Counted from the stretch's first letter, positions 1 to 64,000 are shown. The stretch is DNA of 64,000 bases from Candidatus Hydrothermarchaeota archaeon (GCA_015521565.1 WANX01000002.1:7308-71307); one strand, 5' to 3'. A program made the numbers and translations. The notes: a model not told the origin generated them from the sequence alone.

Positions 1-1
1 G

Positions 2-550
2 CTCACCCTGGGCGATGTGAACCGCTCCTGGCGCTTCTTCGCCGGCGAGACAGGAAGCAATCTTATAGACAAGTTCAGCAGAATCTTCATAGAATCTGCC
101 TACTCCGGCGGAGACACCGCCGAGATAGGCGAAACGCTGGGGAACAGCTTCGCCAGGATGATAGCCCTGCGCAAGTTCCGGCGCCAGCTGGCAAGCAGCC
201 TGAAGGGTATGCTGTACAGCGCCATGGTGGGGATTTCCATCTCCATATTTATCATAGTCGCGCTGGTGGATTACCTGAGCAGCGGGATATTCGGCGGGGG
301 GAGCATATCGCTTGATGGAATAGAGTTCATGCCGGTGAAGTTTACAGCCGTGCAGCTTGAGATGTCCAGTGTTGCTGTGCTCGTCTGGATACTCCTTCTT
401 ATGCATGCTGCAATTTCAGCGGTAATAATAAAAATTGTGGACGGCGGGCACATGTACAATTCACTGGTGCACTATGTTACAATGCTCTGGATAGGCACCG
501 GGATAACCGTGGTCGTGCCGAAGCTCTTTTCACAGGTTATCCCTGTATAG
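2..550 (+). CDS. 3' part of a membrane protein; the ORF is open to the window start, so it is 5'-truncated. The hydrophobic C-terminal half fits a polytopic membrane protein, possibly FlaJ/TadC-like.
   Basis: The ORF runs to the window edge with no stop codon. Two or three predicted TM helices (FIIVALVDYL, VAVLVWILLLMHAAISAVIIKIV, MLWIGTGITVVV). The family assignment is weak. Confidence 0.3.
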   Translation, partial: LTLGDVNRSWRFFAGETGSNLIDKFSRIFIESAYSGGDTAEIGETLGNSFARMIALRKFRRQLASSLKGMLYSAMVGISISIFIIVALVDYLSSGIFGGGSISLDGIEFMPVKFTAVQLEMSSVAVLVWILLLMHAAISAVIIKIVDGGHMYNSLVHYVTMLWIGTGITVVVPKLFSQVIPV

Positions 551-882
551 CCGTCTGGCACGAAGCCGTTCCACGGAGAAGTAGTAGGGGAGCCAGAAGG
601 TGAAGGGCAGGGAGAGAATCCAGGTCACGAAGGAAAGCACCACCGCTCTCTCGTAGGTGTGTCCCACGATGATGTAGGCCCTGCTTAGAGCCAGGTACCA
701 CAGGTAGTTGAATACAGCCAGAGCGATGGCTACAAAGATGGGAGACTTCACATCCAGCTTCATGGACACACCCCGGGTGCTTCCTTAAGATTAGTCATGT
801 AGAAAAACATATTTTCTTTCTTTCGATAGATGAAACTCAGGACGTATCAACAACTTTTCACTTTTACGGTGCGCTTCGCCAA

Positions 883-893
883 GTTTTTTAAAG
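883..893 (+). promoter_or_regulatory. TATA/BRE-like element (gttttttaaag) about 30 bp upstream of the rpa start codon
   Basis: AT-rich octamer in an otherwise GC-rich intergenic region at archaeal promoter spacing from the ATG at 920. Confidence 0.35.
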
Positions 894-919
894 GGTGCTG
901 GATATAGGTGTGATGGGGA

Positions 920-2218
920 ATGAGAATGAGCCTGGATGAACTGGTCAGCAGAATAGCATCCGAAAGCGGTGTGGGTGAAGAGGAGATTCGCAGCCGTATT
1001 GAGGAGAAGCAGAGGGAGCTGGGTGGACTGATAACACCTGAAGGCGCCGCCCACGTTGTGGCAAACGAGCTGGGAGTTAATCTACTTACTGGCATATCAC
1101 GAAGCAGGGATATAAAAATAGAGAATATAATTCCGGGTATGCAGAGCGTAGATGTTGTGGGAAGGGTGAGGCGCATTTTTACCCCCCGGGAGTTTACCCG
1201 CAATGACGGGAGTACCGGGAGGGTGTGCTCTCTAATCCTCGCCGATGACACGGGCAGCATAAGGGTTGTGTTCTGGGGCAGAGATGTGGACAGGCTTGAT
1301 AAAATCCAGGAGGGGGATATAATCAGAATACGGGATGGCTACACCCGGGAGGACCTCAACGGTGAGCCGGAACTTCATATTGGAAGCCGCACCAGGGTTA
1401 TACTCAATCCTCCCGACGTGGAGCCGGAGCAGTTCCCTGAAGCGGAGGTTCATGTAAGGAAAATAGCAGAGCTGGAAGATGGCATGTCCACTGTGGACGT
1501 TCTCTGCAAGGTGCTGCGGATTTATGAGGTACGTGAATTTACCAGGGATGACGGAAGCTCTGGAAGGGTGGTTAATCTTGTGGTGGCAGATGAAACTGGA
1601 CGTGCAAGACTTGTGCTCTGGAATGATGATGTTTCGCTGGTTGAAGATGGTAAAATAGAGGTTGGAGATGTTCTGAAGGTTGTGAAGGGGTACGTTAAGG
1701 TCAGGATGGAGGAGCCGGAGATACATGTAGGCAGATTTGGCAAGGTTGTGCTGAATCCGGAGGGTGCAGAGGCCCTTGCGGAGGTTTCTGAAGACAGAAT
1801 CATGAGGGCCGAAATGAGGGAGCTTAAGCCGGGAGACAGGGCAGAAATCCGGGGCGCAATCGTGGATGTTGCCGAGGGTGTGAAGATTTTCGAAAGGAAA
1901 GAGGGTAAGGGTGTGGTTTTCAACGTGGTGATAGACGACGGCTCTGCGAATATGCGGGCGGCTTTCTATGATAAGCTTGCTGAGGCACTTCTGAATGTAC
2001 CTCTGGAAAAAATCCTGGCCGGAGATGCGGAGGAGGAGATAGAGCGGAGAAGAGAGGAGCTCCTCGGAAGAGAGGTTGTTGTGGTCGCAAGGGTGAAGAC
2101 CAGCAATTTTACGGGAAAGGAGGAGCTGGTGGTTGAAGACCTGAATCTGAATCCGGACCCCAGGGATGAGGTCAGACTCCTGCTTGATAAGACACGATCA
2201 ATTCTTGGAGGAAGCTGA
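920..2218 (+). CDS. rpa: Replication protein A (archaeal single-stranded DNA-binding protein with multiple OB folds)
   Basis: 432 aa with repeated OB-fold-like modules ([14 protein letters not shown]...; [20 protein letters not shown]...[13 protein letters not shown]). Sits immediately upstream of radA. Typical euryarchaeal RPA architecture. Confidence 0.75.
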
Positions 2219-2219
2219 T

Positions 2220-3149
2220 ATGGAGCTTGAAGAACTTCCCGGCGTGGGCATAGCAACCGCCGAGAAGCTGCGTGAGGCGGGATTCAAGACAGTTGAGGCA
2301 ATAGCGGTGGCTCATCCAGCGGAGCTGAAGGAGGCCGCGGGTATAGGCGAGAGCGCAGCCATGAAGATAATAAATGCAGCCCGTGAGTCCCTCCAGATGG
2401 GATTCATGACAGGAGTGGAGGTGCTGGAAAAGCGCAGAACCATGCGCAAGATAACCACTGGAAGCAAGAATCTGGACGACCTCCTTGGCGGTGGTATAGA
2501 GACCCAGGCAATTACCGAATTCTTTGGAGAATTCGGGTCAGGAAAGACCCAGGTGTGCCATCAGCTGGCTGTGAATGTTCAGCTGCCTGAGGACGATGGA
2601 GGGCTCGGAAAAACTGCCTTCTATCTGGACACCGAGAATACCTTCCGTCCGGAGAGGATTATACAGATGGCCGAGGGGATTGGCAGGGAGCCCAGGGAGG
2701 TGCTCGAAAACATCATAGTCGCCAGGGCATACAACAGTGACCACCAGATGCTGCTTATCGAGAAGGCAGAGGATATAATCAGGGAGAAGAATATAGGCCT
2801 TATAGTTGTGGATTCCCTGACCTCCCACTTCAGAAGCGACTATACCGGGAGGGGAATGCTATCCGACAGGCAGCAGAAGCTCAACCGCCACATGCACACA
2901 CTTCAGAAGCTCAGTGATATCTACAATCTGGCTGTGGTGGTTACAAATCAGGTGATGATGCGTCCCGACTTCTTTTTCGGAGACCCCACCGCACCCATAG
3001 GAGGGCATGTGGTGGGACACAGTTCGACCTTCAGGATATACCTGCGCAAGTCGAAGGCTGGCAAGCGGGTGGCGCGACTGATAGACTCTCCCAACCTCCC
3101 TGAGGGGGAGGCCATATTTACAGTAACTGCCGATGGTATAAGGGATTGA
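2220..3149 (+). CDS. radA: DNA repair and recombination protein RadA (Rad51/RecA homolog)
   Basis: N-terminal HhH ([20 protein letters not shown]), Walker A (GEFGSGKTQ) and RecA-fold core ([13 protein letters not shown]). Likely true start is MELEEL at 2220, inside the longer ORF that begins at 2166. Confidence 0.9.
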
Positions 3150-3829
3150 GGATGATAAAGGCAGTGGCCATAGACATAGATGGCACCATCACCGATGAGA
3201 GGAGGAGGCTGAACCTGAAGGCTGTGGCAATCCTGCGCGAGCTTGAGAGGCGCGGTGTTATGGTGGTTCTTGCAACTGGCAACATTCTGTGTGTTGCCGA
3301 ATCTGCTCGCACCTTTATCGGCGTGTCGGGTGGCATAATTGCAGAGAATGGCGGTATCATAAAAGACCCGGAGATGGGGATAGAGCGATACCTGGGGGAC
3401 GTGGTTGAGGTGCGAAGGGCATTTAACCATCTTGCTGCAAGGTACTGTGTAACACCCGTGCCTATGTCGGAGCTCAGAAAGACGGAGGTAGCTGTTCTGC
3501 GGCGGGGTATAACTGCAGGGGAAGTGAGAGATTGCCTCAAGAATTTCAAAGTAGAGGTGGTGGACACAAAGTTTGCAATCCACATAAAATCCCCAGAGGT
3601 CAGCAAGGGCAGAGCGCTGGAGGAGTTGATGGAACTGAAAGGAGTGGATATGCACGAGGTTGCAGCAGTAGGCGACAGCGAAAATGACAGGGATATGCTT
3701 GCAAGGTCAGGGTACGGTATAGCAGTTGGGGATGACTCACTTAAAGATGTTGCAGATATTGTTACCCCTTCCAGGTATGGTGAGGGTGCGGTAGAGGCGC
3801 TGCAGCATCTTCTGGCACGGCTTCGATAA
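3146..3829 (+). CDS. HAD-superfamily hydrolase, archaeal phosphoglycolate phosphatase-like
   Basis: Motif I DIDGT ([10 protein letters not shown]) and C-terminal [10 protein letters not shown] motif. About 227 aa, the size of archaeal PGPase. Confidence 0.7.
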
Positions 3830-3896
3830 ATTTTTAAATGATAAATTATTAAGAATAGGAAAACGTGTTCAACACGTCCTCTCGGGATGGATCGCA

Positions 3897-4409
3897 ATGG
3901 AAAAGATAGAGCCCAATTACAGGGAGGTAAGCTCTGAGCTGGTGAAGGAGATAAAGCAGGAGCCCGGAGGTGAGTACATATCACGCTGTTACCAGTGCGG
4001 CACCTGTGCAGCCACCTGTGTGGTAAACCCCTTTAAAAACGACTTCAACCCCCGGAGAATAATCCGAATGGCTGTGCTGGGTGTGGAGAATGTGCTGGAG
4101 AGCATTGAACCCTGGTACTGTGCTGTTTGCTACCTCTGCACTGAACGATGCCCCAGAGATGTAAAGCCGGCTGCTGTACTCATGGCAATAAAGAATGTTG
4201 CAGCAAAGCACGGGAAAGTTCCAGCTGCCTTCAGGACGATAAATGAAAACATCGCCAGAATTGGCCGTCTTTTTGAGATAGATGACTTTACAAACTTTAT
4301 GCGGGAGGACATGGGACTTCCCCCAATAGAACCCCTTGAGGAGGAAGAGATAAGCAGACTCATCGCCGGAACAAGATTTGAAAAGCTCATGAAAGGTGAG
4401 GAGAGCTGA
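3897..4409 (+). CDS. hdrC: Heterodisulfide reductase subunit C-like (two 4Fe-4S ferredoxin motifs)
   Basis: CxxCxxCxxxCP motifs (CYQCGTCAATC and CAVCYLCTERCP). Located immediately upstream of hdrB. Confidence 0.75.
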   Translation: MEKIEPNYREVSSELVKEIKQEPGGEYISRCYQCGTCAATCVVNPFKNDFNPRRIIRMAVLGVENVLESIEPWYCAVCYLCTERCPRDVKPAAVLMAIKNVAAKHGKVPAAFRTINENIARIGRLFEIDDFTNFMREDMGLPPIEPLEEEEISRLIAGTRFEKLMKGEES

Positions 4410-4411
4410 AA

Positions 4412-5263
4412 ATGGGCGACGATTATCTCTACTTTCCGGGTTGTAACATACCCTACAGGGAGAACCAGTATGAACTTTCCGCCAGGGCAGTTGCCGAAAA
4501 GCTGGGCATAAAACTTCATGACAGACCTTTCAACTGCTGCGGGCTGAACACTGAGCCAGTAGATGAGTACGCCGCCCTGCTGTTCTCGGCCCGCAACATA
4601 GCGATAGCAGAAGAGGAGGGCATGAACCTGGTGGCCCTGTGCAATGGCTGCTACAAGACCCTCAGGGTGGCAAACAGAAAGCTGCACATGGATGAGAGAC
4701 TGCGCGCAAAAGTGAACGAGGGTCTGAGCAGAATAGGCAGAGAGGTAAAGGGTACGATTGAGGTTTACCACATGCTTGAGCTCATTTCTGACAGGATAAC
4801 AAAAGAGCACATGGTAAAAAAGGTCCAGGCCCGTATAGCGCCCTTCACCGGTTGCCATGCTGTACGTCCAAGCGAATATGTTGACTTCGGAGCTGCTGAG
4901 CGGCTGATGAAGATGATAAAGCTTGCAGGAGGCCGGGTGGTGAGGTACAGGGACATGGACAAGTGCTGCGGTGCTCCTCTTCTCGCACTGAGTGAGGAGA
5001 TGGGAATAAGTCTTGCGCGGCAGAGGATGCTGAGTATGAAGGAGCGGAAGGCCGAGCTTGCGGTCACCATGTGCCCCTTCTGTCAGGTCTCCCTGGACGG
5101 ACTGCAGGTGAAGGCCGAGCAGGAGTTCAAAGAAAGCTACGATATCCCCAGCCTCTATATTACCCAGCTTCTGGGACTTGCTATGGGTATAAAGCCTGAG
5201 AAGCTTGGAATAAACGAAAACAAGAAGGACCCCAGCGGAGTGCTCGCCCGGGTGCTCGTGTAG
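4412..5263 (+). CDS. hdrB: Heterodisulfide reductase subunit B-like (CCG-domain protein)
   Basis: Two Cys-rich CCG domains (FPGCNIP...NCCG...; FTGCHAV...KCCGAP...CPFC). Tightly linked to hdrC with a 2-bp gap. Confidence 0.8.
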   Translation: MGDDYLYFPGCNIPYRENQYELSARAVAEKLGIKLHDRPFNCCGLNTEPVDEYAALLFSARNIAIAEEEGMNLVALCNGCYKTLRVANRKLHMDERLRAKVNEGLSRIGREVKGTIEVYHMLELISDRITKEHMVKKVQARIAPFTGCHAVRPSEYVDFGAAERLMKMIKLAGGRVVRYRDMDKCCGAPLLALSEEMGISLARQRMLSMKERKAELAVTMCPFCQVSLDGLQVKAEQEFKESYDIPSLYITQLLGLAMGIKPEKLGINENKKDPSGVLARVLV

Positions 5264-5394
5264 AACCGCATGTCAGAACCCCTGTGCATGCAGAAAGCTG
5301 CCGGGTTCCATCGATAACTATAAAAGATGAGAGGGAACTAATAAGATATTATTGCTGTAAGCATCAAACCGGGGGTCGGGAAATTCCTGGAAGA

Positions 5395-6030
5395 GTGCTG
5401 ATAGTAGATGACGAGAAGGAAATTCAGAACATCCTGTGCAAGTTGCTAACAAAAGAAGGATACGAAGTGGATGTGGCAACTCTTCCGGAAGAGGCGCTGA
5501 GGAAGGTGGAAGAGGAGAACTACGATGTTGTGCTCCTTGACCTGATGCTCCCGGGGATAAAGGGTACGGACATCATACAGGAAATTCGGCGTTTCCGTCC
5601 AAACTGTGCGGTTATTATCATGACAGCCTTCGGTACGATTCCGAGCAGTGTGGAGGCCATGCGCAAGGGAGCCTTCGACTACATAGAAAAACCATTCAAG
5701 AAGGGTGAAATTCAGTATGCGGTAAAGAATGCGATGGAGCACAAGCGGCTTAGGAAAAAGTTTGGAAAGCGGGCCAACGAAATCCTCAAATCGGTATCAA
5801 ATCCCATCCGGAGGGATATTCTTGAGATACTTTTTGAAAAGGATGCCATGAAGCTGATGGAAATCGTCAAGTCGCTGGGGGTAAAGGACCACACGAAGGT
5901 GAGCTTTCACCTGAGGCGGCTCAAGGAGCATGAGCTTGTGGAGCAGAACGGAAAGAGATGGTACAGGATAACCCCCAAGGGTGTCAAGGTCCTCGAGGCG
6001 ATCTGGAACCTTGAGCAGGAATTCCTGTAG
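5395..6030 (+). CDS. Response regulator with CheY-like receiver domain and C-terminal ArsR-like winged helix
   Basis: Receiver motifs VLIVDDE, LLDLMLPG and the conserved Lys in EKPF. The C-terminus (PIRRDILEIL...SFHLRRLKEHELV) is a wHTH. The start is uncertain: a GTG at 5395 or the upstream ATG at 5284. Confidence 0.7.
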   Translation: MLIVDDEKEIQNILCKLLTKEGYEVDVATLPEEALRKVEEENYDVVLLDLMLPGIKGTDIIQEIRRFRPNCAVIIMTAFGTIPSSVEAMRKGAFDYIEKPFKKGEIQYAVKNAMEHKRLRKKFGKRANEILKSVSNPIRRDILEILFEKDAMKLMEIVKSLGVKDHTKVSFHLRRLKEHELVEQNGKRWYRITPKGVKVLEAIWNLEQEFL

Positions 6031-6086
6031 CCTCGGAAAGAGGACATATAGCCGGAGCCGTGAACTTCTTTCAGCAGGGTGGCCGG

Positions 6087-7361
6087 CTAATCATCGCCCA
6101 GATACTCCCGGGTAAGCCTCATTGCGCAGAAGCTGCCGCACATTGTGCAGGCATTGCTCTGCTTTGGCAGGCGCCGCCTCCGGTACTCCCTGGCACGCTC
6201 AGGGTCCAGGCAGAGTGCGAACTGCTTCTCCCAGTCCAGCTCCACCCTCGCACGGGACATCTCCTCATCCAGCTCTCTATCTCTCCCCCTCGCTATATCG
6301 GCGGCGTGGGCAGCGATTCTGCTCGCAACAACGCCCATGCGCACGTCCTCGACGCCTGGCAGCGCGAGATGCTCCGCAGGCGTGACATAGCACAGAAAGT
6401 CAGCGCCTGCATAGGCGGCTATTGCACCTCCTATGGCAGCGGCAATGTGGTCGTAACCCGGGGCAATGTCCGTAACCAGAGGCCCGAGCACATAGAAGGG
6501 GGCACCGTCGCAGAGGCGCTTCTCCAGCAGCACATTTGCTTCGATCTGATTTAAAGGCACATGCCCGGGACCTTCAACCATGCACTGCACGCCCGCTTCA
6601 CGGCAGCGCCTGACCAGCCTGCCCAGCACCATAAGCTCGCGGAGCTGGGCCTCGTCGCTCGCATCTGCGGTGCTACCCGGACGCAGAGCGTCGCCAAGAC
6701 TGAGGGTAACGTCATGCTCAAGGGCTATCTCCAGAAGGTAGTCAAAATTCTCGTACAGCGGATTCTCCCTCTGGTTGTGCTTCATCCATGCTGCCAGGAA
6801 GCTGCCTCCCCTGCTCACTATTCCGGTAATACGGGGACTCTTCTCAAGAGTTTCCAGGGTCTCAAGAGTAATCCCGGCGTGTACAGTCATGAAATCCACG
6901 CCCTCTTTCGCCTGAGCCTCTATAACCGAAAAGAGCACATCTTCGCTCATGTCCACAATGCTTCCACGCCTCGCTGCGAGCACTCCTGCCTCATAAATCG
7001 GCACAGTGCCCAGGGGTACCGGAATCTTCAGAATCTCCCTCCTTATCTTCTTCAGATCCCCGCCGGTGCTTAAATCCATTAGCGTATCAGCGCCATACTT
7101 CACCGCCACCCTTGCCTTCTCCAGCTCCTCCTCCACACTCACATGCTCCGGTGAGGTGCCTATATTGGCGTTTACCTTCACCCTGAGTCCCTCCCCAATG
7201 CCCACCGGCATAAGCTCCCTCCCTGCACTGTTCCTGGGTATCACAATCCTTCCCTTTGCCAGTCTGCGCAGAAGAATCTTCTCCTCTATTCCCTCAGCCC
7301 TGCTCACCTGGCGTACTTCCTCACTCAAAATGCCCCGCTGTGCCTCAAGCATTAAGGTCAT
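6087..7361 (-). CDS. thiC: Phosphomethylpyrimidine synthase ThiC
   Basis: 424 aa and collinear with ThiC throughout, including the C-terminal Cys cluster CTMCGSFCAM. Confidence 0.9.
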   Translation of the reverse strand: MTLMLEAQRGILSEEVRQVSRAEGIEEKILLRRLAKGRIVIPRNSAGRELMPVGIGEGLRVKVNANIGTSPEHVSVEEELEKARVAVKYGADTLMDLSTGGDLKKIRREILKIPVPLGTVPIYEAGVLAARRGSIVDMSEDVLFSVIEAQAKEGVDFMTVHAGITLETLETLEKSPRITGIVSRGGSFLAAWMKHNQRENPLYENFDYLLEIALEHDVTLSLGDALRPGSTADASDEAQLRELMVLGRLVRRCREAGVQCMVEGPGHVPLNQIEANVLLEKRLCDGAPFYVLGPLVTDIAPGYDHIAAAIGGAIAAYAGADFLCYVTPAEHLALPGVEDVRMGVVASRIAAHAADIARGRDRELDEEMSRARVELDWEKQFALCLDPERAREYRRRRLPKQSNACTMCGSFCAMRLTREYLGDD

Positions 7362-7403
7362 GTGTTCCTAATTCCAACCATAACTTTATAAATGGTTGTG
7401 GGA

Positions 7404-8258
7404 CTACAGCTCCTTCAGCACCCTGTAGACTACTGAGAAGTCAAGAGCATCCAGATTCTTAGGAAAAGTCAGGGCAAAGAGCTCCTTTGCAGTACTCCCC
7501 ATGAACAGCGGCCTTTTCAGGACCCTTGCCAGGTCCTGCAGATAGTGGAGGTCTTTGTAGATAAGTGCAGAGGAAAAATGTGTGGAGAAGTCTTCATTCT
7601 GCAGCTTCTCTCTTTTGGCGTTAAGGACCATTGAGTTGCCTGCACCGGAGGCGAGAATCTCCAGCACCTTCTCCCTGCTCAGCCCGGCGCACTCCCCCAG
7701 CACCACCGCCTCTGCAATGGCTGCCATAAAGGAGCCCAGAACCAGATTGTTTATCAGCTTCATCCTGGTGGCGAGGGTTGGCCTGCCCAGATAGAAGATA
7801 TGCTCTCCTATTTTATCAATATAGGGCAGCGCCATCTCATATGCCTGCCTGTCGCCACTCACAAGCACTGTTAGCCTGCCCCGGGATGCGGGCACAACGC
7901 TTCCGAGCACCGGAGCCTCAAGGTAGTGGGCTCCCTTCTCTCTGAACATACGGTGGAAGTCTGCCACCGCCTCAAAGTGGTTGGTTGTGGTGTCGATTAT
8001 AACCTTTCCTTCACACTCTCCGGAGAGGAGCCCGTCCCTGCCAGTAGCTACAGACCTGACAGCATTGCTGTCAAAGAGGCACAAGAAGACAAAGTCCACC
8101 TCAGATAAGAGCGAGGCCGGGCTGTCCGCCACCTCAACTCCAAGCTCTTCCGCCTTCTCTCTGGTCCTGTTCCATACCACAAGCTCCACGTCCTGAGAAA
8201 TTAAGCGCTTTGCCATCGCCCTGCCAAGGTTGCCCAGACCTATAAACCCTGCCTTCAT
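7404..8258 (-). CDS. NAD(P)-dependent oxidoreductase, 3-hydroxyisobutyrate/6-phosphogluconate dehydrogenase family
   Basis: N-terminal Rossmann motif GFIGLGNLG and the family's C-terminal helical domain. The start is set at MKAGFIG. Confidence 0.75.
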   Translation of the reverse strand: MKAGFIGLGNLGRAMAKRLISQDVELVVWNRTREKAEELGVEVADSPASLLSEVDFVFLCLFDSNAVRSVATGRDGLLSGECEGKVIIDTTTNHFEAVADFHRMFREKGAHYLEAPVLGSVVPASRGRLTVLVSGDRQAYEMALPYIDKIGEHIFYLGRPTLATRMKLINNLVLGSFMAAIAEAVVLGECAGLSREKVLEILASGAGNSMVLNAKREKLQNEDFSTHFSSALIYKDLHYLQDLARVLKRPLFMGSTAKELFALTFPKNLDALDFSVVYRVLKEL

Positions 8259-8346
8259 GTCTATGCCTCCCGTGTAATATATTCTATGCAATTAATAAAT
8301 AACCTCCTGGCATGGTGGCGCAGGCCGGACTGCAGGGAACCTGTCC

Positions 8347-8356
8347 AAATAACATT
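8347..8356. repeat. Left copy of a 10-bp perfect direct repeat (aaataacatt) flanking the AT-rich island
   Basis: An identical decamer recurs at 10445-10454. The two copies bracket the low-GC two-gene insertion. Confidence 0.5.
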
Positions 8357-8502
8357 TTCTCACATCAAGTGGCTGTGATATAGCCTGAAAGTATAGGCGA
8401 AGAAGCTGTTTTGTTTAAGAACCGCTTCCTACCAGAGCTTTTCGTTTTCCTTTTCAGGCTCTTTCTGAAGTTGATGTTAAAGTTATTCAGAGCAATACAG
8501 AA

Positions 8503-8513
8503 GGTTTAAATAA
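8503..8513 (+). promoter_or_regulatory. TATA-box-like element (gtttaaataa) about 30 bp upstream of the ATPase start codon
   Basis: Archaeal promoter geometry (TATA at about -27/-30) relative to the ATG at 8538. Confidence 0.4.
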
Positions 8514-8537
8514 CAATGCTTTAGAAATAAGATTTTG

Positions 8538-9932
8538 ATGATAAGAGCTGACCTTAAGAAAGTTGTTATCAAGAACTTCAAAAGTCTTCACGACTGCGAA
8601 ATCGATATTAGAAAGCTAAATGTGGTAGTCGGTGCAAACGCATCCGGAAAATCAAATTTAGTGGAAGTATTTAAACTCTTGAAAAAAATCTATGCCGAAA
8701 AGGAAATTAATCCATTTTTTGAATGGTGGGGATACAATAACGTCGTATGGCAAAGAAAAGAAGAACTGCCCATAACAATCGGACTACTTTTTGAAATAGA
8801 AGGATATGAGGTTTATTTTGAAACTACATTTACCGGTATTGGAGGAAAATTTCAAATTTTGAGAGAACTCCTAGATATTAAAGGTTATCTGAAAATATTA
8901 AAAGAAGGTGAATGGTTAACAGTCAAGCATAATCCTGATTTTATAGAAGATATCATCAAAAATTTAAAGAGATATAAAGCAGATTATGGTCTAAAGACAA
9001 AATTAAGAAAGAGAAAAATAAAATTAATGGAAGAAAGAAAGATAAAGGTAGATTTTGATATAAAACTTTTAGACATACTCAGATTACCGATTTGGGTGGG
9101 CGTTGGATATAACCTTATTGATAGGGAGACTAATAAAAAGTTTATATTCTCGTATATTTTTATCCCCACTACTACATCGATTAATTATAAAAAATTTAAA
9201 GAAGAATTTGAAAGAGTTGCAATATTATGTCCACGAATAACCATAAAAAAGCCACGTTTCCGACCAGAAAGTTCACTTTATAGAATTGCTTCGAATAAAA
9301 TATTTTCTATTTTAACAGGAATGTCAATTTTACTGCCGCTTAATGTTCGCTTAATGAAAGACCCTCAAACTCTTAGAAAAGAGGAAACACTTAAAGAAGA
9401 TGGGAGTAATATTGCCAGCGTATTCCACAGTATTTATATCAATAAAGGAAAGATTCCTGAAGAGATCTACCATCCTCTATCAATGCTCTTCCCTGATATA
9501 GAAGTACGTCCACATATCACGGACGATGGAAGAGTCATGATTAAAATATGGGAAAAAGGTTTAGAGCTTCTACCTCCAAATATTTCTGATGGATTCTATA
9601 AAGTTTTGACGATTCTTACTGCCATCTACCTTAAACCGTCTTTATTAATAATAGATGAGATAGAAAATTCTCTACATCCAGAAACATTAGAACTTATTTT
9701 AGACACTATAAGGAAAAGCGATGTCAATGCAATAATAACAACTCATTCTCCTGTTGTTGTTGATATGGTCGATCTTAGCGAGTTAATTCTTATAGAAAAA
9801 GATTCAGAAGGGTCTAAATTCAGACGTATAAAAGACCCTGATAAAATAAAGGAGTTTTTAAGAGAAAAAGGCATAACGTTTAGTGAAGGATGGTTATATG
9901 GGGATCTATTTGGGACTGAGGAAAAAGTATGA
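8538..9932 (+). CDS. AAA_21/OLD-family ABC-type ATPase, the ATPase component of a predicted defence module
   Basis: N-terminal Walker A (VVGANASGKSN) in a NFKSL...I.I..LNVVVG context typical of SMC/RecF-like ABC ATPases. C-terminal Walker B plus D-loop (LLIIDEIENSLHP) and the AAA_21 hallmark H-loop (IITTHSP). About 30% GC against ~60% in the flanks. The real ATG is at 8538; the ORF caller used the TTG at 8535. Confidence 0.8.
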   Translation: MIRADLKKVVIKNFKSLHDCEIDIRKLNVVVGANASGKSNLVEVFKLLKKIYAEKEINPFFEWWGYNNVVWQRKEELPITIGLLFEIEGYEVYFETTFTGIGGKFQILRELLDIKGYLKILKEGEWLTVKHNPDFIEDIIKNLKRYKADYGLKTKLRKRKIKLMEERKIKVDFDIKLLDILRLPIWVGVGYNLIDRETNKKFIFSYIFIPTTTSINYKKFKEEFERVAILCPRITIKKPRFRPESSLYRIASNKIFSILTGMSILLPLNVRLMKDPQTLRKEETLKEDGSNIASVFHSIYINKGKIPEEIYHPLSMLFPDIEVRPHITDDGRVMIKIWEKGLELLPPNISDGFYKVLTILTAIYLKPSLLIIDEIENSLHPETLELILDTIRKSDVNAIITTHSPVVVDMVDLSELILIEKDSEGSKFRRIKDPDKIKEFLREKGITFSEGWLYGDLFGTEEKV

Positions 9933-10417
9933 AGATAAAAATGATTGTAGAAGATCACTATGGTGGAGAATTTTTAAAGAGGGTAATTAATAGACTTAAA
10001 ATAGATGGAATGGTATCCAGAAATCTTAGTGTTCCAAAACCAAAACATTTACCTGCTTTATGTAATTCAAAACTCACCAGAATTTTGAAAAAATTTGATA
10101 ATACTTGTGATAAAATTTTAGTTTTCTTAGACTCTGATGGCCCACAAAATCTTAATGATAGATACGCAAAAACAGAATGTCATATCCCAAATAATATGTC
10201 AACTCCAGTAGAGATAGTTCTGACAGATTATGAAATTGAAGAGTGGATATGTATCAGTTTAGATTTAAGGTGGTATTTAAAACCTTCAGAAGAACTTAAA
10301 AAGAAATTTGGATATGAAAAAAGCCATCTAATTTCATATAGTGATAAATTAGACTTTGACAGGTTGCTAAAAGACTGTCGCTCCTTCAAGTCTTTCCTTT
10401 CCGCTTTAAAAACATAA
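9929..10417 (+). CDS. Small Toprim-like (DUF4276-like) protein, the predicted nuclease partner of the ATPase
   Basis: Overlaps the ATPase stop (ATGA). Has a conserved acidic strand (KMIVEDHYGGE) and a DxD motif after a hydrophobic strand (ILVFLDSDGP), the minimal Toprim signature found in OLD, GajA and AriB nucleases. Confidence 0.55.
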   Translation: MKIKMIVEDHYGGEFLKRVINRLKIDGMVSRNLSVPKPKHLPALCNSKLTRILKKFDNTCDKILVFLDSDGPQNLNDRYAKTECHIPNNMSTPVEIVLTDYEIEEWICISLDLRWYLKPSEELKKKFGYEKSHLISYSDKLDFDRLLKDCRSFKSFLSALKT

Positions 10418-10444
10418 ATGTACTGTAAATAAGTGGTTGTCGAA

Positions 10445-10454
10445 AAATAACATT
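10445..10454. repeat. Right copy of the 10-bp direct repeat (aaataacatt) flanking the AT-rich island
   Basis: Identical to 8347-8356. Confidence 0.5.
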
Positions 10455-10779
10455 CCGGCTCTAAGCTCTATTCTCAGCCTCACCTGGAAGTTACATTGAG
10501 TGACAACTCCGCATTATGCTTCATGGCAAGCAACAATCGAAGCAACAGGCGTACAAGACCACTTTATTACTGGCAGAGCTACCACTCGAACATCTCTTCC
10601 TTCTCGTGCAAAAGAAGCAGCGGTAAATATATATGAAAGCAGAGATAAGCTTAGACTGCCGACAGAGGCTGAAAAGCGGATTGTGCCTGCACCCGGCGGC
10701 ACTGCTGTTGTGGTCAGACCTGAAGCTCTGGTCAGAGGCTGGCATACGGCAGCAAATACAATTTAGAGGTGAACTTATC

Positions 10780-11487
10780 ATGGAAGCGGTGAGAACGGGC
10801 ATTCCGGGTATGGACAATCTGTTTTCAGCCGGAGGCTTTCCCAGAGGCAACAGCATCCTGCTCATAGGCGGTCCTGGAAGTGGAAAGTCCATCTTCGGTA
10901 TGCAGTACCTATACTCCGGTGCAAGGGAGTATGAAGAGCCGGGGATATACATAACCTTCGAGGAAACCCCCGAGAAGATAAAGAGGAACATGCTCGCCTT
11001 TGGCTGGGACCTGGATGAGCTTGAGAAAGAAGAAAAGCTCATAATAATGGACGCTGTGACCTACCGCATCTCCGGCGATGTGGATGAGGAAACGCTGCGC
11101 TCTGGTCTGGATGTGGACAACCTTATCGCAAATCTTGATGATGCCATCTCTGCAACAGGTGCAGAGCGCGTCGTGATAGACTCCCTCTCGGTAATGGGGC
11201 TCTATGCCCACGATGAGTTTGAGAAGCGCACAAAGCTGCTACGTCTTTCGAATCTGCTGAGCATGCGCAGAGTAACCAGCCTGGTGATAACCGAAGCAAG
11301 GAGTGCTGATATAGGGATAAAGGAGTTTCCCATCGAAACGTTCATGTTTGATGGCGTTATAACCCTTCGCCTGGATACTGAAACGCAGGAAAGGAGGATA
11401 TCAATACGCAAGATGCGTGGCACAAAACATGTCATAGGCTCCTTCAAGTTTGCAATAACCGACCGCGGAATAGAGCTTTCACCGTAG
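10780..11487 (+). CDS. KaiC/RadA-like RecA-superfamily ATPase
   Basis: Walker A LLIGGPGSGKS. Single KaiC-like domain architecture (GIPGMDNLF...YITFEE...). The start is set at MEAVRTG. Confidence 0.75.
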   Translation: MEAVRTGIPGMDNLFSAGGFPRGNSILLIGGPGSGKSIFGMQYLYSGAREYEEPGIYITFEETPEKIKRNMLAFGWDLDELEKEEKLIIMDAVTYRISGDVDEETLRSGLDVDNLIANLDDAISATGAERVVIDSLSVMGLYAHDEFEKRTKLLRLSNLLSMRRVTSLVITEARSADIGIKEFPIETFMFDGVITLRLDTETQERRISIRKMRGTKHVIGSFKFAITDRGIELSP

Positions 11488-12153
11488 GTGTCCGGAATGG
11501 ATGAGATTGTCGGGATAAGCGTGTTCGCAAGCGACCGGAAAGGTCTGCTTCGCGATGTGAGCACCGTAATAGCAGAACATGACGTAAATATAACCTACAT
11601 CCAGCAGTTCCTGCAGGATGAGGTGGTGCAGATATACTTTGAGCTTGAGGGCGTGCGTGACCTGGAGGGACTTAAAAAGGATCTGCTCGGTGTCAGCGAT
11701 GTAATTGAGGTGGAGGTGCACCGCCCCTTCCAGGATATATACGGAAAGCGGGTTATAGTCATAGGAGGTGGTGCCCAGGTGGCCCAGGTGGTGCTGGGCG
11801 CGGTGAGTGAGGCAGACAGGCACAACCTGCGTGGGGAGAGGATAAGCGTTGACACCATACCTCTGGTCGGGGAGGAGAAGATTGCCGAGGCTGTGAGGGC
11901 GGTGGGCAGACTGCACCGTGCTGCAATACTCGTGCTGGCGGGCTCCCTCATGGGCGGTAAAGTTAGCGAGGCGGTGCAGGAGCTGAAGGCAGACTACGGC
12001 ATACCCGTTATTTCACTGAACATGGCGGGCTCGGTGCCCGAGGTGGCAGACCTCGTGGTCACAGACCCTGTGCAGGCCGGTGTAATGGCGGTTATGGCCA
12101 TCGCGAGAACAGCGAGTTTCGACCTGGAGAAGGTGAAGGGGAAGAGGTTCTGA
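11488..12153 (+). CDS. ACT-domain protein, translationally coupled to the KaiC-like ATPase
   Basis: N-terminal ACT-like fold (ISVFASDRKGLLRDVSTVIAEHDVNITYIQQF) and a Gly-rich C-terminal domain. The previous gene's stop is immediately followed by this ATG. Confidence 0.5.
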   Translation: MSGMDEIVGISVFASDRKGLLRDVSTVIAEHDVNITYIQQFLQDEVVQIYFELEGVRDLEGLKKDLLGVSDVIEVEVHRPFQDIYGKRVIVIGGGAQVAQVVLGAVSEADRHNLRGERISVDTIPLVGEEKIAEAVRAVGRLHRAAILVLAGSLMGGKVSEAVQELKADYGIPVISLNMAGSVPEVADLVVTDPVQAGVMAVMAIARTASFDLEKVKGKRF

Positions 12154-12156
12154 GCG

Positions 12157-14784
12157 ATGCGGAAGATAGAGATTGCTGTTCTCTACCTGGCGCTCGCGGC
12201 GGCGCTCCTCTCCACCAGCCTGGTGGGTATTGCCACAGATTATCTGTGGTTTTCAGGCCTCGGATATGCGCAGGTGTTTGTGAAGGTGTGGAAGACCCGC
12301 CTGGGGCTTGGTATTCTGGCAGTATTCCTCTTTCTCGCCACAGCCTATGTGAACTACCATGCTGCCAGAAGGCTTGGTGCACATGTGAGGCGCTCAGTGT
12401 ATTTTGCCGCTGCTCTGCCTCTGGGTTTTCTGCTGGGAATATATGCATCCCGGGGATGGGAGCTCCTGCTGTGGTACACGAACGCTGCACCCTTTGGCGT
12501 TGCCGACCCTGTTTTTAACATGGATGTGGGATTCTACATCTTCCGTCTGCCCTTCTACGAGTTCCTCCTGGGCATGGGCTTTCTGGCACTTGTCTTCCTC
12601 GCCGTGCTCACAGCAGTGGTGTACCTGTACGGCGCAGGTGTGCTGCTCAGGGAGCGGCTCCTCGGGGAGGTTGCCTTCGAACTTCCGGCGCAGGCGAAGC
12701 TGCACGCCAGCGCAATAGCCGGTGCCTTTGCGCTCCTGTTTGCAGCCAGGTTCTACCTTTCCCGCTACCGGGTGCTCTTCACACAGAAGGACACTTTCTT
12801 CGGCGCAGGATATGCGGAGGTGAAGGTTTACCTTCCAATCCTGGAGCTTCTTGTTGTGCTCTGCACTGCCACTGCACTGCTCCTCTTCGTCTCCCGAAAG
12901 CTCGGAACAAAGCCCGCGGCTGCGGTGGCTGCGCTCACTGTGGTTGTCGCAATAGGTGGAAGCTTCATAACAGGAGCAGTGCAGCACTATCAGGTTGCAC
13001 CAGACGAGTTCAACTACGAGCGTCCTTACATACAGCACAGCATAAAGTTCACCCGTCTCGCGTACAACCTTGAAGACATAAAGGAGGTGGAGTTTCCAGC
13101 AACCCAGAATCTGAGCTTTGCAGATATACAGAACAACCCTGAAACAATAAAAAACATCCGTCTGTGGGACTACCGCCCCCTCAAACGCACACTGGAGCAG
13201 CTTCAGCTGATACGCACCTACTACGCTTTCAACGACGTGGATGTGGACCGGTATGTGCTCAACGGTGAGTACAGGCAGGTCATGCTCGCAGTGAGGGAGC
13301 TGAACACCGAGCAGCTTGCAGGCCCATCTCTGACCTGGGTGAATGAGCACCTGGTGTATACCCACGGGTACGGGATAGCCATGACCCTTGCGAGTGAGGT
13401 CTCACCAGAGGGTCTGCCGGTGTTCGTGGTTAAGGACATACCGCCGCGCTCAGAGTACATAAACATCACCCGCCCTGAGATATACTATGGGGAGCTCACC
13501 AACAGTTACGTTATAGTGAGGACGCGAATGGAGGAATTCGACTACCCACGCGGGGAGGAGAATGTCTACACCACCTACGAAGGGGACGGAGGGGTGGTCC
13601 TCGACTCGGGGATTAAACGCCTGGCCTATGCCCTGCGCTTCGGCAGCGCCAAGATATTCCTCAGCAACTCCATCACGGAGGAGAGCAGAATAATGTACTA
13701 CAGAAACATCCGCGAGCGCGTGAAGAAGCTCGCTCCCTTTCTGGCGTACGACAGCGACCCCTACCTGGTGGTTGCGGATGGCAGGCTCTACTGGATAATA
13801 GACGGCTACACAGTAAGCAGCAATTTTCCGTATTCTGAGCCCACCGGTAATATAAACTATGTGCGCAACTCCGTCAAGGCGGTGGTGGATGCCTACTCGG
13901 GAAGGGTCAGCTTTTACATCGCAGACGATGAGCCTGTGATAAGAACCTACGCCAGGGCCTTTCCGCAGCTTTTCAAACCTCTTGAGGAGATGCCCTCCGA
14001 GCTGAGAAGGCATATTAGATATCCCGCTGACTACTTCCTGATACAGGCCCGGAAGTATGCCACCTACCACATGCAGGATGCAAGAGTGTTCTACAACAGG
14101 GAGGATGTGTGGAACATACCCGAAGAGCTCTATGAGGGCAACAGGGTGAAGATGGAGCCCTACTATCTGATAACAAAACTGCCCGGGGAGGAAAAGGCGG
14201 AGTTCATTCTGATGCTGCCCTTCACACCCAGAAACAAGAACAACCTGGTGGCGTGGCTGGCGGCGCGCAGCGACGGCGACAACTACGGGGAGCGCATCGT
14301 CTACCTCTTTCCCAAGGAGAAGCTGATCTACGGCCCGATGCAGATTGAGGCCAGGATAGACCAGAATCCTGAGATCTCCCAGTATTTCACCCTCTGGGAC
14401 CAGGCAGGCACGCGCGTAATAAGGGGCAACCTGCTCATAATACCCATCCGAGATTCACTGCTCTACGTGGAGCCGGTGTTTCTCAGAGCAGAGCAGAAGG
14501 ATGCGATTCCGGAGCTGAAGCGCGTCATAGTGGCCTTTGGAGAACGCATAGCCATGGAGGAGACGCTGGACAAGGCTATTGGGAGGGTGTTCGGTGCCGC
14601 TCCGGAGATGCCGGTGGAGGCTCCGCCTGCACCAGAGAAACCCGGAAGCAGGGAGGAGGTTATAGAGCAGCTCATACAGCGCTACGCCTCTGCGAGGGAG
14701 GCGCTGCGCAACGAAGACCTGGTGGGCTTTGCCAGGGAGTTTGAGGCTATTGGAAGACTCCTGGAAGAGCTCAGGGGTGAGTGA
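12157..14784 (+). CDS. UPF0182-family large membrane protein
   Basis: 875 aa with about 7 N-terminal TM helices followed by a large soluble domain. The size and organisation are typical of UPF0182 (COG1615). Confidence 0.7.
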   Translation: MRKIEIAVLYLALAAALLSTSLVGIATDYLWFSGLGYAQVFVKVWKTRLGLGILAVFLFLATAYVNYHAARRLGAHVRRSVYFAAALPLGFLLGIYASRGWELLLWYTNAAPFGVADPVFNMDVGFYIFRLPFYEFLLGMGFLALVFLAVLTAVVYLYGAGVLLRERLLGEVAFELPAQAKLHASAIAGAFALLFAARFYLSRYRVLFTQKDTFFGAGYAEVKVYLPILELLVVLCTATALLLFVSRKLGTKPAAAVAALTVVVAIGGSFITGAVQHYQVAPDEFNYERPYIQHSIKFTRLAYNLEDIKEVEFPATQNLSFADIQNNPETIKNIRLWDYRPLKRTLEQLQLIRTYYAFNDVDVDRYVLNGEYRQVMLAVRELNTEQLAGPSLTWVNEHLVYTHGYGIAMTLASEVSPEGLPVFVVKDIPPRSEYINITRPEIYYGELTNSYVIVRTRMEEFDYPRGEENVYTTYEGDGGVVLDSGIKRLAYALRFGSAKIFLSNSITEESRIMYYRNIRERVKKLAPFLAYDSDPYLVVADGRLYWIIDGYTVSSNFPYSEPTGNINYVRNSVKAVVDAYSGRVSFYIADDEPVIRTYARAFPQLFKPLEEMPSELRRHIRYPADYFLIQARKYATYHMQDARVFYNREDVWNIPEELYEGNRVKMEPYYLITKLPGEEKAEFILMLPFTPRNKNNLVAWLAARSDGDNYGERIVYLFPKEKLIYGPMQIEARIDQNPEISQYFTLWDQAGTRVIRGNLLIIPIRDSLLYVEPVFLRAEQKDAIPELKRVIVAFGERIAMEETLDKAIGRVFGAAPEMPVEAPPAPEKPGSREEVIEQLIQRYASAREALRNEDLVGFAREFEAIGRLLEELRGE

Positions 14785-14790
14785 CCGGAA

Positions 14791-15147
14791 ATGTTAGTGC
14801 TGTTGCTTCGCATCCTGGCCTTTCTGCTCGCGGTATATCTGCTCTGGAGGCTGCTCACAGAACTTTACACCGCCATCAGAGAGAGGAGGCCCGCGAGGAT
14901 GCCAGCACGGCGGGTGGTTGAGCCCCGTGTTGAGAGTCTTACCGAGGGGGGCAAAAAGGTGCTGCGCGTGTATCTGCCCGGCGTAGCCTCCGAGAGGGAT
15001 ATATCCCTTAAGGTGCTCAGCGAGTCCATAGAAGTACGCGCCAGCTCACCCCGGGAGAGCTTCTTTAAAATAATCCCCAAGGGGGCAAAGCACAGAATCC
15101 GAACCAGGAGATTTAAACCCCCTGTGCTGGAGATAGAGATGGAATAA
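14791..15147 (+). CDS. Hypothetical membrane-anchored small protein
   Basis: N-terminal TM helix (LVLLLRILAFLLAVYLLWRLL) and a beta-rich tail of about 70 aa. Confidence 0.4.
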   Translation: MLVLLLRILAFLLAVYLLWRLLTELYTAIRERRPARMPARRVVEPRVESLTEGGKKVLRVYLPGVASERDISLKVLSESIEVRASSPRESFFKIIPKGAKHRIRTRRFKPPVLEIEME

Positions 15148-15180
15148 AAAAAGGTTGGCTGGTGCCTACCACCAGCTTAT
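15148..15180. terminator. Hairpin (gctggtg-ccta-caccagc) with a flanking A/T run, lying between convergent genes
   Basis: 7-bp perfect inverted repeat immediately after the plus-strand stop at 15147. It overlaps the stop of the minus-strand small ORF and is followed by A7 on the plus strand, which is T7 for the minus-strand transcript. Confidence 0.4.
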
Positions 15181-15336
15181 AACCCTGTCCGCCTCGAATA
15201 TCTTGTCCACAAGTGCGGAGTAGTCCTTGTTCTTGTAGAGCTCAAAAACCTCCACGTCCGCCTCCTGCTTGTGGACCTCGATTATCTCCTTAACCCTGTC
15301 ACTTGGCTCGGACCGCAGAATCTCCAGAACCTTCAT
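15166..15336 (-). CDS. Small hypothetical protein (56 aa), last gene of the DsrE-like operon and not in the six-frame track
   Basis: ATG at 15336 down to TAG at 15166. Translation: MKVLEILRSEPSDRVKEIIEVHKQEADVEVFELYKNKDYSALVDKIFEADRVISWW. Lies 12 nt downstream of the preceding gene. Confidence 0.3.
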   Translation of the reverse strand: MKVLEILRSEPSDRVKEIIEVHKQEADVEVFELYKNKDYSALVDKIFEADRVISWW

Positions 15337-15348
15337 CCAAACCACCTC

Positions 15349-15654
15349 TCAGTAGGGTATTATGATATCATACTCCAGCATCTTCTTTGCCATCTCTTCG
15401 ACACTCATCTCATCGATGTACTCGCTCTTCTCCACATTCTTCGGGTTGTTGCTCACAACCAGGCCACCGTTGTCCTTTATCCACTCCAGGTTCTCTGCCA
15501 CGTCGCCACGCTCAACGTCGTACTCCACATCGATAATCATTAAACTCGGGTCGTTGCCGCCGAGCATCGTGCCCAGGGCGGAACGGCTCGCCTCCTCCTG
15601 CACATACCCATCCTCGCTGTTGCTGATAAATACCACAGAGACCATCATCCTCAC
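15349..15654 (-). CDS. DsrE/DsrF/TusB-like small protein (sulfur-relay fold)
   Basis: 101 aa. VVFISNSEDGY start typical of the DsrE/DsrF family. Tandem with a second family member. Confidence 0.5.
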   Translation of the reverse strand: MRMMVSVVFISNSEDGYVQEEASRSALGTMLGGNDPSLMIIDVEYDVERGDVAENLEWIKDNGGLVVSNNPKNVEKSEYIDEMSVEEMAKKMLEYDIIIPY

Positions 15655-15657
15655 CTC

Positions 15658-15981
15658 CTAAAACACCACATACCTGTCAACTTCCTTCATCATGTTGGCA
15701 TTGAAGTCCTGCGTGGTTTTCTGTATTCCCTCCGGCACTTCGTACTTCTCCGCCAGGCCGAGCTCTTCAAAGCTGTGCCAGCACATGCCCACAGTTGCTC
15801 CTGCCCTGACTATCTCCTTTGCATGCTCTGTGGGTACAAGCCTAACACCCGGTCCGGTGAAGAACACCTTTACCTCGTGTCCCTTCTCTATGGCCGCCTT
15901 AACCAGGCCCTCCACATCCTCGCCGTGCTTGTCTGTGCAAACGAATACCCCAAGCTTTCCCATGGTAATCACCGATAACAA
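15658..15981 (-). CDS. DsrE/TusD-like protein
   Basis: 107 aa. MGKLGVFVCTDKHG... with a conserved Cys in the first strand, typical of DsrE/TusD. Confidence 0.55.
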   Translation of the reverse strand: MLSVITMGKLGVFVCTDKHGEDVEGLVKAAIEKGHEVKVFFTGPGVRLVPTEHAKEIVRAGATVGMCWHSFEELGLAEKYEVPEGIQKTTQDFNANMMKEVDRYVVF

Positions 15982-16168
15982 CTATGTCCCCCTTTATTTA
16001 AACTTTATTTTCATAAAAACCGAATTCAATTCCCCCGGTGCTTTCGCCTGCACAGCCATCTGAGATAATTATCGTCACCCTGGTGGATGGGCATTCAATT
16101 TCTCTGGGACAGAGCACAGAGTAAAGTATTTATATAAATTTTAATTACACATGGTGTGAGGTGGTAAC

Positions 16169-16906
16169 ATGGCTTGGCTGGCAAACTTTGTTGTAAATGT
16201 GCTACCGTATATAACCTTCATAGTTTTTGTAGTGGGGGTTATATACCGCATCGCAGTGTGGTGGAGCAGACCATCGCCTGCGCCGATACCGGTGTTCCCG
16301 GGTCAGCGAACAGTCGGCAGCGCTATATCGAGGGTGCTGGCGGACGTGATAATCTTCCGCTCCCTGTGGCAGTTCCCCGGCAACCGCATCCTCTGGCTCG
16401 GTGCGTGGGTGTTCCATGTGAGCTTCCTCCTGATACTCCTGCGCCATCTGCGCTACTTCCTGGGTGAAGAGGCTGTGCCTGGCTGGGTTGCTGCGGTGCA
16501 GAGCCTCGGTATAGCAGCGGCGCTGGTGATAAGCGTGCCCCTTCTCTACCTGCTGATACGCAGAATTGTGCACGCCGACCTGAAGTTTATTTCCACGCCG
16601 GCGGACTACTTTGTGCTTCTTCTGATTCTCAGCGTGGTGCTCTCTGGCCTGTACGCAAAATACTTCTCAACACCCTTCGTGGTTGACGTGAAGTACGTGA
16701 TGCGCAGCCTCATGGCGCTGAAACCGGTGGATTTAAGCACTGTGACGCTTAACACGGCCTTCCTGGTGCACTTCTTCCTGGTGCAGGTGCTGGTGATGTA
16801 CATACCCTTCAGCAAGGTGATGCACCTGGGCGGGATCTTCTTTTCTCCCACACGCACCCACCACTTTGGTGGTGAGGCGCACACAAAGAAGCTGGAGGAG
16901 GCCTGA
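16169..16906 (+). CDS. HdrE/DsrM/NarI-like membrane di-heme cytochrome b subunit
   Basis: Five TM helices with His pairs placed as in the NarI fold. Immediately followed by the HdrD-like gene (stop and ATG separated by 2 nt). Confidence 0.7.
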   Translation: MAWLANFVVNVLPYITFIVFVVGVIYRIAVWWSRPSPAPIPVFPGQRTVGSAISRVLADVIIFRSLWQFPGNRILWLGAWVFHVSFLLILLRHLRYFLGEEAVPGWVAAVQSLGIAAALVISVPLLYLLIRRIVHADLKFISTPADYFVLLLILSVVLSGLYAKYFSTPFVVDVKYVMRSLMALKPVDLSTVTLNTAFLVHFFLVQVLVMYIPFSKVMHLGGIFFSPTRTHHFGGEAHTKKLEEA

Positions 16907-16908
16907 AA

Positions 16909-18669
16909 ATGGGAGAGCAGCTTGAGAAAATATACGATGTGGAGCTCAGGCCCGGGGCGGGTGAGGCTTACGTCTGCAACCTCACCAAGCCGGAATTTGC
17001 AGAGGCCATGAAGACCAACATTCCAAAGGAGCCCCTCCCGGATGACCAGATGGTGGAGGTGGCTCTCAAGCGTCTGGATGAGCTCCGCAAAGAGAGAAAG
17101 AGCATCCAGCTGTATCTGGACATATGTGTGCGCTGTGGCGCCTGCATGAAGCAGTGCCATTACTTTATTGGCACCGGCGACCCGAAAAACACGCCCGTGG
17201 GCAGGGCAGAGCTTCTGCGTAAGGTTTACAGGGCGCACTTCACCATAAGCGGCAAGCTCTTCGGCAAGCTGGTGGGTGCCGAGAAGCTCACCCCGGAGAT
17301 TTTGAAGAACGAGTGGTACAAGTACTTCTACCAGTGCTCAGAGTGCAGGCGCTGCTCTGTGTTCTGCCCCTACGGCATAGACCAGGCAGAGATTACCATG
17401 GCTGGCAGGGAAGTGCTCAACAGCGTGGGCCTGGCCACGAAGTACATCACCCAGGTAATTTCGCAGGTCTACAAGCACGGCAACAACCTGGGCATACCAG
17501 AGCCGGCGTTCAAGTACAACTGCCAGTTCCTGGAGGAGGAGATAAAAGAGAGCACGGGTGTTGATGTTAAGATACCCGTGGACAAGGAGAAGGCAGAGAT
17601 ACTCTACCTGCCCCCGAGTGCAGACCTCTTCACCAACACCGACACCATGATAGGCGTCGCCAAGGTGTTCCATGCAGTAGGTGCGGACTGGACGATGAGC
17701 ACCTACGCCAGCGAGGCCGCGAACTTCGGGCTCTTCTTCAGCTACGACGACCTCAAGGCGATTAACCTGCGCGTCGTCGAGACAGCCAAGAAGCTGGGGG
17801 CCAAGCTCGTCGTGTTTGGCGAGTGCGGCCACGCGTGGCGTGCTGCCAGGCAGTTCATGGAGGCGATGAATGGACCCCTCCCGTTTAAGTTCATGAACAT
17901 CCTGGAGTACACCGCAGAACAGATACGCAAGGGCAAGCTCAAAATCGACAAATCGAGAAACGACGACGTCGTTGTAACGCTGCACGACCCCTGCAACTAC
18001 GCCAGGGCGGGGGACCTGGTGGAGGAGACTCGCTTTGTGATAAAGTCGGTGTGCAACAACTTCGTGGAGATGGACGAAAGTGTTACCAAAGTTAAAACCT
18101 TCTGCTGCGGTGGCGGCGGAGGCCTGCTCACAGAGGAGATAATGGAGCTCAGGATGAAGGGCGGCCTGCCTCGTGCAACGGCGGTTAAAGAGGTGGTTGA
18201 GGCACATGGCGTCAACTATCTTGCCGCACCCTGTGCTATAGACAAAGCCCAGCTGCCGCTGGTAATGCAGCACTACGAAATACCCGTGCAGGTTGGTGGA
18301 ATCCACGACCTGGTGAGCAAGGCACTTATTCTTGAGGGTCAGGAGGAGTTCGAGGCAAAGAAGAAGGCCGAGGAAGAGGCTGCCAGGGCCGCGGCTGCGG
18401 CTGTGCCGGCGGTCTGCGGACTCTGTGATGCGGAGTTTGCCACCATGGACGAGTGCTGTGAGCATGCGGAGAAGGACCACAAGATATCCAAAGAGCAGTG
18501 CGACATGGTATGCGAGGCCAAAGAGGGAGCAGCCGCCGAGGCTGTGCCGGCGGTCTGCGGACTCTGCGATGCGGAGTTTGCCACCATGGACGAGTGCTGC
18601 GAGCATGCGGAGAAGGACCACAAGATATCCAAAGAGCAGTGCGACATGGTGTGTGAGTCGAAAAAATGA
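16909..18669 (+). CDS. HdrD/DsrK-like iron-sulfur CCG-domain subunit carrying a tandem Cys-rich C-terminal extension
   Basis: Two ferredoxin-like clusters (CVRCGACMKQC and CSECRRCSVFCP) and two CCG domains (HDPCNYA and TFCCGGGGG). The last ~95 aa are two near-identical 47-aa Cys-rich repeats. Confidence 0.75.
   Translation: MGEQLEKIYDVELRPGAGEAYVCNLTKPEFAEAMKTNIPKEPLPDDQMVEVALKRLDELRKERKSIQLYLDICVRCGACMKQCHYFIGTGDPKNTPVGRAELLRKVYRAHFTISGKLFGKLVGAEKLTPEILKNEWYKYFYQCSECRRCSVFCPYGIDQAEITMAGREVLNSVGLATKYITQVISQVYKHGNNLGIPEPAFKYNCQFLEEEIKESTGVDVKIPVDKEKAEILYLPPSADLFTNTDTMIGVAKVFHAVGADWTMSTYASEAANFGLFFSYDDLKAINLRVVETAKKLGAKLVVFGECGHAWRAARQFMEAMNGPLPFKFMNILEYTAEQIRKGKLKIDKSRNDDVVVTLHDPCNYARAGDLVEETRFVIKSVCNNFVEMDESVTKVKTFCCGGGGGLLTEEIMELRMKGGLPRATAVKEVVEAHGVNYLAAPCAIDKAQLPLVMQHYEIPVQVGGIHDLVSKALILEGQEEFEAKKKAEEEAARAAAAAVPAVCGLCDAEFATMDECCEHAEKDHKISKEQCDMVCEAKEGAAAEAVPAVCGLCDAEFATMDECCEHAEKDHKISKEQCDMVCESKK
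18400..18666 (+). repeat. 141-bp perfect-period tandem duplication (two copies) inside the 3' end of the hdrD-like gene
   Basis: Copy 1 is 18400-18540 and copy 2 is 18541-18666. Almost all differences between them are synonymous third-position changes. Confidence 0.9.
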
Positions 18670-19022
18670 AGGAGATCTCCCAGGCAACCTGGTTCACAGA
18701 GGTAACCTGTTCGAGTACACCCGTGGCGGTCCACTTCTATGCGGAGTGGTCACCTGCGTGCAGGGAGATAGAGTGCCTCCTTGAGAAGTACGAGCAGCGC
18801 TTAGCAGGAAAGATGAAGTTCGTGAAGATAGACATCGACGCCAACGAGGCGGTGCGCATCGCCAACCGGGTGATTGTACCACCCACCCTTATAATTTACT
18901 ACAAGGGGATACCCGTAAATGGCGTACCGGGGCCGCAGCCAGAGTGGGTGTACGAGAACAGGATACTTCGTGCCATCCGGCTCTACGAAAGGAGGCTGAA
19001 AAACATCCTAAGGAGGAGGTAA
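18666..19022 (+). CDS. Thioredoxin-fold protein with a degenerate active site (WSPAC)
   Basis: 118 aa. VAVHFYAEWSPACREI mirrors the thioredoxin WCGPC region but with a single Cys. Start codon overlaps the hdrD-like stop (ATGA). Confidence 0.5.
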   Translation: MKEISQATWFTEVTCSSTPVAVHFYAEWSPACREIECLLEKYEQRLAGKMKFVKIDIDANEAVRIANRVIVPPTLIIYYKGIPVNGVPGPQPEWVYENRILRAIRLYERRLKNILRRR

Positions 19023-19025
19023 ACC

Positions 19026-19553
19026 ATGAAGAGGTTGTTGATATTCATTGCGGCGCTGAGCCTAATGGTGCTCAGCGGATGTGTGGCTCCGCCTGAGAAG
19101 CCGGTTAAGGATTCCACGCTCAAGGAGCACCCCTCGCCAAAGGTGGACATGACCTACTGGAAAGCAAACCACGGCAAAGAGATTGAGGCTGGTAAGGCGA
19201 GCGAGGAGTCGTGCATTAACTGCCACCAGCCTGAGAACTTCTGCAACAAGTGCCACGCCTATGTGGGCGTGAGGCAGATAGAGGTCGGCACACCGCCACC
19301 GCCGGCGGCTGCAGAGGCTCCGAAGGAGGAGAAACCCGCGGAGACACAGCCTGAGGCGGAGGCCAAACCGGTGCTGCACGGCGAGGGCAGATGCGACCAG
19401 TGTCATGACGCCCCCACCCTGGAGGACATGCGCACAGGCTTGCACAAGCAGGCCTTTGAGAAGTTTGAGGGGCACAAGAACTTCTGCAGCGAGTGCCACA
19501 ACGTCCAGGAGACCTGCACCAAGTGCCACGCCCTGCCGGCGATAATGCAGTAG
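19026..19553 (+). CDS. Lipoprotein pentaheme c-type cytochrome
   Basis: Signal peptide with lipobox (LMVLSGC). Five CxxCH motifs: CINCH, CNKCH, CDQCH, CSECH, CTKCH. Pro/Ala/Glu-rich linker. Confidence 0.8.
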   Translation: MKRLLIFIAALSLMVLSGCVAPPEKPVKDSTLKEHPSPKVDMTYWKANHGKEIEAGKASEESCINCHQPENFCNKCHAYVGVRQIEVGTPPPPAAAEAPKEEKPAETQPEAEAKPVLHGEGRCDQCHDAPTLEDMRTGLHKQAFEKFEGHKNFCSECHNVQETCTKCHALPAIMQ

Positions 19554-19578
19554 GTGGCACTCCCCTCTCTCCTTTTTT

Positions 19579-20676
19579 CTACACCCTCAGGTTCTCCCTG
19601 TATTCCAGCAGCTTCTCACCCATCAGCAGCGCTCCTCCTGCTGCAATGGCGAGCAGGATGAAGCCGGGGGCAATCTCACCCATATAAACCGCCTCACTGG
19701 AGGCAAGCCTCGCCATTAGTGTCACAGGCGAGAGCTCCTGGAGGGCACTTTTCATTGATACCGGGAGGAACAGGGCCAGGGAGGAGAAGATGAGCACAAC
19801 GGTGACACCCACATTGGCGTCCTTTATGCTGTCAGAGAGAGCAGAGAGAGCCACGCCAGCAGCTATGAAGAGCAGGTCCAGCAGCGCAAGGAGGAGCAGC
19901 AGAAGAGCTGTGTTGTTGATCTCTATGCCCCTGAATCTCAAAAGCGCTATCCACAGCGCAGCCTGGGCAAGGGCAACGCCGGCTATGGGAAGCGCCTTGC
20001 CCAGCACCAGCTCCCTGTAGCTCAGCGGTGCTGTGAGGAGCAGCTCATAGGTCCTCCGCTCCTTCTCACCCACTATTGCATCGGTGGTCATGTTCGCCGC
20101 AAGGAAGGTGGGCAGCAGCAGAATGAAGGGAAGCAGCAGACCGTAGAAGAGCTCAACAAACTCAGCCGGCTGTGTGGCGCTCCCGGTAACACGAAGCTTC
20201 ACCGGGCTCAGCACAGCCTCCGGTTCAATGCCGAGCTCGGAAATGCGCTTCCTCTGCAGGTATTCCTCCAGCCTCGCCACCGCCCTGGATACCATGGCAT
20301 CGGCATACCCTGAGAGCACATTGGTGTTGTCTATGTACAGGGTAAGCTCCATCTTCCCGCCGGTGCCGGGAGGCACGACCAGGAGGGCCACGAGGCGGCG
20401 CTCCCTCAGGGTTCTCCAGGGACGGGAGGCGTCTTCGACAGCAACGCTTCTGAGTCCCTGAAGCTCCAGCAGTGAAGAATCACCGGCAACCCCTATTCGA
20501 ACCTGCTGCGGGGGTATGTAGCCCTGCATAACCTCGGGGTTGGCCAGAGAGGCGTAAAGCATGGCCACAAAGCCTATGCTCACCACAATGAGCAGCTGCA
20601 CCAGAAAAGCCAGGAGATACAGCCTCTCGGCAAGCAGGTCAGCGAACTCTTTTCCTGCGAGGGTGAGGAACCTCAC
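19579..20676 (-). CDS. ABC-2 type transporter permease
   Basis: 365 aa. N-terminal TM helix, a large extracytoplasmic loop, then a 5-TM C-terminal bundle. Overlaps the upstream permease by 4 nt. Confidence 0.7.
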   Translation of the reverse strand: MRFLTLAGKEFADLLAERLYLLAFLVQLLIVVSIGFVAMLYASLANPEVMQGYIPPQQVRIGVAGDSSLLELQGLRSVAVEDASRPWRTLRERRLVALLVVPPGTGGKMELTLYIDNTNVLSGYADAMVSRAVARLEEYLQRKRISELGIEPEAVLSPVKLRVTGSATQPAEFVELFYGLLLPFILLLPTFLAANMTTDAIVGEKERRTYELLLTAPLSYRELVLGKALPIAGVALAQAALWIALLRFRGIEINNTALLLLLLALLDLLFIAAGVALSALSDSIKDANVGVTVVLIFSSLALFLPVSMKSALQELSPVTLMARLASSEAVYMGEIAPGFILLAIAAGGALLMGEKLLEYRENLRV

Positions 20677-22364
20677 AGCACCACCTCCACAACGGCCAGG
20701 TTAAACACCGCATGCAGGAGAATCGCCAGGACGATTAGCACAGTTCCGAGCTTTTTGCGGCGGTATAACCCCAGGGCAGCGATACTGCTCGCCAGTATGT
20801 GCATTACCAGCGTCGTGGTTGCCCTGGCATAGAGCAGCTTTGTGAGAGGTATGCCAAAGACCACCAGCACCGCCGCACCCACGGCGAGGGTCTCCATGAT
20901 GAAAAATCCGGTGGCAGAGGCGGCGCCAATGGCTGCGGAGGCTCTGGCTGTTAGCCAGCTGCGCTGCTTCCTGAGAGCCACCCGTAGCGGCAGCAGCTTC
21001 AGCAGCTCCTCAGTCACGGCGATGGAGAACACGGTGAGGTACACCGCTTTTGCGGAGTAGCCCAGGAGCCCGGTGTAGAGCAGTGCAAGAGCAACCTCCA
21101 CCAGCACGGCGGTCACAAAAACCAGCGGCGACATCAGGAGGGCAAGCGCCATACCTCCCGCAAAGCCTGCGCCGAGCAAAGCCTCACACGCATCAGATAA
21201 TAATCTTCCTATTCCCGGCCTCGAGCCAAAGACCACGTCATCCCTCTCCATTAGTAGGACTGCGGTGGCGATGCAGAGAAGGGTGCCGAAGCCGAGCAGG
21301 AGGAGCACCTGCAGCAGCACTTCGTGTGAGAATCCCTCTCCGGTCACGGCGCGAGAGATGAGGTTGAAGGGGATGTAGGAAAAGAAGTCCCTGGGTGAGA
21401 AGAACTCCACGCTCAGGGCGTAGATGAGCCCCACAAAGAGGGGAACATAGAGCAGCATTAGGGCGATGTTGGCCTCCTTCAGGCTCCGGGAGTACAGGGT
21501 CAGAGCCATTGCGAGGGCAATCACCAGGGCGTTTACCCCAGCGAGAAGCACCATCGCCTCCACGGGCTTCGCCACGGGTATGCCCATCACACCAATTCCG
21601 AGAAGCCAGACCGCAACCTCCGCACTGACAAATCCCCACAGCGCAAGGAACTTTCCAGATACAATACTCTTCCTCGAAAGAGGAGCACCCAGCAGGGATT
21701 CGATTGTCCTGCGCTCCCTTTCCCCGGCGATGGCGTCCAGCACAACTCCGCCAGACATGAAAACCGGGAAGAAGAGCACCAGGGGAACGAGGTAGGAGAG
21801 GAAGAAGCTGGAGAAGCGCTCACCTCCTGCGCCTTCCACCACCACCTGCCTGAGAAACTCCCTCCTCACTGAGACGGCGCTCTCTAAGTTGAGCCCCAGC
21901 TCTCTCCGCCTCTGTGCAGCAATCCTGGAGCTCGCTTCAGCAACGCTCTCCTCAACAGCATCCTGCGCAACAGAGCTCTTCACACCGCCGCCCAGGACGA
22001 GCACCACCTCAAGTTGTGTGAGAGAGCCCTCTCGATAGCTTTCAGGAATGAGCAGATATCCCGCGATTACTCCGCGCTCCAGCTCCTCCACCGGTGGCGA
22101 GGAAAAGCGGTACAGCCTCAGCCTCCGGTTTGCCTCAAGCACCTGAAGCAGCACATCACAGTCGTCGCTCTCCACCACCACACCCAGGGGGACGAAACCC
22201 TGAAGTGTGGGTGATGGCAGTGCCAGGTTGCCGCTCTCGAAGACGTTGCCGAAGGCGGGAAGCAGAAGCAAAAGCAGCAGGGTCTGCACCCCAAAGGCGA
22301 GCATGAATTTCCTGTTACCTGCGATTTCCAGAAGCTCACGTCTCGCTATTGCCAGAGAACTCAA
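20673..22364 (-). CDS. ABC-2 permease fused to a C-terminal CPBP (CAAX/Abi) intramembrane metalloprotease domain
   Basis: The permease half resembles the downstream paralog. The C-terminal ~180 aa carry the CPBP motifs EExxxR (VTEELLKLLPLR) and HxxxN (LHAVFN). Predicted start is a TTG at 22364 that overlaps the ATPase TGA stop (TTGA). Confidence 0.65.
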   Translation of the reverse strand: MSSLAIARRELLEIAGNRKFMLAFGVQTLLLLLLLPAFGNVFESGNLALPSPTLQGFVPLGVVVESDDCDVLLQVLEANRRLRLYRFSSPPVEELERGVIAGYLLIPESYREGSLTQLEVVLVLGGGVKSSVAQDAVEESVAEASSRIAAQRRRELGLNLESAVSVRREFLRQVVVEGAGGERFSSFFLSYLVPLVLFFPVFMSGGVVLDAIAGERERRTIESLLGAPLSRKSIVSGKFLALWGFVSAEVAVWLLGIGVMGIPVAKPVEAMVLLAGVNALVIALAMALTLYSRSLKEANIALMLLYVPLFVGLIYALSVEFFSPRDFFSYIPFNLISRAVTGEGFSHEVLLQVLLLLGFGTLLCIATAVLLMERDDVVFGSRPGIGRLLSDACEALLGAGFAGGMALALLMSPLVFVTAVLVEVALALLYTGLLGYSAKAVYLTVFSIAVTEELLKLLPLRVALRKQRSWLTARASAAIGAASATGFFIMETLAVGAAVLVVFGIPLTKLLYARATTTLVMHILASSIAALGLYRRKKLGTVLIVLAILLHAVFNLAVVEVVL

Positions 22365-23089
22365 CCTCGGCTCCCCCTCGTATAGTGGGCGAACACCTCT
22401 TCCAGCGTGGGCGAGTCGCGACCTGCACCCCCGAGCTCCGCCTTTAGCTCCTCCGGTCTCCCCAGGGCCACGAGTCTGCCCCGGTGCAGTATTCCCAGCC
22501 GGGTGCACAGCTGCTCCGCCTCGTCCAGGTAGTGGGTGCACAGCAGAACTGTCTTCTTTCCCCTGAGTCCTGAGACGAAGTCCCGGAGCTCCTTCGCCGT
22601 AAGCGGGTCAAGTCCCATGGTTGGCTCGTCCAGCACGAGAATCTCGGGGTCGTGCAGGAGGGCGCGGGCTATTGAGATGCGCTGCCTCATCCCCTTGGAG
22701 AAGGTGGAAATCCTCACGTCGGCCTTGTCCAGCATTCCCACCAGAGCAAGAAGCTCCTCTATCCTGCCTTCAGCATCCCGCACACCGTAAAGGGAGGCGA
22801 AGAAGCGCAGCAGCTGCCTCGGAGTCATGCGCTCATACAGGCTGGGCTCTTCGGGCAGGTAGCCTATCATTCGCTTCACGCGCACACCGTCTCTGGCGAC
22901 ATCCATGCCAGCCACGGTGACCCTGCCGGAGGTGGGCTTCAGCACTCCACAGAGCAGGCGAATCGCAGTGGTTTTGCCTGCGCCGTTGGGTCCCACCAGG
23001 GCGAAGAGTTCTCCCCTCTCTATGGTAAGCGTCAGCTCGCGCAGCGCCGTCACATTGTAAAACCTCTTTGTTACGCGCTCAAAGCGAAT
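22361..23089 (-). CDS. ABC transporter ATP-binding protein
   Basis: Walker A GPNGAGKTT, signature FSKGMRQR and Walker B ILVLDEPT. The start is set at MIRFERV. Confidence 0.85.
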   Translation of the reverse strand: MRFERVTKRFYNVTALRELTLTIERGELFALVGPNGAGKTTAIRLLCGVLKPTSGRVTVAGMDVARDGVRVKRMIGYLPEEPSLYERMTPRQLLRFFASLYGVRDAEGRIEELLALVGMLDKADVRISTFSKGMRQRISIARALLHDPEILVLDEPTMGLDPLTAKELRDFVSGLRGKKTVLLCTHYLDEAEQLCTRLGILHRGRLVALGRPEELKAELGGAGRDSPTLEEVFAHYTRGSRG

Positions 23090-23116
23090 CATTACCTCCA
23101 ATTTAAACCCTAACAA

Positions 23117-24685
23117 CTATAACCTGCCCTTTCTTCTGAGCTGCGCTTCGTATATCCTCCTGAGCGTCTGCAGGGTGTCGGCATCTTCCACACTCTTGTC
23201 CCGCCTCAGCCGCTTGACTCGCGCAAAGCGAAGTGCAAAGCCCGAGGGATACCGGGGGGAGCGCTGAACCTCGTCGAAAGCAACCTCCACCACCAGCGAT
23301 GGGGCAACTTTCACCACCTTCCCGCTCTCCGCAACCCTGTGCCTCAGAAGCTCCCGGGTTATCTCCTCCAGCATCGCGTCGCTCAAGCCCTTGAAGGTCT
23401 TTCCCACCATGAGCAGCTCCCCCTCATGGTACACTGCAAGATGAAGGTTGCTCAGCCAGCCACGCCGTCTTCCGTGTCCCCACTCCGCACCCACAACCGC
23501 CAGGTCCAAGGTGAGGGAGGGTTTGAGCTTCAGCCAGGCGCGACTCCTTTTTCCGGGCTCATATTGCGACTCCAGCCTCTTGGCAACGATGCCCTCGTGG
23601 CCCTCGCGCAGCGCCTTCTCGTAAAATCTGCGCGCCTCCTCCTGGCTTGAGGTCAATTTTCTCTCCGCCAGCATGTCCTCAGGGGCGACGCTCCGCAGCA
23701 ATTCCCACCGTTTCGCGTAGCTGGCCGTGAGCAGGTCCCTCCCCTCCAGGTGCAGCAGGTCGAAAAGACACAGCCTCAGCTCCGCTCCACCCCCCAGAGA
23801 GCGCATCACATCCTGAAAGGGCAGCGGTCTGCCACGACTGTCAAGCGCTATCAGCTCGCCCTCCACAACCAGCTGCTCCGCTTTCAGTAATGCCGCAAGC
23901 TCCACAACCTCCGGGATATTCAGCTCCCTGAGGCGGCGCGAGAACACGCGTACCTCTCCGTGAGACCTGTGGATCTGCACCCTGGCACCATCGTATTTAT
24001 ACTCCAGTGCCACCTTACCGCGCACCGCCTCTTCCAGGCCACCCGCCGGGCGGGCAAGCATGGGCTTAACCGGGGTGAAGAGCCTTATCCTGAGCTCCGG
24101 CAGGCGTCGCTGCGTGGCCAGAATGTGTGCCACCTCGCCTAATTCGCCGAGAAGCGCAGCGGCGAGTGCCACCTTTCCGGAGGCTGTGCCAAATGCTCTG
24201 GCCACTGCCTCAATCATCAAACCCTCGCTTACCCCGGTGCGCATCTCACCCAGAATGCACCTGCTCAGCCACCTCGCCTCCACTTCTGTCGCCCTTGAGA
24301 AGAGCTTCCTGAGCAGCACCTCGCGCCTCCTCCTGGAGCCGGCACCCCTGACTGCGGCCACCCTGCTGAGGGTATTCCACACCTCCGCTATGCTGAGGGG
24401 TTCATCACTCAGGGCACGCTGTAGCATGCGGGTAACCCTGCCAAGAGTGGCCCAGCCCACCTCGAGGGGTGCTGTTTCCGGATGCCGCCCCAGCAGCAGC
24501 CTAACGGCTGGCTTTACCTCCTCTGGCTCAAGGCCCATCAGGAAGGTGCTCAGAGTGCGGAGCTTCTTCTGACGGGAGCTCTGCCCCGACAGCTCCTCCG
24601 CCACCTCAGCCAGCTTTAAGAAGGGTGTTCCCATATCTGCATCACCTTTGCATATGATATCAAGTAATTTTTCCCTCGTTATCAA
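23117..24685 (-). CDS. lig: ATP-dependent DNA ligase
   Basis: Adenylation motif I KYDGARVQ, an OB domain and overall collinearity with archaeal DNA ligases. The N-terminal start is uncertain (ATG at 24685 or 24634). Confidence 0.9.
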   Translation of the reverse strand: MITREKLLDIICKGDADMGTPFLKLAEVAEELSGQSSRQKKLRTLSTFLMGLEPEEVKPAVRLLLGRHPETAPLEVGWATLGRVTRMLQRALSDEPLSIAEVWNTLSRVAAVRGAGSRRRREVLLRKLFSRATEVEARWLSRCILGEMRTGVSEGLMIEAVARAFGTASGKVALAAALLGELGEVAHILATQRRLPELRIRLFTPVKPMLARPAGGLEEAVRGKVALEYKYDGARVQIHRSHGEVRVFSRRLRELNIPEVVELAALLKAEQLVVEGELIALDSRGRPLPFQDVMRSLGGGAELRLCLFDLLHLEGRDLLTASYAKRWELLRSVAPEDMLAERKLTSSQEEARRFYEKALREGHEGIVAKRLESQYEPGKRSRAWLKLKPSLTLDLAVVGAEWGHGRRRGWLSNLHLAVYHEGELLMVGKTFKGLSDAMLEEITRELLRHRVAESGKVVKVAPSLVVEVAFDEVQRSPRYPSGFALRFARVKRLRRDKSVEDADTLQTLRRIYEAQLRRKGRL

Positions 24686-24702
24686 CGTGGCTACAGAAAA
24701 AG

Positions 24703-25503
24703 TTGAAGAGGATTTATATGAACAGAAGAATTATTTTAACAGTAGCTCTTGTCATTCTTCTTCTGCTTTCAGGATGCACCTCAGAGAAGAAGTCCTACGT
24801 CAGCACACCCGAGGGGCAGGTGCCCGAGTATATACCTGAGCCCCAGGTTTTTGAGCTGAGCATAGGGGAGCTTCTCACAAATGCGGATAAGCTCACCAAT
24901 CAGTATGTGACCACAAGGGGGAGGGTGCTGGAGACACTCTCCACCCAGAGCTACACCTACGCCAAGATAAGCGACGATACCGGTGAGGTGTGGGTTGCCG
25001 GGCCGAAAACAGAGCTTAAAGTGGGAGATGAAGTGGAGGTGCGCTCCGCACTTCTGCTGCAGGGCTTCCGGGCAACTGCACTGAACCGCACCCTGGATGT
25101 GATTCTCATGGTGCAGAGCTTCTCCTCCGGGGAACCCTACTCCTTCCACGGCGCAACACGCTCTCCTGACACTGGCAACATCTCAGTTGAGAAGCTTCCT
25201 GACGGCTATACCATAGCCGAGATTATGGAGAGAAGCGACGAGCTCGCCGGCAAAGAGGTAAGGCTCCGGGGAGTGGTGGTGAAGGTGCTACCCGATATTC
25301 TAAACAAAACCTGGATACACCTCCAGGACGGCACCGTAACAGGCTCGGGGGAGAAGGAGCTGGTGGTTACCTACTCCGGAGACGAGCTCTTTGAGCCCGG
25401 CGAGCTGGTGGTGGTGAGCGGCGTTCTCAGCACTGAAGTTGACATAGGCTCCGGCTACTTCTTTAAGGTGCTGATAGACGATGCCAGGATAGAGAGGGAG
25501 TAG
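24703..25503 (+). CDS. Hypothetical lipoprotein with two internal beta-rich repeats
   Basis: Signal peptide plus lipobox (LLLSGCTS). Two similar modules (GEVWVAGPKTELKVGDEVEV and KELVVTYSGDELFEPGELVVV). Confidence 0.45.
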   Translation: MKRIYMNRRIILTVALVILLLLSGCTSEKKSYVSTPEGQVPEYIPEPQVFELSIGELLTNADKLTNQYVTTRGRVLETLSTQSYTYAKISDDTGEVWVAGPKTELKVGDEVEVRSALLLQGFRATALNRTLDVILMVQSFSSGEPYSFHGATRSPDTGNISVEKLPDGYTIAEIMERSDELAGKEVRLRGVVVKVLPDILNKTWIHLQDGTVTGSGEKELVVTYSGDELFEPGELVVVSGVLSTEVDIGSGYFFKVLIDDARIERE

Positions 25504-25607
25504 TCCTCTTTTTACTTTTCCCGCACCACCACAAGCTGTATATGCTCCACAGGAAAAGGGAGTGGCAGGATGAGCAAGCTTTAAAGGAGTGAGGGAGAGG
25601 TAAGGCT

Positions 25608-26777
25608 ATGCTCTTTGCCCATATCGCCGACACCCACCTGGGCTACAGGCAGTACAATCTGGACGAGAGGGAGGAGGACTTCTATGCGGTCTTTGACGAG
25701 GCGGTGGACAGGATAATCCATGCGGGGTGCGACTTCGTAGTGCACAGCGGAGACCTCTTTGACGACCCGAGACCTCACGTTAAGGCGCTTGTAAGAGTGC
25801 GTGAGGCCCTGGAGAGGCTGAGCGACGCCGGGATAAAGTTCTACTGCATTGCAGGCAACCATGACCTGCTGATGCGCCGGGGGGCGGTGCCTCCACAGAA
25901 GCTGTACCGTGAAGTGGAGTTTCTGACTCCGGCCAGGCCTGTGCGCAGACATGGGGATGTGCTTATCGCGGGGCTGCCCTACTTCTCGAAAATCCACCGC
26001 AGGGTGCTGGTGGAGAAGCTGGCTGAGCTTGGCAGGATGGCAGAGAAGCGCAGCACCTGCGTGCTCCTGCTTCACCAGGGCATACGCAAGTACTTTCCGC
26101 TGGAGTATGAGGTGGACCTTGCAGACCTGCCGAGGAGCTTCCACTACTATGCCATGGGGCATATCCACAGCAGAATCCTGGATGAGTTCGGCAAGGGTGT
26201 GCTCGCCTATCCCGGTTCGACGGAGGTGTGGAGGGTTGATGAGATAGCCGAATACGAGAGGAGCGGGAAGGGCTTCTTCATGGTGGATACGGAAGAGATT
26301 TCACCGGAGAGGCTGGAGTGGATAAGACTTGAGAGGGTGCGGCCATTCAGGAGGGTGAGCTTTGAGAGTGCAGATGAGGTGCAGATTGTTGCCAGAACTC
26401 TGGACGGGCGCAGACCGGTGCTGAAGGTGGAGGTGCGTTCCACCCAGGAGGAGTTCCGGAGGATTTACAGGGAGGTTGTCGAGCAGCTCGCAGCGAAGGC
26501 GCTGTACATAGACGTAAAGAGGCTTGAGGTGGGAGAGGATGCGGGGAGGAAGGGCAGCGGGGAGAGGATAAGTGTTGAGCAGCTCATCAGGGAGAGCATG
26601 AAGGACCACTCCAGCGGAGAGCAGGAGCTGGCGGTGGAGCTGTTCCGGCGGCTCGCCGCTGGCGATGTGGAGGCAGCACTTGCAGCAGCCAGGGAGTTTC
26701 TGGAGCGGGAGGGAGACGCAGAGTGGACCAGAGACTCCCCCGGGGGTGAACAGCTCCGTCTGGAGGGCTTCAGATGA
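25608..26777 (+). CDS. mre11: DNA double-strand break repair nuclease Mre11
   Basis: Calcineurin-like phosphoesterase motifs: DTHLG, GDLFD, GNHD, GHIH. Confidence 0.9.
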   Translation: MLFAHIADTHLGYRQYNLDEREEDFYAVFDEAVDRIIHAGCDFVVHSGDLFDDPRPHVKALVRVREALERLSDAGIKFYCIAGNHDLLMRRGAVPPQKLYREVEFLTPARPVRRHGDVLIAGLPYFSKIHRRVLVEKLAELGRMAEKRSTCVLLLHQGIRKYFPLEYEVDLADLPRSFHYYAMGHIHSRILDEFGKGVLAYPGSTEVWRVDEIAEYERSGKGFFMVDTEEISPERLEWIRLERVRPFRRVSFESADEVQIVARTLDGRRPVLKVEVRSTQEEFRRIYREVVEQLAAKALYIDVKRLEVGEDAGRKGSGERISVEQLIRESMKDHSSGEQELAVELFRRLAAGDVEAALAAAREFLEREGDAEWTRDSPGGEQLRLEGFR

Positions 26778-29140
26778 TTGTGGAGGAGCTTTCCCTGTGG
26801 GACTTCAGGTCGCATGCCAAAACCAGGATAAAGCTTACCCAGGGAGTTACGGTTATAGTGGGGGAGAACGGCTCCGGCAAGAGCACCCTGCTGGAGGCGG
26901 TGAATTTCGCCCTGTTCAAGAACTCCCGCAGGGGGTACCCCCTGGATGCCTTGATACGCAGAGGCGCGGCGCTGGCGAAGGTCAGTCTGGTTTTTCATGT
27001 GGGTGGGCGCAGGTACAGGGTTGAGAGGAAGCGAACCCCTGGAAGAGCCGCCGGAAGCGCCCTATATGAGCTCAGGGACGGCCGGGAGGTGCCCATCGCA
27101 AGGGGTGAAGCACGGGTAACCCGCGAGGTTGAGCGCATCCTTGGAATAAATTCAGAGGTGTTCACCAGCGCCATATACATCCGCCAGGGGGAGATAGACG
27201 CGCTGCTCTCCTTTGAGCCGGCAGAGAAGAAGAGGTTGATAGGCAAGCTTCTGGGCACAGAGGACCTGGAGAGGGCGCACACGGGAATGCGTGAGGTGGT
27301 CAGGGAGTTCAGAATTCGCCTGGAGGCGCTTTCGGGGGTGGAGGAGGAGCTGAAGAACGTCGCAGAGGATGTTGCCAGAAGGCGGGATGAGGTGAAGAAT
27401 CTTAGGCGCTCTCTGGAGCATGCAAGAGATGCGAGAGATAAGGTGACGGCTTCCCTGAAGGAGCTGGAGGAGAGGATTGAGCTGGTGGAGAGGGGTCTCA
27501 AACTTGAGCAGCACAGGCGGATGCTGCAGACGGAGCGAAGCCATCTGCAGGATAAGCTGGACAGGATAAACCGCTACTCGGCAAGGCTGCAGACACTGAA
27601 GGAGGGGGGTGAAAGGTACCAGCAGCTGGAAAGCAGACTTCAGGAGCTCAGGGAGAAGGAGAACAGGCTCTCCGCCGTGCAGGCACTTATCAGGACCAGG
27701 AAAGGGGAGCAGAAAGAACTCAGGACGAAGCTGGAGGAGGCGAAGAGGCATGTAGAGGAGCTCCTGGGGGCGGCGGCCAGGGCCATGGGACATGCGGACA
27801 GGGGGACACAGGATAATAATCTTCAGATGATGCTGCGGCTCAGAATTGGGGAACTCGAGGAGACGAGGGACTGCATAAGGCAGAAGATTGAGGAAACAAC
27901 CAGAGAGGCGGCGAAGCTCAGAGGCACCGCCCGGGAGATGGAGCGCGCCCTGCACGAGCTGCTTTCAGCGCGCGGCTCGTGCCCTGTGTGCATGAGCCCG
28001 CTGAGCCAGGAGAGGAAGCAGGAGCTGAGCACAGAGTACAGGCGGAGGATGCAGGAACTGCTGCACAGAGCGGAGCTTCTGGAGAGGGAGGCAGAGGAGG
28101 GTAAAGCCGAGCTGGGCTATCTGGAGAGGAGGCTGGCGGAGGTGAACAGAATCGCCGGGGAGCTATCCATGCTTGGTACCAGGCAGGAGGAGTGCAGGAG
28201 CCTGGAGAGGAAGCTAAAGAAGCTGGAGGAGGAGCTTGCGAAGCTGGAGGAGGAACACCGCCATCTGGTACCCGCGGCAGAGGAAATGGCAAGGGTCGAG
28301 GAGGAGCGCCGCCTTCTTGCCGGGGTGTACAGGGAGTACATAGAGGCAATGGGCTATCTGAGGAGACACGGTGGCGAGGCGGAGGCGCTGAAGCTCAGGC
28401 TAAGTGAGATAGAGGGGGAGCTGGAGGAGATTGCCGCCTCGCTGAAGGAACTGAAAGGTAAGCTGGGGTGCGATGTTTCGGAGGAGCTCCGCAGGGAGCT
28501 GCACAGCAGAAGGGAGGAGCTTACGGCAAGGCTGACGCAGCTTGAGAAGAGCATAAGCGCCGGTGAGGAGGCGGTAAGGCGTGTTGAGGCGGAGATCGCG
28601 GAGCTTGGGAAAAGGCAGGCCTCCCTGCAGAAAAAGCTGGAGGAGAGGGAGAGGCTTCAGGGGTTCGTCTCTCTGCTGGAGAAAATCCGCAAACTCTTTC
28701 ACCGGGACAGCCTGCAGAGGGAGCTGCGGATGCGCGCTCTGCCCCTGATAGAGCTCTACACCAGGGAGATATTCGAGGAGTTCAACCTGCCCTACAGCGA
28801 GCTTTCTATAAGCGAGGACTTCAGCATAACCCTATACGGACCCCTGGGAGAGGAGAGCGCCGAGATGCTGAGCGGCGGGGAGCGAATCGCCCTTGCGCTG
28901 GCACTCAGGCTGGGCATTGCCAGAGCGCTCTCGGGCTCCGCGCTGGAGATGATAATGCTCGACGAGCCCACGATTCACCTCGATGCCCAGCGCAGGCAGG
29001 ACCTGGTGGAGATTATAAAGCGGCTCACCTCAATACCCCAAACAATAGTGGTGACCCACGACAAGGAGTTCGAGCAGGCTGCGGACAGACTCCTGCTTGT
29101 GGAGAAGAGGGCAGGTGTCTCGAGAGTGGTTGAAAGTTAA
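26774..29140 (+). CDS. rad50: DNA double-strand break repair ATPase Rad50
   Basis: Walker A GENGSGKST, long coiled coil, CPVC zinc hook, signature LSGGE, Walker B MIMLDEPTIHLD. The start overlaps the mre11 stop. Confidence 0.9.
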   Translation: MIVEELSLWDFRSHAKTRIKLTQGVTVIVGENGSGKSTLLEAVNFALFKNSRRGYPLDALIRRGAALAKVSLVFHVGGRRYRVERKRTPGRAAGSALYELRDGREVPIARGEARVTREVERILGINSEVFTSAIYIRQGEIDALLSFEPAEKKRLIGKLLGTEDLERAHTGMREVVREFRIRLEALSGVEEELKNVAEDVARRRDEVKNLRRSLEHARDARDKVTASLKELEERIELVERGLKLEQHRRMLQTERSHLQDKLDRINRYSARLQTLKEGGERYQQLESRLQELREKENRLSAVQALIRTRKGEQKELRTKLEEAKRHVEELLGAAARAMGHADRGTQDNNLQMMLRLRIGELEETRDCIRQKIEETTREAAKLRGTAREMERALHELLSARGSCPVCMSPLSQERKQELSTEYRRRMQELLHRAELLEREAEEGKAELGYLERRLAEVNRIAGELSMLGTRQEECRSLERKLKKLEEELAKLEEEHRHLVPAAEEMARVEEERRLLAGVYREYIEAMGYLRRHGGEAEALKLRLSEIEGELEEIAASLKELKGKLGCDVSEELRRELHSRREELTARLTQLEKSISAGEEAVRRVEAEIAELGKRQASLQKKLEERERLQGFVSLLEKIRKLFHRDSLQRELRMRALPLIELYTREIFEEFNLPYSELSISEDFSITLYGPLGEESAEMLSGGERIALALALRLGIARALSGSALEMIMLDEPTIHLDAQRRQDLVEIIKRLTSIPQTIVVTHDKEFEQAADRLLLVEKRAGVSRVVES

Positions 29141-29175
29141 AAAATCCGGCGGGTCTCCTGAGGTTTCAGGCTGGC

Positions 29176-30246
29176 TCAAACCCTGTGCAGCACCATATCC
29201 ACAAGCCCCACCGCACCCGTCATCATCACATCCCCAGCGGGGGAGGCAAACTCCACCCTGAGCGAGGAGTCGCGGAGCATCTCTCTGTTCGGGCCGGTGA
29301 CCATTATCCTCCTCACCCGCTCCATACCAAAGCCCTCGCGTATTGCGCACCCGTGCCCAGAGTCGCTGTAAACCTCCTCGTTGGTAAGCTTACCTTCTGC
29401 GAAGCGCACCACGAGGCGCTCCAGCTTCTGCCTGTTGAGCAGCGCCGTGTGGTGCTCCATGAAGCCCGCGATGCGGTTGTCCTCGTCCACCAGGGCAACG
29501 AGGGTGTGGCCGTTGCCCACGTCTATGGATATGGCGGGGCGCTCCTCGACGCCGTGGAGAGCGCCCACCACGGCGGCGATTTTGGAGTCGGCAATGAAGG
29601 GCTTTGCGCGGGTTTCCCTCTCTATCTGCCGCCTGACGGCGCACATCCGGGTGTAGTAGGCGGGTGGCGACTCGTAGCCCAGGTCGAGCATGTGCCTGCG
29701 CTGTCTCACAAATTCTGCGATCTTCTCAAACCTGAAGATGCGGTCAGACTTGCCCTCAGGCGCCCTGCCGTGGTCCTGCACCGCCACAGCAAAGTAGTGG
29801 AAGCTGAAGGGCTCCCCAACCTGCTCGAGTACTCTTCGAAAGAGCTCAAAGTCTATGTCTCCGGTGCGAAGCCTGACGACGCCGTTGAGCCCATCCGCCT
29901 CTTTCTCGTCGATGACTTCGACCCCCATCTCCCTGACCTGCTCCAGGTCGTCGCGCACACTCATGGCAGCGCGCGGCGTCATGAACACGCGGTAGCCCCT
30001 GCGCAGATGCTCGCCTATTGCGAAGGCGAGGGGTCCGCCGCCCATGGTTTCCCCCGTCAGGAGAAGGTCGCCTTCGGCGCCTGCAACCCGCGCTGCGAGT
30101 ATCCGCGTTGGAGATGGCAGCACCAGCTTGGGGTTGTTCTCCAGGTTGCGGGAGGAGTCGAACACCAGCACGTCCTGCGTGCCCATACCCACGTCCATGG
30201 CGAAGATGCGGAGCCCCCGCTTTTGTGCACCTCCGGAGGAAAGCAT
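29176..30246 (-). CDS. ASKHA-fold (actin/Hsp70/sugar-kinase-like) ATPase, DUF1786/COG2441-like
   Basis: N-terminal phosphate-1 motif (FAMDVGMGTQDVLVFD) and a second Gly-rich motif (SIDVGNGHTLVALV). Confidence 0.45.
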   Translation of the reverse strand: MLSSGGAQKRGLRIFAMDVGMGTQDVLVFDSSRNLENNPKLVLPSPTRILAARVAGAEGDLLLTGETMGGGPLAFAIGEHLRRGYRVFMTPRAAMSVRDDLEQVREMGVEVIDEKEADGLNGVVRLRTGDIDFELFRRVLEQVGEPFSFHYFAVAVQDHGRAPEGKSDRIFRFEKIAEFVRQRRHMLDLGYESPPAYYTRMCAVRRQIERETRAKPFIADSKIAAVVGALHGVEERPAISIDVGNGHTLVALVDEDNRIAGFMEHHTALLNRQKLERLVVRFAEGKLTNEEVYSDSGHGCAIREGFGMERVRRIMVTGPNREMLRDSSLRVEFASPAGDVMMTGAVGLVDMVLHRV

Positions 30247-30288
30247 AGATTAATATTGCACCTTCCCGTAGTAAACATTACTGAGACC

Positions 30289-32208
30289 ATGCTGGCGAGA
30301 GTGCTATTGGCCCCGGTGGCAAAGGCTCTGGTGTTCCTGCTGGAGAGGAACGGCGCGGAGAGAAGTTTGGCCGTGCTCGCCTTTTCCACAGCCACAACGC
30401 TGCTCGCATGCGTGCTGCTCTACTTCACCCTTGTCCTGAATCCCTACTCATCATGGCTGAAGCTTGCCCTTATTGCGCTGCTGCTGCTGAGCGCCCTCTC
30501 AGGGGAGGTGCTGCACCGCATGAGCCAGGCTTCTGAGGTGAAGCGCACCCTCGACTCACTCCTGGACTTTGCGGTTTACTTCACAGCGCTGTACTTTCTG
30601 CCTGCGGCGATGTACCTTCCACAGTTTGTGCCCTGGATTACCAGGCGGGAGTACCTCCTCCTCTTTCTGCTCCTCGCTGCTGGTGCAGTGATGCACAGAA
30701 TGCTCGGAGGTTTTGCACAATGGCTCAGTGCAAGGTCTGAGAGGCTGTTGCTGTATTCTCTTATCCTGGTCGCAGGATTTTATACCAATTTTGAGACCGC
30801 CGTGCTGACTGGTGTGGTCGCCATCTCGCTGCTGATGTACCTCAGCCTTCTCGGGGGGAGATTGAGAAAGCCAGGGATTTCAGCTCATCTGCTCCGACCT
30901 GTGCGAGGGCTGCCCCTTCTTCTGCTGAGGGTTGCGGCGGGCTTCGCTTTACTGCTGCGCAGGGGTGCCGGAGTTGCGGCGGGTGCTGCCGGGCTTCTGA
31001 AAAGACGACGGCATCAGGAGCCAGAGCTTTCTCCGGAGGAGCCGGAGGAGCCATACCGCGGCCACAGGTTTACTGTGATGGTAACCGATGAGATGGAGAA
31101 CCCGGTGGAGGGTGCAAGGGTGGTTCTCCACAACATGGATACAGGCTTGGAGGAGGTACGCATCAGCGACAGCGGCGGCAGGTGCAGATTTGAAGGACTC
31201 ATCCCGGGTGAGTATATGATTGTGATAGACGGTGAAGGGATCGCCCCGGAGAAGCACAGACGCTACATCAGCATGGACCAGGGGGAGGTCTTTGCTGTGA
31301 GGCTCAGGAGCAGCGATCTGAGTGTGGTGGTGAGCCGGCGGGAGCTTGGAACACCCGTCAGAGATGCCCTCGTAAAGCTCAGTGGTAAGAATTTTCACAG
31401 AGAAGCCAGGACCAACAACCTTGGTGTGGCGTACTTCGACTCTCTGGAGATGGGGGAGTACCTGCTCGAGGTTGAGGCTGAAGGATACAGAAGCTACTCC
31501 AGACCTGTGAGCCTCTTCTCGGAGAATGTGGTTGCGGTGCCTCTTGAGCCGTTGGAGGAGCGGGCTGTGGATGAAAGGGCTGAGAAACCGCGGAGGGAGA
31601 AGGAAACGCAGGAGGAGGCGCCGGAAAGACGCGGACTGGAGGAGCGAGAGCCTGTAATGGAGAAGCTTGGACCTGAAGAAGAAGAGGTGATTTTTGGCGA
31701 GTCTGCACTTATTGAGTACTCCTCTGATACAAAGCTGGAGGATGTGGTGGCAGGCATAGTGAGTGAACACGTGGCCAACGGCAGGGATGTGTTTCTGGTG
31801 AGCATGCAGCCGCGTACCTCCAAGTACAGGAGAATGTTCTCGGAGCTGATGCAGGAGGGCAGGGTGAGGGTAATAAACCTGGCTACCAGGGGGAAGCCTC
31901 CGGAAAGCGACTCCGGCATAGAGGAGGTTCCCATCTCCAACCTGGAGTACTTCAGCGCAGTGTTTGAGGAAATGCCGGCGGGTGCGCTGCTGGTCTTTGA
32001 GCCGCTTTCGAGCGTGATACTAACCATAGGCGCAGAGCATGCATACCGCTTCGTTTCCCGCACAGTGGAGCACCTGAGCAACGAGGGGCTGTTCCTCATC
32101 TGCTTTATCAACAGGGAAATGCACAGTGCGAGAGAGCTCTCCAGCTTCAGGGAGCTCTTTATGAACGTGGCTGAAATCAGAGATGGAAAGATAAGGAGGA
32201 CCAGATAG
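30289..32208 (+). CDS. Multi-domain membrane protein: about 6 TM helices, two Ig-like (CarboxypepD_reg-like) domains and a C-terminal KaiC-like DUF835-type domain
   Basis: Lies inside a spurious 1007-aa ORF. The real start is ATG 30289 (MLARVLLAPV). Repeats ARVVLHNMDTG...GEYMIVID and ALVKLSGKN...GEYLLEVEAEGY. The tail (VFLVSMQPRTSKYRRMF...LICFINRE) has no Walker A. Confidence 0.55.
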   Translation: MLARVLLAPVAKALVFLLERNGAERSLAVLAFSTATTLLACVLLYFTLVLNPYSSWLKLALIALLLLSALSGEVLHRMSQASEVKRTLDSLLDFAVYFTALYFLPAAMYLPQFVPWITRREYLLLFLLLAAGAVMHRMLGGFAQWLSARSERLLLYSLILVAGFYTNFETAVLTGVVAISLLMYLSLLGGRLRKPGISAHLLRPVRGLPLLLLRVAAGFALLLRRGAGVAAGAAGLLKRRRHQEPELSPEEPEEPYRGHRFTVMVTDEMENPVEGARVVLHNMDTGLEEVRISDSGGRCRFEGLIPGEYMIVIDGEGIAPEKHRRYISMDQGEVFAVRLRSSDLSVVVSRRELGTPVRDALVKLSGKNFHREARTNNLGVAYFDSLEMGEYLLEVEAEGYRSYSRPVSLFSENVVAVPLEPLEERAVDERAEKPRREKETQEEAPERRGLEEREPVMEKLGPEEEEVIFGESALIEYSSDTKLEDVVAGIVSEHVANGRDVFLVSMQPRTSKYRRMFSELMQEGRVRVINLATRGKPPESDSGIEEVPISNLEYFSAVFEEMPAGALLVFEPLSSVILTIGAEHAYRFVSRTVEHLSNEGLFLICFINREMHSARELSSFRELFMNVAEIRDGKIRRTR

Positions 32209-32552
32209 ATATGCAGAATGGACGCGCTTAATGTTTCTTGAAGATAAGCCATCCTTCTACGCTTACTGCCAAACTCTGCATCACCCGCCAGCAGCTTTAG
32301 TAAAGCTCATGACCGCAAAGCAGGCAATATCCCAAGAACAGTAAAGCCTATCCGCATCGTCAGATTTTGCAGAGTGGACATGGAGAGTAGAAGCAGAGCT
32401 GAAAGTTATAAAGGATTATCTGATGGAGCTGTACAGGCTGTAAGACTCCAATAAAACGAAGCTGAAACCAGGGACTATCAAAACCCGGCCTCAATACCCC
32501 AAAACAGCACGCCCACAACCTGTAAGGCAATTTTTATATTCTGCTAAAGCAT

Positions 32553-32996
32553 ATGACATCAGTACATAAAGGAGGTCCATGGATGCGGGAGAGGAGAGAG
32601 ACAGCAGCGCTTACGGCTGTTATGGTGGCGGTTTACGTTGGGCTGGCCTACGCAATATCCCATACCTCCGGGAGCAGCATTGCCCAGGCTGTTGCGGTTC
32701 TGCTTCTCCTCCTCCCGGTACCGGGGGTGGTGGCCTTCATCCACGGCTTGAGGAGCGGGAGCAGCTCCATCTCATTTCTGGTTGGCTTTATCCCGGTCTT
32801 TGTATTCTTTATGACGGGGGCGCTCTTCGGCGCCTTTGAGGGCGTTCCGGTGGTGTCCGGTCTGTTTCTGGGTGCGTGCTCGGGGATTGTGGGCTACAGC
32901 GGAGCCATAAAAAAGAGGGGGGAGAGGGACTGGGTGGTCTTTATGCTAATCGGCATTCTGCTCTGGATATTTGTGATGCTGGGCAGCATGCTGTGA
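32553..32996 (+). CDS. Small integral membrane protein (4 TM)
   Basis: Strongly hydrophobic 147-aa ORF. Confidence 0.4.
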   Translation: MTSVHKGGPWMRERRETAALTAVMVAVYVGLAYAISHTSGSSIAQAVAVLLLLLPVPGVVAFIHGLRSGSSSISFLVGFIPVFVFFMTGALFGAFEGVPVVSGLFLGACSGIVGYSGAIKKRGERDWVVFMLIGILLWIFVMLGSML

Positions 32997-33037
32997 TAAA
33001 ATTCCCGACTCCAGCGCAAGATTTTAATCCGAAGACG

Positions 33038-34279
33038 CTATATGCACAGCACCAGAGGCTTGGCGAGGTGGCGCATGGCTATGGGAGGCACAGAGTAGAG
33101 CTTCTCCTGAATGTTCCGCTCCAGCTCCTCCACAACCTTTTCTTTAGCCACTGTCCTGCACCGTTTGCAGCGGTAGCCCCTGCCTTTGCCGGCGCTCTCC
33201 ATGCGCCTTCCGCAGCGCGTGCAGCGCGGATTTGCGAGCCTCTCTCTCTTGAGCCTGAGCACCTCAAGCTTTTCCAGGTTAATCGTCCTGCTCTCGTCCA
33301 CGCCCCCGTATACCCTCACCCTGTCTCCCGGAATTAATGCGCGCACCACATTGCGAAAGCCCTTAGTCGGCTCGTAGGCGGCGCAGGTAATCTGCTCCCC
33401 GTGCTCATCGCAGAGCTCGAAGAACACGTGCCCCCCCTGAATAACCCTTGGCGCAGAGGCCACCTCTCCCGCGAGGATGACGGAGGAGAAGGGTCTCACC
33501 TCGGCGATGCGGGAGACCTCCTGGAGGTGCGCATCGGTGCCCTGGTTGGTTTTGTACACCATGCTCAGGGCAATATCCTCCCCCGGGAGCACCAGCTCCG
33601 CCGCCTCCTGCACCACCTGCGCGCTTGTGCCCCGGATGCCGAAGAGCACCGGGCAGGGGGTGTGCGGAGCGATAAGCACGCGGCGCTCGGCGTAGTCGTA
33701 GTTGTTGAAGGTCAGCGGAAAGGTAAGCGCGTCCATGGCGAGCACAGAAGCGGTGTCGAGGTTACGAGGTGTGCCCCAGCGCTCCCTTGCGCGGTAGGCG
33801 ATGTACTCGTAGGTGGCTCTGCTCAGCTCTGCTCCGATGGCTGCAAGCGCGCCCACGATGCCCCTGCCCAGCTTGTACTTCACGTACTCGGCTCCTCTCT
33901 CCCTGAGGAGGCTCTCGGCTTGGTCAATCCCAACAACCTCATGAAGCGCTCGCCGGTAGAAGCGGGAGAAGTCCTCAGGGGGCTCGCCCTCGTAGAAGAC
34001 GACGCCGGGGTTTGTGTTATTATCGTCGAAGCAGGCGAGCTCCTCCACCACCCGCCTTGTGATGCGCTTCGCCTCCGCAACCTTCTTTGTTCTGAGCGCG
34101 AGCGCAACCGCGGCGTTTCCCCTGGTTTTGTATTTAATGTTGGGGTTGAGGCGCACCAGCTTTGCCTCTTCCACCTCGCCTACCTTCGCAAGCTTTCTGC
34201 TGAGCACCGCACCCACGTAGGTGGTGCACATTCCATGCTTAGCCGAATCCGTGTCGTCAATGCCGATGTGGAGGAGCAT
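33038..34279 (-). CDS. tiaS: tRNA(Ile2) 2-agmatinylcytidine synthetase TiaS
   Basis: N-terminal GIDDTDS kinase-like motif, an internal OB domain, and C-terminal Zn ribbon CTRCGRRM...CKRC. About 410 aa, matching TiaS. Confidence 0.8.
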   Translation of the reverse strand: MLLHIGIDDTDSAKHGMCTTYVGAVLSRKLAKVGEVEEAKLVRLNPNIKYKTRGNAAVALALRTKKVAEAKRITRRVVEELACFDDNNTNPGVVFYEGEPPEDFSRFYRRALHEVVGIDQAESLLRERGAEYVKYKLGRGIVGALAAIGAELSRATYEYIAYRARERWGTPRNLDTASVLAMDALTFPLTFNNYDYAERRVLIAPHTPCPVLFGIRGTSAQVVQEAAELVLPGEDIALSMVYKTNQGTDAHLQEVSRIAEVRPFSSVILAGEVASAPRVIQGGHVFFELCDEHGEQITCAAYEPTKGFRNVVRALIPGDRVRVYGGVDESRTINLEKLEVLRLKRERLANPRCTRCGRRMESAGKGRGYRCKRCRTVAKEKVVEELERNIQEKLYSVPPIAMRHLAKPLVLCI

Positions 34280-34341
34280 GTCCTATTCCCGCGAGGATAA
34301 CGGGGTAAGCGATTTATAGGAGGAGGGGCAAAGGAGATGCG

Positions 34342-35286
34342 GTGGAAATGCGAGAAAGGCTCAATCTGTTCCTCAGGGTTACCGAAGTTTTTGAGAATCA
34401 CGGCTACAGGCTTTCCGAGGCGTGTGTGCTTAGCAACTCCTGCTTCGACTTCTTCGCCCGCAGGGGAGAGCGTCTGCTTCTTGTGAAGGTGCTGGGAAAC
34501 ATAGACAGCCTGACCGAGACGCAGGCGGGCGAGATATCGCGGGTCGCCGCCACTCTGGAAGCTGCGCCCGTGGTGGTGGGCAGACGCAGGGGCGTGGAGG
34601 AGCTCCAGCATGGTGTGGTCTACCTCAGGCACGGCATAGCCTGCGTAAGCGAGCTCACGCTTGAGCAGGCGCTTGCCGGCGAGCACCCAGCGCTGCTGTG
34701 CTACCGTGGTGGCTACTACGCAAGCGTAGATGGCGAGCAGCTTCGCAGGCTGAGGCAGGCCCACGGGCTGAGCAGACCCGCGCTTGCAAAGCTGGTGGGA
34801 GTCTCCGCCAAGGCGATTTACAAGTACGAGGAAGGCGAGGCCGGCGCAACCTTTGAAACTGCGCTCAAGCTGGAGCGCGTTCTCGGCGAACCCCTGGTAA
34901 AGCCGGTGGATATCTTCCGCGTGCCGGGCGCAGGGCAAAGCCCCGCTCCGCCTGCGAGGCTGAAGAGGCTGTGCAGGCTGGGGTTTGAGGTGCTTCCCGT
35001 GAGGAAGGCGCCCTTCTCGGCGCTTACCAGGGGAGAGGGCAGGGTGCTCCTCACAAAGCTTGCAAAATGCCGCACCCGCGATGTGGAGGAGCGTGCGAGG
35101 CTGCTGAGGAGCATCTCCGCTACTGTGGAGAAGCGCGCCTTTATCCTGCTCGGCTCCGGCAGGGCGAGGAACATCTCCGGCATAGCGGCGGTTAGCCTGC
35201 GCGAGGTGGAGGAGATAGCCCGCGCGAGGGAGCTGCTGGAGCTTATAGAGGCAAGGGCTACGCCAGGCCAAGATGCCGGCGGATGA
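34342..35286 (+). CDS. Archaeal putative transcriptional regulator with a central XRE-type HTH (COG1395-like)
   Basis: HTH segment LRQAHGLSRPALAKLVGVSAKAIYKYEEGE flanked by archaea-specific N- and C-terminal domains. Confidence 0.65.
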   Translation: MEMRERLNLFLRVTEVFENHGYRLSEACVLSNSCFDFFARRGERLLLVKVLGNIDSLTETQAGEISRVAATLEAAPVVVGRRRGVEELQHGVVYLRHGIACVSELTLEQALAGEHPALLCYRGGYYASVDGEQLRRLRQAHGLSRPALAKLVGVSAKAIYKYEEGEAGATFETALKLERVLGEPLVKPVDIFRVPGAGQSPAPPARLKRLCRLGFEVLPVRKAPFSALTRGEGRVLLTKLAKCRTRDVEERARLLRSISATVEKRAFILLGSGRARNISGIAAVSLREVEEIARARELLELIEARATPGQDAGG

Positions 35287-36283
35287 GCCTCTTGTCCTCT
35301 TCGCTCGGGAGGAAGGGGAAGTTCCTGAGCACCTCACCCGGGCGCTCGTTGCCGTAGGGGCGGTTGCACGCCACCTCGCCGTCTCTGCCCCTGCAGCCGG
35401 AGGTCATGAAGGCCTTCCCCTCTTCTATCACCTCCTCCAGCACCTGCCTGCTCACCCCGAAGTCCACAACCTCGCCGCGCGTGGAGAAGCGCATGTCCTC
35501 GTAGCGCGCCAGGTTGCGGTGGATCAGGTACCGCGCGAGCTGAACCCTGCGGTACTGCTCTATGCCCGGCCTTTCATGCTCCTGCATCACAGAACCCGGC
35601 TCGGGGTAGAAGGCGAATAGGTGAGCCTCCGCGCCCGCGTCGTAGGCGCGCTGCACAGCGGCGAGCATCTCCCGCTCGCTCTCGCCCAGGCCGACGATAA
35701 GGTGGACGCTGACGTTGTACCTTCCAAAGCTCTCCACCGCCCAGTCGATTACGCGCCAGTAGTGCTCCCAGCGGTGGGGGCCCTGCATGCCGCGCCCTCG
35801 GAGGGCATCGAAGAGCTCAGGGGTAGCGCAGTCCACGGCGATGCCGCACATCTCAGCGCCCGCGCGTTTGAGCTCAGCAAGCATCTCCTTGTTCTTCATG
35901 AGCGTGGGTGAGATTAACGTTGAGATAGCCAGAGGCGTCTCCTCGCGGAAGCGCCTAACCAGGGTGAGCGTATCCTGATAGGCGCGGGGGTGCGTGACCA
36001 TTGAGATGCACACCCTCTCCAGGTGCTTGCCGTAGGTGTTCGCCCTGGCGATAACCTCGTCCGTCGCGAAGGTGGGCCAGTCCACGCGTATGAAGGTCCT
36101 GCCGCTCAGGGGCACGCGCTTCCTGCTCAGCCCGCAGTAGGCGCAGCTCGCCCTGCAGCCCTCGCTGTAGGTGAGCAGCAGGTTTAGAGCCTTGAGCCTT
36201 GCCCCGCGGTAGAACCTGCCCGGGAATAGCTTCAGCGTAATAGCAGCCGCCGTGGAGGTCTGCACATACTCCGGGCTCTCCAC
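35258..36283 (-). CDS. Radical SAM protein, candidate lipoyl synthase component (LipS1/LipS2- or RadSAM-type)
   Basis: CxxxCxxC cluster CRASCAYC. Last gene of the radical-SAM / LplA / GcvH-like operon. Confidence 0.7.
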   Translation of the reverse strand: MESPEYVQTSTAAAITLKLFPGRFYRGARLKALNLLLTYSEGCRASCAYCGLSRKRVPLSGRTFIRVDWPTFATDEVIARANTYGKHLERVCISMVTHPRAYQDTLTLVRRFREETPLAISTLISPTLMKNKEMLAELKRAGAEMCGIAVDCATPELFDALRGRGMQGPHRWEHYWRVIDWAVESFGRYNVSVHLIVGLGESEREMLAAVQRAYDAGAEAHLFAFYPEPGSVMQEHERPGIEQYRRVQLARYLIHRNLARYEDMRFSTRGEVVDFGVSRQVLEEVIEEGKAFMTSGCRGRDGEVACNRPYGNERPGEVLRNFPFLPSEEDKRLIRRHLGLA

Positions 36284-36735
36284 TACTCTTCCTCCAGCCT
36301 TGCTATCTCCTGCTCAATCCACGCCTTAATCTCCTCGCTCTCGCTCAGAAGCTCCTCGTGGCTGAGCTCCGCCTCGCTGCTTGGCTTCACCCTCACTATC
36401 CAGGCCTCGTAGGGTGACTGGTTCACCAGCCTGGGGTTCTCCATCACCTCGCGGTTAACCTCAACCACCCTCCCCGCCACGGGTGAGTAGAGCTTGCTCA
36501 CAAACTTCGCGGACTCAATGTTTGCGAAGGCCTCGCCCCTCTCGAGCCTCTCGGCGGTGACGGAGAGGTAGTTCAGGTATCCTGCGCTCTCGGCGAGGAA
36601 GGCGTCTATGCCGAGAAGCAGGGTGTCGCCCTCGCGCTTTACCCAGATGTGGGCATTCCTCCCTCTATAGTAAAGCCTGTCCAGGGGAAACTCGTACTCG
36701 CCAACCTTCAAAACCTGCTCTGCCTTGAGCTCCAT
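36283..36735 (-). CDS. Glycine-cleavage H-protein-like lipoyl-carrier protein (GcvH/LbpA-like)
   Basis: 150 aa with H-protein topology and a candidate lipoyl-lysine in IESAKFVSKLYSPVAGRV. Confidence 0.7.
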   Translation of the reverse strand: MELKAEQVLKVGEYEFPLDRLYYRGRNAHIWVKREGDTLLLGIDAFLAESAGYLNYLSVTAERLERGEAFANIESAKFVSKLYSPVAGRVVEVNREVMENPRLVNQSPYEAWIVRVKPSSEAELSHEELLSESEEIKAWIEQEIARLEEE

Positions 36736-37734
36736 TCAGCTACCTCCTGCAATGCTGCGGGCCGCCTCCTCAATGCGGGGGCTATACTCTAAGCTCTCGG
36801 CAAGGATATTTAAGATTTTCTCGTAGCTCGCCTCCCTGCCGAGAAGGCGCTCCTCGAGCTTCCTCACCCTCCTTTTACCTCTCCAGGCTCTTACCCATCT
36901 CAGCCTGCCCTCACTGCGCTCAGCGATTATCTCCACCTCACCAGCCCTTGCGAAGGCCAGGTAGCACCCCTCGGCGATTTTCAGCTCCCGCGCTCGCCTG
37001 CCGGGCATGAAGAGCCACTCTCTGGAGAGGTACTTCCCCTCCAGGCGGTGCATCTCCCGTGCTATCTCTGGGGTCAGCCTCGCCTCCTCGAGTTCCCCGA
37101 AGAGCTCCTCGAAGTTCCCTATCAGTGCGCGCTTAACCTCCTGCGGGGAGAAGTCGCCCAGCTGCTCCCTCAGCGTGGTCAGCCTCTCCCTCATCAGCCT
37201 CTCCGCCCTCGCCCGCATCACCTCACTTGGCAGGCGGAGCACCCTGCTCATGAGCGCGCGGTCAAAATCGAAGAGGATGCTGCCGCTCAGCACCTTGCAC
37301 TCGCCTATTAAGCCTGCACCGTTGCCCGAGATCTTCCTCCCGTCCACCACAAGGTCGTTCGCGGGTTTGTAGCGCGCCTCCAGGCCAAGCTCGCGGTAGG
37401 TTGCGATAACCGGCGAGAGAAACTTCCTGTAGAAGGTTTCATTTCTTACAGGCGTGTGCTCAGCATCGCGGCGGACAATCACGTGGTAGAAGAGCTGCTC
37501 CCTGTCCAGCAGAACTATGCCCCCGCCTATCTCCCGCCTGAAGTAGGGTATGCCCCGCCTCCTCATGAACCCCAGGTCGAGCTCCCCGGGGGAGTTGAAT
37601 AATCCCAGGCAGGCGTAGCACTCGCGGGTGCGCTGCACCACCACCGCCTCAACCCCGAGCCTCGCAAGCGCGTGGTAGATGAGCTGCGTTTCCTTCCAGG
37701 ACATAAAGCCCAAGTCGAAGAGTTTCACCGACAT
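36736..37734 (-). CDS. Lipoate--protein ligase family protein (LplA-like)
   Basis: BPL/LplA catalytic-domain architecture. Conserved Lys-containing GRKISGNGAG region, analogous to the LplA GRKISGSA motif. Confidence 0.7.
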   Translation of the reverse strand: MSVKLFDLGFMSWKETQLIYHALARLGVEAVVVQRTRECYACLGLFNSPGELDLGFMRRRGIPYFRREIGGGIVLLDREQLFYHVIVRRDAEHTPVRNETFYRKFLSPVIATYRELGLEARYKPANDLVVDGRKISGNGAGLIGECKVLSGSILFDFDRALMSRVLRLPSEVMRARAERLMRERLTTLREQLGDFSPQEVKRALIGNFEELFGELEEARLTPEIAREMHRLEGKYLSREWLFMPGRRARELKIAEGCYLAFARAGEVEIIAERSEGRLRWVRAWRGKRRVRKLEERLLGREASYEKILNILAESLEYSPRIEEAARSIAGGS

Positions 37735-37737
37735 GGC

Positions 37738-38697
37738 TCACACCAGTGTGCAGCAGAGCTCAGAGAACCTCAGCTCAAGTCCGCGCTTCTCCGCATATTC
37801 AAGCGCCTCCTCGGTGGGATAGGCGATGGTGTTTACCCCGGCGTCTATGGCGAGGGCCTCAATCTCCGCCTTGCTCCCCGCCGGCTTGGCGCAGCCCAGG
37901 TTCAGCTTTGCAGAGGGGTTCAAAATCCTGGCAACCGCCACAAGCCTTGCAACCTCCTCCGCAGGCGGTGGCTCAACGCCTTCGAAGGGCGTGCCGTAGA
38001 GCGGGGAGAGCACCACCACCACAATCACCTCGGGCTCAGCTCTTGTAATTATGCGTAGCGCCTCGTACTCGCCGCGAAACTCGCCGCGGTATAAGCCGGC
38101 GACGATGTGCGGGGCTATGCTCAAGCCTGCACGCCTTAAATTCTCAAGCGCCCTCGCGTAGTCAGCTGGCGCCCTGTCCAGGTGGTACACCTCCCTTATA
38201 GTCGCCTCGTCGCCTATCACGTCCAGGAGCACCTGCTCCACGCCAGCCCGCCTGAGCGCGAGCGCATCCTCTTCGCTCACAAGGCCTGAGTGCACTATAA
38301 CCCTGAGCCCCATCTCCCTGAGCTTCCGCATCGCTGGCAAAAAGTCGCGCAGGGGCACGCGTCCATCTCTGGTTGCGCCCCCGCTTATGAGCACTCCCCT
38401 TGCACCCCGCTCCGCAAGCCTTCTGCCCAGAGCTACCAGCTCCTCCCCGCTCGCCACGTGGTGCATGCTCTCCAGAAGCTTTCCCCTGCAGTGCTCGCAG
38501 CGAAGCTCGCAGGCTTTGCCTGTGACGCTGACGTTCACAAAGCTTCCGGGAGAGTTTCTGAAGTTCGCCACCTCATAGCGCTTGGCGCTGGGTGCGCTCA
38601 CATAGAGCACGTCCTCAAAGTTCTTCTTCCTGAGCTCCCACGCTGTGCGCAGAAGCTCCTCCAGCGGCTTATCCCTGAGCTTCTCAATCGCACGCAT
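37738..38697 (-). CDS. Radical SAM protein, second candidate lipoyl synthase component
   Basis: CxxxCxxC cluster CELRCEHC. First gene of the operon. Confidence 0.7.
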   Translation of the reverse strand: MRAIEKLRDKPLEELLRTAWELRKKNFEDVLYVSAPSAKRYEVANFRNSPGSFVNVSVTGKACELRCEHCRGKLLESMHHVASGEELVALGRRLAERGARGVLISGGATRDGRVPLRDFLPAMRKLREMGLRVIVHSGLVSEEDALALRRAGVEQVLLDVIGDEATIREVYHLDRAPADYARALENLRRAGLSIAPHIVAGLYRGEFRGEYEALRIITRAEPEVIVVVVLSPLYGTPFEGVEPPPAEEVARLVAVARILNPSAKLNLGCAKPAGSKAEIEALAIDAGVNTIAYPTEEALEYAEKRGLELRFSELCCTLV

Positions 38698-38729
38698 CGC
38701 CAGAAGCTACGCTGCGGGGGGATAAATAA

Positions 38730-39446
38730 TTAACGCAGCAGAAAGAGCGCCGCACCCGCGCCCGAGAGTCCGCCCGCAAAGCTTGAGAGGAGATTCACGC
38801 CGGCGTTGCTCAGCATTCCGCGCCGCTCCAGAGTGGCGCCCAGCAGACTGTCGAAGTTGAATCCTATTATGCCGCCCACCAGCGCCGAAATAAGGCATGC
38901 CTCAAGCGGGGCAATACCCAGGACGAAGGCGAGCAGGCCTATCAGCAACGCCCCTCCGAATCCGGCGAGTTCGCCAAGCGGGGTGATGCCGCCGTTGGTG
39001 CCGTGGGGAACCTTTTCCAGGGTTGTAATAAGCACAGGCCTGCGCCTGCTGAGAACGCCAAGCTCAGAAGAAAGCGTGTCCGCGGTAACAGTGGCAACAC
39101 TTGCTATGTAGCCCGCTGCAAAAAAAGGTGAGCTGTCCCCAGCGTAGTACAGTCCGGCGAACACCGCCGGGAGTGCTCCATTGGCAAGTACATTTATAAC
39201 CCTTCTCCGGCCACCATCGGGCTCAGATACATTGAGCTTCCTCTTGTACGCATACCTGTAGCGAGTTGCCGCAAAGCCGAGAAGGAGAAAGCTGAGCAGA
39301 AGCAAAAGCCAGGCAAAGCCTGCTGAAAAATATACAAACGCCCCCATGAGCACCGCCAGTGCTGTTCCTCTGGCATCCAGAACCCCCTTCCAGTATATGA
39401 TAGCTCCTGCAACAAGGCACACCAGCAGGGGGAGATACATATCCAT
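38730..39446 (-). CDS. DUF92/TIGR00297-family integral membrane protein
   Basis: Polytopic membrane protein with a Gly-rich C-terminal half typical of DUF92. Confidence 0.6.
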   Translation of the reverse strand: MDMYLPLLVCLVAGAIIYWKGVLDARGTALAVLMGAFVYFSAGFAWLLLLLSFLLLGFAATRYRYAYKRKLNVSEPDGGRRRVINVLANGALPAVFAGLYYAGDSSPFFAAGYIASVATVTADTLSSELGVLSRRRPVLITTLEKVPHGTNGGITPLGELAGFGGALLIGLLAFVLGIAPLEACLISALVGGIIGFNFDSLLGATLERRGMLSNAGVNLLSSFAGGLSGAGAALFLLR

Positions 39447-39470
39447 AAACCTCCGCGGAGGAGGTTTCCT

Positions 39471-40100
39471 CTACGCCTCTCCTTCTGCAGCAGCGACGAC
39501 TGCCTGGGGCGCTTCCTCCGGGTACCTGAGCACCTTTATCTTCCTTACCTCCACCCGCTTCAGGGGATATATCCTGCTCGCTTCTCTGTACATGCTGGCA
39601 GAGATTTTGCCCGCCACAACTTCCTGCACAAAGGCATCGAGGTCCCTGCTCTCAGCAGCCTCCCGAATCATGTCCACGAGAATCCTGCGTATCGCCCGCT
39701 CCTGCGAAGTCTGGGCCCTCCCGAAGGCCAGGGCTATGACGCGTATCCTGAGCCTGTGCCCGTCCTTCGTTGTAACGTCCACTATCCCCTCAACACGGGT
39801 GCTCTTCCTCCTTATCTGGCTGCGCATGTACTCACGGGAAAGGCTCTGCCCCTTGAAGCGGGTGTAGGCGTTGCTCCCGCGCACATCCACTATCTGAAAC
39901 CTGAGCTTTATATGCTGCTTTGTGAAGTCCCCGCTTATTTCCTTCATGGTGGTCTCAATAACGCGCCCGATAAGCTGCTCAGGGCTGCTCGCTATGGTTT
40001 CGCCCACCTTCACCTCACCGAACATCTTCGGAGCAAGGATGTCGTACCACCTCTTGGTCTTCCAGGTGTCTATCCTGCGCCTCTTAATAGCCCTTGCCAA
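39471..40100 (-). CDS. rps3ae: 30S ribosomal protein S3Ae (S1e)
   Basis: Collinear with archaeal S3Ae (MARAIKRRRIDTWKTKRWYDILAP...). Confidence 0.9.
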   Translation of the reverse strand: MARAIKRRRIDTWKTKRWYDILAPKMFGEVKVGETIASSPEQLIGRVIETTMKEISGDFTKQHIKLRFQIVDVRGSNAYTRFKGQSLSREYMRSQIRRKSTRVEGIVDVTTKDGHRLRIRVIALAFGRAQTSQERAIRRILVDMIREAAESRDLDAFVQEVVAGKISASMYREASRIYPLKRVEVRKIKVLRYPEEAPQAVVAAAEGEA

Positions 40101-40285
40101 TAATATTCCTCCGTCAGGGTGATCCTGTAAAAATCTCCTATGCTCCTTACTGCGCTACCATTAAAAAAGTTTTTGGAGAGGTGGAAGGGCTGTGCCGGGA
40201 GCTTGAAGAAAATTTCAACAAAAAGTATTTAAAGTATTTGATGGCAATAAAATAAATAAAGGGAAAGGAAAAGAGGATTCCTTGT

Positions 40286-40861
40286 GTGCATGTGGGGATT
40301 GGGATGGTAAGTTCCTCTGATTTTGAAACTGGCAAAGCTCAGGCATGTGAGGCTGATAGAAGTAAGAACTGGCGCCTCTTCTGGATAGCGGTGGCCGTGG
40401 TGGTTGGACTTATACTTCTGCTCCCTGTGAAGCTCATAACCACCGGGCACGGACTGCTGGAACCCTGGTTTATCGGATATCTCGCCTTTGCGGTGGCCGC
40501 CTTCTCCTTCATAGCGGTTCAGCTCATCAAAAAGCGGTGCGGCCCTGTGCCCACCATGAAGGAGGTGCTCTCAGGTAGAAGGGAGGTGTACACCCGCCGC
40601 AGAGAGGATGAGGTGGAGCTTCCCGAGGAGGATGTAGAGCTTCTCAACAGCATAAGGGAGCTCATGGAGTGGTTTGAAGAGGGGAAAATGACAGGTGGAA
40701 GGTACAGAAACTACCGGGAGAGGCTTGCGGAGATGGAGCGCTGGCTGAGAACCGGGATAAAAAAAGATATTGAAATTAGAAACCTAAGAAAAGAGCTCAA
40801 AAAACTCAGAGAAGAGGTAGAACTGCTGAAAGCGTCTCAGGATGGCAGAGAAAGAGAATAG
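40286..40861 (+). CDS. Membrane-anchored coiled-coil protein, first gene of the signalling operon
   Basis: Two TM helices followed by a charged coiled-coil tail. Overlaps the next gene by 20 nt. Confidence 0.4.
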   Translation: MHVGIGMVSSSDFETGKAQACEADRSKNWRLFWIAVAVVVGLILLLPVKLITTGHGLLEPWFIGYLAFAVAAFSFIAVQLIKKRCGPVPTMKEVLSGRREVYTRRREDEVELPEEDVELLNSIRELMEWFEEGKMTGGRYRNYRERLAEMERWLRTGIKKDIEIRNLRKELKKLREEVELLKASQDGRERE

Positions 40862-41756
40862 CACAGTCGAGCGGGGGGAGTTTGCAGGAATTGAGATAAC
40901 CGATAAAGATATGGAGAATGTGAGGAAATTGAGAGAAATCGTCCTGGCAGAGCTGAGGAATTCCGGGGATGTATCAGAGCATCCGGATTTCGGAAATCTT
41001 GCGGAGAAGATGGAAGAGCTGCTGAGGGTGAGAAGCAGGGCTGTTACGACTGAAACGACCTTTCTGCTCCCCGCAGACTTCGCAAGGCTTGTGGAACTTA
41101 TTTTTTATGCTGTGAGGCGCAGAAGTGGACAGGAGATTCTGATGTATCTCATGAGTTTTATTAAGCTGGTAATCTTCAGCCAGGCACAGTCTCTCGAAAG
41201 CCGCAGGGGCCGGGAAGAGGAGAGCGGGACGCTCTTCAGAAGAATCTTCGAAGCGGCAGCGGACACCATATTCCTTCTTGCACCCGATGGCTCCATACTC
41301 CATGCCAACCCTGCGGCACAGAGAGCTCTGGGCGTGAGCTCAGGTGAGCTGGCGGGGAGAAAGTGCTACAGCGCAATCCACGGACGCAGCGGGTGGTGTG
41401 ACCCTGGCGAGTGTACCATTGAGAAGGTGCTGCGGGGCGAGGTGGTTACCGGAGCGATTCACAGACACAGAAGCGGTGATGACGGCTGGATGGAGGTGGA
41501 GGTCTCCGCCTCCGGCATTGCCGATGAAGAGGGTAGAATAATTGCGGTGGTTGAGGTCGCCAGGGATGTGAGTATCTGGCAGAGCAGGGTACGGGAGCTT
41601 GAAAAGAGGCTGGAAGAGCTGGAGAGGTGGAGAAAGGTTACTGTTGATAGAGAGCTGCGAATGGCGGAGCTTAAAGAGGAGAACCGGAGACTGAGGAAGG
41701 AGATTGAAAGACTGAGGAGGATGTGCACACAGGATGAAGAAAGCCCCGAAGGATGA
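40842..41756 (+). CDS. PAS-domain sensor protein with C-terminal coiled coil
   Basis: PAS core FRRIFEAAADTIFLLAPDGSILHANPAAQRALG. Has a CxxxxxC pair (CYSAIHGRSGWC). Confidence 0.65.
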   Translation: MAEKENSTVERGEFAGIEITDKDMENVRKLREIVLAELRNSGDVSEHPDFGNLAEKMEELLRVRSRAVTTETTFLLPADFARLVELIFYAVRRRSGQEILMYLMSFIKLVIFSQAQSLESRRGREEESGTLFRRIFEAAADTIFLLAPDGSILHANPAAQRALGVSSGELAGRKCYSAIHGRSGWCDPGECTIEKVLRGEVVTGAIHRHRSGDDGWMEVEVSASGIADEEGRIIAVVEVARDVSIWQSRVRELEKRLEELERWRKVTVDRELRMAELKEENRRLRKEIERLRRMCTQDEESPEG

Positions 41757-43845
41757 GGTGGAAAGGCTTAGAAGGATGTACGGGACCCTCGTAGAGGTAA
41801 ACCGGGCGGCTGTACGTGCCGGGAGTGTGGATGAGCTGCTGGAGAGGGTGTGCAGAATTGCGGTGCAGAGGGCAGGACTTGAGTTTGCGTGGGCCGGCAG
41901 GGTAATGGGAAGGCGCGTGAAGCCCCTGTTCTTCCACGGGGGGTCCCCGGCCCATATCCGTGCGGGCATCCCTGCGGCTATTGCAGCTGTGCAGAAGGGA
42001 AAGGCGGTTGTGGAGCCTCAGGAGGAGGACTCCAGGCTCCGCTGCGCTGCAGTTCCGGTGTACATAACTGAAGATACCGCCGTGGCATTTGCATTCTGCT
42101 CTTCAGAACCCGAATTCTTCTCCGGTTCAGGACGGGAGTTCTTTGAGCAGCTGGCCGGAGATGTATCCTCCGGAGTGGAGCATCTGCGGATGCGGAATGA
42201 AATTGAATACAGATTGCAGAGGCTCAAAAGGTTTGGAGATGCGCTGAGAGAGTTTAATGAAGAGGCCGGCGCGACCGGAGAGAGGCTTCAGAGGATTGTC
42301 AGGCGAACTGCTGCCTGCCTGGGAGTGGACAGGGCAGGGGTGTGGGTCTTCAGTGAAGATGGGTCAAAGCTCGTGTGCCGGGTTATGTATCTGAGGGAAG
42401 ACGACAGGTTTGCTGAGAGCCATGTGCTTGAGTGTGACAGCTTTCCTGAGTACTTCAAGGCGCTTGGGGAGGGAAAAACAGTAGCCTCTGAGGACGCAGC
42501 CGGTGACCCTGAGGTGAAGAAGCTGGCCGGAAGATATCCAGCCGAAGCCGGTGCCAAGGCCCTGATTAACGTGCCTGTAAGAGCAGGCGGCAGAGTTCTC
42601 GGCGTGCTGTGCTGCGAGCATGGAAAGGCGCGTAAGTGGCTGCCGGAGGAGCGGGAGTTCATCGCATCCGTGGCAGGAGTTGTGTCGCACGTCCTGCGGG
42701 GCCACGAGACACGTAAAAGACTGCGGGAGCTCTCTCTATTTCCGGAAAAGAATCCAAATCCTGTTTTTATGGTCGGCAGAAACGGAGAGATTCTCTACAG
42801 AAATCCAGCGGTGCTGAAATACGTGCCCGCACCCGGGGAGGTCTCAAAGCTCCTGCCAGAAAACATCACCCGGCTGGCAATGAGAGCCTGCGATACAGGA
42901 AGGGTTCTGAAGGCGGAGCACAGCTTCCGCGGCAGGTATTTTGAATACACCATCTCTCCGGTCTCTGAGGATGCTGCCAATGTGTACGGCAGGGAGATAA
43001 CCGACGTTAAGAGGGCGCAGGAGGAGCTCGGCAGATACGCCGGAGAGCTGGAGAAGAGTCAGCGTGCCCTGCTCAACATTCTCGAGGATGAGCAGGAGGC
43101 TGTTAAAAAGCTGGAGGAGGCGTACAGAGAACTAAAGACCCTTGACCAGCTTAAAAGCGACATAATCGCAAACGTCAGTCACGAGCTCCGCACACCCATG
43201 ACGATAGCAAAGGGATTTGCGGAGCTGGCGCTGGACGAAAGAGATGAGGAAGAGCGCAGAAGGAACATACTCAGGGTTATCAGGGCGCTGGAGAATCAGA
43301 ACGTAATAATTGGCAACCTCATCACAGTGGCAGAGGCCTCAAGGGAGAAGCTGAAGCTCCAGGTGTCCTCCTTCCCCGTAAGAGAGCTCATCAAAGCAGC
43401 CCTCGACAGGAAAAGGGATGAGATAAAAAGCAGAGGACTCATGCTTGAGGTGGAGATTGAGGATTGTGAAGTGGCGGGCGACCTCAGGAGGCTCACCAGC
43501 GTGCTTTCCAACATCCTGGACAACGCAATAAAGTTCAACCGTCCGGGAGGAGAGATAAGGGTAGAGGTGCGCAGGGGCAGGGGAAATGTGCTTATAACGG
43601 TGAGTGATACAGGTATAGGAATCCCGGGTGATGTCATGCCAAAAATCTTCGACCCCCTGTATCAGGCGGACGCCACGGCGCGGCGGAGATATGGAGGAAC
43701 CGGAATGGGACTGGCGGTTGCCAGAATAGTGGTGGAGGCACACGGAGGAGAAATATACGCAAGCAGCAGCCCGGGTAAGGGGTCCCGGTTTACTGTGGTG
43801 CTTCCTTCGGGAGGATTTAAGGATGAAAAAGGTGCTGGTGGTTGA
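41734..43845 (+). CDS. Sensor histidine kinase (GAF, PAS, HisKA, HATPase_c)
   Basis: H-box SHELRTPMT. N, G1 and G2 boxes (LDNAIKFN, DTGIGIP, GGTGMGLAV). Confidence 0.85.
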   Translation: MKKAPKDEVERLRRMYGTLVEVNRAAVRAGSVDELLERVCRIAVQRAGLEFAWAGRVMGRRVKPLFFHGGSPAHIRAGIPAAIAAVQKGKAVVEPQEEDSRLRCAAVPVYITEDTAVAFAFCSSEPEFFSGSGREFFEQLAGDVSSGVEHLRMRNEIEYRLQRLKRFGDALREFNEEAGATGERLQRIVRRTAACLGVDRAGVWVFSEDGSKLVCRVMYLREDDRFAESHVLECDSFPEYFKALGEGKTVASEDAAGDPEVKKLAGRYPAEAGAKALINVPVRAGGRVLGVLCCEHGKARKWLPEEREFIASVAGVVSHVLRGHETRKRLRELSLFPEKNPNPVFMVGRNGEILYRNPAVLKYVPAPGEVSKLLPENITRLAMRACDTGRVLKAEHSFRGRYFEYTISPVSEDAANVYGREITDVKRAQEELGRYAGELEKSQRALLNILEDEQEAVKKLEEAYRELKTLDQLKSDIIANVSHELRTPMTIAKGFAELALDERDEEERRRNILRVIRALENQNVIIGNLITVAEASREKLKLQVSSFPVRELIKAALDRKRDEIKSRGLMLEVEIEDCEVAGDLRRLTSVLSNILDNAIKFNRPGGEIRVEVRRGRGNVLITVSDTGIGIPGDVMPKIFDPLYQADATARRRYGGTGMGLAVARIVVEAHGGEIYASSSPGKGSRFTVVLPSGGFKDEKGAGG

Positions 43846-44197
43846 CGACGAGAGGGACATGCTGCGGCTGGTAAAGCGGCTGCTGGAAGATGAGTTTGTG
43901 GTTCTCACTGCCGAGAGCGCAGGTGACGCGCTGGAGCTGGTGAAGAAAGAGATGCCCGATGTGGTGCTCCTTGATATAATGATGCCTGATATGGACGGCT
44001 GGGACTTTCTGGAGAAGTTCCAGAAGCTCAGAGGCGCACAGAAGGTGCCCGTGATTATCTTCAGCATACGCAGCGAGGCGAGTGAGGTGCTCTCGGGGCT
44101 GGCGGTTGAAGGTGTGGCGGACTATATTACAAAGCCTTTTGACCCGAATGAACTCAGGGAGCGGGTGAGGCGGGTGGTGCTGCATGGGAGAGAATAG
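43823..44197 (+). CDS. Single-domain CheY-like response regulator
   Basis: VLVVDDE, LLDIMMPDMDG and conserved Lys (TKPF). Confidence 0.85.
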   Translation: MKKVLVVDDERDMLRLVKRLLEDEFVVLTAESAGDALELVKKEMPDVVLLDIMMPDMDGWDFLEKFQKLRGAQKVPVIIFSIRSEASEVLSGLAVEGVADYITKPFDPNELRERVRRVVLHGRE

Positions 44198-45665
44198 CGC
44201 ACGGGTTGTAAACCTGGGCGACAGGTACTTCTACAGAATAGAGCTGCCGACTCTCACGCCCAGAGAGATGAAGTTTCTTAAGAAGGTGAAGGATGCGGCT
44301 ATCAGGGAGGCGAAGGTTGAGCTGCGCGGGCTTACGAAAGAGCAGATGAAGCAGCACATGCTCTTTGCCGTGCTGGAGATAATGGAACGCCTGAGGGAGG
44401 ACCTGGAGATACCGCCGGAGAAGAAGCAGAAGCTGGCGGAGCTTATTGTGAATGACATGGTGGGCTACGGACTGCTTGAGCCTCTTCTGGAGGATGACGA
44501 TATAGAGGAGATAATGGTTATAGGACCCAAACGACCCGTCTATGTTTTTCACAGGAAGTATGGTATGCTTGAGACCAATGTGGTGTTTCAGAACCCGGAG
44601 GAGATAGTGAACATAATTCAGCGCATCGCCAGCAGTGTGGGAAGGCGAATAGATGCCTCCTCACCGCTGCTGGACGCCCGCCTTCCCGACGGCTCCCGTG
44701 TTAACGCCACGCTGAGTCCACCCGCCCTGGACGGCCCGACACTGACAATAAGGAAGTTCAAAAAGGACCCCCTCACAGTAGTGGACCTCATAAAGTTCAA
44801 CACCCTCAGCAGTGAGGTGGCTGCCTTTCTGTGGCTTATGGTCGATGGCTTCGGTGTGGCACCCAGGAACATACTGATTGCAGGAGGAACCGGAAGTGGA
44901 AAGACCACGACGCTAAACGCCCTTGCAATATTCATCCGGGAGAGGGAGCGCGTTATCACCATCGAGGACACCGCAGAACTGCAGCTGCCCATAAAACACC
45001 TGGTCAGGTTTGAAGTACGTCCACCCAGCATAGAGGGCAGGGGGGAGATAGACATGAATACACTGCTCAAGAACACACTGCGTATGCGCCCCGACAGGAT
45101 AATTATAGGCGAGGTGCGCGGCGAGGAGGCGAAGACCCTGTTTACCGCAATGAACACGGGGCACAGCGGTACCATGGCCACGCTGCACGCCAACTCCGCC
45201 AGGGAATGCATCACACGACTTACCAACGAGCCCATGAACGTTCCGCTTATAATGATCCCCGCTCTTGACCTGATTGTGATGCAGGCCAGGTTTACGCGGG
45301 ATTCCAGGGGCTCCGTTAGACGGATTACGGAGGTAACTGAGGTGGACGGTCTTCGTGAGGGTACAATCGCCCTGAGCAGGCTTTACGAGTACGACCCCGT
45401 GGAGGATGCAATTAAAAGCACTGGCACTCCCAGTGAGCTGAAACAGGTGCTGGCAAAGCAGATGGGTATTACTGTTGACGAGGTGAACGATGAGCTTGAG
45501 CGGAGGAAGCTGGTGCTGGACTATCTGGTGGCGAACAACATCAGGGAGAACTATGAGGTGCGCAGGTGGGTTGAGAGCTTCTACACCCGGCCGGAGCTGA
45601 CCCTTCAAAAGATTGAGAACTCCCTGAGGGCCGCTGTTCAGGAGCCCCCACCGGGAGAGCAATAA
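44184..45665 (+). CDS. Type II/IV secretion-system family ATPase (FlaI/VirB11/TadA-like)
   Basis: Walker A GGTGSGKTT, Asp box, Walker B RIIIGEVRG, His box TMATLHAN. N-terminal domain is FlaI/GspE-like. Confidence 0.8.
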   Translation: MGENSARVVNLGDRYFYRIELPTLTPREMKFLKKVKDAAIREAKVELRGLTKEQMKQHMLFAVLEIMERLREDLEIPPEKKQKLAELIVNDMVGYGLLEPLLEDDDIEEIMVIGPKRPVYVFHRKYGMLETNVVFQNPEEIVNIIQRIASSVGRRIDASSPLLDARLPDGSRVNATLSPPALDGPTLTIRKFKKDPLTVVDLIKFNTLSSEVAAFLWLMVDGFGVAPRNILIAGGTGSGKTTTLNALAIFIRERERVITIEDTAELQLPIKHLVRFEVRPPSIEGRGEIDMNTLLKNTLRMRPDRIIIGEVRGEEAKTLFTAMNTGHSGTMATLHANSARECITRLTNEPMNVPLIMIPALDLIVMQARFTRDSRGSVRRITEVTEVDGLREGTIALSRLYEYDPVEDAIKSTGTPSELKQVLAKQMGITVDEVNDELERRKLVLDYLVANNIRENYEVRRWVESFYTRPELTLQKIENSLRAAVQEPPPGEQ

Positions 45666-45713
45666 GAAGTTTTATATTGTGAGAGTGCAAGAAGTAAATT
45701 TTGAGGACTTGAG

Positions 45714-46277
45714 ATGAGGCTGGTAAAAGCGGTTGGGGTTCTCAATCTGATTCTCGGCGTCTTAGCGCTTCTGGCTCCGATCAAGTTCTACTCCTTTGCC
45801 ATGCGATTGTTTACTCCCGATGTTTCCCCGCCCTTCAGCGTCGAGGCGATACGCAGCACCTCACTGATGCTGCTCATACCCAGCGTTGTGCTCATCGCCA
45901 ACGGCGTTGCTCTGCTCTATCTGGGCCGCATCCTGGAGACTGGTGGTCAGCCGCCGGAGGCGAAGGAGTACCTGAGGCGCCTGAGGAGGGAGGAAGGGCT
46001 GGAGAGAGAGGAGTTTGAACTCGAGGCGGTGGAGGAGCTGGAAGAGACGCCCGGCTATGCGCTCTCACAAGAGGAGTTCACAAGGGTGAGGCATGAGATG
46101 ATAGGCAAGGAGGTGTACGACAGGAAGGGCAACTACTACGGCAGGGTGGAGAGCGTCACCCTTGGCGAGGAGGGCGAGGTTAGAGAATTCCTGGTGAGGC
46201 GGGGGAACAGGCGCAGGGTCTTCAGCGCCCGGGATATAGAGAGCAACGACGGCGTGGTTCTGGTGAGAGGCGCATAG
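45714..46277 (+). CDS. Membrane-anchored PRC-barrel domain protein
   Basis: Two TM helices and a C-terminal PRC-barrel-like segment (GKEVYDRKGNYYGRVESV...VFSARDIESNDGVVLV). Confidence 0.45.
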   Translation: MRLVKAVGVLNLILGVLALLAPIKFYSFAMRLFTPDVSPPFSVEAIRSTSLMLLIPSVVLIANGVALLYLGRILETGGQPPEAKEYLRRLRREEGLEREEFELEAVEELEETPGYALSQEEFTRVRHEMIGKEVYDRKGNYYGRVESVTLGEEGEVREFLVRRGNRRRVFSARDIESNDGVVLVRGA

Positions 46278-46319
46278 TTTTTATACTTCTTTTGCATTAC
46301 ACTGTGCAGAGGTTCCAGC

Positions 46320-46550
46320 ATGGAGGAGAAGCTTAAACGCCAGGCGGAACGCGTACTTAGGGAGCTCTCAGAGGCGCTGGGAGAGATAGACCTGGAGGAG
46401 ACCTACTACGTGGTGGATGAGATAAACATAACCCGCGACGACAGCAAACCCGAGGTAAAAAGGGGCTTCAGGAAGGCTGTGCTCGGGATAGCGCCAAAGA
46501 GGGATGAGGAGGGCTACTACATCGCAGAGACAGGAGGCTGGGTAGCGTAG
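46320..46550 (+). CDS. gatC: Small protein, possible GatC subunit of the Glu/Asp-tRNA amidotransferase
   Basis: 76 aa. Stop immediately followed by the gatA ATG. The assignment rests on position alone. Confidence 0.4.
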   Translation: MEEKLKRQAERVLRELSEALGEIDLEETYYVVDEINITRDDSKPEVKRGFRKAVLGIAPKRDEEGYYIAETGGWVA

Positions 46551-47900
46551 ATGAGCATGGAAGAGCTGCGCACCGGTGCTGTGAGCACTCAGGAGAATGT
46601 GGCGCGCTACCTGGAGGCGATAGAGGAGCGCGACAGCGAGGTAAACGCCTTCATAGAGCTCAATCCCCGCGCAGAGGAGGAAGCCCGCCGGGTGGATGAA
46701 AAGCTCAGACGGGGAGAAGCGGGGAAGCTCGCAGGTTTGGTGATAGCGGTAAAGTCCAACATAAATGTGCGCGGACTCAGGGCCACCTGCGCCTCAAAGA
46801 CGCTTGAGAACTACGTCTCGCCCTACGATGCCACTGTAATAGAGCGCATCCGCCGCGAGGATGGCGTGATTATAGGTATGACCAACATGGACGAGTTCGC
46901 CTGCGGAAGCAGCGGCGAGACCAGCTACTTCGGGGCAACGCAGAACCCCTCTGCCAGAGGCAGGATACCCGGGGGCTCCTCTTCCGGGAGCGCCGCCGCG
47001 GTTGCCGCGAAGTTTGCTGACCTCGCCCTGGGCAGCGACACCGGCGGGAGCATACGCAACCCGGCCTCGCACTGCGGTGTGGTGGGCGTGAAGCCCACCT
47101 ACGGGCTTGTGCCGAGGCATGGCTTAATAGACCTTGCCATGAGCCTGGACCAGATAGGACCTCTTGCGAGGGATGTGCGCTCCGCCGCACTGCTGCTTGA
47201 GGTCATCGCCGGGCACAGCGATAGAGAGGCGACTACGATAAGAGCAAGGGGTGAAAGCTACTCTTCGCAGCTCAGCGCAGACCTCTCGGGTATGAAAATA
47301 GGCTTTGCCAGGGAGTTTGAGGAGTACACCGCGGGCGAGATTATCCGGGAAGTGAAGCATGCCCTGTCAAAGCTTGAGGCCCAGGGTGCGAGTGTGGTTG
47401 AGGTGGAGCTCCCCAGCCTGGAAAAGGCGCTGCCCACCTACTACCTCACCGTCTTTGTTGAGTTCTTCTCTGCCACGAGGCGCTACGACGGTCGCCGCTA
47501 CGGATACCGCATCGAGGAGGTGTGCGGCGAGGAGGTGCTGCGCAGGATAATGCTGGGGCGCTACATAAGCAGAAAGGAGTACTCGGGCAGGTACTACCGC
47601 CGCGCGCTGCAGTTCCGCTCCTTAATCAAGAGGGAGATGCTTGAAGTTTTGCGCAGCGTTGACCTCATCGCGGGCCCGACGACGCCCAAGCTGCCCCACC
47701 GCCTTGGCGAGAGTTTAACACCTCTGGAGATGTACGCCTACGACCTGCTCACTGTGCCCGCGAACCTGGCGGGCATACCCGCTGGTGTGATTAAGGCAGG
47801 CGAGGTCAGGGGCATACCCGTTGGACTGCAGCTCCAGGCAGGGCCCCTGGAGGAGCAGAAGATACTCAACGCCATGTATGCGCTCGAGGGAGGAGAATGA
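46551..47900 (+). CDS. gatA: Glutamyl-tRNA(Gln)/Aspartyl-tRNA(Asn) amidotransferase subunit A
   Basis: Amidase signature GGSSSGSAAAVAA. Ser-cisSer-Lys triad context. Confidence 0.9.
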   Translation: MSMEELRTGAVSTQENVARYLEAIEERDSEVNAFIELNPRAEEEARRVDEKLRRGEAGKLAGLVIAVKSNINVRGLRATCASKTLENYVSPYDATVIERIRREDGVIIGMTNMDEFACGSSGETSYFGATQNPSARGRIPGGSSSGSAAAVAAKFADLALGSDTGGSIRNPASHCGVVGVKPTYGLVPRHGLIDLAMSLDQIGPLARDVRSAALLLEVIAGHSDREATTIRARGESYSSQLSADLSGMKIGFAREFEEYTAGEIIREVKHALSKLEAQGASVVEVELPSLEKALPTYYLTVFVEFFSATRRYDGRRYGYRIEEVCGEEVLRRIMLGRYISRKEYSGRYYRRALQFRSLIKREMLEVLRSVDLIAGPTTPKLPHRLGESLTPLEMYAYDLLTVPANLAGIPAGVIKAGEVRGIPVGLQLQAGPLEEQKILNAMYALEGGE

Positions 47901-49267
47901 GGGTAACCATAGGCTTCGAGATCCACGAGCAGCTGGCAACGCGCACAAAGCTCTTCTGCAAAACTCCCACCGACTACCGGGAGGCAGAGCCGAATGCCAA
48001 CGTGTGCGAGGTCTGCCTGGGATTGCCCGGAGCAAAGCCCATGCCTGTGAACAGGGAAGCCCTCGAGGGCGCCCTCGCCATAGCGCTGATGCTCAACTGC
48101 AGGATTGTGAGGGAGCCCATATACATCCTGAGGAAGCACTACGACTATCCCGACCTGCCCTCGGGCTACCAGCGCACCTCCATGCCCATAGGCAAGGACG
48201 GCGAGCTGGCAGGCGTGCGGATATGGGAGGTTCACCTGGAGGAGGACCCGGGAAAGTACGACCCCTCCACAGGAAGGGTGGACTTCAACCGCTCCGGCGT
48301 GCCTCTTGTGGAGATAGTCACCGCACCAGATATGCACTCGCCGGAGGAGGCAAGGGAGTTTCTGAAGGAGCTGGTAAAGGTGCTGCGCTACACCCGGCGG
48401 GTGCGCGAAGAGGGCGGAACCATGCGCGTGGACACAAATGTGAGCATCGAGGGCGGGGCGAGGGTTGAGATTAAGAACATAAACAGCATCCGGGGCGCCT
48501 ACCGCGCGCTTAAGTTTGAAATAACCAGGCAGAAGAATTTGATGAGAAGGGGGAGGGTGGTGAAGCGGGAGACCCGCGCCTATCTTGAGGCACAGATGAT
48601 TACCCGCGCCATGCGCACAAAGGAGGAGGCCGAAGACTACCGCTATATTCCCGACCCCGACATACCGCCCCTGCTCATAACCCAGGAGATGATAGACAGG
48701 GTCAGGGAAACACTTCCAGAGGCGCCCCACATCAAGGAGAGGCGCTTCATCCAGCAGTACGGTATTAAAGCTGACGATGCGAAGATCATAGCGAGTGAGC
48801 TTGAGCTGGCTGACGCCTTTGAGGAGGTGGCAAAGGTAATCCCGGCGCAGTTTGCGGCAAGCTGGATCCGTGACGAGGTGAAGCGCGTCCTGGAGTACAA
48901 TGGCATAACCTTCAGACAGAGCGGAATCACGCCCGCCCAGCTCATAGAGCTACTCCAGATGGTGCTCAGCGACGAGATTACGCTCAAGACAGCGAAGAAG
49001 GTGATGGAGCTACTGCCTGAGAGGCGCACCTCGCCCAGGAAGATAATAGAGGAGCTTGGATTGAAGAAGCTGCGCGACGAGGAGGCTGTGGCAAAGGCCT
49101 GTGAGGAGGCTATTGAGGAGAATCCCAAGGCGGTTGAGGACTACCTCTCTGGCAAGAAGGAGGCCCTGAACTTTCTGGTGGGGCAGGTTATGCGCAAGAC
49201 ACGCGGCAGGGCAGACCCCGCAAAAGTTCTGGAGATGCTGCGCGGGAGAATAGGGGACGGTGAGTAG
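47897..49267 (+). CDS. gatB: Glutamyl-tRNA(Gln)/Aspartyl-tRNA(Asn) amidotransferase subunit B
   Basis: N-terminus MRVTIGFEIHEQL typical of GatB. C-terminal GatB/YqeY domain. Confidence 0.9.
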   Translation: MRVTIGFEIHEQLATRTKLFCKTPTDYREAEPNANVCEVCLGLPGAKPMPVNREALEGALAIALMLNCRIVREPIYILRKHYDYPDLPSGYQRTSMPIGKDGELAGVRIWEVHLEEDPGKYDPSTGRVDFNRSGVPLVEIVTAPDMHSPEEAREFLKELVKVLRYTRRVREEGGTMRVDTNVSIEGGARVEIKNINSIRGAYRALKFEITRQKNLMRRGRVVKRETRAYLEAQMITRAMRTKEEAEDYRYIPDPDIPPLLITQEMIDRVRETLPEAPHIKERRFIQQYGIKADDAKIIASELELADAFEEVAKVIPAQFAASWIRDEVKRVLEYNGITFRQSGITPAQLIELLQMVLSDEITLKTAKKVMELLPERRTSPRKIIEELGLKKLRDEEAVAKACEEAIEENPKAVEDYLSGKKEALNFLVGQVMRKTRGRADPAKVLEMLRGRIGDGE

Positions 49268-49311
49268 CAGCCTTTTTTAGTTGCGGCAGAAATAAAAGAA
49301 GGGGAAGGAGG

Positions 49312-52300
49312 CTATTGCTCCGGCCTCCTTCCCAGTAGCAGCAGCGGCAGCACCGCTATGAGTGCCACAAAGGTTGGACCGCAGATACCCTTTTTCTCAG
49401 CGGGCTCAGAGGGCTGTGGTTCTTCCGGAGCTGGCTCCGGCTTCTTTTCGGGCTCTGGCACCTTCTTTACAGGTGGAGAGGTCTCCGGCTGTTCCTGCGG
49501 GGAAACCGGTGCGGGAGGTTTCTCCTCAGGCGCCGGGGCAGCTGATGGCGGAGGGCTCGCCACCTCCTCCACCTGGGCGAATATATCCCTGAAACCCGAG
49601 TTCTCCCTGCCGGTGATGGCAAACCAGCTGAAGCCCGGTGTTTCCGCGGTGTAGTAGAAGGTTCCGTTCTCCACCTTTTCAGGTCTGGTGGTCAGCTTCT
49701 CCCATTTCTTGTTTTCATTCAGGCGGTACATTGCCACCGTTGACGGGTCGATGTCGTTGTCCCTGAGCCAGGCCTCCTTCACCAGGAAGGTTATACTGGC
49801 TTTCTTTACATAGGTGCCGGGCTTGCTGTACTTTATCAGTAAGTAACTGTAGAGTCTGCCTGGTGCGGGATCGAAAATCACCCAGTCCGGCTTCTTTGAG
49901 TAGGTGCTGACTCTGACCTTTGCATAGTGCTGGTCCCGGGCGGCGAAGACTTCTATACTGGAGATGTGGGGCACATACTTCCGGTTGAAAACTGCCACAT
50001 AGCTTTCGCCTGCCTTTATTCTGGGAATCTCCACGGTATTCTTCGGCGCACCGCCGCCACCGCCGCCTGCTGAAGGTGGCGGGCTGGCTGTGGTAAAGCT
50101 GAATTCAGCGCTCTGGTTGGAGTGGCCAGCTCTGTCGGTGCTGTTTACCACAAAGTAGTACCTGGTTCCAGAGCTGAGCCCCGTCAGTTTGAGGGTGTGG
50201 GCTGTTTTTGGAGTGGTGTTGCCGACGCTCCAGGAGTACTTCCCGGAGGAGGTGCCGTAGAGCACAAGGCTGCCAGCAGGTTCGTCTGTCTGCCAGCTGA
50301 CTACGGCACTGCTCTGAGTAACAGAGGACACCTTGACGCCGGTTATCACCGGCGGGGATATGTCAACACCCATGGGGGCAAAAACGCTGAAGCGGGTGAG
50401 GTTGGAGTGCACATACCTGCCGGCAGTGTTAACCGCGTTTGTACCCGGGACTGGCTCCCAGCCGGTGCCGTTGTACCGCCATATGCGCAGGGTGCTCTCA
50501 TTTACACCGGCACTGCTGATGTCCGAGGGGGTGTAGCTGAAGTTGATGTACACCCAGGCGCTGCTGGTGTTGGTGATGTTCAGATACTTGCCCAGGCTCC
50601 TGTAGCCCGCAGGCTCCAGGGCCGGCGATGAGGTGGCGTTTATAATTATATCCCCGGTGAAGCTGAGGTTGAGCTTCACCCCTCCAATTGATGTCTCTGC
50701 CACGCGTGTATTCGGGGCGAAGGATGCCCTGAAGTCAATGCTGTTCTGAATCAGTGCAACCCGGTTCAGCACATTGCTGTCGGAGCTGTCTATCAGGACC
50801 CCGCTGCCGGAGTGTTTTACTGTGACGTTCTGCAGCGTATTGCTCTTGCTACTGGAACTGATTCTGATACCACCGCCCGGGTTTGCCTCGATGGTGGACC
50901 TGACAAGCCTGTTGTTGCTGGAGGAGAGGAAGTATGCTCCGATGTAGCTCGAGCTTATTCTGCTGTCTGAGATGTTGTTGCCGCCGGAGTAGTTGAGGTA
51001 GATGCCCATCTTGGAGTTGCTGCTGGCGGTGACGTTGATTATGATGTTGTTCTCTGACCTGTGCAGCAGGACTCCGTAGTCCCCGTTGGAGCCGGCGTGG
51101 TTGTCCTCAATTGTGGAAAAGTTGGAATTTTCCAGATGTATTCCGCTCCTGTTGTTGGCGGTGGCGTTGTTACCCTTTACGGAGTTCAGCAGGGAGCTGT
51201 AGATGTAGACCCCGCTGTAGTTGTTCCCTGCGATGCGGTTGGTGTAAATCTGGTTCTGATTGGAGGCGTCCAGCACAATACCATGCCTGTAGCTCCCCGA
51301 AACTGTGTTCCCGGAAAGGGTGACGTTGGTGGAGCGCACAATCTCCACACCGTACTTTCTGCTGGAGCTTATTGTGTTTCCGCTGATAAGATTGTCTCTG
51401 GACCTGTCCATGAGGATACCCCACAAATTGCCGCTCAGGGTGTTGTGGCTGATGTTGGTGAGGTTGGACGACTGCAGGTATATGCCCTGGTTTAAGCTGG
51501 TGCTTATAACATTCCCGGAAAGCAGGTTGCTGTTCGATGACTCCAGAATTACGCCATAGGTGTTGGAGGTAAGGTTGTTGCCGCTGAGGGTGTTGCTCAC
51601 ACTGCTCATGTTCAGATGAACACCCGCCAGGGTGTTGTTTACCAGAGTGTTGTAGCGTATCTGGTTGCCTCTGGAGGTCTCAAGCAGAATGCCGGAGACG
51701 TTTATAGTGTCCTTTATGATGTTGTCATCCACTGTTGTGTCGTTCACATTCTGGAGATAGACGCCTGTTGAGTTGCTCCCGGTTATGGTATTGTTCAGAA
51801 CTGAGCTCAGGTTGGAGTTGACAGACCATATACCGAATTCGTTCTCTGAAAGGGTGTTGTTGAAAATCCTGGCGTAGCTGCTGGCGTCGATGACAATGCC
51901 GTCGTAGCTTCTGTTGACCGTGTTGTTCTCTATGCTGGTGCTGTTGGACCTGAGTGAAATTATGGCGTATCGGGAGGCGAGGGTTATCTGATTCCCGGCA
52001 ACCTCCACGCTGTTCGACCTCTCGACAAATATGCCATCTGTGCCTGAGCTTATCCGGTTCATAAGCGCCTGCGTCGAGCTGGAGCGCAGGAGGTAGATGC
52101 CGATGTTTGCGGAGTTTATTATTGTGTTGCCCTTTACAACACTGCCTATGGCATCGGTGAGGTCAATGCCATCGTCCAGATTATCCCTGAGGGTGTTGTA
52201 CCTAACCACATTGTTGAGACCGCCTATGGCTATGCCGTCCTGTGAATTGCCAGATGCAAAGTTGTTCTCCACGGTGTTGGCATCAGAGCTCACCAGGAAG

Positions 52301-53655
52301 ATTCCTGTGCCGGTGTTCTGGCTGGCATTATTGCCTCTGATTGAGTTGACCTTTGAGTTCTGAATGTATATCCCTGTTGTACTGGAAACGATGGTGGTGT
52401 TCTCTACCAGACTGCTGTTTACCTGGTTGAAACGAATTCCGGAGTTCCCCCAGTCAGTAAGTCTGAGATTTATCACCTTCACATTCACCAGCGTCGTGGT
52501 GGCGTTGTTCACATAGACTCCGGAGGTCCCCAGGGTGTCCACACCGTCTATTACCATGCCCGCGCCGTCAAAGACCACATTGCTCGAGGTTATGTTTATG
52601 CACGCCGTGGTGGTGCTGTTTATTATGCTGGTGTTCAGCACATAATAGCCGGGAGAGCTCAGTGCAGCGCAGGTGCTTATGTTGTTTACAGGTGGAGGTG
52701 TGGACAGGGGCAGGTAGTCGATGTTGGTGGAGTTGATTGTGTAGGTGGAGTCACAGATTCCGTCGTGGTCTGCATCGGTGCAGCTGTCACTGTGGCCGGT
52801 GCCGCTGGGAGAGCCCCAGTAGTTGCCACCGATGAAAGGCCCCCCAACTATGTTACCGCCTGCCCTCAGGCTTGTGTTCCACTTATTTGTGGACACAGTC
52901 TGATAGAAGTGGATGTTGGCGGTGTTGTTGAATTTGTTGTTGTAAATCAGGTTGTCAGCGGGAGCTAAAACGAAGTATATCCCATAACTGCCGCTGTTTT
53001 CTATGACATTACCTGAGATTATGTTACCGCTGGCCGTGGAACGGTATATATAAATTCCGTTTATTTTTGAATTGAGAATCCGGTTGTTTATTATCGTATT
53101 ATTTCTACCGGAAATATAAATTCCATGGTTGTTGCCCTCTATGAGGTTGTCGCTCAGATTGTTTCTGCTTCCGGTGATAATACCGTAACTGTTGAAAGAG
53201 GCGTTGCTGCCGGTAATTGTGTTGTCCTGACCATCAACCTGAATCCCCGAATAGATGTTGGAGCTTGCCGTTACCCCGGCAACCGCTCCTTTTCCGGCTG
53301 TGAAGTAAATTCCTCCGTACCAGTCGGTGAGGGTGACGTTCTTAACTGTAATGTTGGTGAAGGCGACTCCTGAAATCACGGGCACATAGATGCCGTAGGT
53401 GTAGGAGCTGTTGTCCACACCGTCTATTACCCTGCCCGCGCCGTCGAAGACCACATTGCTCGAGCTTATGTTTATGCACACCTTGGCGGTGCTGTTTATT
53501 ATGCTGGTGTTCAGCACATAATAGCCGGGAGAGCTTATAACTGTGCATGAGTTCACAGCAGTTGCGGCATGCACCGCCGGCAGCAGAGTTAACACAAGCA
53601 TAAGCCCCAGAACCCGCAATAAAGACCCACTCCTTGTGATGGATGCCATCGCCAT
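49312..53655 (-). CDS. Giant secreted parallel-beta-helix surface glycoprotein (1447 aa) with Fn3 domain, Pro/Thr-rich stalk and PGF-CTERM-like anchor
   Basis: Signal peptide. Dozens of about 22-aa right-handed beta-helix (NosD/pectate-lyase-like) repeats with N-x-S/T sequons. Fn3 domain (VVSWQTDEPAGS...YYFVVNSTD). PEPAPEEP stalk. C-terminus GPTFVALIAVLPLLLLGRRPEQ. Confidence 0.8.
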   Translation of the reverse strand: MAMASITRSGSLLRVLGLMLVLTLLPAVHAATAVNSCTVISSPGYYVLNTSIINSTAKVCINISSSNVVFDGAGRVIDGVDNSSYTYGIYVPVISGVAFTNITVKNVTLTDWYGGIYFTAGKGAVAGVTASSNIYSGIQVDGQDNTITGSNASFNSYGIITGSRNNLSDNLIEGNNHGIYISGRNNTIINNRILNSKINGIYIYRSTASGNIISGNVIENSGSYGIYFVLAPADNLIYNNKFNNTANIHFYQTVSTNKWNTSLRAGGNIVGGPFIGGNYWGSPSGTGHSDSCTDADHDGICDSTYTINSTNIDYLPLSTPPPVNNISTCAALSSPGYYVLNTSIINSTTTACINITSSNVVFDGAGMVIDGVDTLGTSGVYVNNATTTLVNVKVINLRLTDWGNSGIRFNQVNSSLVENTTIVSSTTGIYIQNSKVNSIRGNNASQNTGTGIFLVSSDANTVENNFASGNSQDGIAIGGLNNVVRYNTLRDNLDDGIDLTDAIGSVVKGNTIINSANIGIYLLRSSSTQALMNRISSGTDGIFVERSNSVEVAGNQITLASRYAIISLRSNSTSIENNTVNRSYDGIVIDASSYARIFNNTLSENEFGIWSVNSNLSSVLNNTITGSNSTGVYLQNVNDTTVDDNIIKDTINVSGILLETSRGNQIRYNTLVNNTLAGVHLNMSSVSNTLSGNNLTSNTYGVILESSNSNLLSGNVISTSLNQGIYLQSSNLTNISHNTLSGNLWGILMDRSRDNLISGNTISSSRKYGVEIVRSTNVTLSGNTVSGSYRHGIVLDASNQNQIYTNRIAGNNYSGVYIYSSLLNSVKGNNATANNRSGIHLENSNFSTIEDNHAGSNGDYGVLLHRSENNIIINVTASSNSKMGIYLNYSGGNNISDSRISSSYIGAYFLSSSNNRLVRSTIEANPGGGIRISSSSKSNTLQNVTVKHSGSGVLIDSSDSNVLNRVALIQNSIDFRASFAPNTRVAETSIGGVKLNLSFTGDIIINATSSPALEPAGYRSLGKYLNITNTSSAWVYINFSYTPSDISSAGVNESTLRIWRYNGTGWEPVPGTNAVNTAGRYVHSNLTRFSVFAPMGVDISPPVITGVKVSSVTQSSAVVSWQTDEPAGSLVLYGTSSGKYSWSVGNTTPKTAHTLKLTGLSSGTRYYFVVNSTDRAGHSNQSAEFSFTTASPPPSAGGGGGGAPKNTVEIPRIKAGESYVAVFNRKYVPHISSIEVFAARDQHYAKVRVSTYSKKPDWVIFDPAPGRLYSYLLIKYSKPGTYVKKASITFLVKEAWLRDNDIDPSTVAMYRLNENKKWEKLTTRPEKVENGTFYYTAETPGFSWFAITGRENSGFRDIFAQVEEVASPPPSAAPAPEEKPPAPVSPQEQPETSPPVKKVPEPEKKPEPAPEEPQPSEPAEKKGICGPTFVALIAVLPLLLLGRRPEQ

Positions 53656-53851
53656 TTCAAATACACCTCATGAGCTGATGCGGAATAAATTGATAAAATA
53701 AGCACAGATTTTTTATATTTTACGTTTAATATGTTTTAAAATGCGTTACTTTGTAATACAACCAAAAATAAGATGATATGTATCATAAGAATGTTCCATG
53801 ACTCGAAACTTTGTTTCACATTCCGAAAGCCGCCTCAGTGTCCCGGACACC

Positions 53852-54676
53852 TCAGAATTCAAGGAATGTGCCCCTGTCCCAGAAGTAGTTTATTATCTCC
53901 CCAACCCACTCCACAAACTCCGGCTCGCCGGACATGAAACCGCTGTCCAGGTTGGAGCCGCCACCTCTGTAGGGGAAGTTTATTCCGGCTATCCTGCTGT
54001 CCACAACGATTGCATGCATAAGAACTTCGGGATGCTCTTTCATCCGGAAGTTTTCCCTGAAGCTCCTGAGCCGGGCACCGCTCAGCCCATGGCTGCTCAC
54101 AAACTGCGCGGCGTACTTCTGCCTCACCTCCGCATATCCCGTGCTGCATATGCCGCGATATTGCACCCCCTGAAGCACCTTGTTGCCAACCAGCTCGAAA
54201 AACTGATACGACGGTCTGTCGGCAAGCATGTCAATGCTTTCCTCCGCCTGCTGGATGCGCATCAGAAGCTCTGTTATCAGTGAGAAGGGGTCTTTAATAA
54301 ACCTGGCACTGTTCAGCAGTTTCAGACCGTGGATGAATCTTTTCGGAAGGTAGGAGATGCTCACCCTGTTCAGCGGCTCAACCCTGGTGTTTATTGCGCT
54401 GATGTTCTGAGCTATGTCCTGAAAGCTTCTGGATATGTAGAAGCCCAGATTTGTGAGCCGGTATCTGCCCGCCTTTTCGTCCACCAGCCCTATCTTTTTA
54501 AGAGAATCCAGATAGCGCTTCACAGTGGCAAAGGACTTCTCGGCTCCCGCCTTTATGAGAGCCCGGCGCACATCTGCAACGCTGACGGGAACCTCGTTCA
54601 TAAGGCCAAGCACAGCCAGCCTGTTGTCCAGTGCACACTCGGAAAGAATTTGCTGTAGAGAAATACCATTTTTCAT
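53852..54676 (-). CDS. Archaeal winged-helix transcriptional regulator (FilR1/DUF1724-like)
   Basis: N-terminal wHTH (LAVLGLMNEVPVSVADVRRALIKAG...VKRYLDSLKKIGLV) and a C-terminal alpha/beta domain. Divergent from the surface-protein gene. Confidence 0.55.
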   Translation of the reverse strand: MKNGISLQQILSECALDNRLAVLGLMNEVPVSVADVRRALIKAGAEKSFATVKRYLDSLKKIGLVDEKAGRYRLTNLGFYISRSFQDIAQNISAINTRVEPLNRVSISYLPKRFIHGLKLLNSARFIKDPFSLITELLMRIQQAEESIDMLADRPSYQFFELVGNKVLQGVQYRGICSTGYAEVRQKYAAQFVSSHGLSGARLRSFRENFRMKEHPEVLMHAIVVDSRIAGINFPYRGGGSNLDSGFMSGEPEFVEWVGEIINYFWDRGTFLEF

Positions 54677-54993
54677 GTCATTCTCTCCGCTCTGCAACGG
54701 CATCCACCTTTTAAAGGAAATTCCGGACAGACTTACTCACAGTTTTATGCAATGCTTTCTTGTTGCGGTGCGGATTCGTCCATCACGACATGCTGCTGCT
54801 AATTCAGAATTAAGAAAAAAGATAACCTGAATAAAGATATTAAATTATAAAATTTTGTGATATTTGTCCCCTGTTTTGTAAAAAAAATTTATATGATTGT
54901 GCGCAGTTCGCGGGCGCGCAGGTACTGTGCAGGCCCAAAATTTTTTAAGATATATCCGTGTAATAATAGTTAAAAGGGGGAAGAGAGATAAAA

Positions 54994-55452
54994 GTGCTGA
55001 TGTGCACAGACGGTTCCAGATTTGCAGAAGAAGCAATAGAGCAGGCGGGGTACCTGCTCCGCCATACCTCCCCCGAGGTCACAATCCTCAGGGTAATTCC
55101 CAACTTTGAGGAGGAGTACGCAGAGTACAATGAGTACTTCGAAGTGTTCAGGGACGACATCCACAGGCTGAGAAAGCTTGGCATGCCCAAGGCTGTGAAG
55201 AGGTCCCTGGAGGAGGGTGTGAAGATTCTCAGGAAGTATGGAATAGAAGCGAAAACCAAAGTGCGTCGTGGGCGTGCCGCAGATGAGATACTGAAGGAGA
55301 TAGAGGAGGGAGGTTACAACCTCGTGGTCCTGGCCTCCTACGGCAGGGGTATAAGCAAGTTTATGCTGGGCAGCGTTTCCAGGGAGGTTGTGCACCGCTC
55401 CGAGATACCTGTGCTTGTGATGAAGACAGGAGAGGACAGGGGGATGTTCTGA
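54994..55452 (+). CDS. Universal stress protein (UspA family)
   Basis: C-terminal ATP-binding motif GSVSREVVHRSEIPVLVM. Confidence 0.8.
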   Translation: MLMCTDGSRFAEEAIEQAGYLLRHTSPEVTILRVIPNFEEEYAEYNEYFEVFRDDIHRLRKLGMPKAVKRSLEEGVKILRKYGIEAKTKVRRGRAADEILKEIEEGGYNLVVLASYGRGISKFMLGSVSREVVHRSEIPVLVMKTGEDRGMF

Positions 55453-55453
55453 G

Positions 55454-55852
55454 TTGGCAGCGGGGGAACTTTCAGAGCTGAAGGCAGGAGACATAATGCT
55501 TCCTGCGGATAAGGTGATAACAATTTCACCGGACGAAAAAGTGGCGCTGGCCGACTTAATAATGACGCGCTCCAGTGTGGGGAGCCTGCCCGTGGTGGAG
55601 GGTGACAGAATCCTGGGTATAGTAACCCAGCGCGACATAATGCTGGCAAAGACCTTCCAGGTTGGCTCCCTCCCTGTGCGCGACCTGATGACAAAGCGGC
55701 TGATTGTGGTGGACAGGGATACTCCACTAAAGGAGGTGCTCGGGCTTATGATAAAAAACAGGATAGAGCGCCTCCCAGTGGTGGAAAACGGAAAATTTCT
55801 CGGGCTTATTGTGCACGGGAGGATACTGAAGGAACTCTACCGGCGCCTCTAA
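55454..55852 (+). CDS. CBS-domain pair protein
   Basis: Two CBS motifs in 132 aa. Confidence 0.75.
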   Translation: MAAGELSELKAGDIMLPADKVITISPDEKVALADLIMTRSSVGSLPVVEGDRILGIVTQRDIMLAKTFQVGSLPVRDLMTKRLIVVDRDTPLKEVLGLMIKNRIERLPVVENGKFLGLIVHGRILKELYRRL

Positions 55853-56124
55853 GGCGACGCAGCCCTGGCTGAGTACACGATGTTCCTGAGAATAACTATG
55901 TCCCCCACCGACTTCACAGCCCTGTAGGGCACATTCACGCCCCTGGACTTCTCCGTTCCCAGCCGCTTCCAGAAGCTTTCCTCCACATTCCCCACGAGTA
56001 TTCCGGTCACCTTTCCTGTCTCCGGGTCAATCACCACATCATCCACACTGCCAACGTGAGCACCATCCTCTGTGAAAACCTCCTTGCCGGTAATTTCGCT
56101 CAGCCTTGAGACCAATGAGACCAC
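55849..56124 (-). CDS. Small PRC-barrel domain protein
   Basis: 91 aa. ITGKEVFTEDGAHVGSVDDVVIDPETGKV is a typical archaeal PRC-barrel. Confidence 0.6.
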   Translation of the reverse strand: MVSLVSRLSEITGKEVFTEDGAHVGSVDDVVIDPETGKVTGILVGNVEESFWKRLGTEKSRGVNVPYRAVKSVGDIVILRNIVYSARAASP

Positions 56125-56183
56125 CTCGAGTTTAATTTCTGGCGATGCATATATAAAGCTAATGATTGTTTAATTAATAAAAA

Positions 56184-57281
56184 GTGGCTGGTGAAATCCC
56201 CATGAAGGACAATTACAGGATAAGCAGCATTTTCGGCATCCCCCTGGAGCTCCATGTATCCTTTCTACTGCTCCTGCTCTTTTTTCTTGTATACAGTCTT
56301 ATTACACTTAATCCCGGGCCTTTTATATACATAGTCATGCTCTTTGCCACTGTTACGCTGCATGAGCTGAGCCACTCCCTGGTGGCAATGCGTTATGGAG
56401 TAAAGATATCAAAGATAACCCTGCTGCCCTTCGGCGGTATTGCTGCAATGGAGGAGATTCCCAGAAATCCGCGGAAGGAGCTGGCAATAGCAATTGCAGG
56501 CCCCGGATTCAATTTCGCTGTGGCAGCTGTTACGCTGCTGTTGCTTGCAGCCATCGGAGAGGCCGGGAGAATATTCCCCTTCTTTGATATGAGAATCGCA
56601 GAACCGGTGGACCTGCTTTCTCTGTTCTTTAAAATCAACCTGCTTCTGGGAGCATTCAACCTCTTCATTCCGGCTCTCCCCATGGACGGAGGCCGTGTGC
56701 TGCGCTCTCTTCTGGCCTTCAGACTGGGCTTTTCGGCTGCCACAGAAATAGCCACCGGCATAGCCAGAATGATAGCCATATTCATGGCCCTGCTTGGGGC
56801 CTTTATGCCAAATCTATGGCTGATTTTTATTGCCTTCTTCGTCTACATCGGCGCAACTCAGGAGGGTGAGGTCTCAAAAGTCCACCTCATGCTTTCAGGA
56901 CTCAAGGTGAGGGACCTCATGAGCGCCGATGTTGTGGCGGTTGATGAAGACATAACTCTGGAAGAGTTTGCAGAGATTATGTTCTCTAAGAAGCACATGG
57001 GATATCCCGTGGTGAGGGATGGCAGACTCGTGGGAATAATAACCTTCAGCGACCTGTCAAGGGTTCCCAGGGAGAAGTGGCCCTCAACACGTGTGGGTGA
57101 GGTTATGACAAAGAGGTTGCTTACCATAAGCCCCGAAGAGGAGGCCTCGGAGGCATTTATGAGAATGGCGCGTGCTGGAGTTGGCAGGCTCCTGGTTGTG
57201 GATGAGGGGAGGCTTATTGGGATTATATCCAAGACCGACCTGCTCCGCACCCTCGAGCTGATGAGGCTTATGAGGGATTGA
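56184..57281 (+). CDS. Site-2 protease family (M50) zinc metalloprotease with tandem CBS domains
   Basis: HExxH motif (LHELSHSLV) in a TM helix, a second-half LDG motif (ALPMDGGRV) and two C-terminal CBS domains. Confidence 0.8.
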   Translation: MAGEIPMKDNYRISSIFGIPLELHVSFLLLLLFFLVYSLITLNPGPFIYIVMLFATVTLHELSHSLVAMRYGVKISKITLLPFGGIAAMEEIPRNPRKELAIAIAGPGFNFAVAAVTLLLLAAIGEAGRIFPFFDMRIAEPVDLLSLFFKINLLLGAFNLFIPALPMDGGRVLRSLLAFRLGFSAATEIATGIARMIAIFMALLGAFMPNLWLIFIAFFVYIGATQEGEVSKVHLMLSGLKVRDLMSADVVAVDEDITLEEFAEIMFSKKHMGYPVVRDGRLVGIITFSDLSRVPREKWPSTRVGEVMTKRLLTISPEEEASEAFMRMARAGVGRLLVVDEGRLIGIISKTDLLRTLELMRLMRD

Positions 57282-58723
57282 AGATGCTCACCGCAGAGGA
57301 GTTAAGAGTACTGGACATCAACAGCACCTGGCACGGCGTGGGTGTGGAGGAGCTGATGGAGAACGCCGGCAAAGCGGTGGCGGATGTGCTGTGTGAGAGG
57401 ATACCCGTGGACGGCAAACGTGTGCTGGTGCTCTGCGGCCCTGGCAACAACGGAGGTGATGGTCTTGTGGCGGCGCGCTATCTGGCAGAGAGTGGGGCTG
57501 AGGTGAGCGTGCTCCTGGTGGACGAACCGAAGAGCAGCGCTGCAAAGCTGAACTTGAAGAGACTGCGAAGGAAGGGTGTTAAGGTAAGGCGCAGAACCGG
57601 TAGCCTGAATGCAGAGATAATTGTGGATGCACTTCTCGGCACCGGGATCAGGGGCGAGGTGAGAGAGCCATACAGGAGCCTTATAGAGAAGGTGAACAGG
57701 AGCAGCGCCTTCAAGGTGAGCGTGGATGTACCCTCAGGGCTGAGCGACGCTGGCACTGGCTACTGCGTCGATGCAGACCTGGTGGTGAGCCTTCATGCAC
57801 CCAAGCCGGGACTTGAGCGGTTCTCCACGATTGTTGTTGATATAGGCATTCCGGAGAAGGCCTCACTGTACGTTGGTCCGGGAGATGTGGTGGTGCGCCT
57901 GCCACACAGGCACAGAGAGGCGCATAAAGGAGATTTCGGAAGGGTGCTTGTGGTAGGAGGTAGCGAGAGCTATCACGGTGCCCCTGTGCTCAGCGCTCTG
58001 GCGGCACTGCGCTCCGGTGCAGACCTGGTATATCTTCTGGTTCCTGAGGCGAACTTTGATGTTACCCGCGCCTTCTCACCGGAGCTCATAGTGAGGAAGT
58101 ATCCCGGAGGGCACCTTTCCCCGGAGGCGCTGCCAGAAGCCCGGGAACTCCTGGAGAAGACCGACTGCATGCTCATCGGTCCGGGGCTCGGGCTTGAGGA
58201 AGATACTGTGCTCGCCGTGGCGGAACTTCTCCGGTGTTCCCCTGTACCCTGCGTAGTGGATGCCGATGCGCTCAAGGCACTCTGCGGAAAGCTCCCGGTG
58301 GGCGGGGTGGAGCTGGTGCTTACCCCGCATGCAGGCGAATTTCAGCTGCTTACCGGCGAGAGCCCGGGCAGGACGCTGGAGGACAGGGCGGAGGCTGCGA
58401 AGCGGTGGAGCCATCATCTGAAGGGTGTGCTGCTGCTCAAGGGAAGCGTGGACATCATAGCATCGCCGGAGGGTGAGGCAAGGTTCAACGAGACTGGCAA
58501 TCCGGGCATGACAGCAGGAGGCACCGGTGATGTGCTCGCCGGTGTGGTAGCAGGATTTGTAGCCCAGGGGGTCGCACCCTTCCACGCGGCCTGCTGCGCC
58601 GCCTTTGTTAATGGATATGCGGGAGATATGCTTCTGGAAGAAAAGGGCTACTTCTTCACTGCTCTCGAACTGGCGGAAACAATTCCTCTCGCAATTAAGG
58701 ATATTTTTGAGAGATTCGGATAA
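57278..58723 (+). CDS. nnr: Bifunctional NAD(P)H-hydrate repair enzyme Nnr (epimerase plus ADP-dependent dehydratase)
   Basis: YjeF-N domain (LVLCGPGNNGGDG) fused to a carbohydrate-kinase-like YjeF-C domain (GTGDVLAG). Confidence 0.85.
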   Translation: MKMLTAEELRVLDINSTWHGVGVEELMENAGKAVADVLCERIPVDGKRVLVLCGPGNNGGDGLVAARYLAESGAEVSVLLVDEPKSSAAKLNLKRLRRKGVKVRRRTGSLNAEIIVDALLGTGIRGEVREPYRSLIEKVNRSSAFKVSVDVPSGLSDAGTGYCVDADLVVSLHAPKPGLERFSTIVVDIGIPEKASLYVGPGDVVVRLPHRHREAHKGDFGRVLVVGGSESYHGAPVLSALAALRSGADLVYLLVPEANFDVTRAFSPELIVRKYPGGHLSPEALPEARELLEKTDCMLIGPGLGLEEDTVLAVAELLRCSPVPCVVDADALKALCGKLPVGGVELVLTPHAGEFQLLTGESPGRTLEDRAEAAKRWSHHLKGVLLLKGSVDIIASPEGEARFNETGNPGMTAGGTGDVLAGVVAGFVAQGVAPFHAACCAAFVNGYAGDMLLEEKGYFFTALELAETIPLAIKDIFERFG

Positions 58724-58876
58724 GCCAGGAGATTACCACGTTTGGTTTGCGCTCCCTATCACCGTCCAGTGGCGAAGCTCAAGGAACCTTGCGTTGCAGC
58801 TCAAGCAAATTTTAGGAAATGCTTAAATATCGCATTATTATTAAATCTGAGCAAAAAACATGTGAGGTTTAAGCTT

Positions 58877-59935
58877 ATGGGCAGGCTTGAAGAGGTAATA
58901 AAGAAGATAGAGCCCCTCGACGTTGAAGCGATGAAGCTTGCAGGGGAGAGGCAGGACAGCCTCACAAAGCCACAGGGGAGCCTTGGAATGCTTGAGGAGC
59001 TGAGCATAAAGTTGGCGGGCATACAGCGCACCCCCAGACCAAAGATTGAGAAGAAGGTGATATTTACCCTGGCTGGAGACCACGGCGTGGTTGAAGAGGG
59101 CGTAAGCGCCTATCCGCAGGAGGTTACGCCTCAGATGGTGTACAACTTCCTGCACGGAGGCGCTGCGATAAATGTGCTCGCCCGCCATGCAGGGGCACGC
59201 GTGGTGGTGGTTGACATGGGCGTCGCCGCCGACATAGAGGCGGAGGGGTGTGTTAACAAAAAGGTCGGCTACGGTACGCGCAACATCGCACGCGAGCCTG
59301 CGATGACGCGGGAGCAGGCTGTCGAAGCTATAGAGGCAGGGATAGAGGTGTTTGAGGAGGAGTTCAGGCGGCGTGGGGTGGACCTCGCAGGTGTTGGAGA
59401 CATGGGTATAGGAAACACAACACCCAGCGCTGCGATATGCGCTGCGATTACCGGGAAGGCGCCCGAGGAGGTCACCGGAAGGGGCACGGGAATAGGCGAA
59501 GAGGCGTGGCGCAGGAAGGTGGCCGTGGTGAAGCGTGCCCTGAGGGTGAACCGCCCCAACGCGAGCGATGCGATAGACGTGCTTGCGAAGGTGGGTGGCT
59601 TTGAAATCGCCGGTATAGCGGGCGTTATCCTGGCCTCTGCGGCGCACCGCGTGGCGGTGCTGATAGACGGCTTCATCGCCACCGCTGGCGCGCTTATAGC
59701 GGGAGAGCTGGCGCCTCTCGCAAGAGATTACATGCTCGCAAGCCACCTCTCGCAGGAGGCAGGGCACAGAGCCATGCTGGAGCACCTCTCGCTCAGACCG
59801 CTGCTGAACCTCAACCTCCGCCTGGGCGAGGGCACGGGCGCAGCGCTCGCAATGCACATTGTCGAGGCAAGTGTCAGGATTATCAACGAGATGGCAACCT
59901 TTGCGGAAGCGGGGGTGAGCGAGAGGGTGGAGTAG
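58877..59935 (+). CDS. cobT: Nicotinate-nucleotide--dimethylbenzimidazole phosphoribosyltransferase CobT
   Basis: Collinear with CobT (LTKPQGSLGMLEEL..., GIGNTT). The start is set at MGRLEEV inside the longer ORF. Confidence 0.85.
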   Translation: MGRLEEVIKKIEPLDVEAMKLAGERQDSLTKPQGSLGMLEELSIKLAGIQRTPRPKIEKKVIFTLAGDHGVVEEGVSAYPQEVTPQMVYNFLHGGAAINVLARHAGARVVVVDMGVAADIEAEGCVNKKVGYGTRNIAREPAMTREQAVEAIEAGIEVFEEEFRRRGVDLAGVGDMGIGNTTPSAAICAAITGKAPEEVTGRGTGIGEEAWRRKVAVVKRALRVNRPNASDAIDVLAKVGGFEIAGIAGVILASAAHRVAVLIDGFIATAGALIAGELAPLARDYMLASHLSQEAGHRAMLEHLSLRPLLNLNLRLGEGTGAALAMHIVEASVRIINEMATFAEAGVSERVE

Positions 59936-60180
59936 CTTTATATACCCGTCTGATTTAACTTAATCAGGATGAAGGACAGGCTACGCACAGCGATGCACGC
60001 GCTTGCGCTGCTTGCCGTTATCGGCGGCATATACCGCGCTGCTGGAGAGGTGGACGACGCCTTTGCGGCTCTCTACATGATTCAGTACCTGCTGTGGGCT
60101 ATTCTGTTCGAGGTTGTGGCACTGAACCTCAAGGATGACCGCAAGTTTTGATGCTCCTGTTAAGATTTTCCAAGCACTGG

Positions 60181-61299
60181 ATGCGACTGCTCAGCAAGCT
60201 CGCCGATAGCGGAGTTTCCACCATTGCGGAGAGGGTGCTCGCGGGAGAGGAGCTCTCAAAGCGCGAGGCGTGTGCGCTTATGGAGGAGGGAGACCTCTAC
60301 CTGCTCGGCTTCCTCGCCGACGAGCTGCGCCGCCGTCAGGTGGGCGACCTCGTGAGCTTCGTGGTCAACCGCCAGATAAACTACACCAATGCCTGCGTTG
60401 CGGGGTGCAAATTCTGTGCCTTCTACCGCCCGCCGAGAAGCGGAGAGGCCTACACCTTAAGCGTGGAGGAGGTGGTGGAGAAGGCTTCGCAGGCGGCGCG
60501 TGAGGGTGCTACCGAACTGCACATCGTGGGCGCCCACAACCCCGAGCTGCCCTTCGAGTACTACGAGAGCATGCTGCGCGAGCTCAGAAGGCGCTTTCCA
60601 GAACTCCACCTCAAGGCGTTCACCGCCACGGAGATAGCCTTCTTCTCCAGGAATTTCGGGATGAGCATACGCGAGGTGCTGCTTCGCCTTAAGGAGGCGG
60701 GCTTGAGGAGCATGCCAGGCGGCGGGGCGGAGATACTGGACGAGGAGCTCAGAAGGCAGCTGTGCCCGGGCAAAGCTTCTGCGAGGGAGTGGCTGCGTGT
60801 GATGCGCACCGCCCACGAGCTCGGGATAAAAAGCAACGCAACCATGCTCTTCGGTCACGTGGAAAGCCTGCGCCACCGCGTGGAGCACATGCTAAAGCTG
60901 AGGGAGCTCCAGAAGGAGACGCGCGGCTTTATGTCATTCATCCCTCTGGTCTATCATCCCGAGCACACACCGCTTAAGCGCTCTATGCCGGAGCTGATGC
61001 GCACTTCCGCAGTGGATGTGCTGCGCACTATCGCTGTTGCCAGAATTCTGCTGGGCGAGAGCTTCCGCAACATCCGCGCCTACTGGGTGATGCTGGGCAA
61101 GAAGCTCGCCCAGGTGGCGCTGCACTACGGCGCCAACGACCTGGATGGCACCGTGGTTGAAGAGCGCGTGGCCCATGCGGCCGGGGCAGAGACGGAGCAG
61201 TTTGCAACAAGGGAGGAGCTTGTAGCGCTGATACGCGAAGCCGGGCGAGTGCCTGTGCAGCGCTCCACTGACTACAGGATAATCCAGAGGTGGGATTAG
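60181..61299 (+). CDS. Radical SAM enzyme of the MqnC/MqnE (CofH-like) family, futalosine menaquinone pathway
   Basis: NYTNACVAGCKFCAF radical-SAM cluster in the family-typical context. The start is uncertain (60148 or 60181). Confidence 0.75.
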   Translation: MRLLSKLADSGVSTIAERVLAGEELSKREACALMEEGDLYLLGFLADELRRRQVGDLVSFVVNRQINYTNACVAGCKFCAFYRPPRSGEAYTLSVEEVVEKASQAAREGATELHIVGAHNPELPFEYYESMLRELRRRFPELHLKAFTATEIAFFSRNFGMSIREVLLRLKEAGLRSMPGGGAEILDEELRRQLCPGKASAREWLRVMRTAHELGIKSNATMLFGHVESLRHRVEHMLKLRELQKETRGFMSFIPLVYHPEHTPLKRSMPELMRTSAVDVLRTIAVARILLGESFRNIRAYWVMLGKKLAQVALHYGANDLDGTVVEERVAHAAGAETEQFATREELVALIREAGRVPVQRSTDYRIIQRWD

Positions 61300-62129
61300 T
61301 GCGCCTCGGAGAGACGCATTTTAAAAACACCGACTTCATATATCACGCAATTCGCAGCGGTGCAGTCGAATGTTCCGGGATAGAACTTGTGAAGGCCCAT
61401 CCTCCAGAGCTTGCCAGACTTCTGCTCAGCGGCAAAATAGACGCCGCACCTACGTCGTCAATAATGTATGCGCTCCATCCGGAAGAGCTTGCCATTCTGG
61501 AAGGGCTCTCAATAAGCGCCCCCGCCGGTACGGGTAGCATACTGGTGTTTTCACGGTGTGCCTCCTGCCTGAAGGAGCTGCGGGGAAAAAGAATCGCCAC
61601 CACAAGTACCAGCGCAAGCTCGGTGGCACTTCTCAGGATACTCCTCAGGGAAAAGGGGATAGACGCAAAGCTGGTTGTTAACCATCCCCCCAGGCTTGGA
61701 GAGATGCTCCGTATCGCCGATGCTGCCCTTCTCATTGGGGACCACGCCCTTGTGGCGGGATACCTTCATCCAGAGCTTGTGGTAGCCGACCTGGGAGAGG
61801 AGTGGCGCTCACTGACCGGGCTGCCCATGGTTTATGCACTCTGGCTTGTTACTGATGAGTTCGCCCGGCGCACGGAGATGGTGGAGGAGCTTAAGAGTGT
61901 GCTGGTGCAGGCGAGGCGCTATGCGTATGAGCACCACCACGAGCTCGCCCGGGTGTTTGCGGAGCAGCTGGGCATTCCCGCGCGGGTGATGCGGGAGCAT
62001 CTGCGCTGCCTTGATTACAACCTGAGCAGCAGGAATCTGCGGGGGCTTAAAAGATTCTTTGAACTCGCATCCAGGCACGGGATAATTCCCTCCGTACCCG
62101 AGCTCAGATTCGCCGGAGGAGAGGGATGA
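61290..62129 (+). CDS. mqnA: MqnA-like chorismate dehydratase (futalosine pathway)
   Basis: Periplasmic-binding-protein-like fold with a family-like N-terminus (VRLGETHFKNTDFIYHAI). Lies between two mqnC/E paralogs. Confidence 0.65.
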   Translation: MGLVRLGETHFKNTDFIYHAIRSGAVECSGIELVKAHPPELARLLLSGKIDAAPTSSIMYALHPEELAILEGLSISAPAGTGSILVFSRCASCLKELRGKRIATTSTSASSVALLRILLREKGIDAKLVVNHPPRLGEMLRIADAALLIGDHALVAGYLHPELVVADLGEEWRSLTGLPMVYALWLVTDEFARRTEMVEELKSVLVQARRYAYEHHHELARVFAEQLGIPARVMREHLRCLDYNLSSRNLRGLKRFFELASRHGIIPSVPELRFAGGEG

Positions 62130-63226
62130 TGTTTCAGGTCGACGGTGAGGTTGTCGCAGCACTTGAGAAGGCGCTCGCGGGGGAGGAGCTCAGCCTCAGG
62201 GAGGTCGTCCTTCTCCTGAAATCGAGAGATGTGAAGCTCCTTGCTGTAGCGGCGAACGAGCTGCGCCGCCGCCAGGTGGGCGACCTGGTAACCTTTGTAA
62301 TCGACACCAGCATAAACTACACCAATGCCTGCGTTGCGGGGTGCAAATTCTGCGCCTTCTACCGCCCGCCGGGAAGCGGAGAGGCCTACACCCTGAGCGT
62401 GGAGGAGATTCTGGAAAGGGTTGCCCGGGCGGTCAGGCTGGGGGCAACGCAGGTGCTGCTCCAGGGAGGCCTCAATCCAGAGCTGGACATCGAGTACTAC
62501 GAGGAGGTTCTAAGAAGTGTAAGGGAGCGCTTCCCGCAGGTGCAGAGACACTTTTTCTCCCCAAGCGAGGTGGTGCACATATCCAGACTGGAGAAGATGA
62601 GCATACGCGAGGTGCTGCTCCGGCTTAAGGAGGCGGGCCTGCAGAGCATGCCCGGCGGCGGGGCGGAGATACTGAGCGACCACCTGAGGAGAGAGCTCAG
62701 CCCCGGAAAGGTCTCCGCAGAGGAGTGGCTGCGCGTGATGCGCACCGCCCACGAGCTCGGTATACCGACGACGGCGACGATGGTTTTCGGTATGGGAGAG
62801 GGCAGCAGGGAGAGGGCAGAGCACCTGCTCCGGCTGAGGGAGCTGCAGAAAGCCACACGGGGTTTTACAGCCTTCATACCCTGGAGCTTCAAGCCGGGTA
62901 AGACGGTGCTCGGGAGGAGAAAGCAGGTCCACGAGGCGGGGGGCGTGGATTACCTCACTGTGGTGGCTGTATCCAGGCTGGTGCTGGGCGATAGCTTTAG
63001 AAACATTCAGGCATCGTGGCTGACCCAGGGTGTTCAAATGGCCCAGCTTGCGCTGTGCTGCGGAGCCAACGACTTCGGAGGGACGATGATAGAGGAGCAT
63101 GTGGTTAAAGCGACGGGCTACGAGACGCGCTACCTCCCGCCGGAGAGAATAGTTGCGCTGGTTAAACAGCTCTCCCGTCCGGTGGCGCAGAGGGATACGC
63201 TCTACAAAATTATCAGGAGATTCTGA
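62126..63226 (+). CDS. Second radical SAM enzyme of the MqnC/MqnE family
   Basis: The same NYTNACVAGCKFCAF motif. Paralogous to 60181-61299. Confidence 0.75.
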   Translation: MMFQVDGEVVAALEKALAGEELSLREVVLLLKSRDVKLLAVAANELRRRQVGDLVTFVIDTSINYTNACVAGCKFCAFYRPPGSGEAYTLSVEEILERVARAVRLGATQVLLQGGLNPELDIEYYEEVLRSVRERFPQVQRHFFSPSEVVHISRLEKMSIREVLLRLKEAGLQSMPGGGAEILSDHLRRELSPGKVSAEEWLRVMRTAHELGIPTTATMVFGMGEGSRERAEHLLRLRELQKATRGFTAFIPWSFKPGKTVLGRRKQVHEAGGVDYLTVVAVSRLVLGDSFRNIQASWLTQGVQMAQLALCCGANDFGGTMIEEHVVKATGYETRYLPPERIVALVKQLSRPVAQRDTLYKIIRRF

Positions 63227-63249
63227 GGCTATCTTTAAGGAGGGAAGAG

Positions 63250-63324
63250 GGCCACGGCCGAGATTTGAACTCGGGCTAAGGGATCCACAGTCCCTTGTGC
63301 TGACCAGGCTACACTACCGTGGCC
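63250..63324 (-). tRNA. tRNA-His (anticodon GUG) with genomically encoded G-1; no encoded CCA
   Basis: Hand-folded cloverleaf. An 8-bp acceptor stem (GGCCACGG/CCGTGGCC) that includes the G-1:C73 pair. D-stem GTGT/GCAC. Anticodon stem AGGGA/TCCCT with loop CTGTGGA. T-arm CCGAG-TTCAAAT-CTCGG. Confidence 0.8.
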
Positions 63325-63397
63325 ACGGGATTTTCAGGATAGACACTGCGGATAACAATGGGAAGCATATTTAAATGAAAGGGGAAAACTTAATACG

Positions 63398-64000
63398 ATG
63401 CTCCTTATAGCATTTGAAGGGATAGACGGGTCAGGCAAGGGCACCCAGTCCAGGCTGCTTGCCAGATGGCTCAGAGACAGAGGCCATGAGGTGTTCCTCA
63501 CCCGTGAGCCCACCGATGGACCAATAGGAAAGCTGCTGCGGGAGGCGCTGCGCACCTCGTGTTTCCACCCCCGCACAGAGGCGCTGCTCTTTGCCGCAGA
63601 CAGGAGTGAACACCTGCGGGAGATTATGAGACACCTGCATAAAGGGAGGGTGGTGATAACCGAGAGGTACCTGTACTCCTCACTGGCGTATCAAAGCGCC
63701 TCGGGGCTTGAGCTGGAGTGGTTGAGGGCCATAAACTCCTTTGCTCCGGAGGCCGACCTTGTGCTCTATCTGGACGTGGAGCCAGAGGTTGCGCTGCGAA
63801 GGATACTATCCCCGGGCACCCTCCGCGCTGTAAGCGGTAAAAAGGAGCATTTCGAACGGAGGGAGTTTCTGGAGAAGGTAAGGAGGATATATCTGGAGCT
63901 GGCTGAAGATTCAGAAAATTTTGTCGTGATTCCAGCAGACGCCAGCATAGGCGAGGTTCAGGCAGCTGTCAGGCGCCGGGTTGGCAGACATCTGGCAGCT
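63398..64000 (+). CDS. tmk: Thymidylate kinase, 3'-truncated by the window end
   Basis: P-loop FEGIDGSGKGTQ, DRY-like motif and lid region. The ORF runs off the window. Confidence 0.85.
   Translation, partial: MLLIAFEGIDGSGKGTQSRLLARWLRDRGHEVFLTREPTDGPIGKLLREALRTSCFHPRTEALLFAADRSEHLREIMRHLHKGRVVITERYLYSSLAYQSASGLELEWLRAINSFAPEADLVLYLDVEPEVALRRILSPGTLRAVSGKKEHFERREFLEKVRRIYLELAEDSENFVVIPADASIGEVQAAVRRRVGRHLAA

What the first reader, a model, noticed from the sequence alone, without database searches (positions are those of the whole stretch)
49312..54676. 1447-aa beta-helix surface glycoprotein with duplicated N-terminal module, Fn3, PT-rich stalk and a GPTF variant of PGF-CTERM, next to a FilR1-like regulator
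The protein is built almost entirely from about 22-residue parallel beta-helix turns carrying abundant N-x-S/T sequons, which are probable N-glycosylation sites. The first ~300 aa are internally duplicated (CTVISSPGYYVLNTSIINSTAKVCINISSSNVVFDGAGRVIDGVDN and CAALSSPGYYVLNTSIINSTTTACINITSSNVVFDGAGMVIDGVDT). The C-terminus has an Fn3 domain and a Pro/Glu/Thr-rich linker. It ends with GPTFVALIAVLPLLLLGRRPEQ, which looks like a PGF-CTERM archaeosortase (ArtA) signal with Thr in place of Gly. This is a plausible S-layer, sheath or adhesin component. The divergent wHTH regulator is a candidate dedicated regulator.
Basis: partly seen in the sequence, partly recalled or inferred. Interest (0 to 1): 0.5.

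Follow-up and report, generated by a model that had tools for sequence, protein, structure and literature searches.

The report
Archaeal surface protein with cysteine-type anchor
This is a large sugar-coated surface protein of a deep-subsurface archaeon whose tail is not the PGF signal proposed but a Cys-Gly-Pro anchoring signal so far reported only from Thermococcales, and it travels with its own conserved regulator gene.

Summary
The 1447-aa ORF (49312-53655, minus strand) is real. It is intact in four of five other metagenome assemblies of Candidatus Pyrohabitans sp. (Hydrothermarchaeota).

Its layout is: Sec signal peptide, two tandem NosD-type beta-helix modules, a partial pre-PGF-like stretch, Fn3, a full PGF-pre-PGF domain, a Pro/Glu/Lys/Ala stalk, and the tail KKGICGPTFVALIAVLPLLLLGRRPEQ.

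The tail is not a PGF-CTERM variant:
- The PGF-CTERM model gives no hit.
- The Phe is not conserved.
- Gly-Ile-Cys-Gly-Pro recurs in beta-helix proteins, S8 peptidases and a 483-aa protein of this lineage.
- 30 of 41 such tails match the CGP-CTERM model. This one scores 17.7 bits against a cut-off of 21.

The published description limits CGP-CTERM to Thermococcales and predicts a CPBP protease (MrtA) as its processing enzyme. I could not test whether MrtA is present.

The regulator lies upstream on the same strand. It has a wHTH plus a DUF1724/PLD-like domain, and its model resembles TrmB and TrmBL2. The regulator/beta-helix pair is conserved in three other genomic contexts, with a conserved TATA box, Shine-Dalgarno sequence and palindromic sites in the spacer. 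In related genomes, different heads are swapped onto the same anchor module.

Verdict: a new variant of a known kind, of moderate interest.

The parts
49312..53655 (-). CDS of the 1447-aa surface protein (stop codon 49312-49314)
   Evidence: ORF list. Intact near-identical copies in L002-L004 and L010. Also present as P0039, a 1448-aa representative whose C-terminal 248 residues are identical to the query.
53566..53655 (-). Sec-type signal peptide, residues 1-30 (MAMASITRSGSLLRVLGLMLVLTLLPAVHA|AT)
   Evidence: Read directly from the sequence: basic n-region, hydrophobic core, AVHA-A cleavage-type site. The equivalent N-termini in orthologues end in AVHG/AHA. Inferred; no predictor was run.
52690..53556 (-). 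Beta-helix module 1 (residues ~34-322). Has an N-terminal cap with Cys37/Cys60 and a C-terminal cap GGNYWG...DSCTDADHDGICD with Cys292/Cys301.
   Evidence: Pfam NosD best stretch 84-285 covers profile positions 14-212 of 212. Cys positions. The module is absent from the L016 orthologue.
50776..52680 (-). Beta-helix module 2 (residues ~326-960), about 27 turns of 22-23 residues
   Evidence: NosD, Beta_helix and TIGR03804 stretches. Autocorrelation peaks at lag 23 and at 45-46. Weak PDB sequence matches to AlgG and NosD.
53412..53535 (.). Copy 1 of the 124-nt intragenic direct repeat (encodes cap 1)
   Evidence: the repeat finder family D1, 95% identity, 876-nt spacing. The L001 assembly anomaly maps here.
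52536..52659 (.). Copy 2 of the 124-nt intragenic direct repeat (encodes cap 2)
   Evidence: The window's cap 2 resembles its own cap 1 (37/48) more than the orthologous cap 2 of L020 (31/48), which suggests intragenic conversion.
50377..50556 (-). Partial pre-PGF-like stretch (residues 1034-1093)
   Evidence: TIGR04213 profile positions 90-150 of 153, 21.4 bits, below the cut-off of 28.
50089..50346 (-). Fibronectin type III domain (residues 1104-1189)
   Evidence: Pfam fn3 26.9 bits (cut-off 25) and Pur_ac_phosph_N 45.6 bits (cut-off 30).
49609..50010 (-). PGF-pre-PGF domain (residues 1216-1349), a beta-sandwich; it contains the internal 'ETPGFSWFAI' motif
   Evidence: TIGR04213 96.8 bits, cut-off 28. 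The AF2 model has pLDDT 83-94 only over this domain. 3778 representative proteins match residues 1200-1447 at E<=0.001.
49387..49590 (-). Pro/Glu/Ala/Lys-rich stalk (residues 1356-1423), ending in E-K-K-G
   Evidence: Composition 20 P, 13 E, 8 A, 7 K, 1 T in 68 residues. Modelled as disordered.
49315..49386 (-). CGP-CTERM-type tail (residues 1424-1447): I-C1425-G-P, then TFVALIAVLPLLLL, then GRRPEQ
   Evidence: TIGR04288 17.7 bits against a cut-off of 21; no TIGR04126 hit. The motif is conserved in relatives. It is the only such tail in the window.
53656..53851 (-). Spacer carrying the beta-helix gene's own promoter. TATA-like AAAATATAAAAAA at 53709-53721, Shine-Dalgarno GAGGTG at 53664-53669, oligo-T at about 53765-53775.
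   Evidence: Five-sequence alignment across regulator divergence of 55-65% identity: the TATA stretch and TGAGGT are invariant. Sequence. Function is inferred.
53805..53816 (-). Distal palindromic site (G)AAAC-AAA-GTTTC, a candidate operator
   Evidence: One of only two matches to WWACAAAGTWWC in the 64 kb window. The core AAC-WWW-GTT falls in the equivalent spacer in L016 (2 of its 2 matches), L018 (2 of 2), L020 (1 of 1) and L002 (1 of 2).
53745..53756 (-). Proximal palindromic site TTAC-AAA-GTAA(C), about 23 nt upstream of the TATA box
53852..54703 (-). Regulator gene. Maximal ORF 283 aa; called as 281 aa from TTG at 54697 in other assemblies. wHTH at residues ~25-102, DUF1724/PLD-like domain at ~120-283.
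   Evidence: Pfam HTH_45 25.8 bits (cut-off 25.5), HVO_A0261_N 31.5 (cut-off 35), FilR1_middle 17.8 (cut-off 27). Family-wide hits. AF2 model pLDDT 75. Foldseek matches TrmBL2 at 2.8e-10 and TrmB at 3.8e-7.

Best explanation
The gene encodes a cell-surface protein of Candidatus Pyrohabitans sp. (Hydrothermarchaeota).

Proposed path of the protein:
1. It is exported through Sec. Its two NosD/CASH-type beta-helix heads are heavily N-glycosylated.
2. A conserved anchor module holds the heads away from the membrane. The module consists of the PGF-pre-PGF domain, a Pro/Glu/Lys stalk and a 24-residue tail.
3. The tail is a CGP-CTERM-type, cysteine-containing tripartite sorting signal: G-I-C-G-P abutting a transmembrane helix with a conserved mid-helix Pro, then an Arg cluster.
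4. By analogy with CGP-CTERM and MYXO-CTERM, the invariant Cys is expected to be lipid-modified. The transmembrane helix is then expected to be cut off by a CPBP/Rce1-type intramembrane protease (MrtA-like), leaving a lipid-anchored protein.

Expression comes from the gene's own TATA/SD promoter. The adjacent upstream TrmB/FilR1-like regulator (wHTH plus PLD-fold effector domain) probably controls it by binding two palindromic sites upstream of the TATA box. That position suggests activation.

The head most likely binds or processes an extracellular glycan or acts as an adhesin, with the regulator sensing a related small molecule.

Shown here: the architecture, the motif conservation, the HMM class of the tail, the taxon, the synteny and the promoter/site conservation.
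Inferred: glycosylation, lipidation and cleavage, the identity of the protease, regulator binding and its sign, and the head's ligand.
For: Architecture.

Tail class:
- TIGR04288 is the best hit for this tail and the only one with E<0.1 (17.7 bits).
- Tails of relatives score 14-26.5 bits; P0004 and P0031 exceed the cut-off of 21.
- 30 of 41 tails match TIGR04288 and 1 of 41 matches TIGR04126.
- Position-specific conservation is E-K-[KR]-G-I-C-G-P-[TS] with Pro at +12 in 22 of 41 and Arg at +16 to +19.

Many unrelated heads carry the tail:
- Beta-helix proteins of 862-1812 aa, S8 peptidases (P0043, P0135) and the 483-aa family P0002-P0007.
- At least 2-3 occur per assembly, in GCA_002010065.2 and GCA_054014855.1.
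- 18 of the 30 closest 50%-identity cluster representatives carry it, against no PGF tails among those 30.

Taxon: the identical GatB sequence is WP_457554422.1 of Candidatus Pyrohabitans sp..

Mechanistic analogy: Haft 2023, doi 10.1101/2023.06.07.544157.

Regulator link:
- The pair is conserved, co-directional with a 150-200-nt spacer, in three other contexts at 58-65% regulator identity.
- Regulator and head move together as a cassette.
- TATA box, SD and palindromes are conserved.
- The regulator model has a TrmBL2/TrmB-like fold.
Against: - This protein's own tail scores below the curated CGP-CTERM cut-off (15.7-17.7 bits against 21).
- The 30 residues before the motif are Pro/Glu/Lys-rich, not Thr/Ser-rich as described for Thermococcales.
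- No CPBP protease, archaeosortase or AglB gene lies in the window or in any fetched locus (and the gene tables). The cognate enzyme is therefore unverified.
- The MrtA assignment is itself only an in-silico prediction.
- The PGF-pre-PGF domain is, as its name implies, normally found ahead of PGF-CTERM (my recollection of the TIGR04213 description, not tested here).
- No expression, glycosylation or binding data exist.
- The count of the palindromic motif in the whole window (2, against 1.2 expected) is not significant on its own. The support comes only from its location and its conservation.
Confidence: 0.55

Rival explanations
1. The tail is a diverged PGF-CTERM signal. Archaeosortase A cleaves it and attaches an archaetidylethanolamine-type lipid, as for the Haloferax S-layer glycoprotein.
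For: The tail has the tripartite architecture. A bona fide PGF-pre-PGF domain lies directly upstream. Three of the 150 best relatives of that domain do end in true PGF-CTERM tails.
Against: TIGR04126 gives no hit at E<=10, and only 1 of 41 related tails hits it. The 'F' of GPTF is present in 4 of 41 tails. The Cys, which PGF-CTERM lacks, is invariant in the relatives found without any tail filter, and the adjacent G-I is conserved in 36 of 41 tails. No archaeosortase gene is in the window or the fetched loci.
Confidence: 0.1
2. The tail is simply a permanent C-terminal transmembrane anchor. Its juxtamembrane G-I-C-G-P motif is conserved for structural or oligomerisation reasons, for example a disulfide or palmitoyl-like modification. 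No proteolytic sorting takes place.
For: 112 of the 150 best relatives of the anchor domain end in plain transmembrane-plus-basic tails with no motif. A plain anchor is therefore the commonest solution for this domain. No sorting enzyme has been found.
Against: The motif, its spacing to the helix, the mid-helix Pro and the Arg cluster are conserved across unrelated heads and across proteins only 30-60% identical. This is the signature of an enzyme-recognised signal. The tails match an HMM built from an independent lineage.
Confidence: 0.25
3. The protein is the main S-layer (lattice-forming) protein of the cell rather than an accessory adhesin or glycan-binding protein.
For: It is large, sequon-rich and C-terminally anchored, as archaeal S-layer glycoproteins are. 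In L016 and L020 the regulator/beta-helix cassette occupies the locus that in L006 and L014 holds another large surface-protein pair.
Against: The architecture varies: 1172, 1447, 1493 and 1774 aa, with module 1 present or absent. It has a dedicated regulator. Several paralogous beta-helix proteins with the same tail exist per genome. The 1941-aa plus 483-aa pair, a large canopy protein with a small anchored protein, looks more like a two-component S-layer; that is my inference from the SlaA/SlaB precedent.
Confidence: 0.1

Closest known systems
CGP-CTERM sorting signal (TIGR04288) with predicted archaeomyxosortase MrtA (NF040590) of Thermococcales (Haft 2023, doi 10.1101/2023.06.07.544157)
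   Same: C-terminal position. About 20-residue length. Invariant Cys-Gly-Pro abutting the transmembrane helix with no spacer. Arg cluster. Several unrelated proteins per genome. Best-matching HMM.
   Different: A different phylum (Hydrothermarchaeota), whereas the paper calls the signal exclusive to Thermococcales. This tail scores below the curated cut-off. It is preceded by a Pro/Glu/Lys stalk and a PGF-pre-PGF domain rather than a Thr/Ser-rich stretch. G-I before the Cys and a Pro at +12 are additionally conserved. Presence of MrtA was not verified.
PGF-CTERM / archaeosortase A (TIGR04126; Haloferax volcanii S-layer glycoprotein)
   Same: Tripartite C-terminal signal on archaeal surface glycoproteins. 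The PGF-pre-PGF domain lies upstream.
   Different: No Pro-Gly-Phe motif, no HMM hit, and an invariant Cys that PGF-CTERM lacks.
MYXO-CTERM, JDVT-CTERM and Synerg-CTERM (bacterial Cys-containing sorting signals processed by CPBP 'myxosortases')
   Same: An invariant Cys in the signature motif. A few related tails give weak hits to the MYXO-CTERM and Synerg-CTERM models. Synerg-CTERM has a mid-helix Pro, as these tails do.
   Different: Those signals are bacterial, longer and have different motifs. The hits are weaker than those to CGP-CTERM.
NosD/CASH parallel beta-helix proteins (PF05048, PF13229; NosD PDB 7O0Y, AlgG PDB 4NK8)
   Same: 22-23-residue PbH1 turns, an N-terminal cap and a C-terminal D-x-D-x-DG cap.
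   Different: This is not the N2O-reductase maturation protein: TIGR04247 scores 166 bits against a cut-off of 300. It has two tandem modules on a surface-anchor module. No catalytic residues were identified.
TrmB / TrmBL2 (Thermococcales sugar-responsive regulators) and FilR1 (Methanothrix harundinacea)
   Same: An N-terminal wHTH followed by a PLD-fold or DUF1724 effector-type domain. A palindromic candidate operator.
   Different: No Pfam TrmB hit. The FilR1_middle hit is sub-threshold for this protein. It lacks the C-terminal REC domain of FilR1. The ligand is unknown.

Membership tests
CGP-CTERM (TIGR04288) | Score at or above the curated HMM cut-off (21 bits) | tested here: not met
   10.7-17.7 bits depending on the context supplied. 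Relatives score 14-26.5 bits, and P0004 and P0031 exceed the cut-off. 30 of 41 tails match at E<=10, best E 3.2e-7.
CGP-CTERM (TIGR04288) | Tripartite tail at the extreme C-terminus: Cys-Gly-Pro abutting a transmembrane helix, then a basic cluster | tested here: met
   I-C-G-P, then TFVALIAVLPLLLL, then GRRPEQ as the last 24 residues. Conserved in relatives.
CGP-CTERM (TIGR04288) | Carried by several unrelated proteins in one genome | tested here: met
   GCA_054014855.1 has a 1774-aa beta-helix protein and the S8 peptidase P0135. GCA_002010065.2 has adjacent 862-aa and 1812-aa proteins. P0002 comes from the same metagenome samples as the window's strain.
CGP-CTERM (TIGR04288) | Co-occurrence with the predicted sorting protease MrtA (NF040590, CPBP family PF02517) | not testable with these tools
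   None in the window or in about 300 kb of fetched loci (and gene tables). No whole genome of the lineage could be searched.
CGP-CTERM (TIGR04288) | Thr/Ser-rich region in the 30 residues before the motif, and restriction to Thermococcales (as described in the paper) | tested here: not met
   The 30 preceding residues are 10 P, 7 E, 6 K, 0 T and 1 S. Pooled relatives are 20% P, 18% E, 13% K and 11% T. The organism is Ca. Pyrohabitans, Hydrothermarchaeota.
PGF-CTERM (TIGR04126) / ArtA substrate | Pro-Gly-Phe motif and an HMM match | tested here: not met
   No hit at E<=10. 1 of 41 related tails hits. Phe is at +4 in 4 of 41 tails.
PGF-CTERM (TIGR04126) / ArtA substrate | Archaeosortase A encoded in the genome | not testable with these tools
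   Absent from the window's multi-transmembrane ORFs. The rest of the genome is not available.
PGF-pre-PGF domain (TIGR04213) | HMM score at or above the cut-off of 28 | tested here: met
   96.8 bits, residues 1216-1349. A second, partial stretch scores 21.4 bits.
NosD / parallel beta-helix (PF05048, PF13229, TIGR03804) | HMM scores above the gathering cut-offs, with repeated PbH1 turns | tested here: met
   410, 278 and 226 bits. Period 23. It is not an equivalog of NosD itself: TIGR04247 scores 166 bits against 300.
FilR1-type regulator (wHTH + DUF1724 + REC) | wHTH, FilR1_middle (PF08350) at or above 27 bits, and a C-terminal receiver domain | tested here: not met
   HTH_45 scores 25.8 against 25.5, so it is met. 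FilR1_middle scores 17.8, so it is not met for this protein, although 6 of 7 family members hit it at E<=0.01. There is no REC domain; the protein ends at residue 283.
TrmB family | Sequence membership (a Pfam TrmB-family hit) or a matching fold | tested here: inconclusive
   No Pfam TrmB-family hit. Foldseek matches TrmBL2 at 2.8e-10 and TrmB at 3.8e-7, but whole-chain TM-scores are only 0.34-0.45. The PLD-fold domain matches give target-normalised TM-scores (TMt) of about 0.6 for the small PLD-fold proteins FAM83, BJ-TSA-9 and NucT.

The most novel reading that the evidence does not exclude
The Cys-Gly-Pro sorting system is not specific to Thermococcales. Hydrothermarchaeota use it as part of a portable anchor cassette (PGF-pre-PGF domain, Pro/Glu/Lys stalk, CGP tail). 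Different heads are exchanged onto this cassette by recombination: beta-helix, S8 protease and Ig-like.

One such exchange is visible directly. Genomes L006 and L016 are 93% and 88% identical in the two flanks. They differ by a replacement that ends exactly at the start of the PGF-pre-PGF domain, inside the gene.

A second, phylogenetically separate lineage with the signal would provide the presence/absence contrast that Haft's paper says is missing for identifying the processing enzyme.
Probability: 0.5. Interest if true: 0.6.

Novelty: new variant of a known kind. Interest (0 to 1): 0.45.

Why it matters
C-terminal sorting signals decide how archaea attach their surface proteins. Only PGF-CTERM/ArtA has been shown experimentally.

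CGP-CTERM was described as confined to Thermococcales. Because the signal and a large core proteome are both present in every member of that order, phylogenetic profiling could not single out its enzyme, and MrtA was proposed on weaker grounds.

Finding the same kind of tail on many proteins of Hydrothermarchaeota does three things:
1. It widens the signal's range.
2. It offers a direct test of the MrtA assignment: does an NF040590-like protease co-occur with the tail in this phylum?
3. It shows that the 'PGF-pre-PGF' domain is not tied to archaeosortase substrates.

The conserved regulator/promoter/surface-protein cassette and the head swap on a fixed anchor module are concrete, testable examples of how uncultivated subsurface archaea vary and control their cell surface.

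Tried and rejected
1. A profile search with the aligned tails against the 5.8-billion-protein collection returned one protein only. It did not even recover the training sequences, probably because of composition corrections. Searches failed on parameter limits.
2. The genome-contig scan with the whole protein found no species representative, only a 28%-identical beta-helix stretch. No whole genome of the lineage could therefore be screened for mrtA or artA.
3. The metagenome DNA-pattern scan for K-[KR]-G-I-C-G-P-T...A...P gave four loci. Three were already-known genes. The fourth (L009, 39.7% GC) is an unrelated 365-aa protein of unknown taxon.
4. A motif and transmembrane screen for CPBP proteases in the window and the loci held at that point (through L015) found nothing, and the gene tables of the later loci list no PF02517. 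Look-ups at the window's two edges added nothing.
5. The AF2 model of residues 960-1447 was confident only for the PGF-pre-PGF domain. Its PDB fold search was uninformative: the best hits were Ig chains and a weak GAIN-domain match (E 0.017), which I discount.
6. Cluster look-ups gave almost no organism names for the other tail-bearing proteins. The taxonomic spread beyond Pyrohabitans-like MAGs is unknown.
7. I considered a link to the nearby PAS/GAF histidine kinase and stand-alone receiver genes (about 40.8-44.2 kb), by analogy with FilI/FilR2. I rejected it because the regulator homologues in L016, L018 and L020 have no such neighbours.
8. Sigma-70 promoter and intrinsic-terminator scans were at shuffle level and do not apply to an archaeon.

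Full report
**Observation**

The ORF at 49312-53655 on the minus strand is real and 1447 aa long. A second ORF at 53852-54703 lies 196 nt upstream on the same strand, so the regulator is not divergently transcribed. The protein is overwhelmingly parallel beta-helix:
- Pfam NosD 410 bits in 8 stretches and Beta_helix 278 bits.
- TIGR03804 repeat in 14 stretches.
- Repeat period of 23 residues, with 22 next.

It holds 55 N-x-S/T sequons, against 32.4 +/- 4.9 in shuffles. 54 of these lie in residues 31-1200. An Fn3 domain sits at residues 1104-1189. The gene is not an assembly artefact. Contigs from other metagenome assemblies that carry an identical GatB also carry the same gene, 97-99.9% identical and intact (L002-L004, L010). 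One assembly (L001) has a 155-nt local duplication exactly at an internal repeat, which breaks the frame.

**Architecture**

After a Sec-type signal peptide (residues 1-30, cleavage-type site AVHA|A) come two tandem beta-helix modules. Each module opens with the same cap: C-x-x-[IL]-SSPGYYVLNTSIINST-x3-CINI-x-SSNVVFDGAG-x-VIDGVD.
- The caps are 37/48 identical. They are encoded by a 124-nt direct repeat that is 95% identical (52536-52659 and 53412-53535).
- The rest of the two modules is only 29.6% identical.
- An orthologue at 55% identity (L020) also has two modules.
- The orthologue in L016/L017 (63% identical over the aligned region) lacks module 1. It has a cap-1-like N-terminus joined to module 2, which is what recombination between the two repeats would produce.

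- A partial pre-PGF-like stretch at residues 1034-1093 (21.4 bits).
- The Fn3 domain and a Gly run.
- A full PGF-pre-PGF domain at residues 1216-1349 (TIGR04213, 96.8 bits). This was the only part of the C-terminal AF2 model predicted with confidence.
- A stalk that is Pro/Glu/Ala/Lys-rich with a single Thr, so not PT-rich.

**The tail**

The PGF-CTERM model (TIGR04126) gives no hit to the tail even at E<=10. The best hit is CGP-CTERM (TIGR04288) at 17.7 bits against a cut-off of 21.

Homologues of the C-terminal region include a family of about 485-aa proteins (P0002-P0007), one of them named by NCBI as from Candidatus Pyrohabitans sp. Their tails read EKRGICGPTAVALIAVLPILGRRLKN and similar. 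Beta-helix proteins next to regulator homologues in three other genomes end the same way.

An exhaustive HMMER search with residues 1200-1447 found 3778 representative proteins at E<=0.001. Of the best 150:
- 35 end in [ILV]-C-[GA]-P tails, including 18 of the top 30.
- 3 end in true PGF-CTERM tails.
- 112 end in plain transmembrane anchors.

I selected 41 tails for a C[GA]P pattern, so Cys and Pro are invariant among them by construction. The other positions are not constrained by that selection. They show Gly at -2 and Ile at -1 in 36 tails each, Lys/Arg at -3 in 32 tails and Lys at -4 in 25, Pro at +12 in 22, and Arg at +16 to +19. Phe at +4 occurs in only 4. Thirty of the 41 match TIGR04288 (best E 3.2e-7) and one matches TIGR04126. 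'GPTF' is therefore a chance resemblance. The recognised motif is G-I-C-G-P.

The tail sits on unrelated heads: beta-helix proteins, S8 peptidases (P0043, P0135) and Ig-like 483-aa proteins. At least two or three occur per assembly.

**Organism and literature**

The window's GatB is identical to WP_457554422.1 of Candidatus Pyrohabitans sp., a genus of Hydrothermarchaeota named from Juan de Fuca Ridge MAGs. Haft's paper on Cys-containing sorting signals makes three relevant statements (doi 10.1101/2023.06.07.544157):
- CGP-CTERM is found 'so far exclusively' in Thermococcales.
- It is 20 residues long, with an invariant Cys-Gly-Pro abutting the helix, and is preceded by Thr/Ser-rich sequence.
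- It is predicted to be processed by a CPBP/Rce1-type protease, MrtA (NF040590), probably after lipid modification of the Cys.

The present tails share the position, the length, the motif and the multi-protein distribution. They differ in taxon and in the preceding sequence, and they hover around the HMM cut-off. No CPBP protease, archaeosortase or AglB is encoded in the window or in any fetched locus. Without a whole genome, the key co-occurrence test could not be run.

**A portable anchor module**

L006 and L016 come from related genomes. Their flanks are 93% identical on the left (through an HTH_10 gene) and 88% identical on the right (ThiI and beyond). The right-hand homology starts inside the surface-protein gene. 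The start point is nt 799 of the 483-aa gene in L006 and nt 2824 of the 1172-aa beta-helix gene in L016, which is the start of the PGF-pre-PGF domain.

Between the flanks, L006 has a 1943-aa gene plus the Ig-like head of the 483-aa protein. L016 has the regulator plus the beta-helix head. So heads are exchanged on a fixed anchor module, and the regulator moves with the beta-helix head.

**Regulator and promoter**

The regulator has only seven detectable homologues. In every contig long enough to show the downstream genes, a CGP-tailed beta-helix gene lies downstream on the same strand. These contigs are L016/L017 between HTH_10 and ThiI, L020 upstream of ThiI, and L018 next to S3Ae and DUF92 (there with two small genes in between). 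The window's context, between GatB and Usp, is different again.

The spacer aligns across these loci. It shows:
- An invariant TATA-like AAAATATAAAAAA (53709-53721).
- An invariant TGAGGT Shine-Dalgarno sequence 8 nt before the ATG. This supports the 1447-aa start.
- Two palindromic sites, GAAAC-AAA-GTTTC (53805-53816) and TTAC-AAA-GTAA (53745-53756).

These two sites are the only matches to WWACAAAGTWWC in the 64 kb window. The core AAC-WWW-GTT falls in the equivalent spacer in each independent locus: both matches in L016, both in L018, and the single match in L020.

The protein has a wHTH plus a DUF1724-like domain. 7/7 relatives hit HVO_A0261_N and HTH_45, and 6/7 hit FilR1_middle. Its AF2 model (pLDDT 75) matches TrmBL2 (E 2.8e-10), TrmB (3.8e-7) and PLD-fold domains. 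It lacks the receiver domain of FilR1. Sites upstream of the TATA box suggest activation. That inference rests on what is known of TrmB-family regulators (my knowledge), not on a test here.

**Mechanism**

Shown here: the domain architecture, the tail class and its conservation, the taxon, the intactness of the gene, the cassette synteny, and the conserved promoter elements.

Inferred: Sec export and N-glycosylation; lipidation at Cys1425 followed by removal of the helix by an MrtA-like protease; regulator binding to the palindromes; and a glycan-binding or adhesive role for the NosD/CASH heads.

Rivals:
- A permanent transmembrane anchor with a conserved juxtamembrane motif (0.25).
- A diverged PGF-CTERM/ArtA substrate (0.10).
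- A role as the main S-layer protein (0.10).

**Verdict**

What replaces it is somewhat more interesting: a CGP-CTERM-type signal in a second archaeal phylum, fused to a PGF-pre-PGF anchor module that serves as a platform for head exchange, plus a conserved regulator/operator/surface-protein cassette. All of this is computational. The protein itself is an ordinary member of the archaeal beta-helix surface proteins. I rate it a new variant of a known kind, with interest 0.45.

Noticed in passing
window 8001-10417: There is a sharp GC dip: 0.358 against about 0.55-0.60 elsewhere. It holds a 465-aa AAA_21/AAA_15 ATPase ORF (8535-9932). That ORF matches the PADLOC candidate defence family HEC-01A (E 4e-36), also PDC-M07A, AbiLi and AriA-like. 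A 162-aa partner ORF matches HEC-01B weakly (3e-5). This is probably a small, horizontally acquired two-gene defence island.
   Followed up: partly
L006 4167-11452 and L014 4173-11452, against L016 8001-12565: The locus between an HTH_10 gene and ThiI holds one of two cassettes. One is a 1941-1943-aa secreted protein plus a 483-aa CGP-tailed protein, which could be a canopy-plus-anchor S-layer pair. The other is the regulator/beta-helix cassette. The recombination boundary lies inside the gene, at the start of the PGF-pre-PGF domain.
   Followed up: partly
L001 about 15570-15730 (equivalent to window about 53412-53535): One metagenome assembly carries a 155-nt local duplication exactly at the first copy of the 124-nt intragenic repeat, giving a frameshift and a truncated 1369-aa gene call. 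It is either an assembly error at the repeat or a real population variant.
   Followed up: partly
L016 9047-12565 / L017 3229-6747: This orthologue is 1172 aa and lacks beta-helix module 1. Its N-terminal cap resembles cap 1 and is joined to module-2 sequence. That pattern fits deletion by recombination between the two cap repeats.
   Followed up: partly
L009 220-1356: On a 39.7% GC metagenome contig there is an unrelated protein of about 365 aa with a Tyr/Gly-rich region. It ends in KKKGICGPTLIALLAAVPLALRLRRRRRV. Its tail scores 20.2 bits on MYXO-CTERM (cut-off 20) and 14.3 bits on CGP-CTERM. The taxon is unknown.
   Followed up: partly
L024 10001-18015 (GCA_002010065.2): Two adjacent beta-helix proteins (862 aa and 1812 aa) both end in CGP-type tails. 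They lie next to two tubulin-family (PF00091) genes and an M54 archaemetzincin.
   Followed up: no
window 20673-22541 (-): A 622-aa protein fuses an ABC-2 permease to a PrsW-family intramembrane protease domain. It lies next to a second ABC-2 permease gene (19579-20676).
   Followed up: no
window 29185-32208 (+): A 1007-aa protein with about 7 predicted transmembrane segments and CarboxypepD_reg / Ig-like domains. It is another likely envelope protein and has no CGP tail.
   Followed up: no
window 40842-45665 (+): A gene cluster of a PAS protein, a GAF-HisKA-HATPase histidine kinase, a stand-alone receiver and a T2SSE/PilB-type ATPase lies a few kb from the surface-protein gene. It is not linked to the regulator in other genomes.
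   Followed up: partly
window 53852-54703 (-), residues 230-248 of the regulator: The regulator family has an invariant H-x4-D-x4-G-x-N-F-P-Y-R-x-G stretch within the PLD-fold domain. It resembles a degenerate HKD motif that lacks the Lys, which suggests ligand binding rather than catalysis.
   Followed up: no
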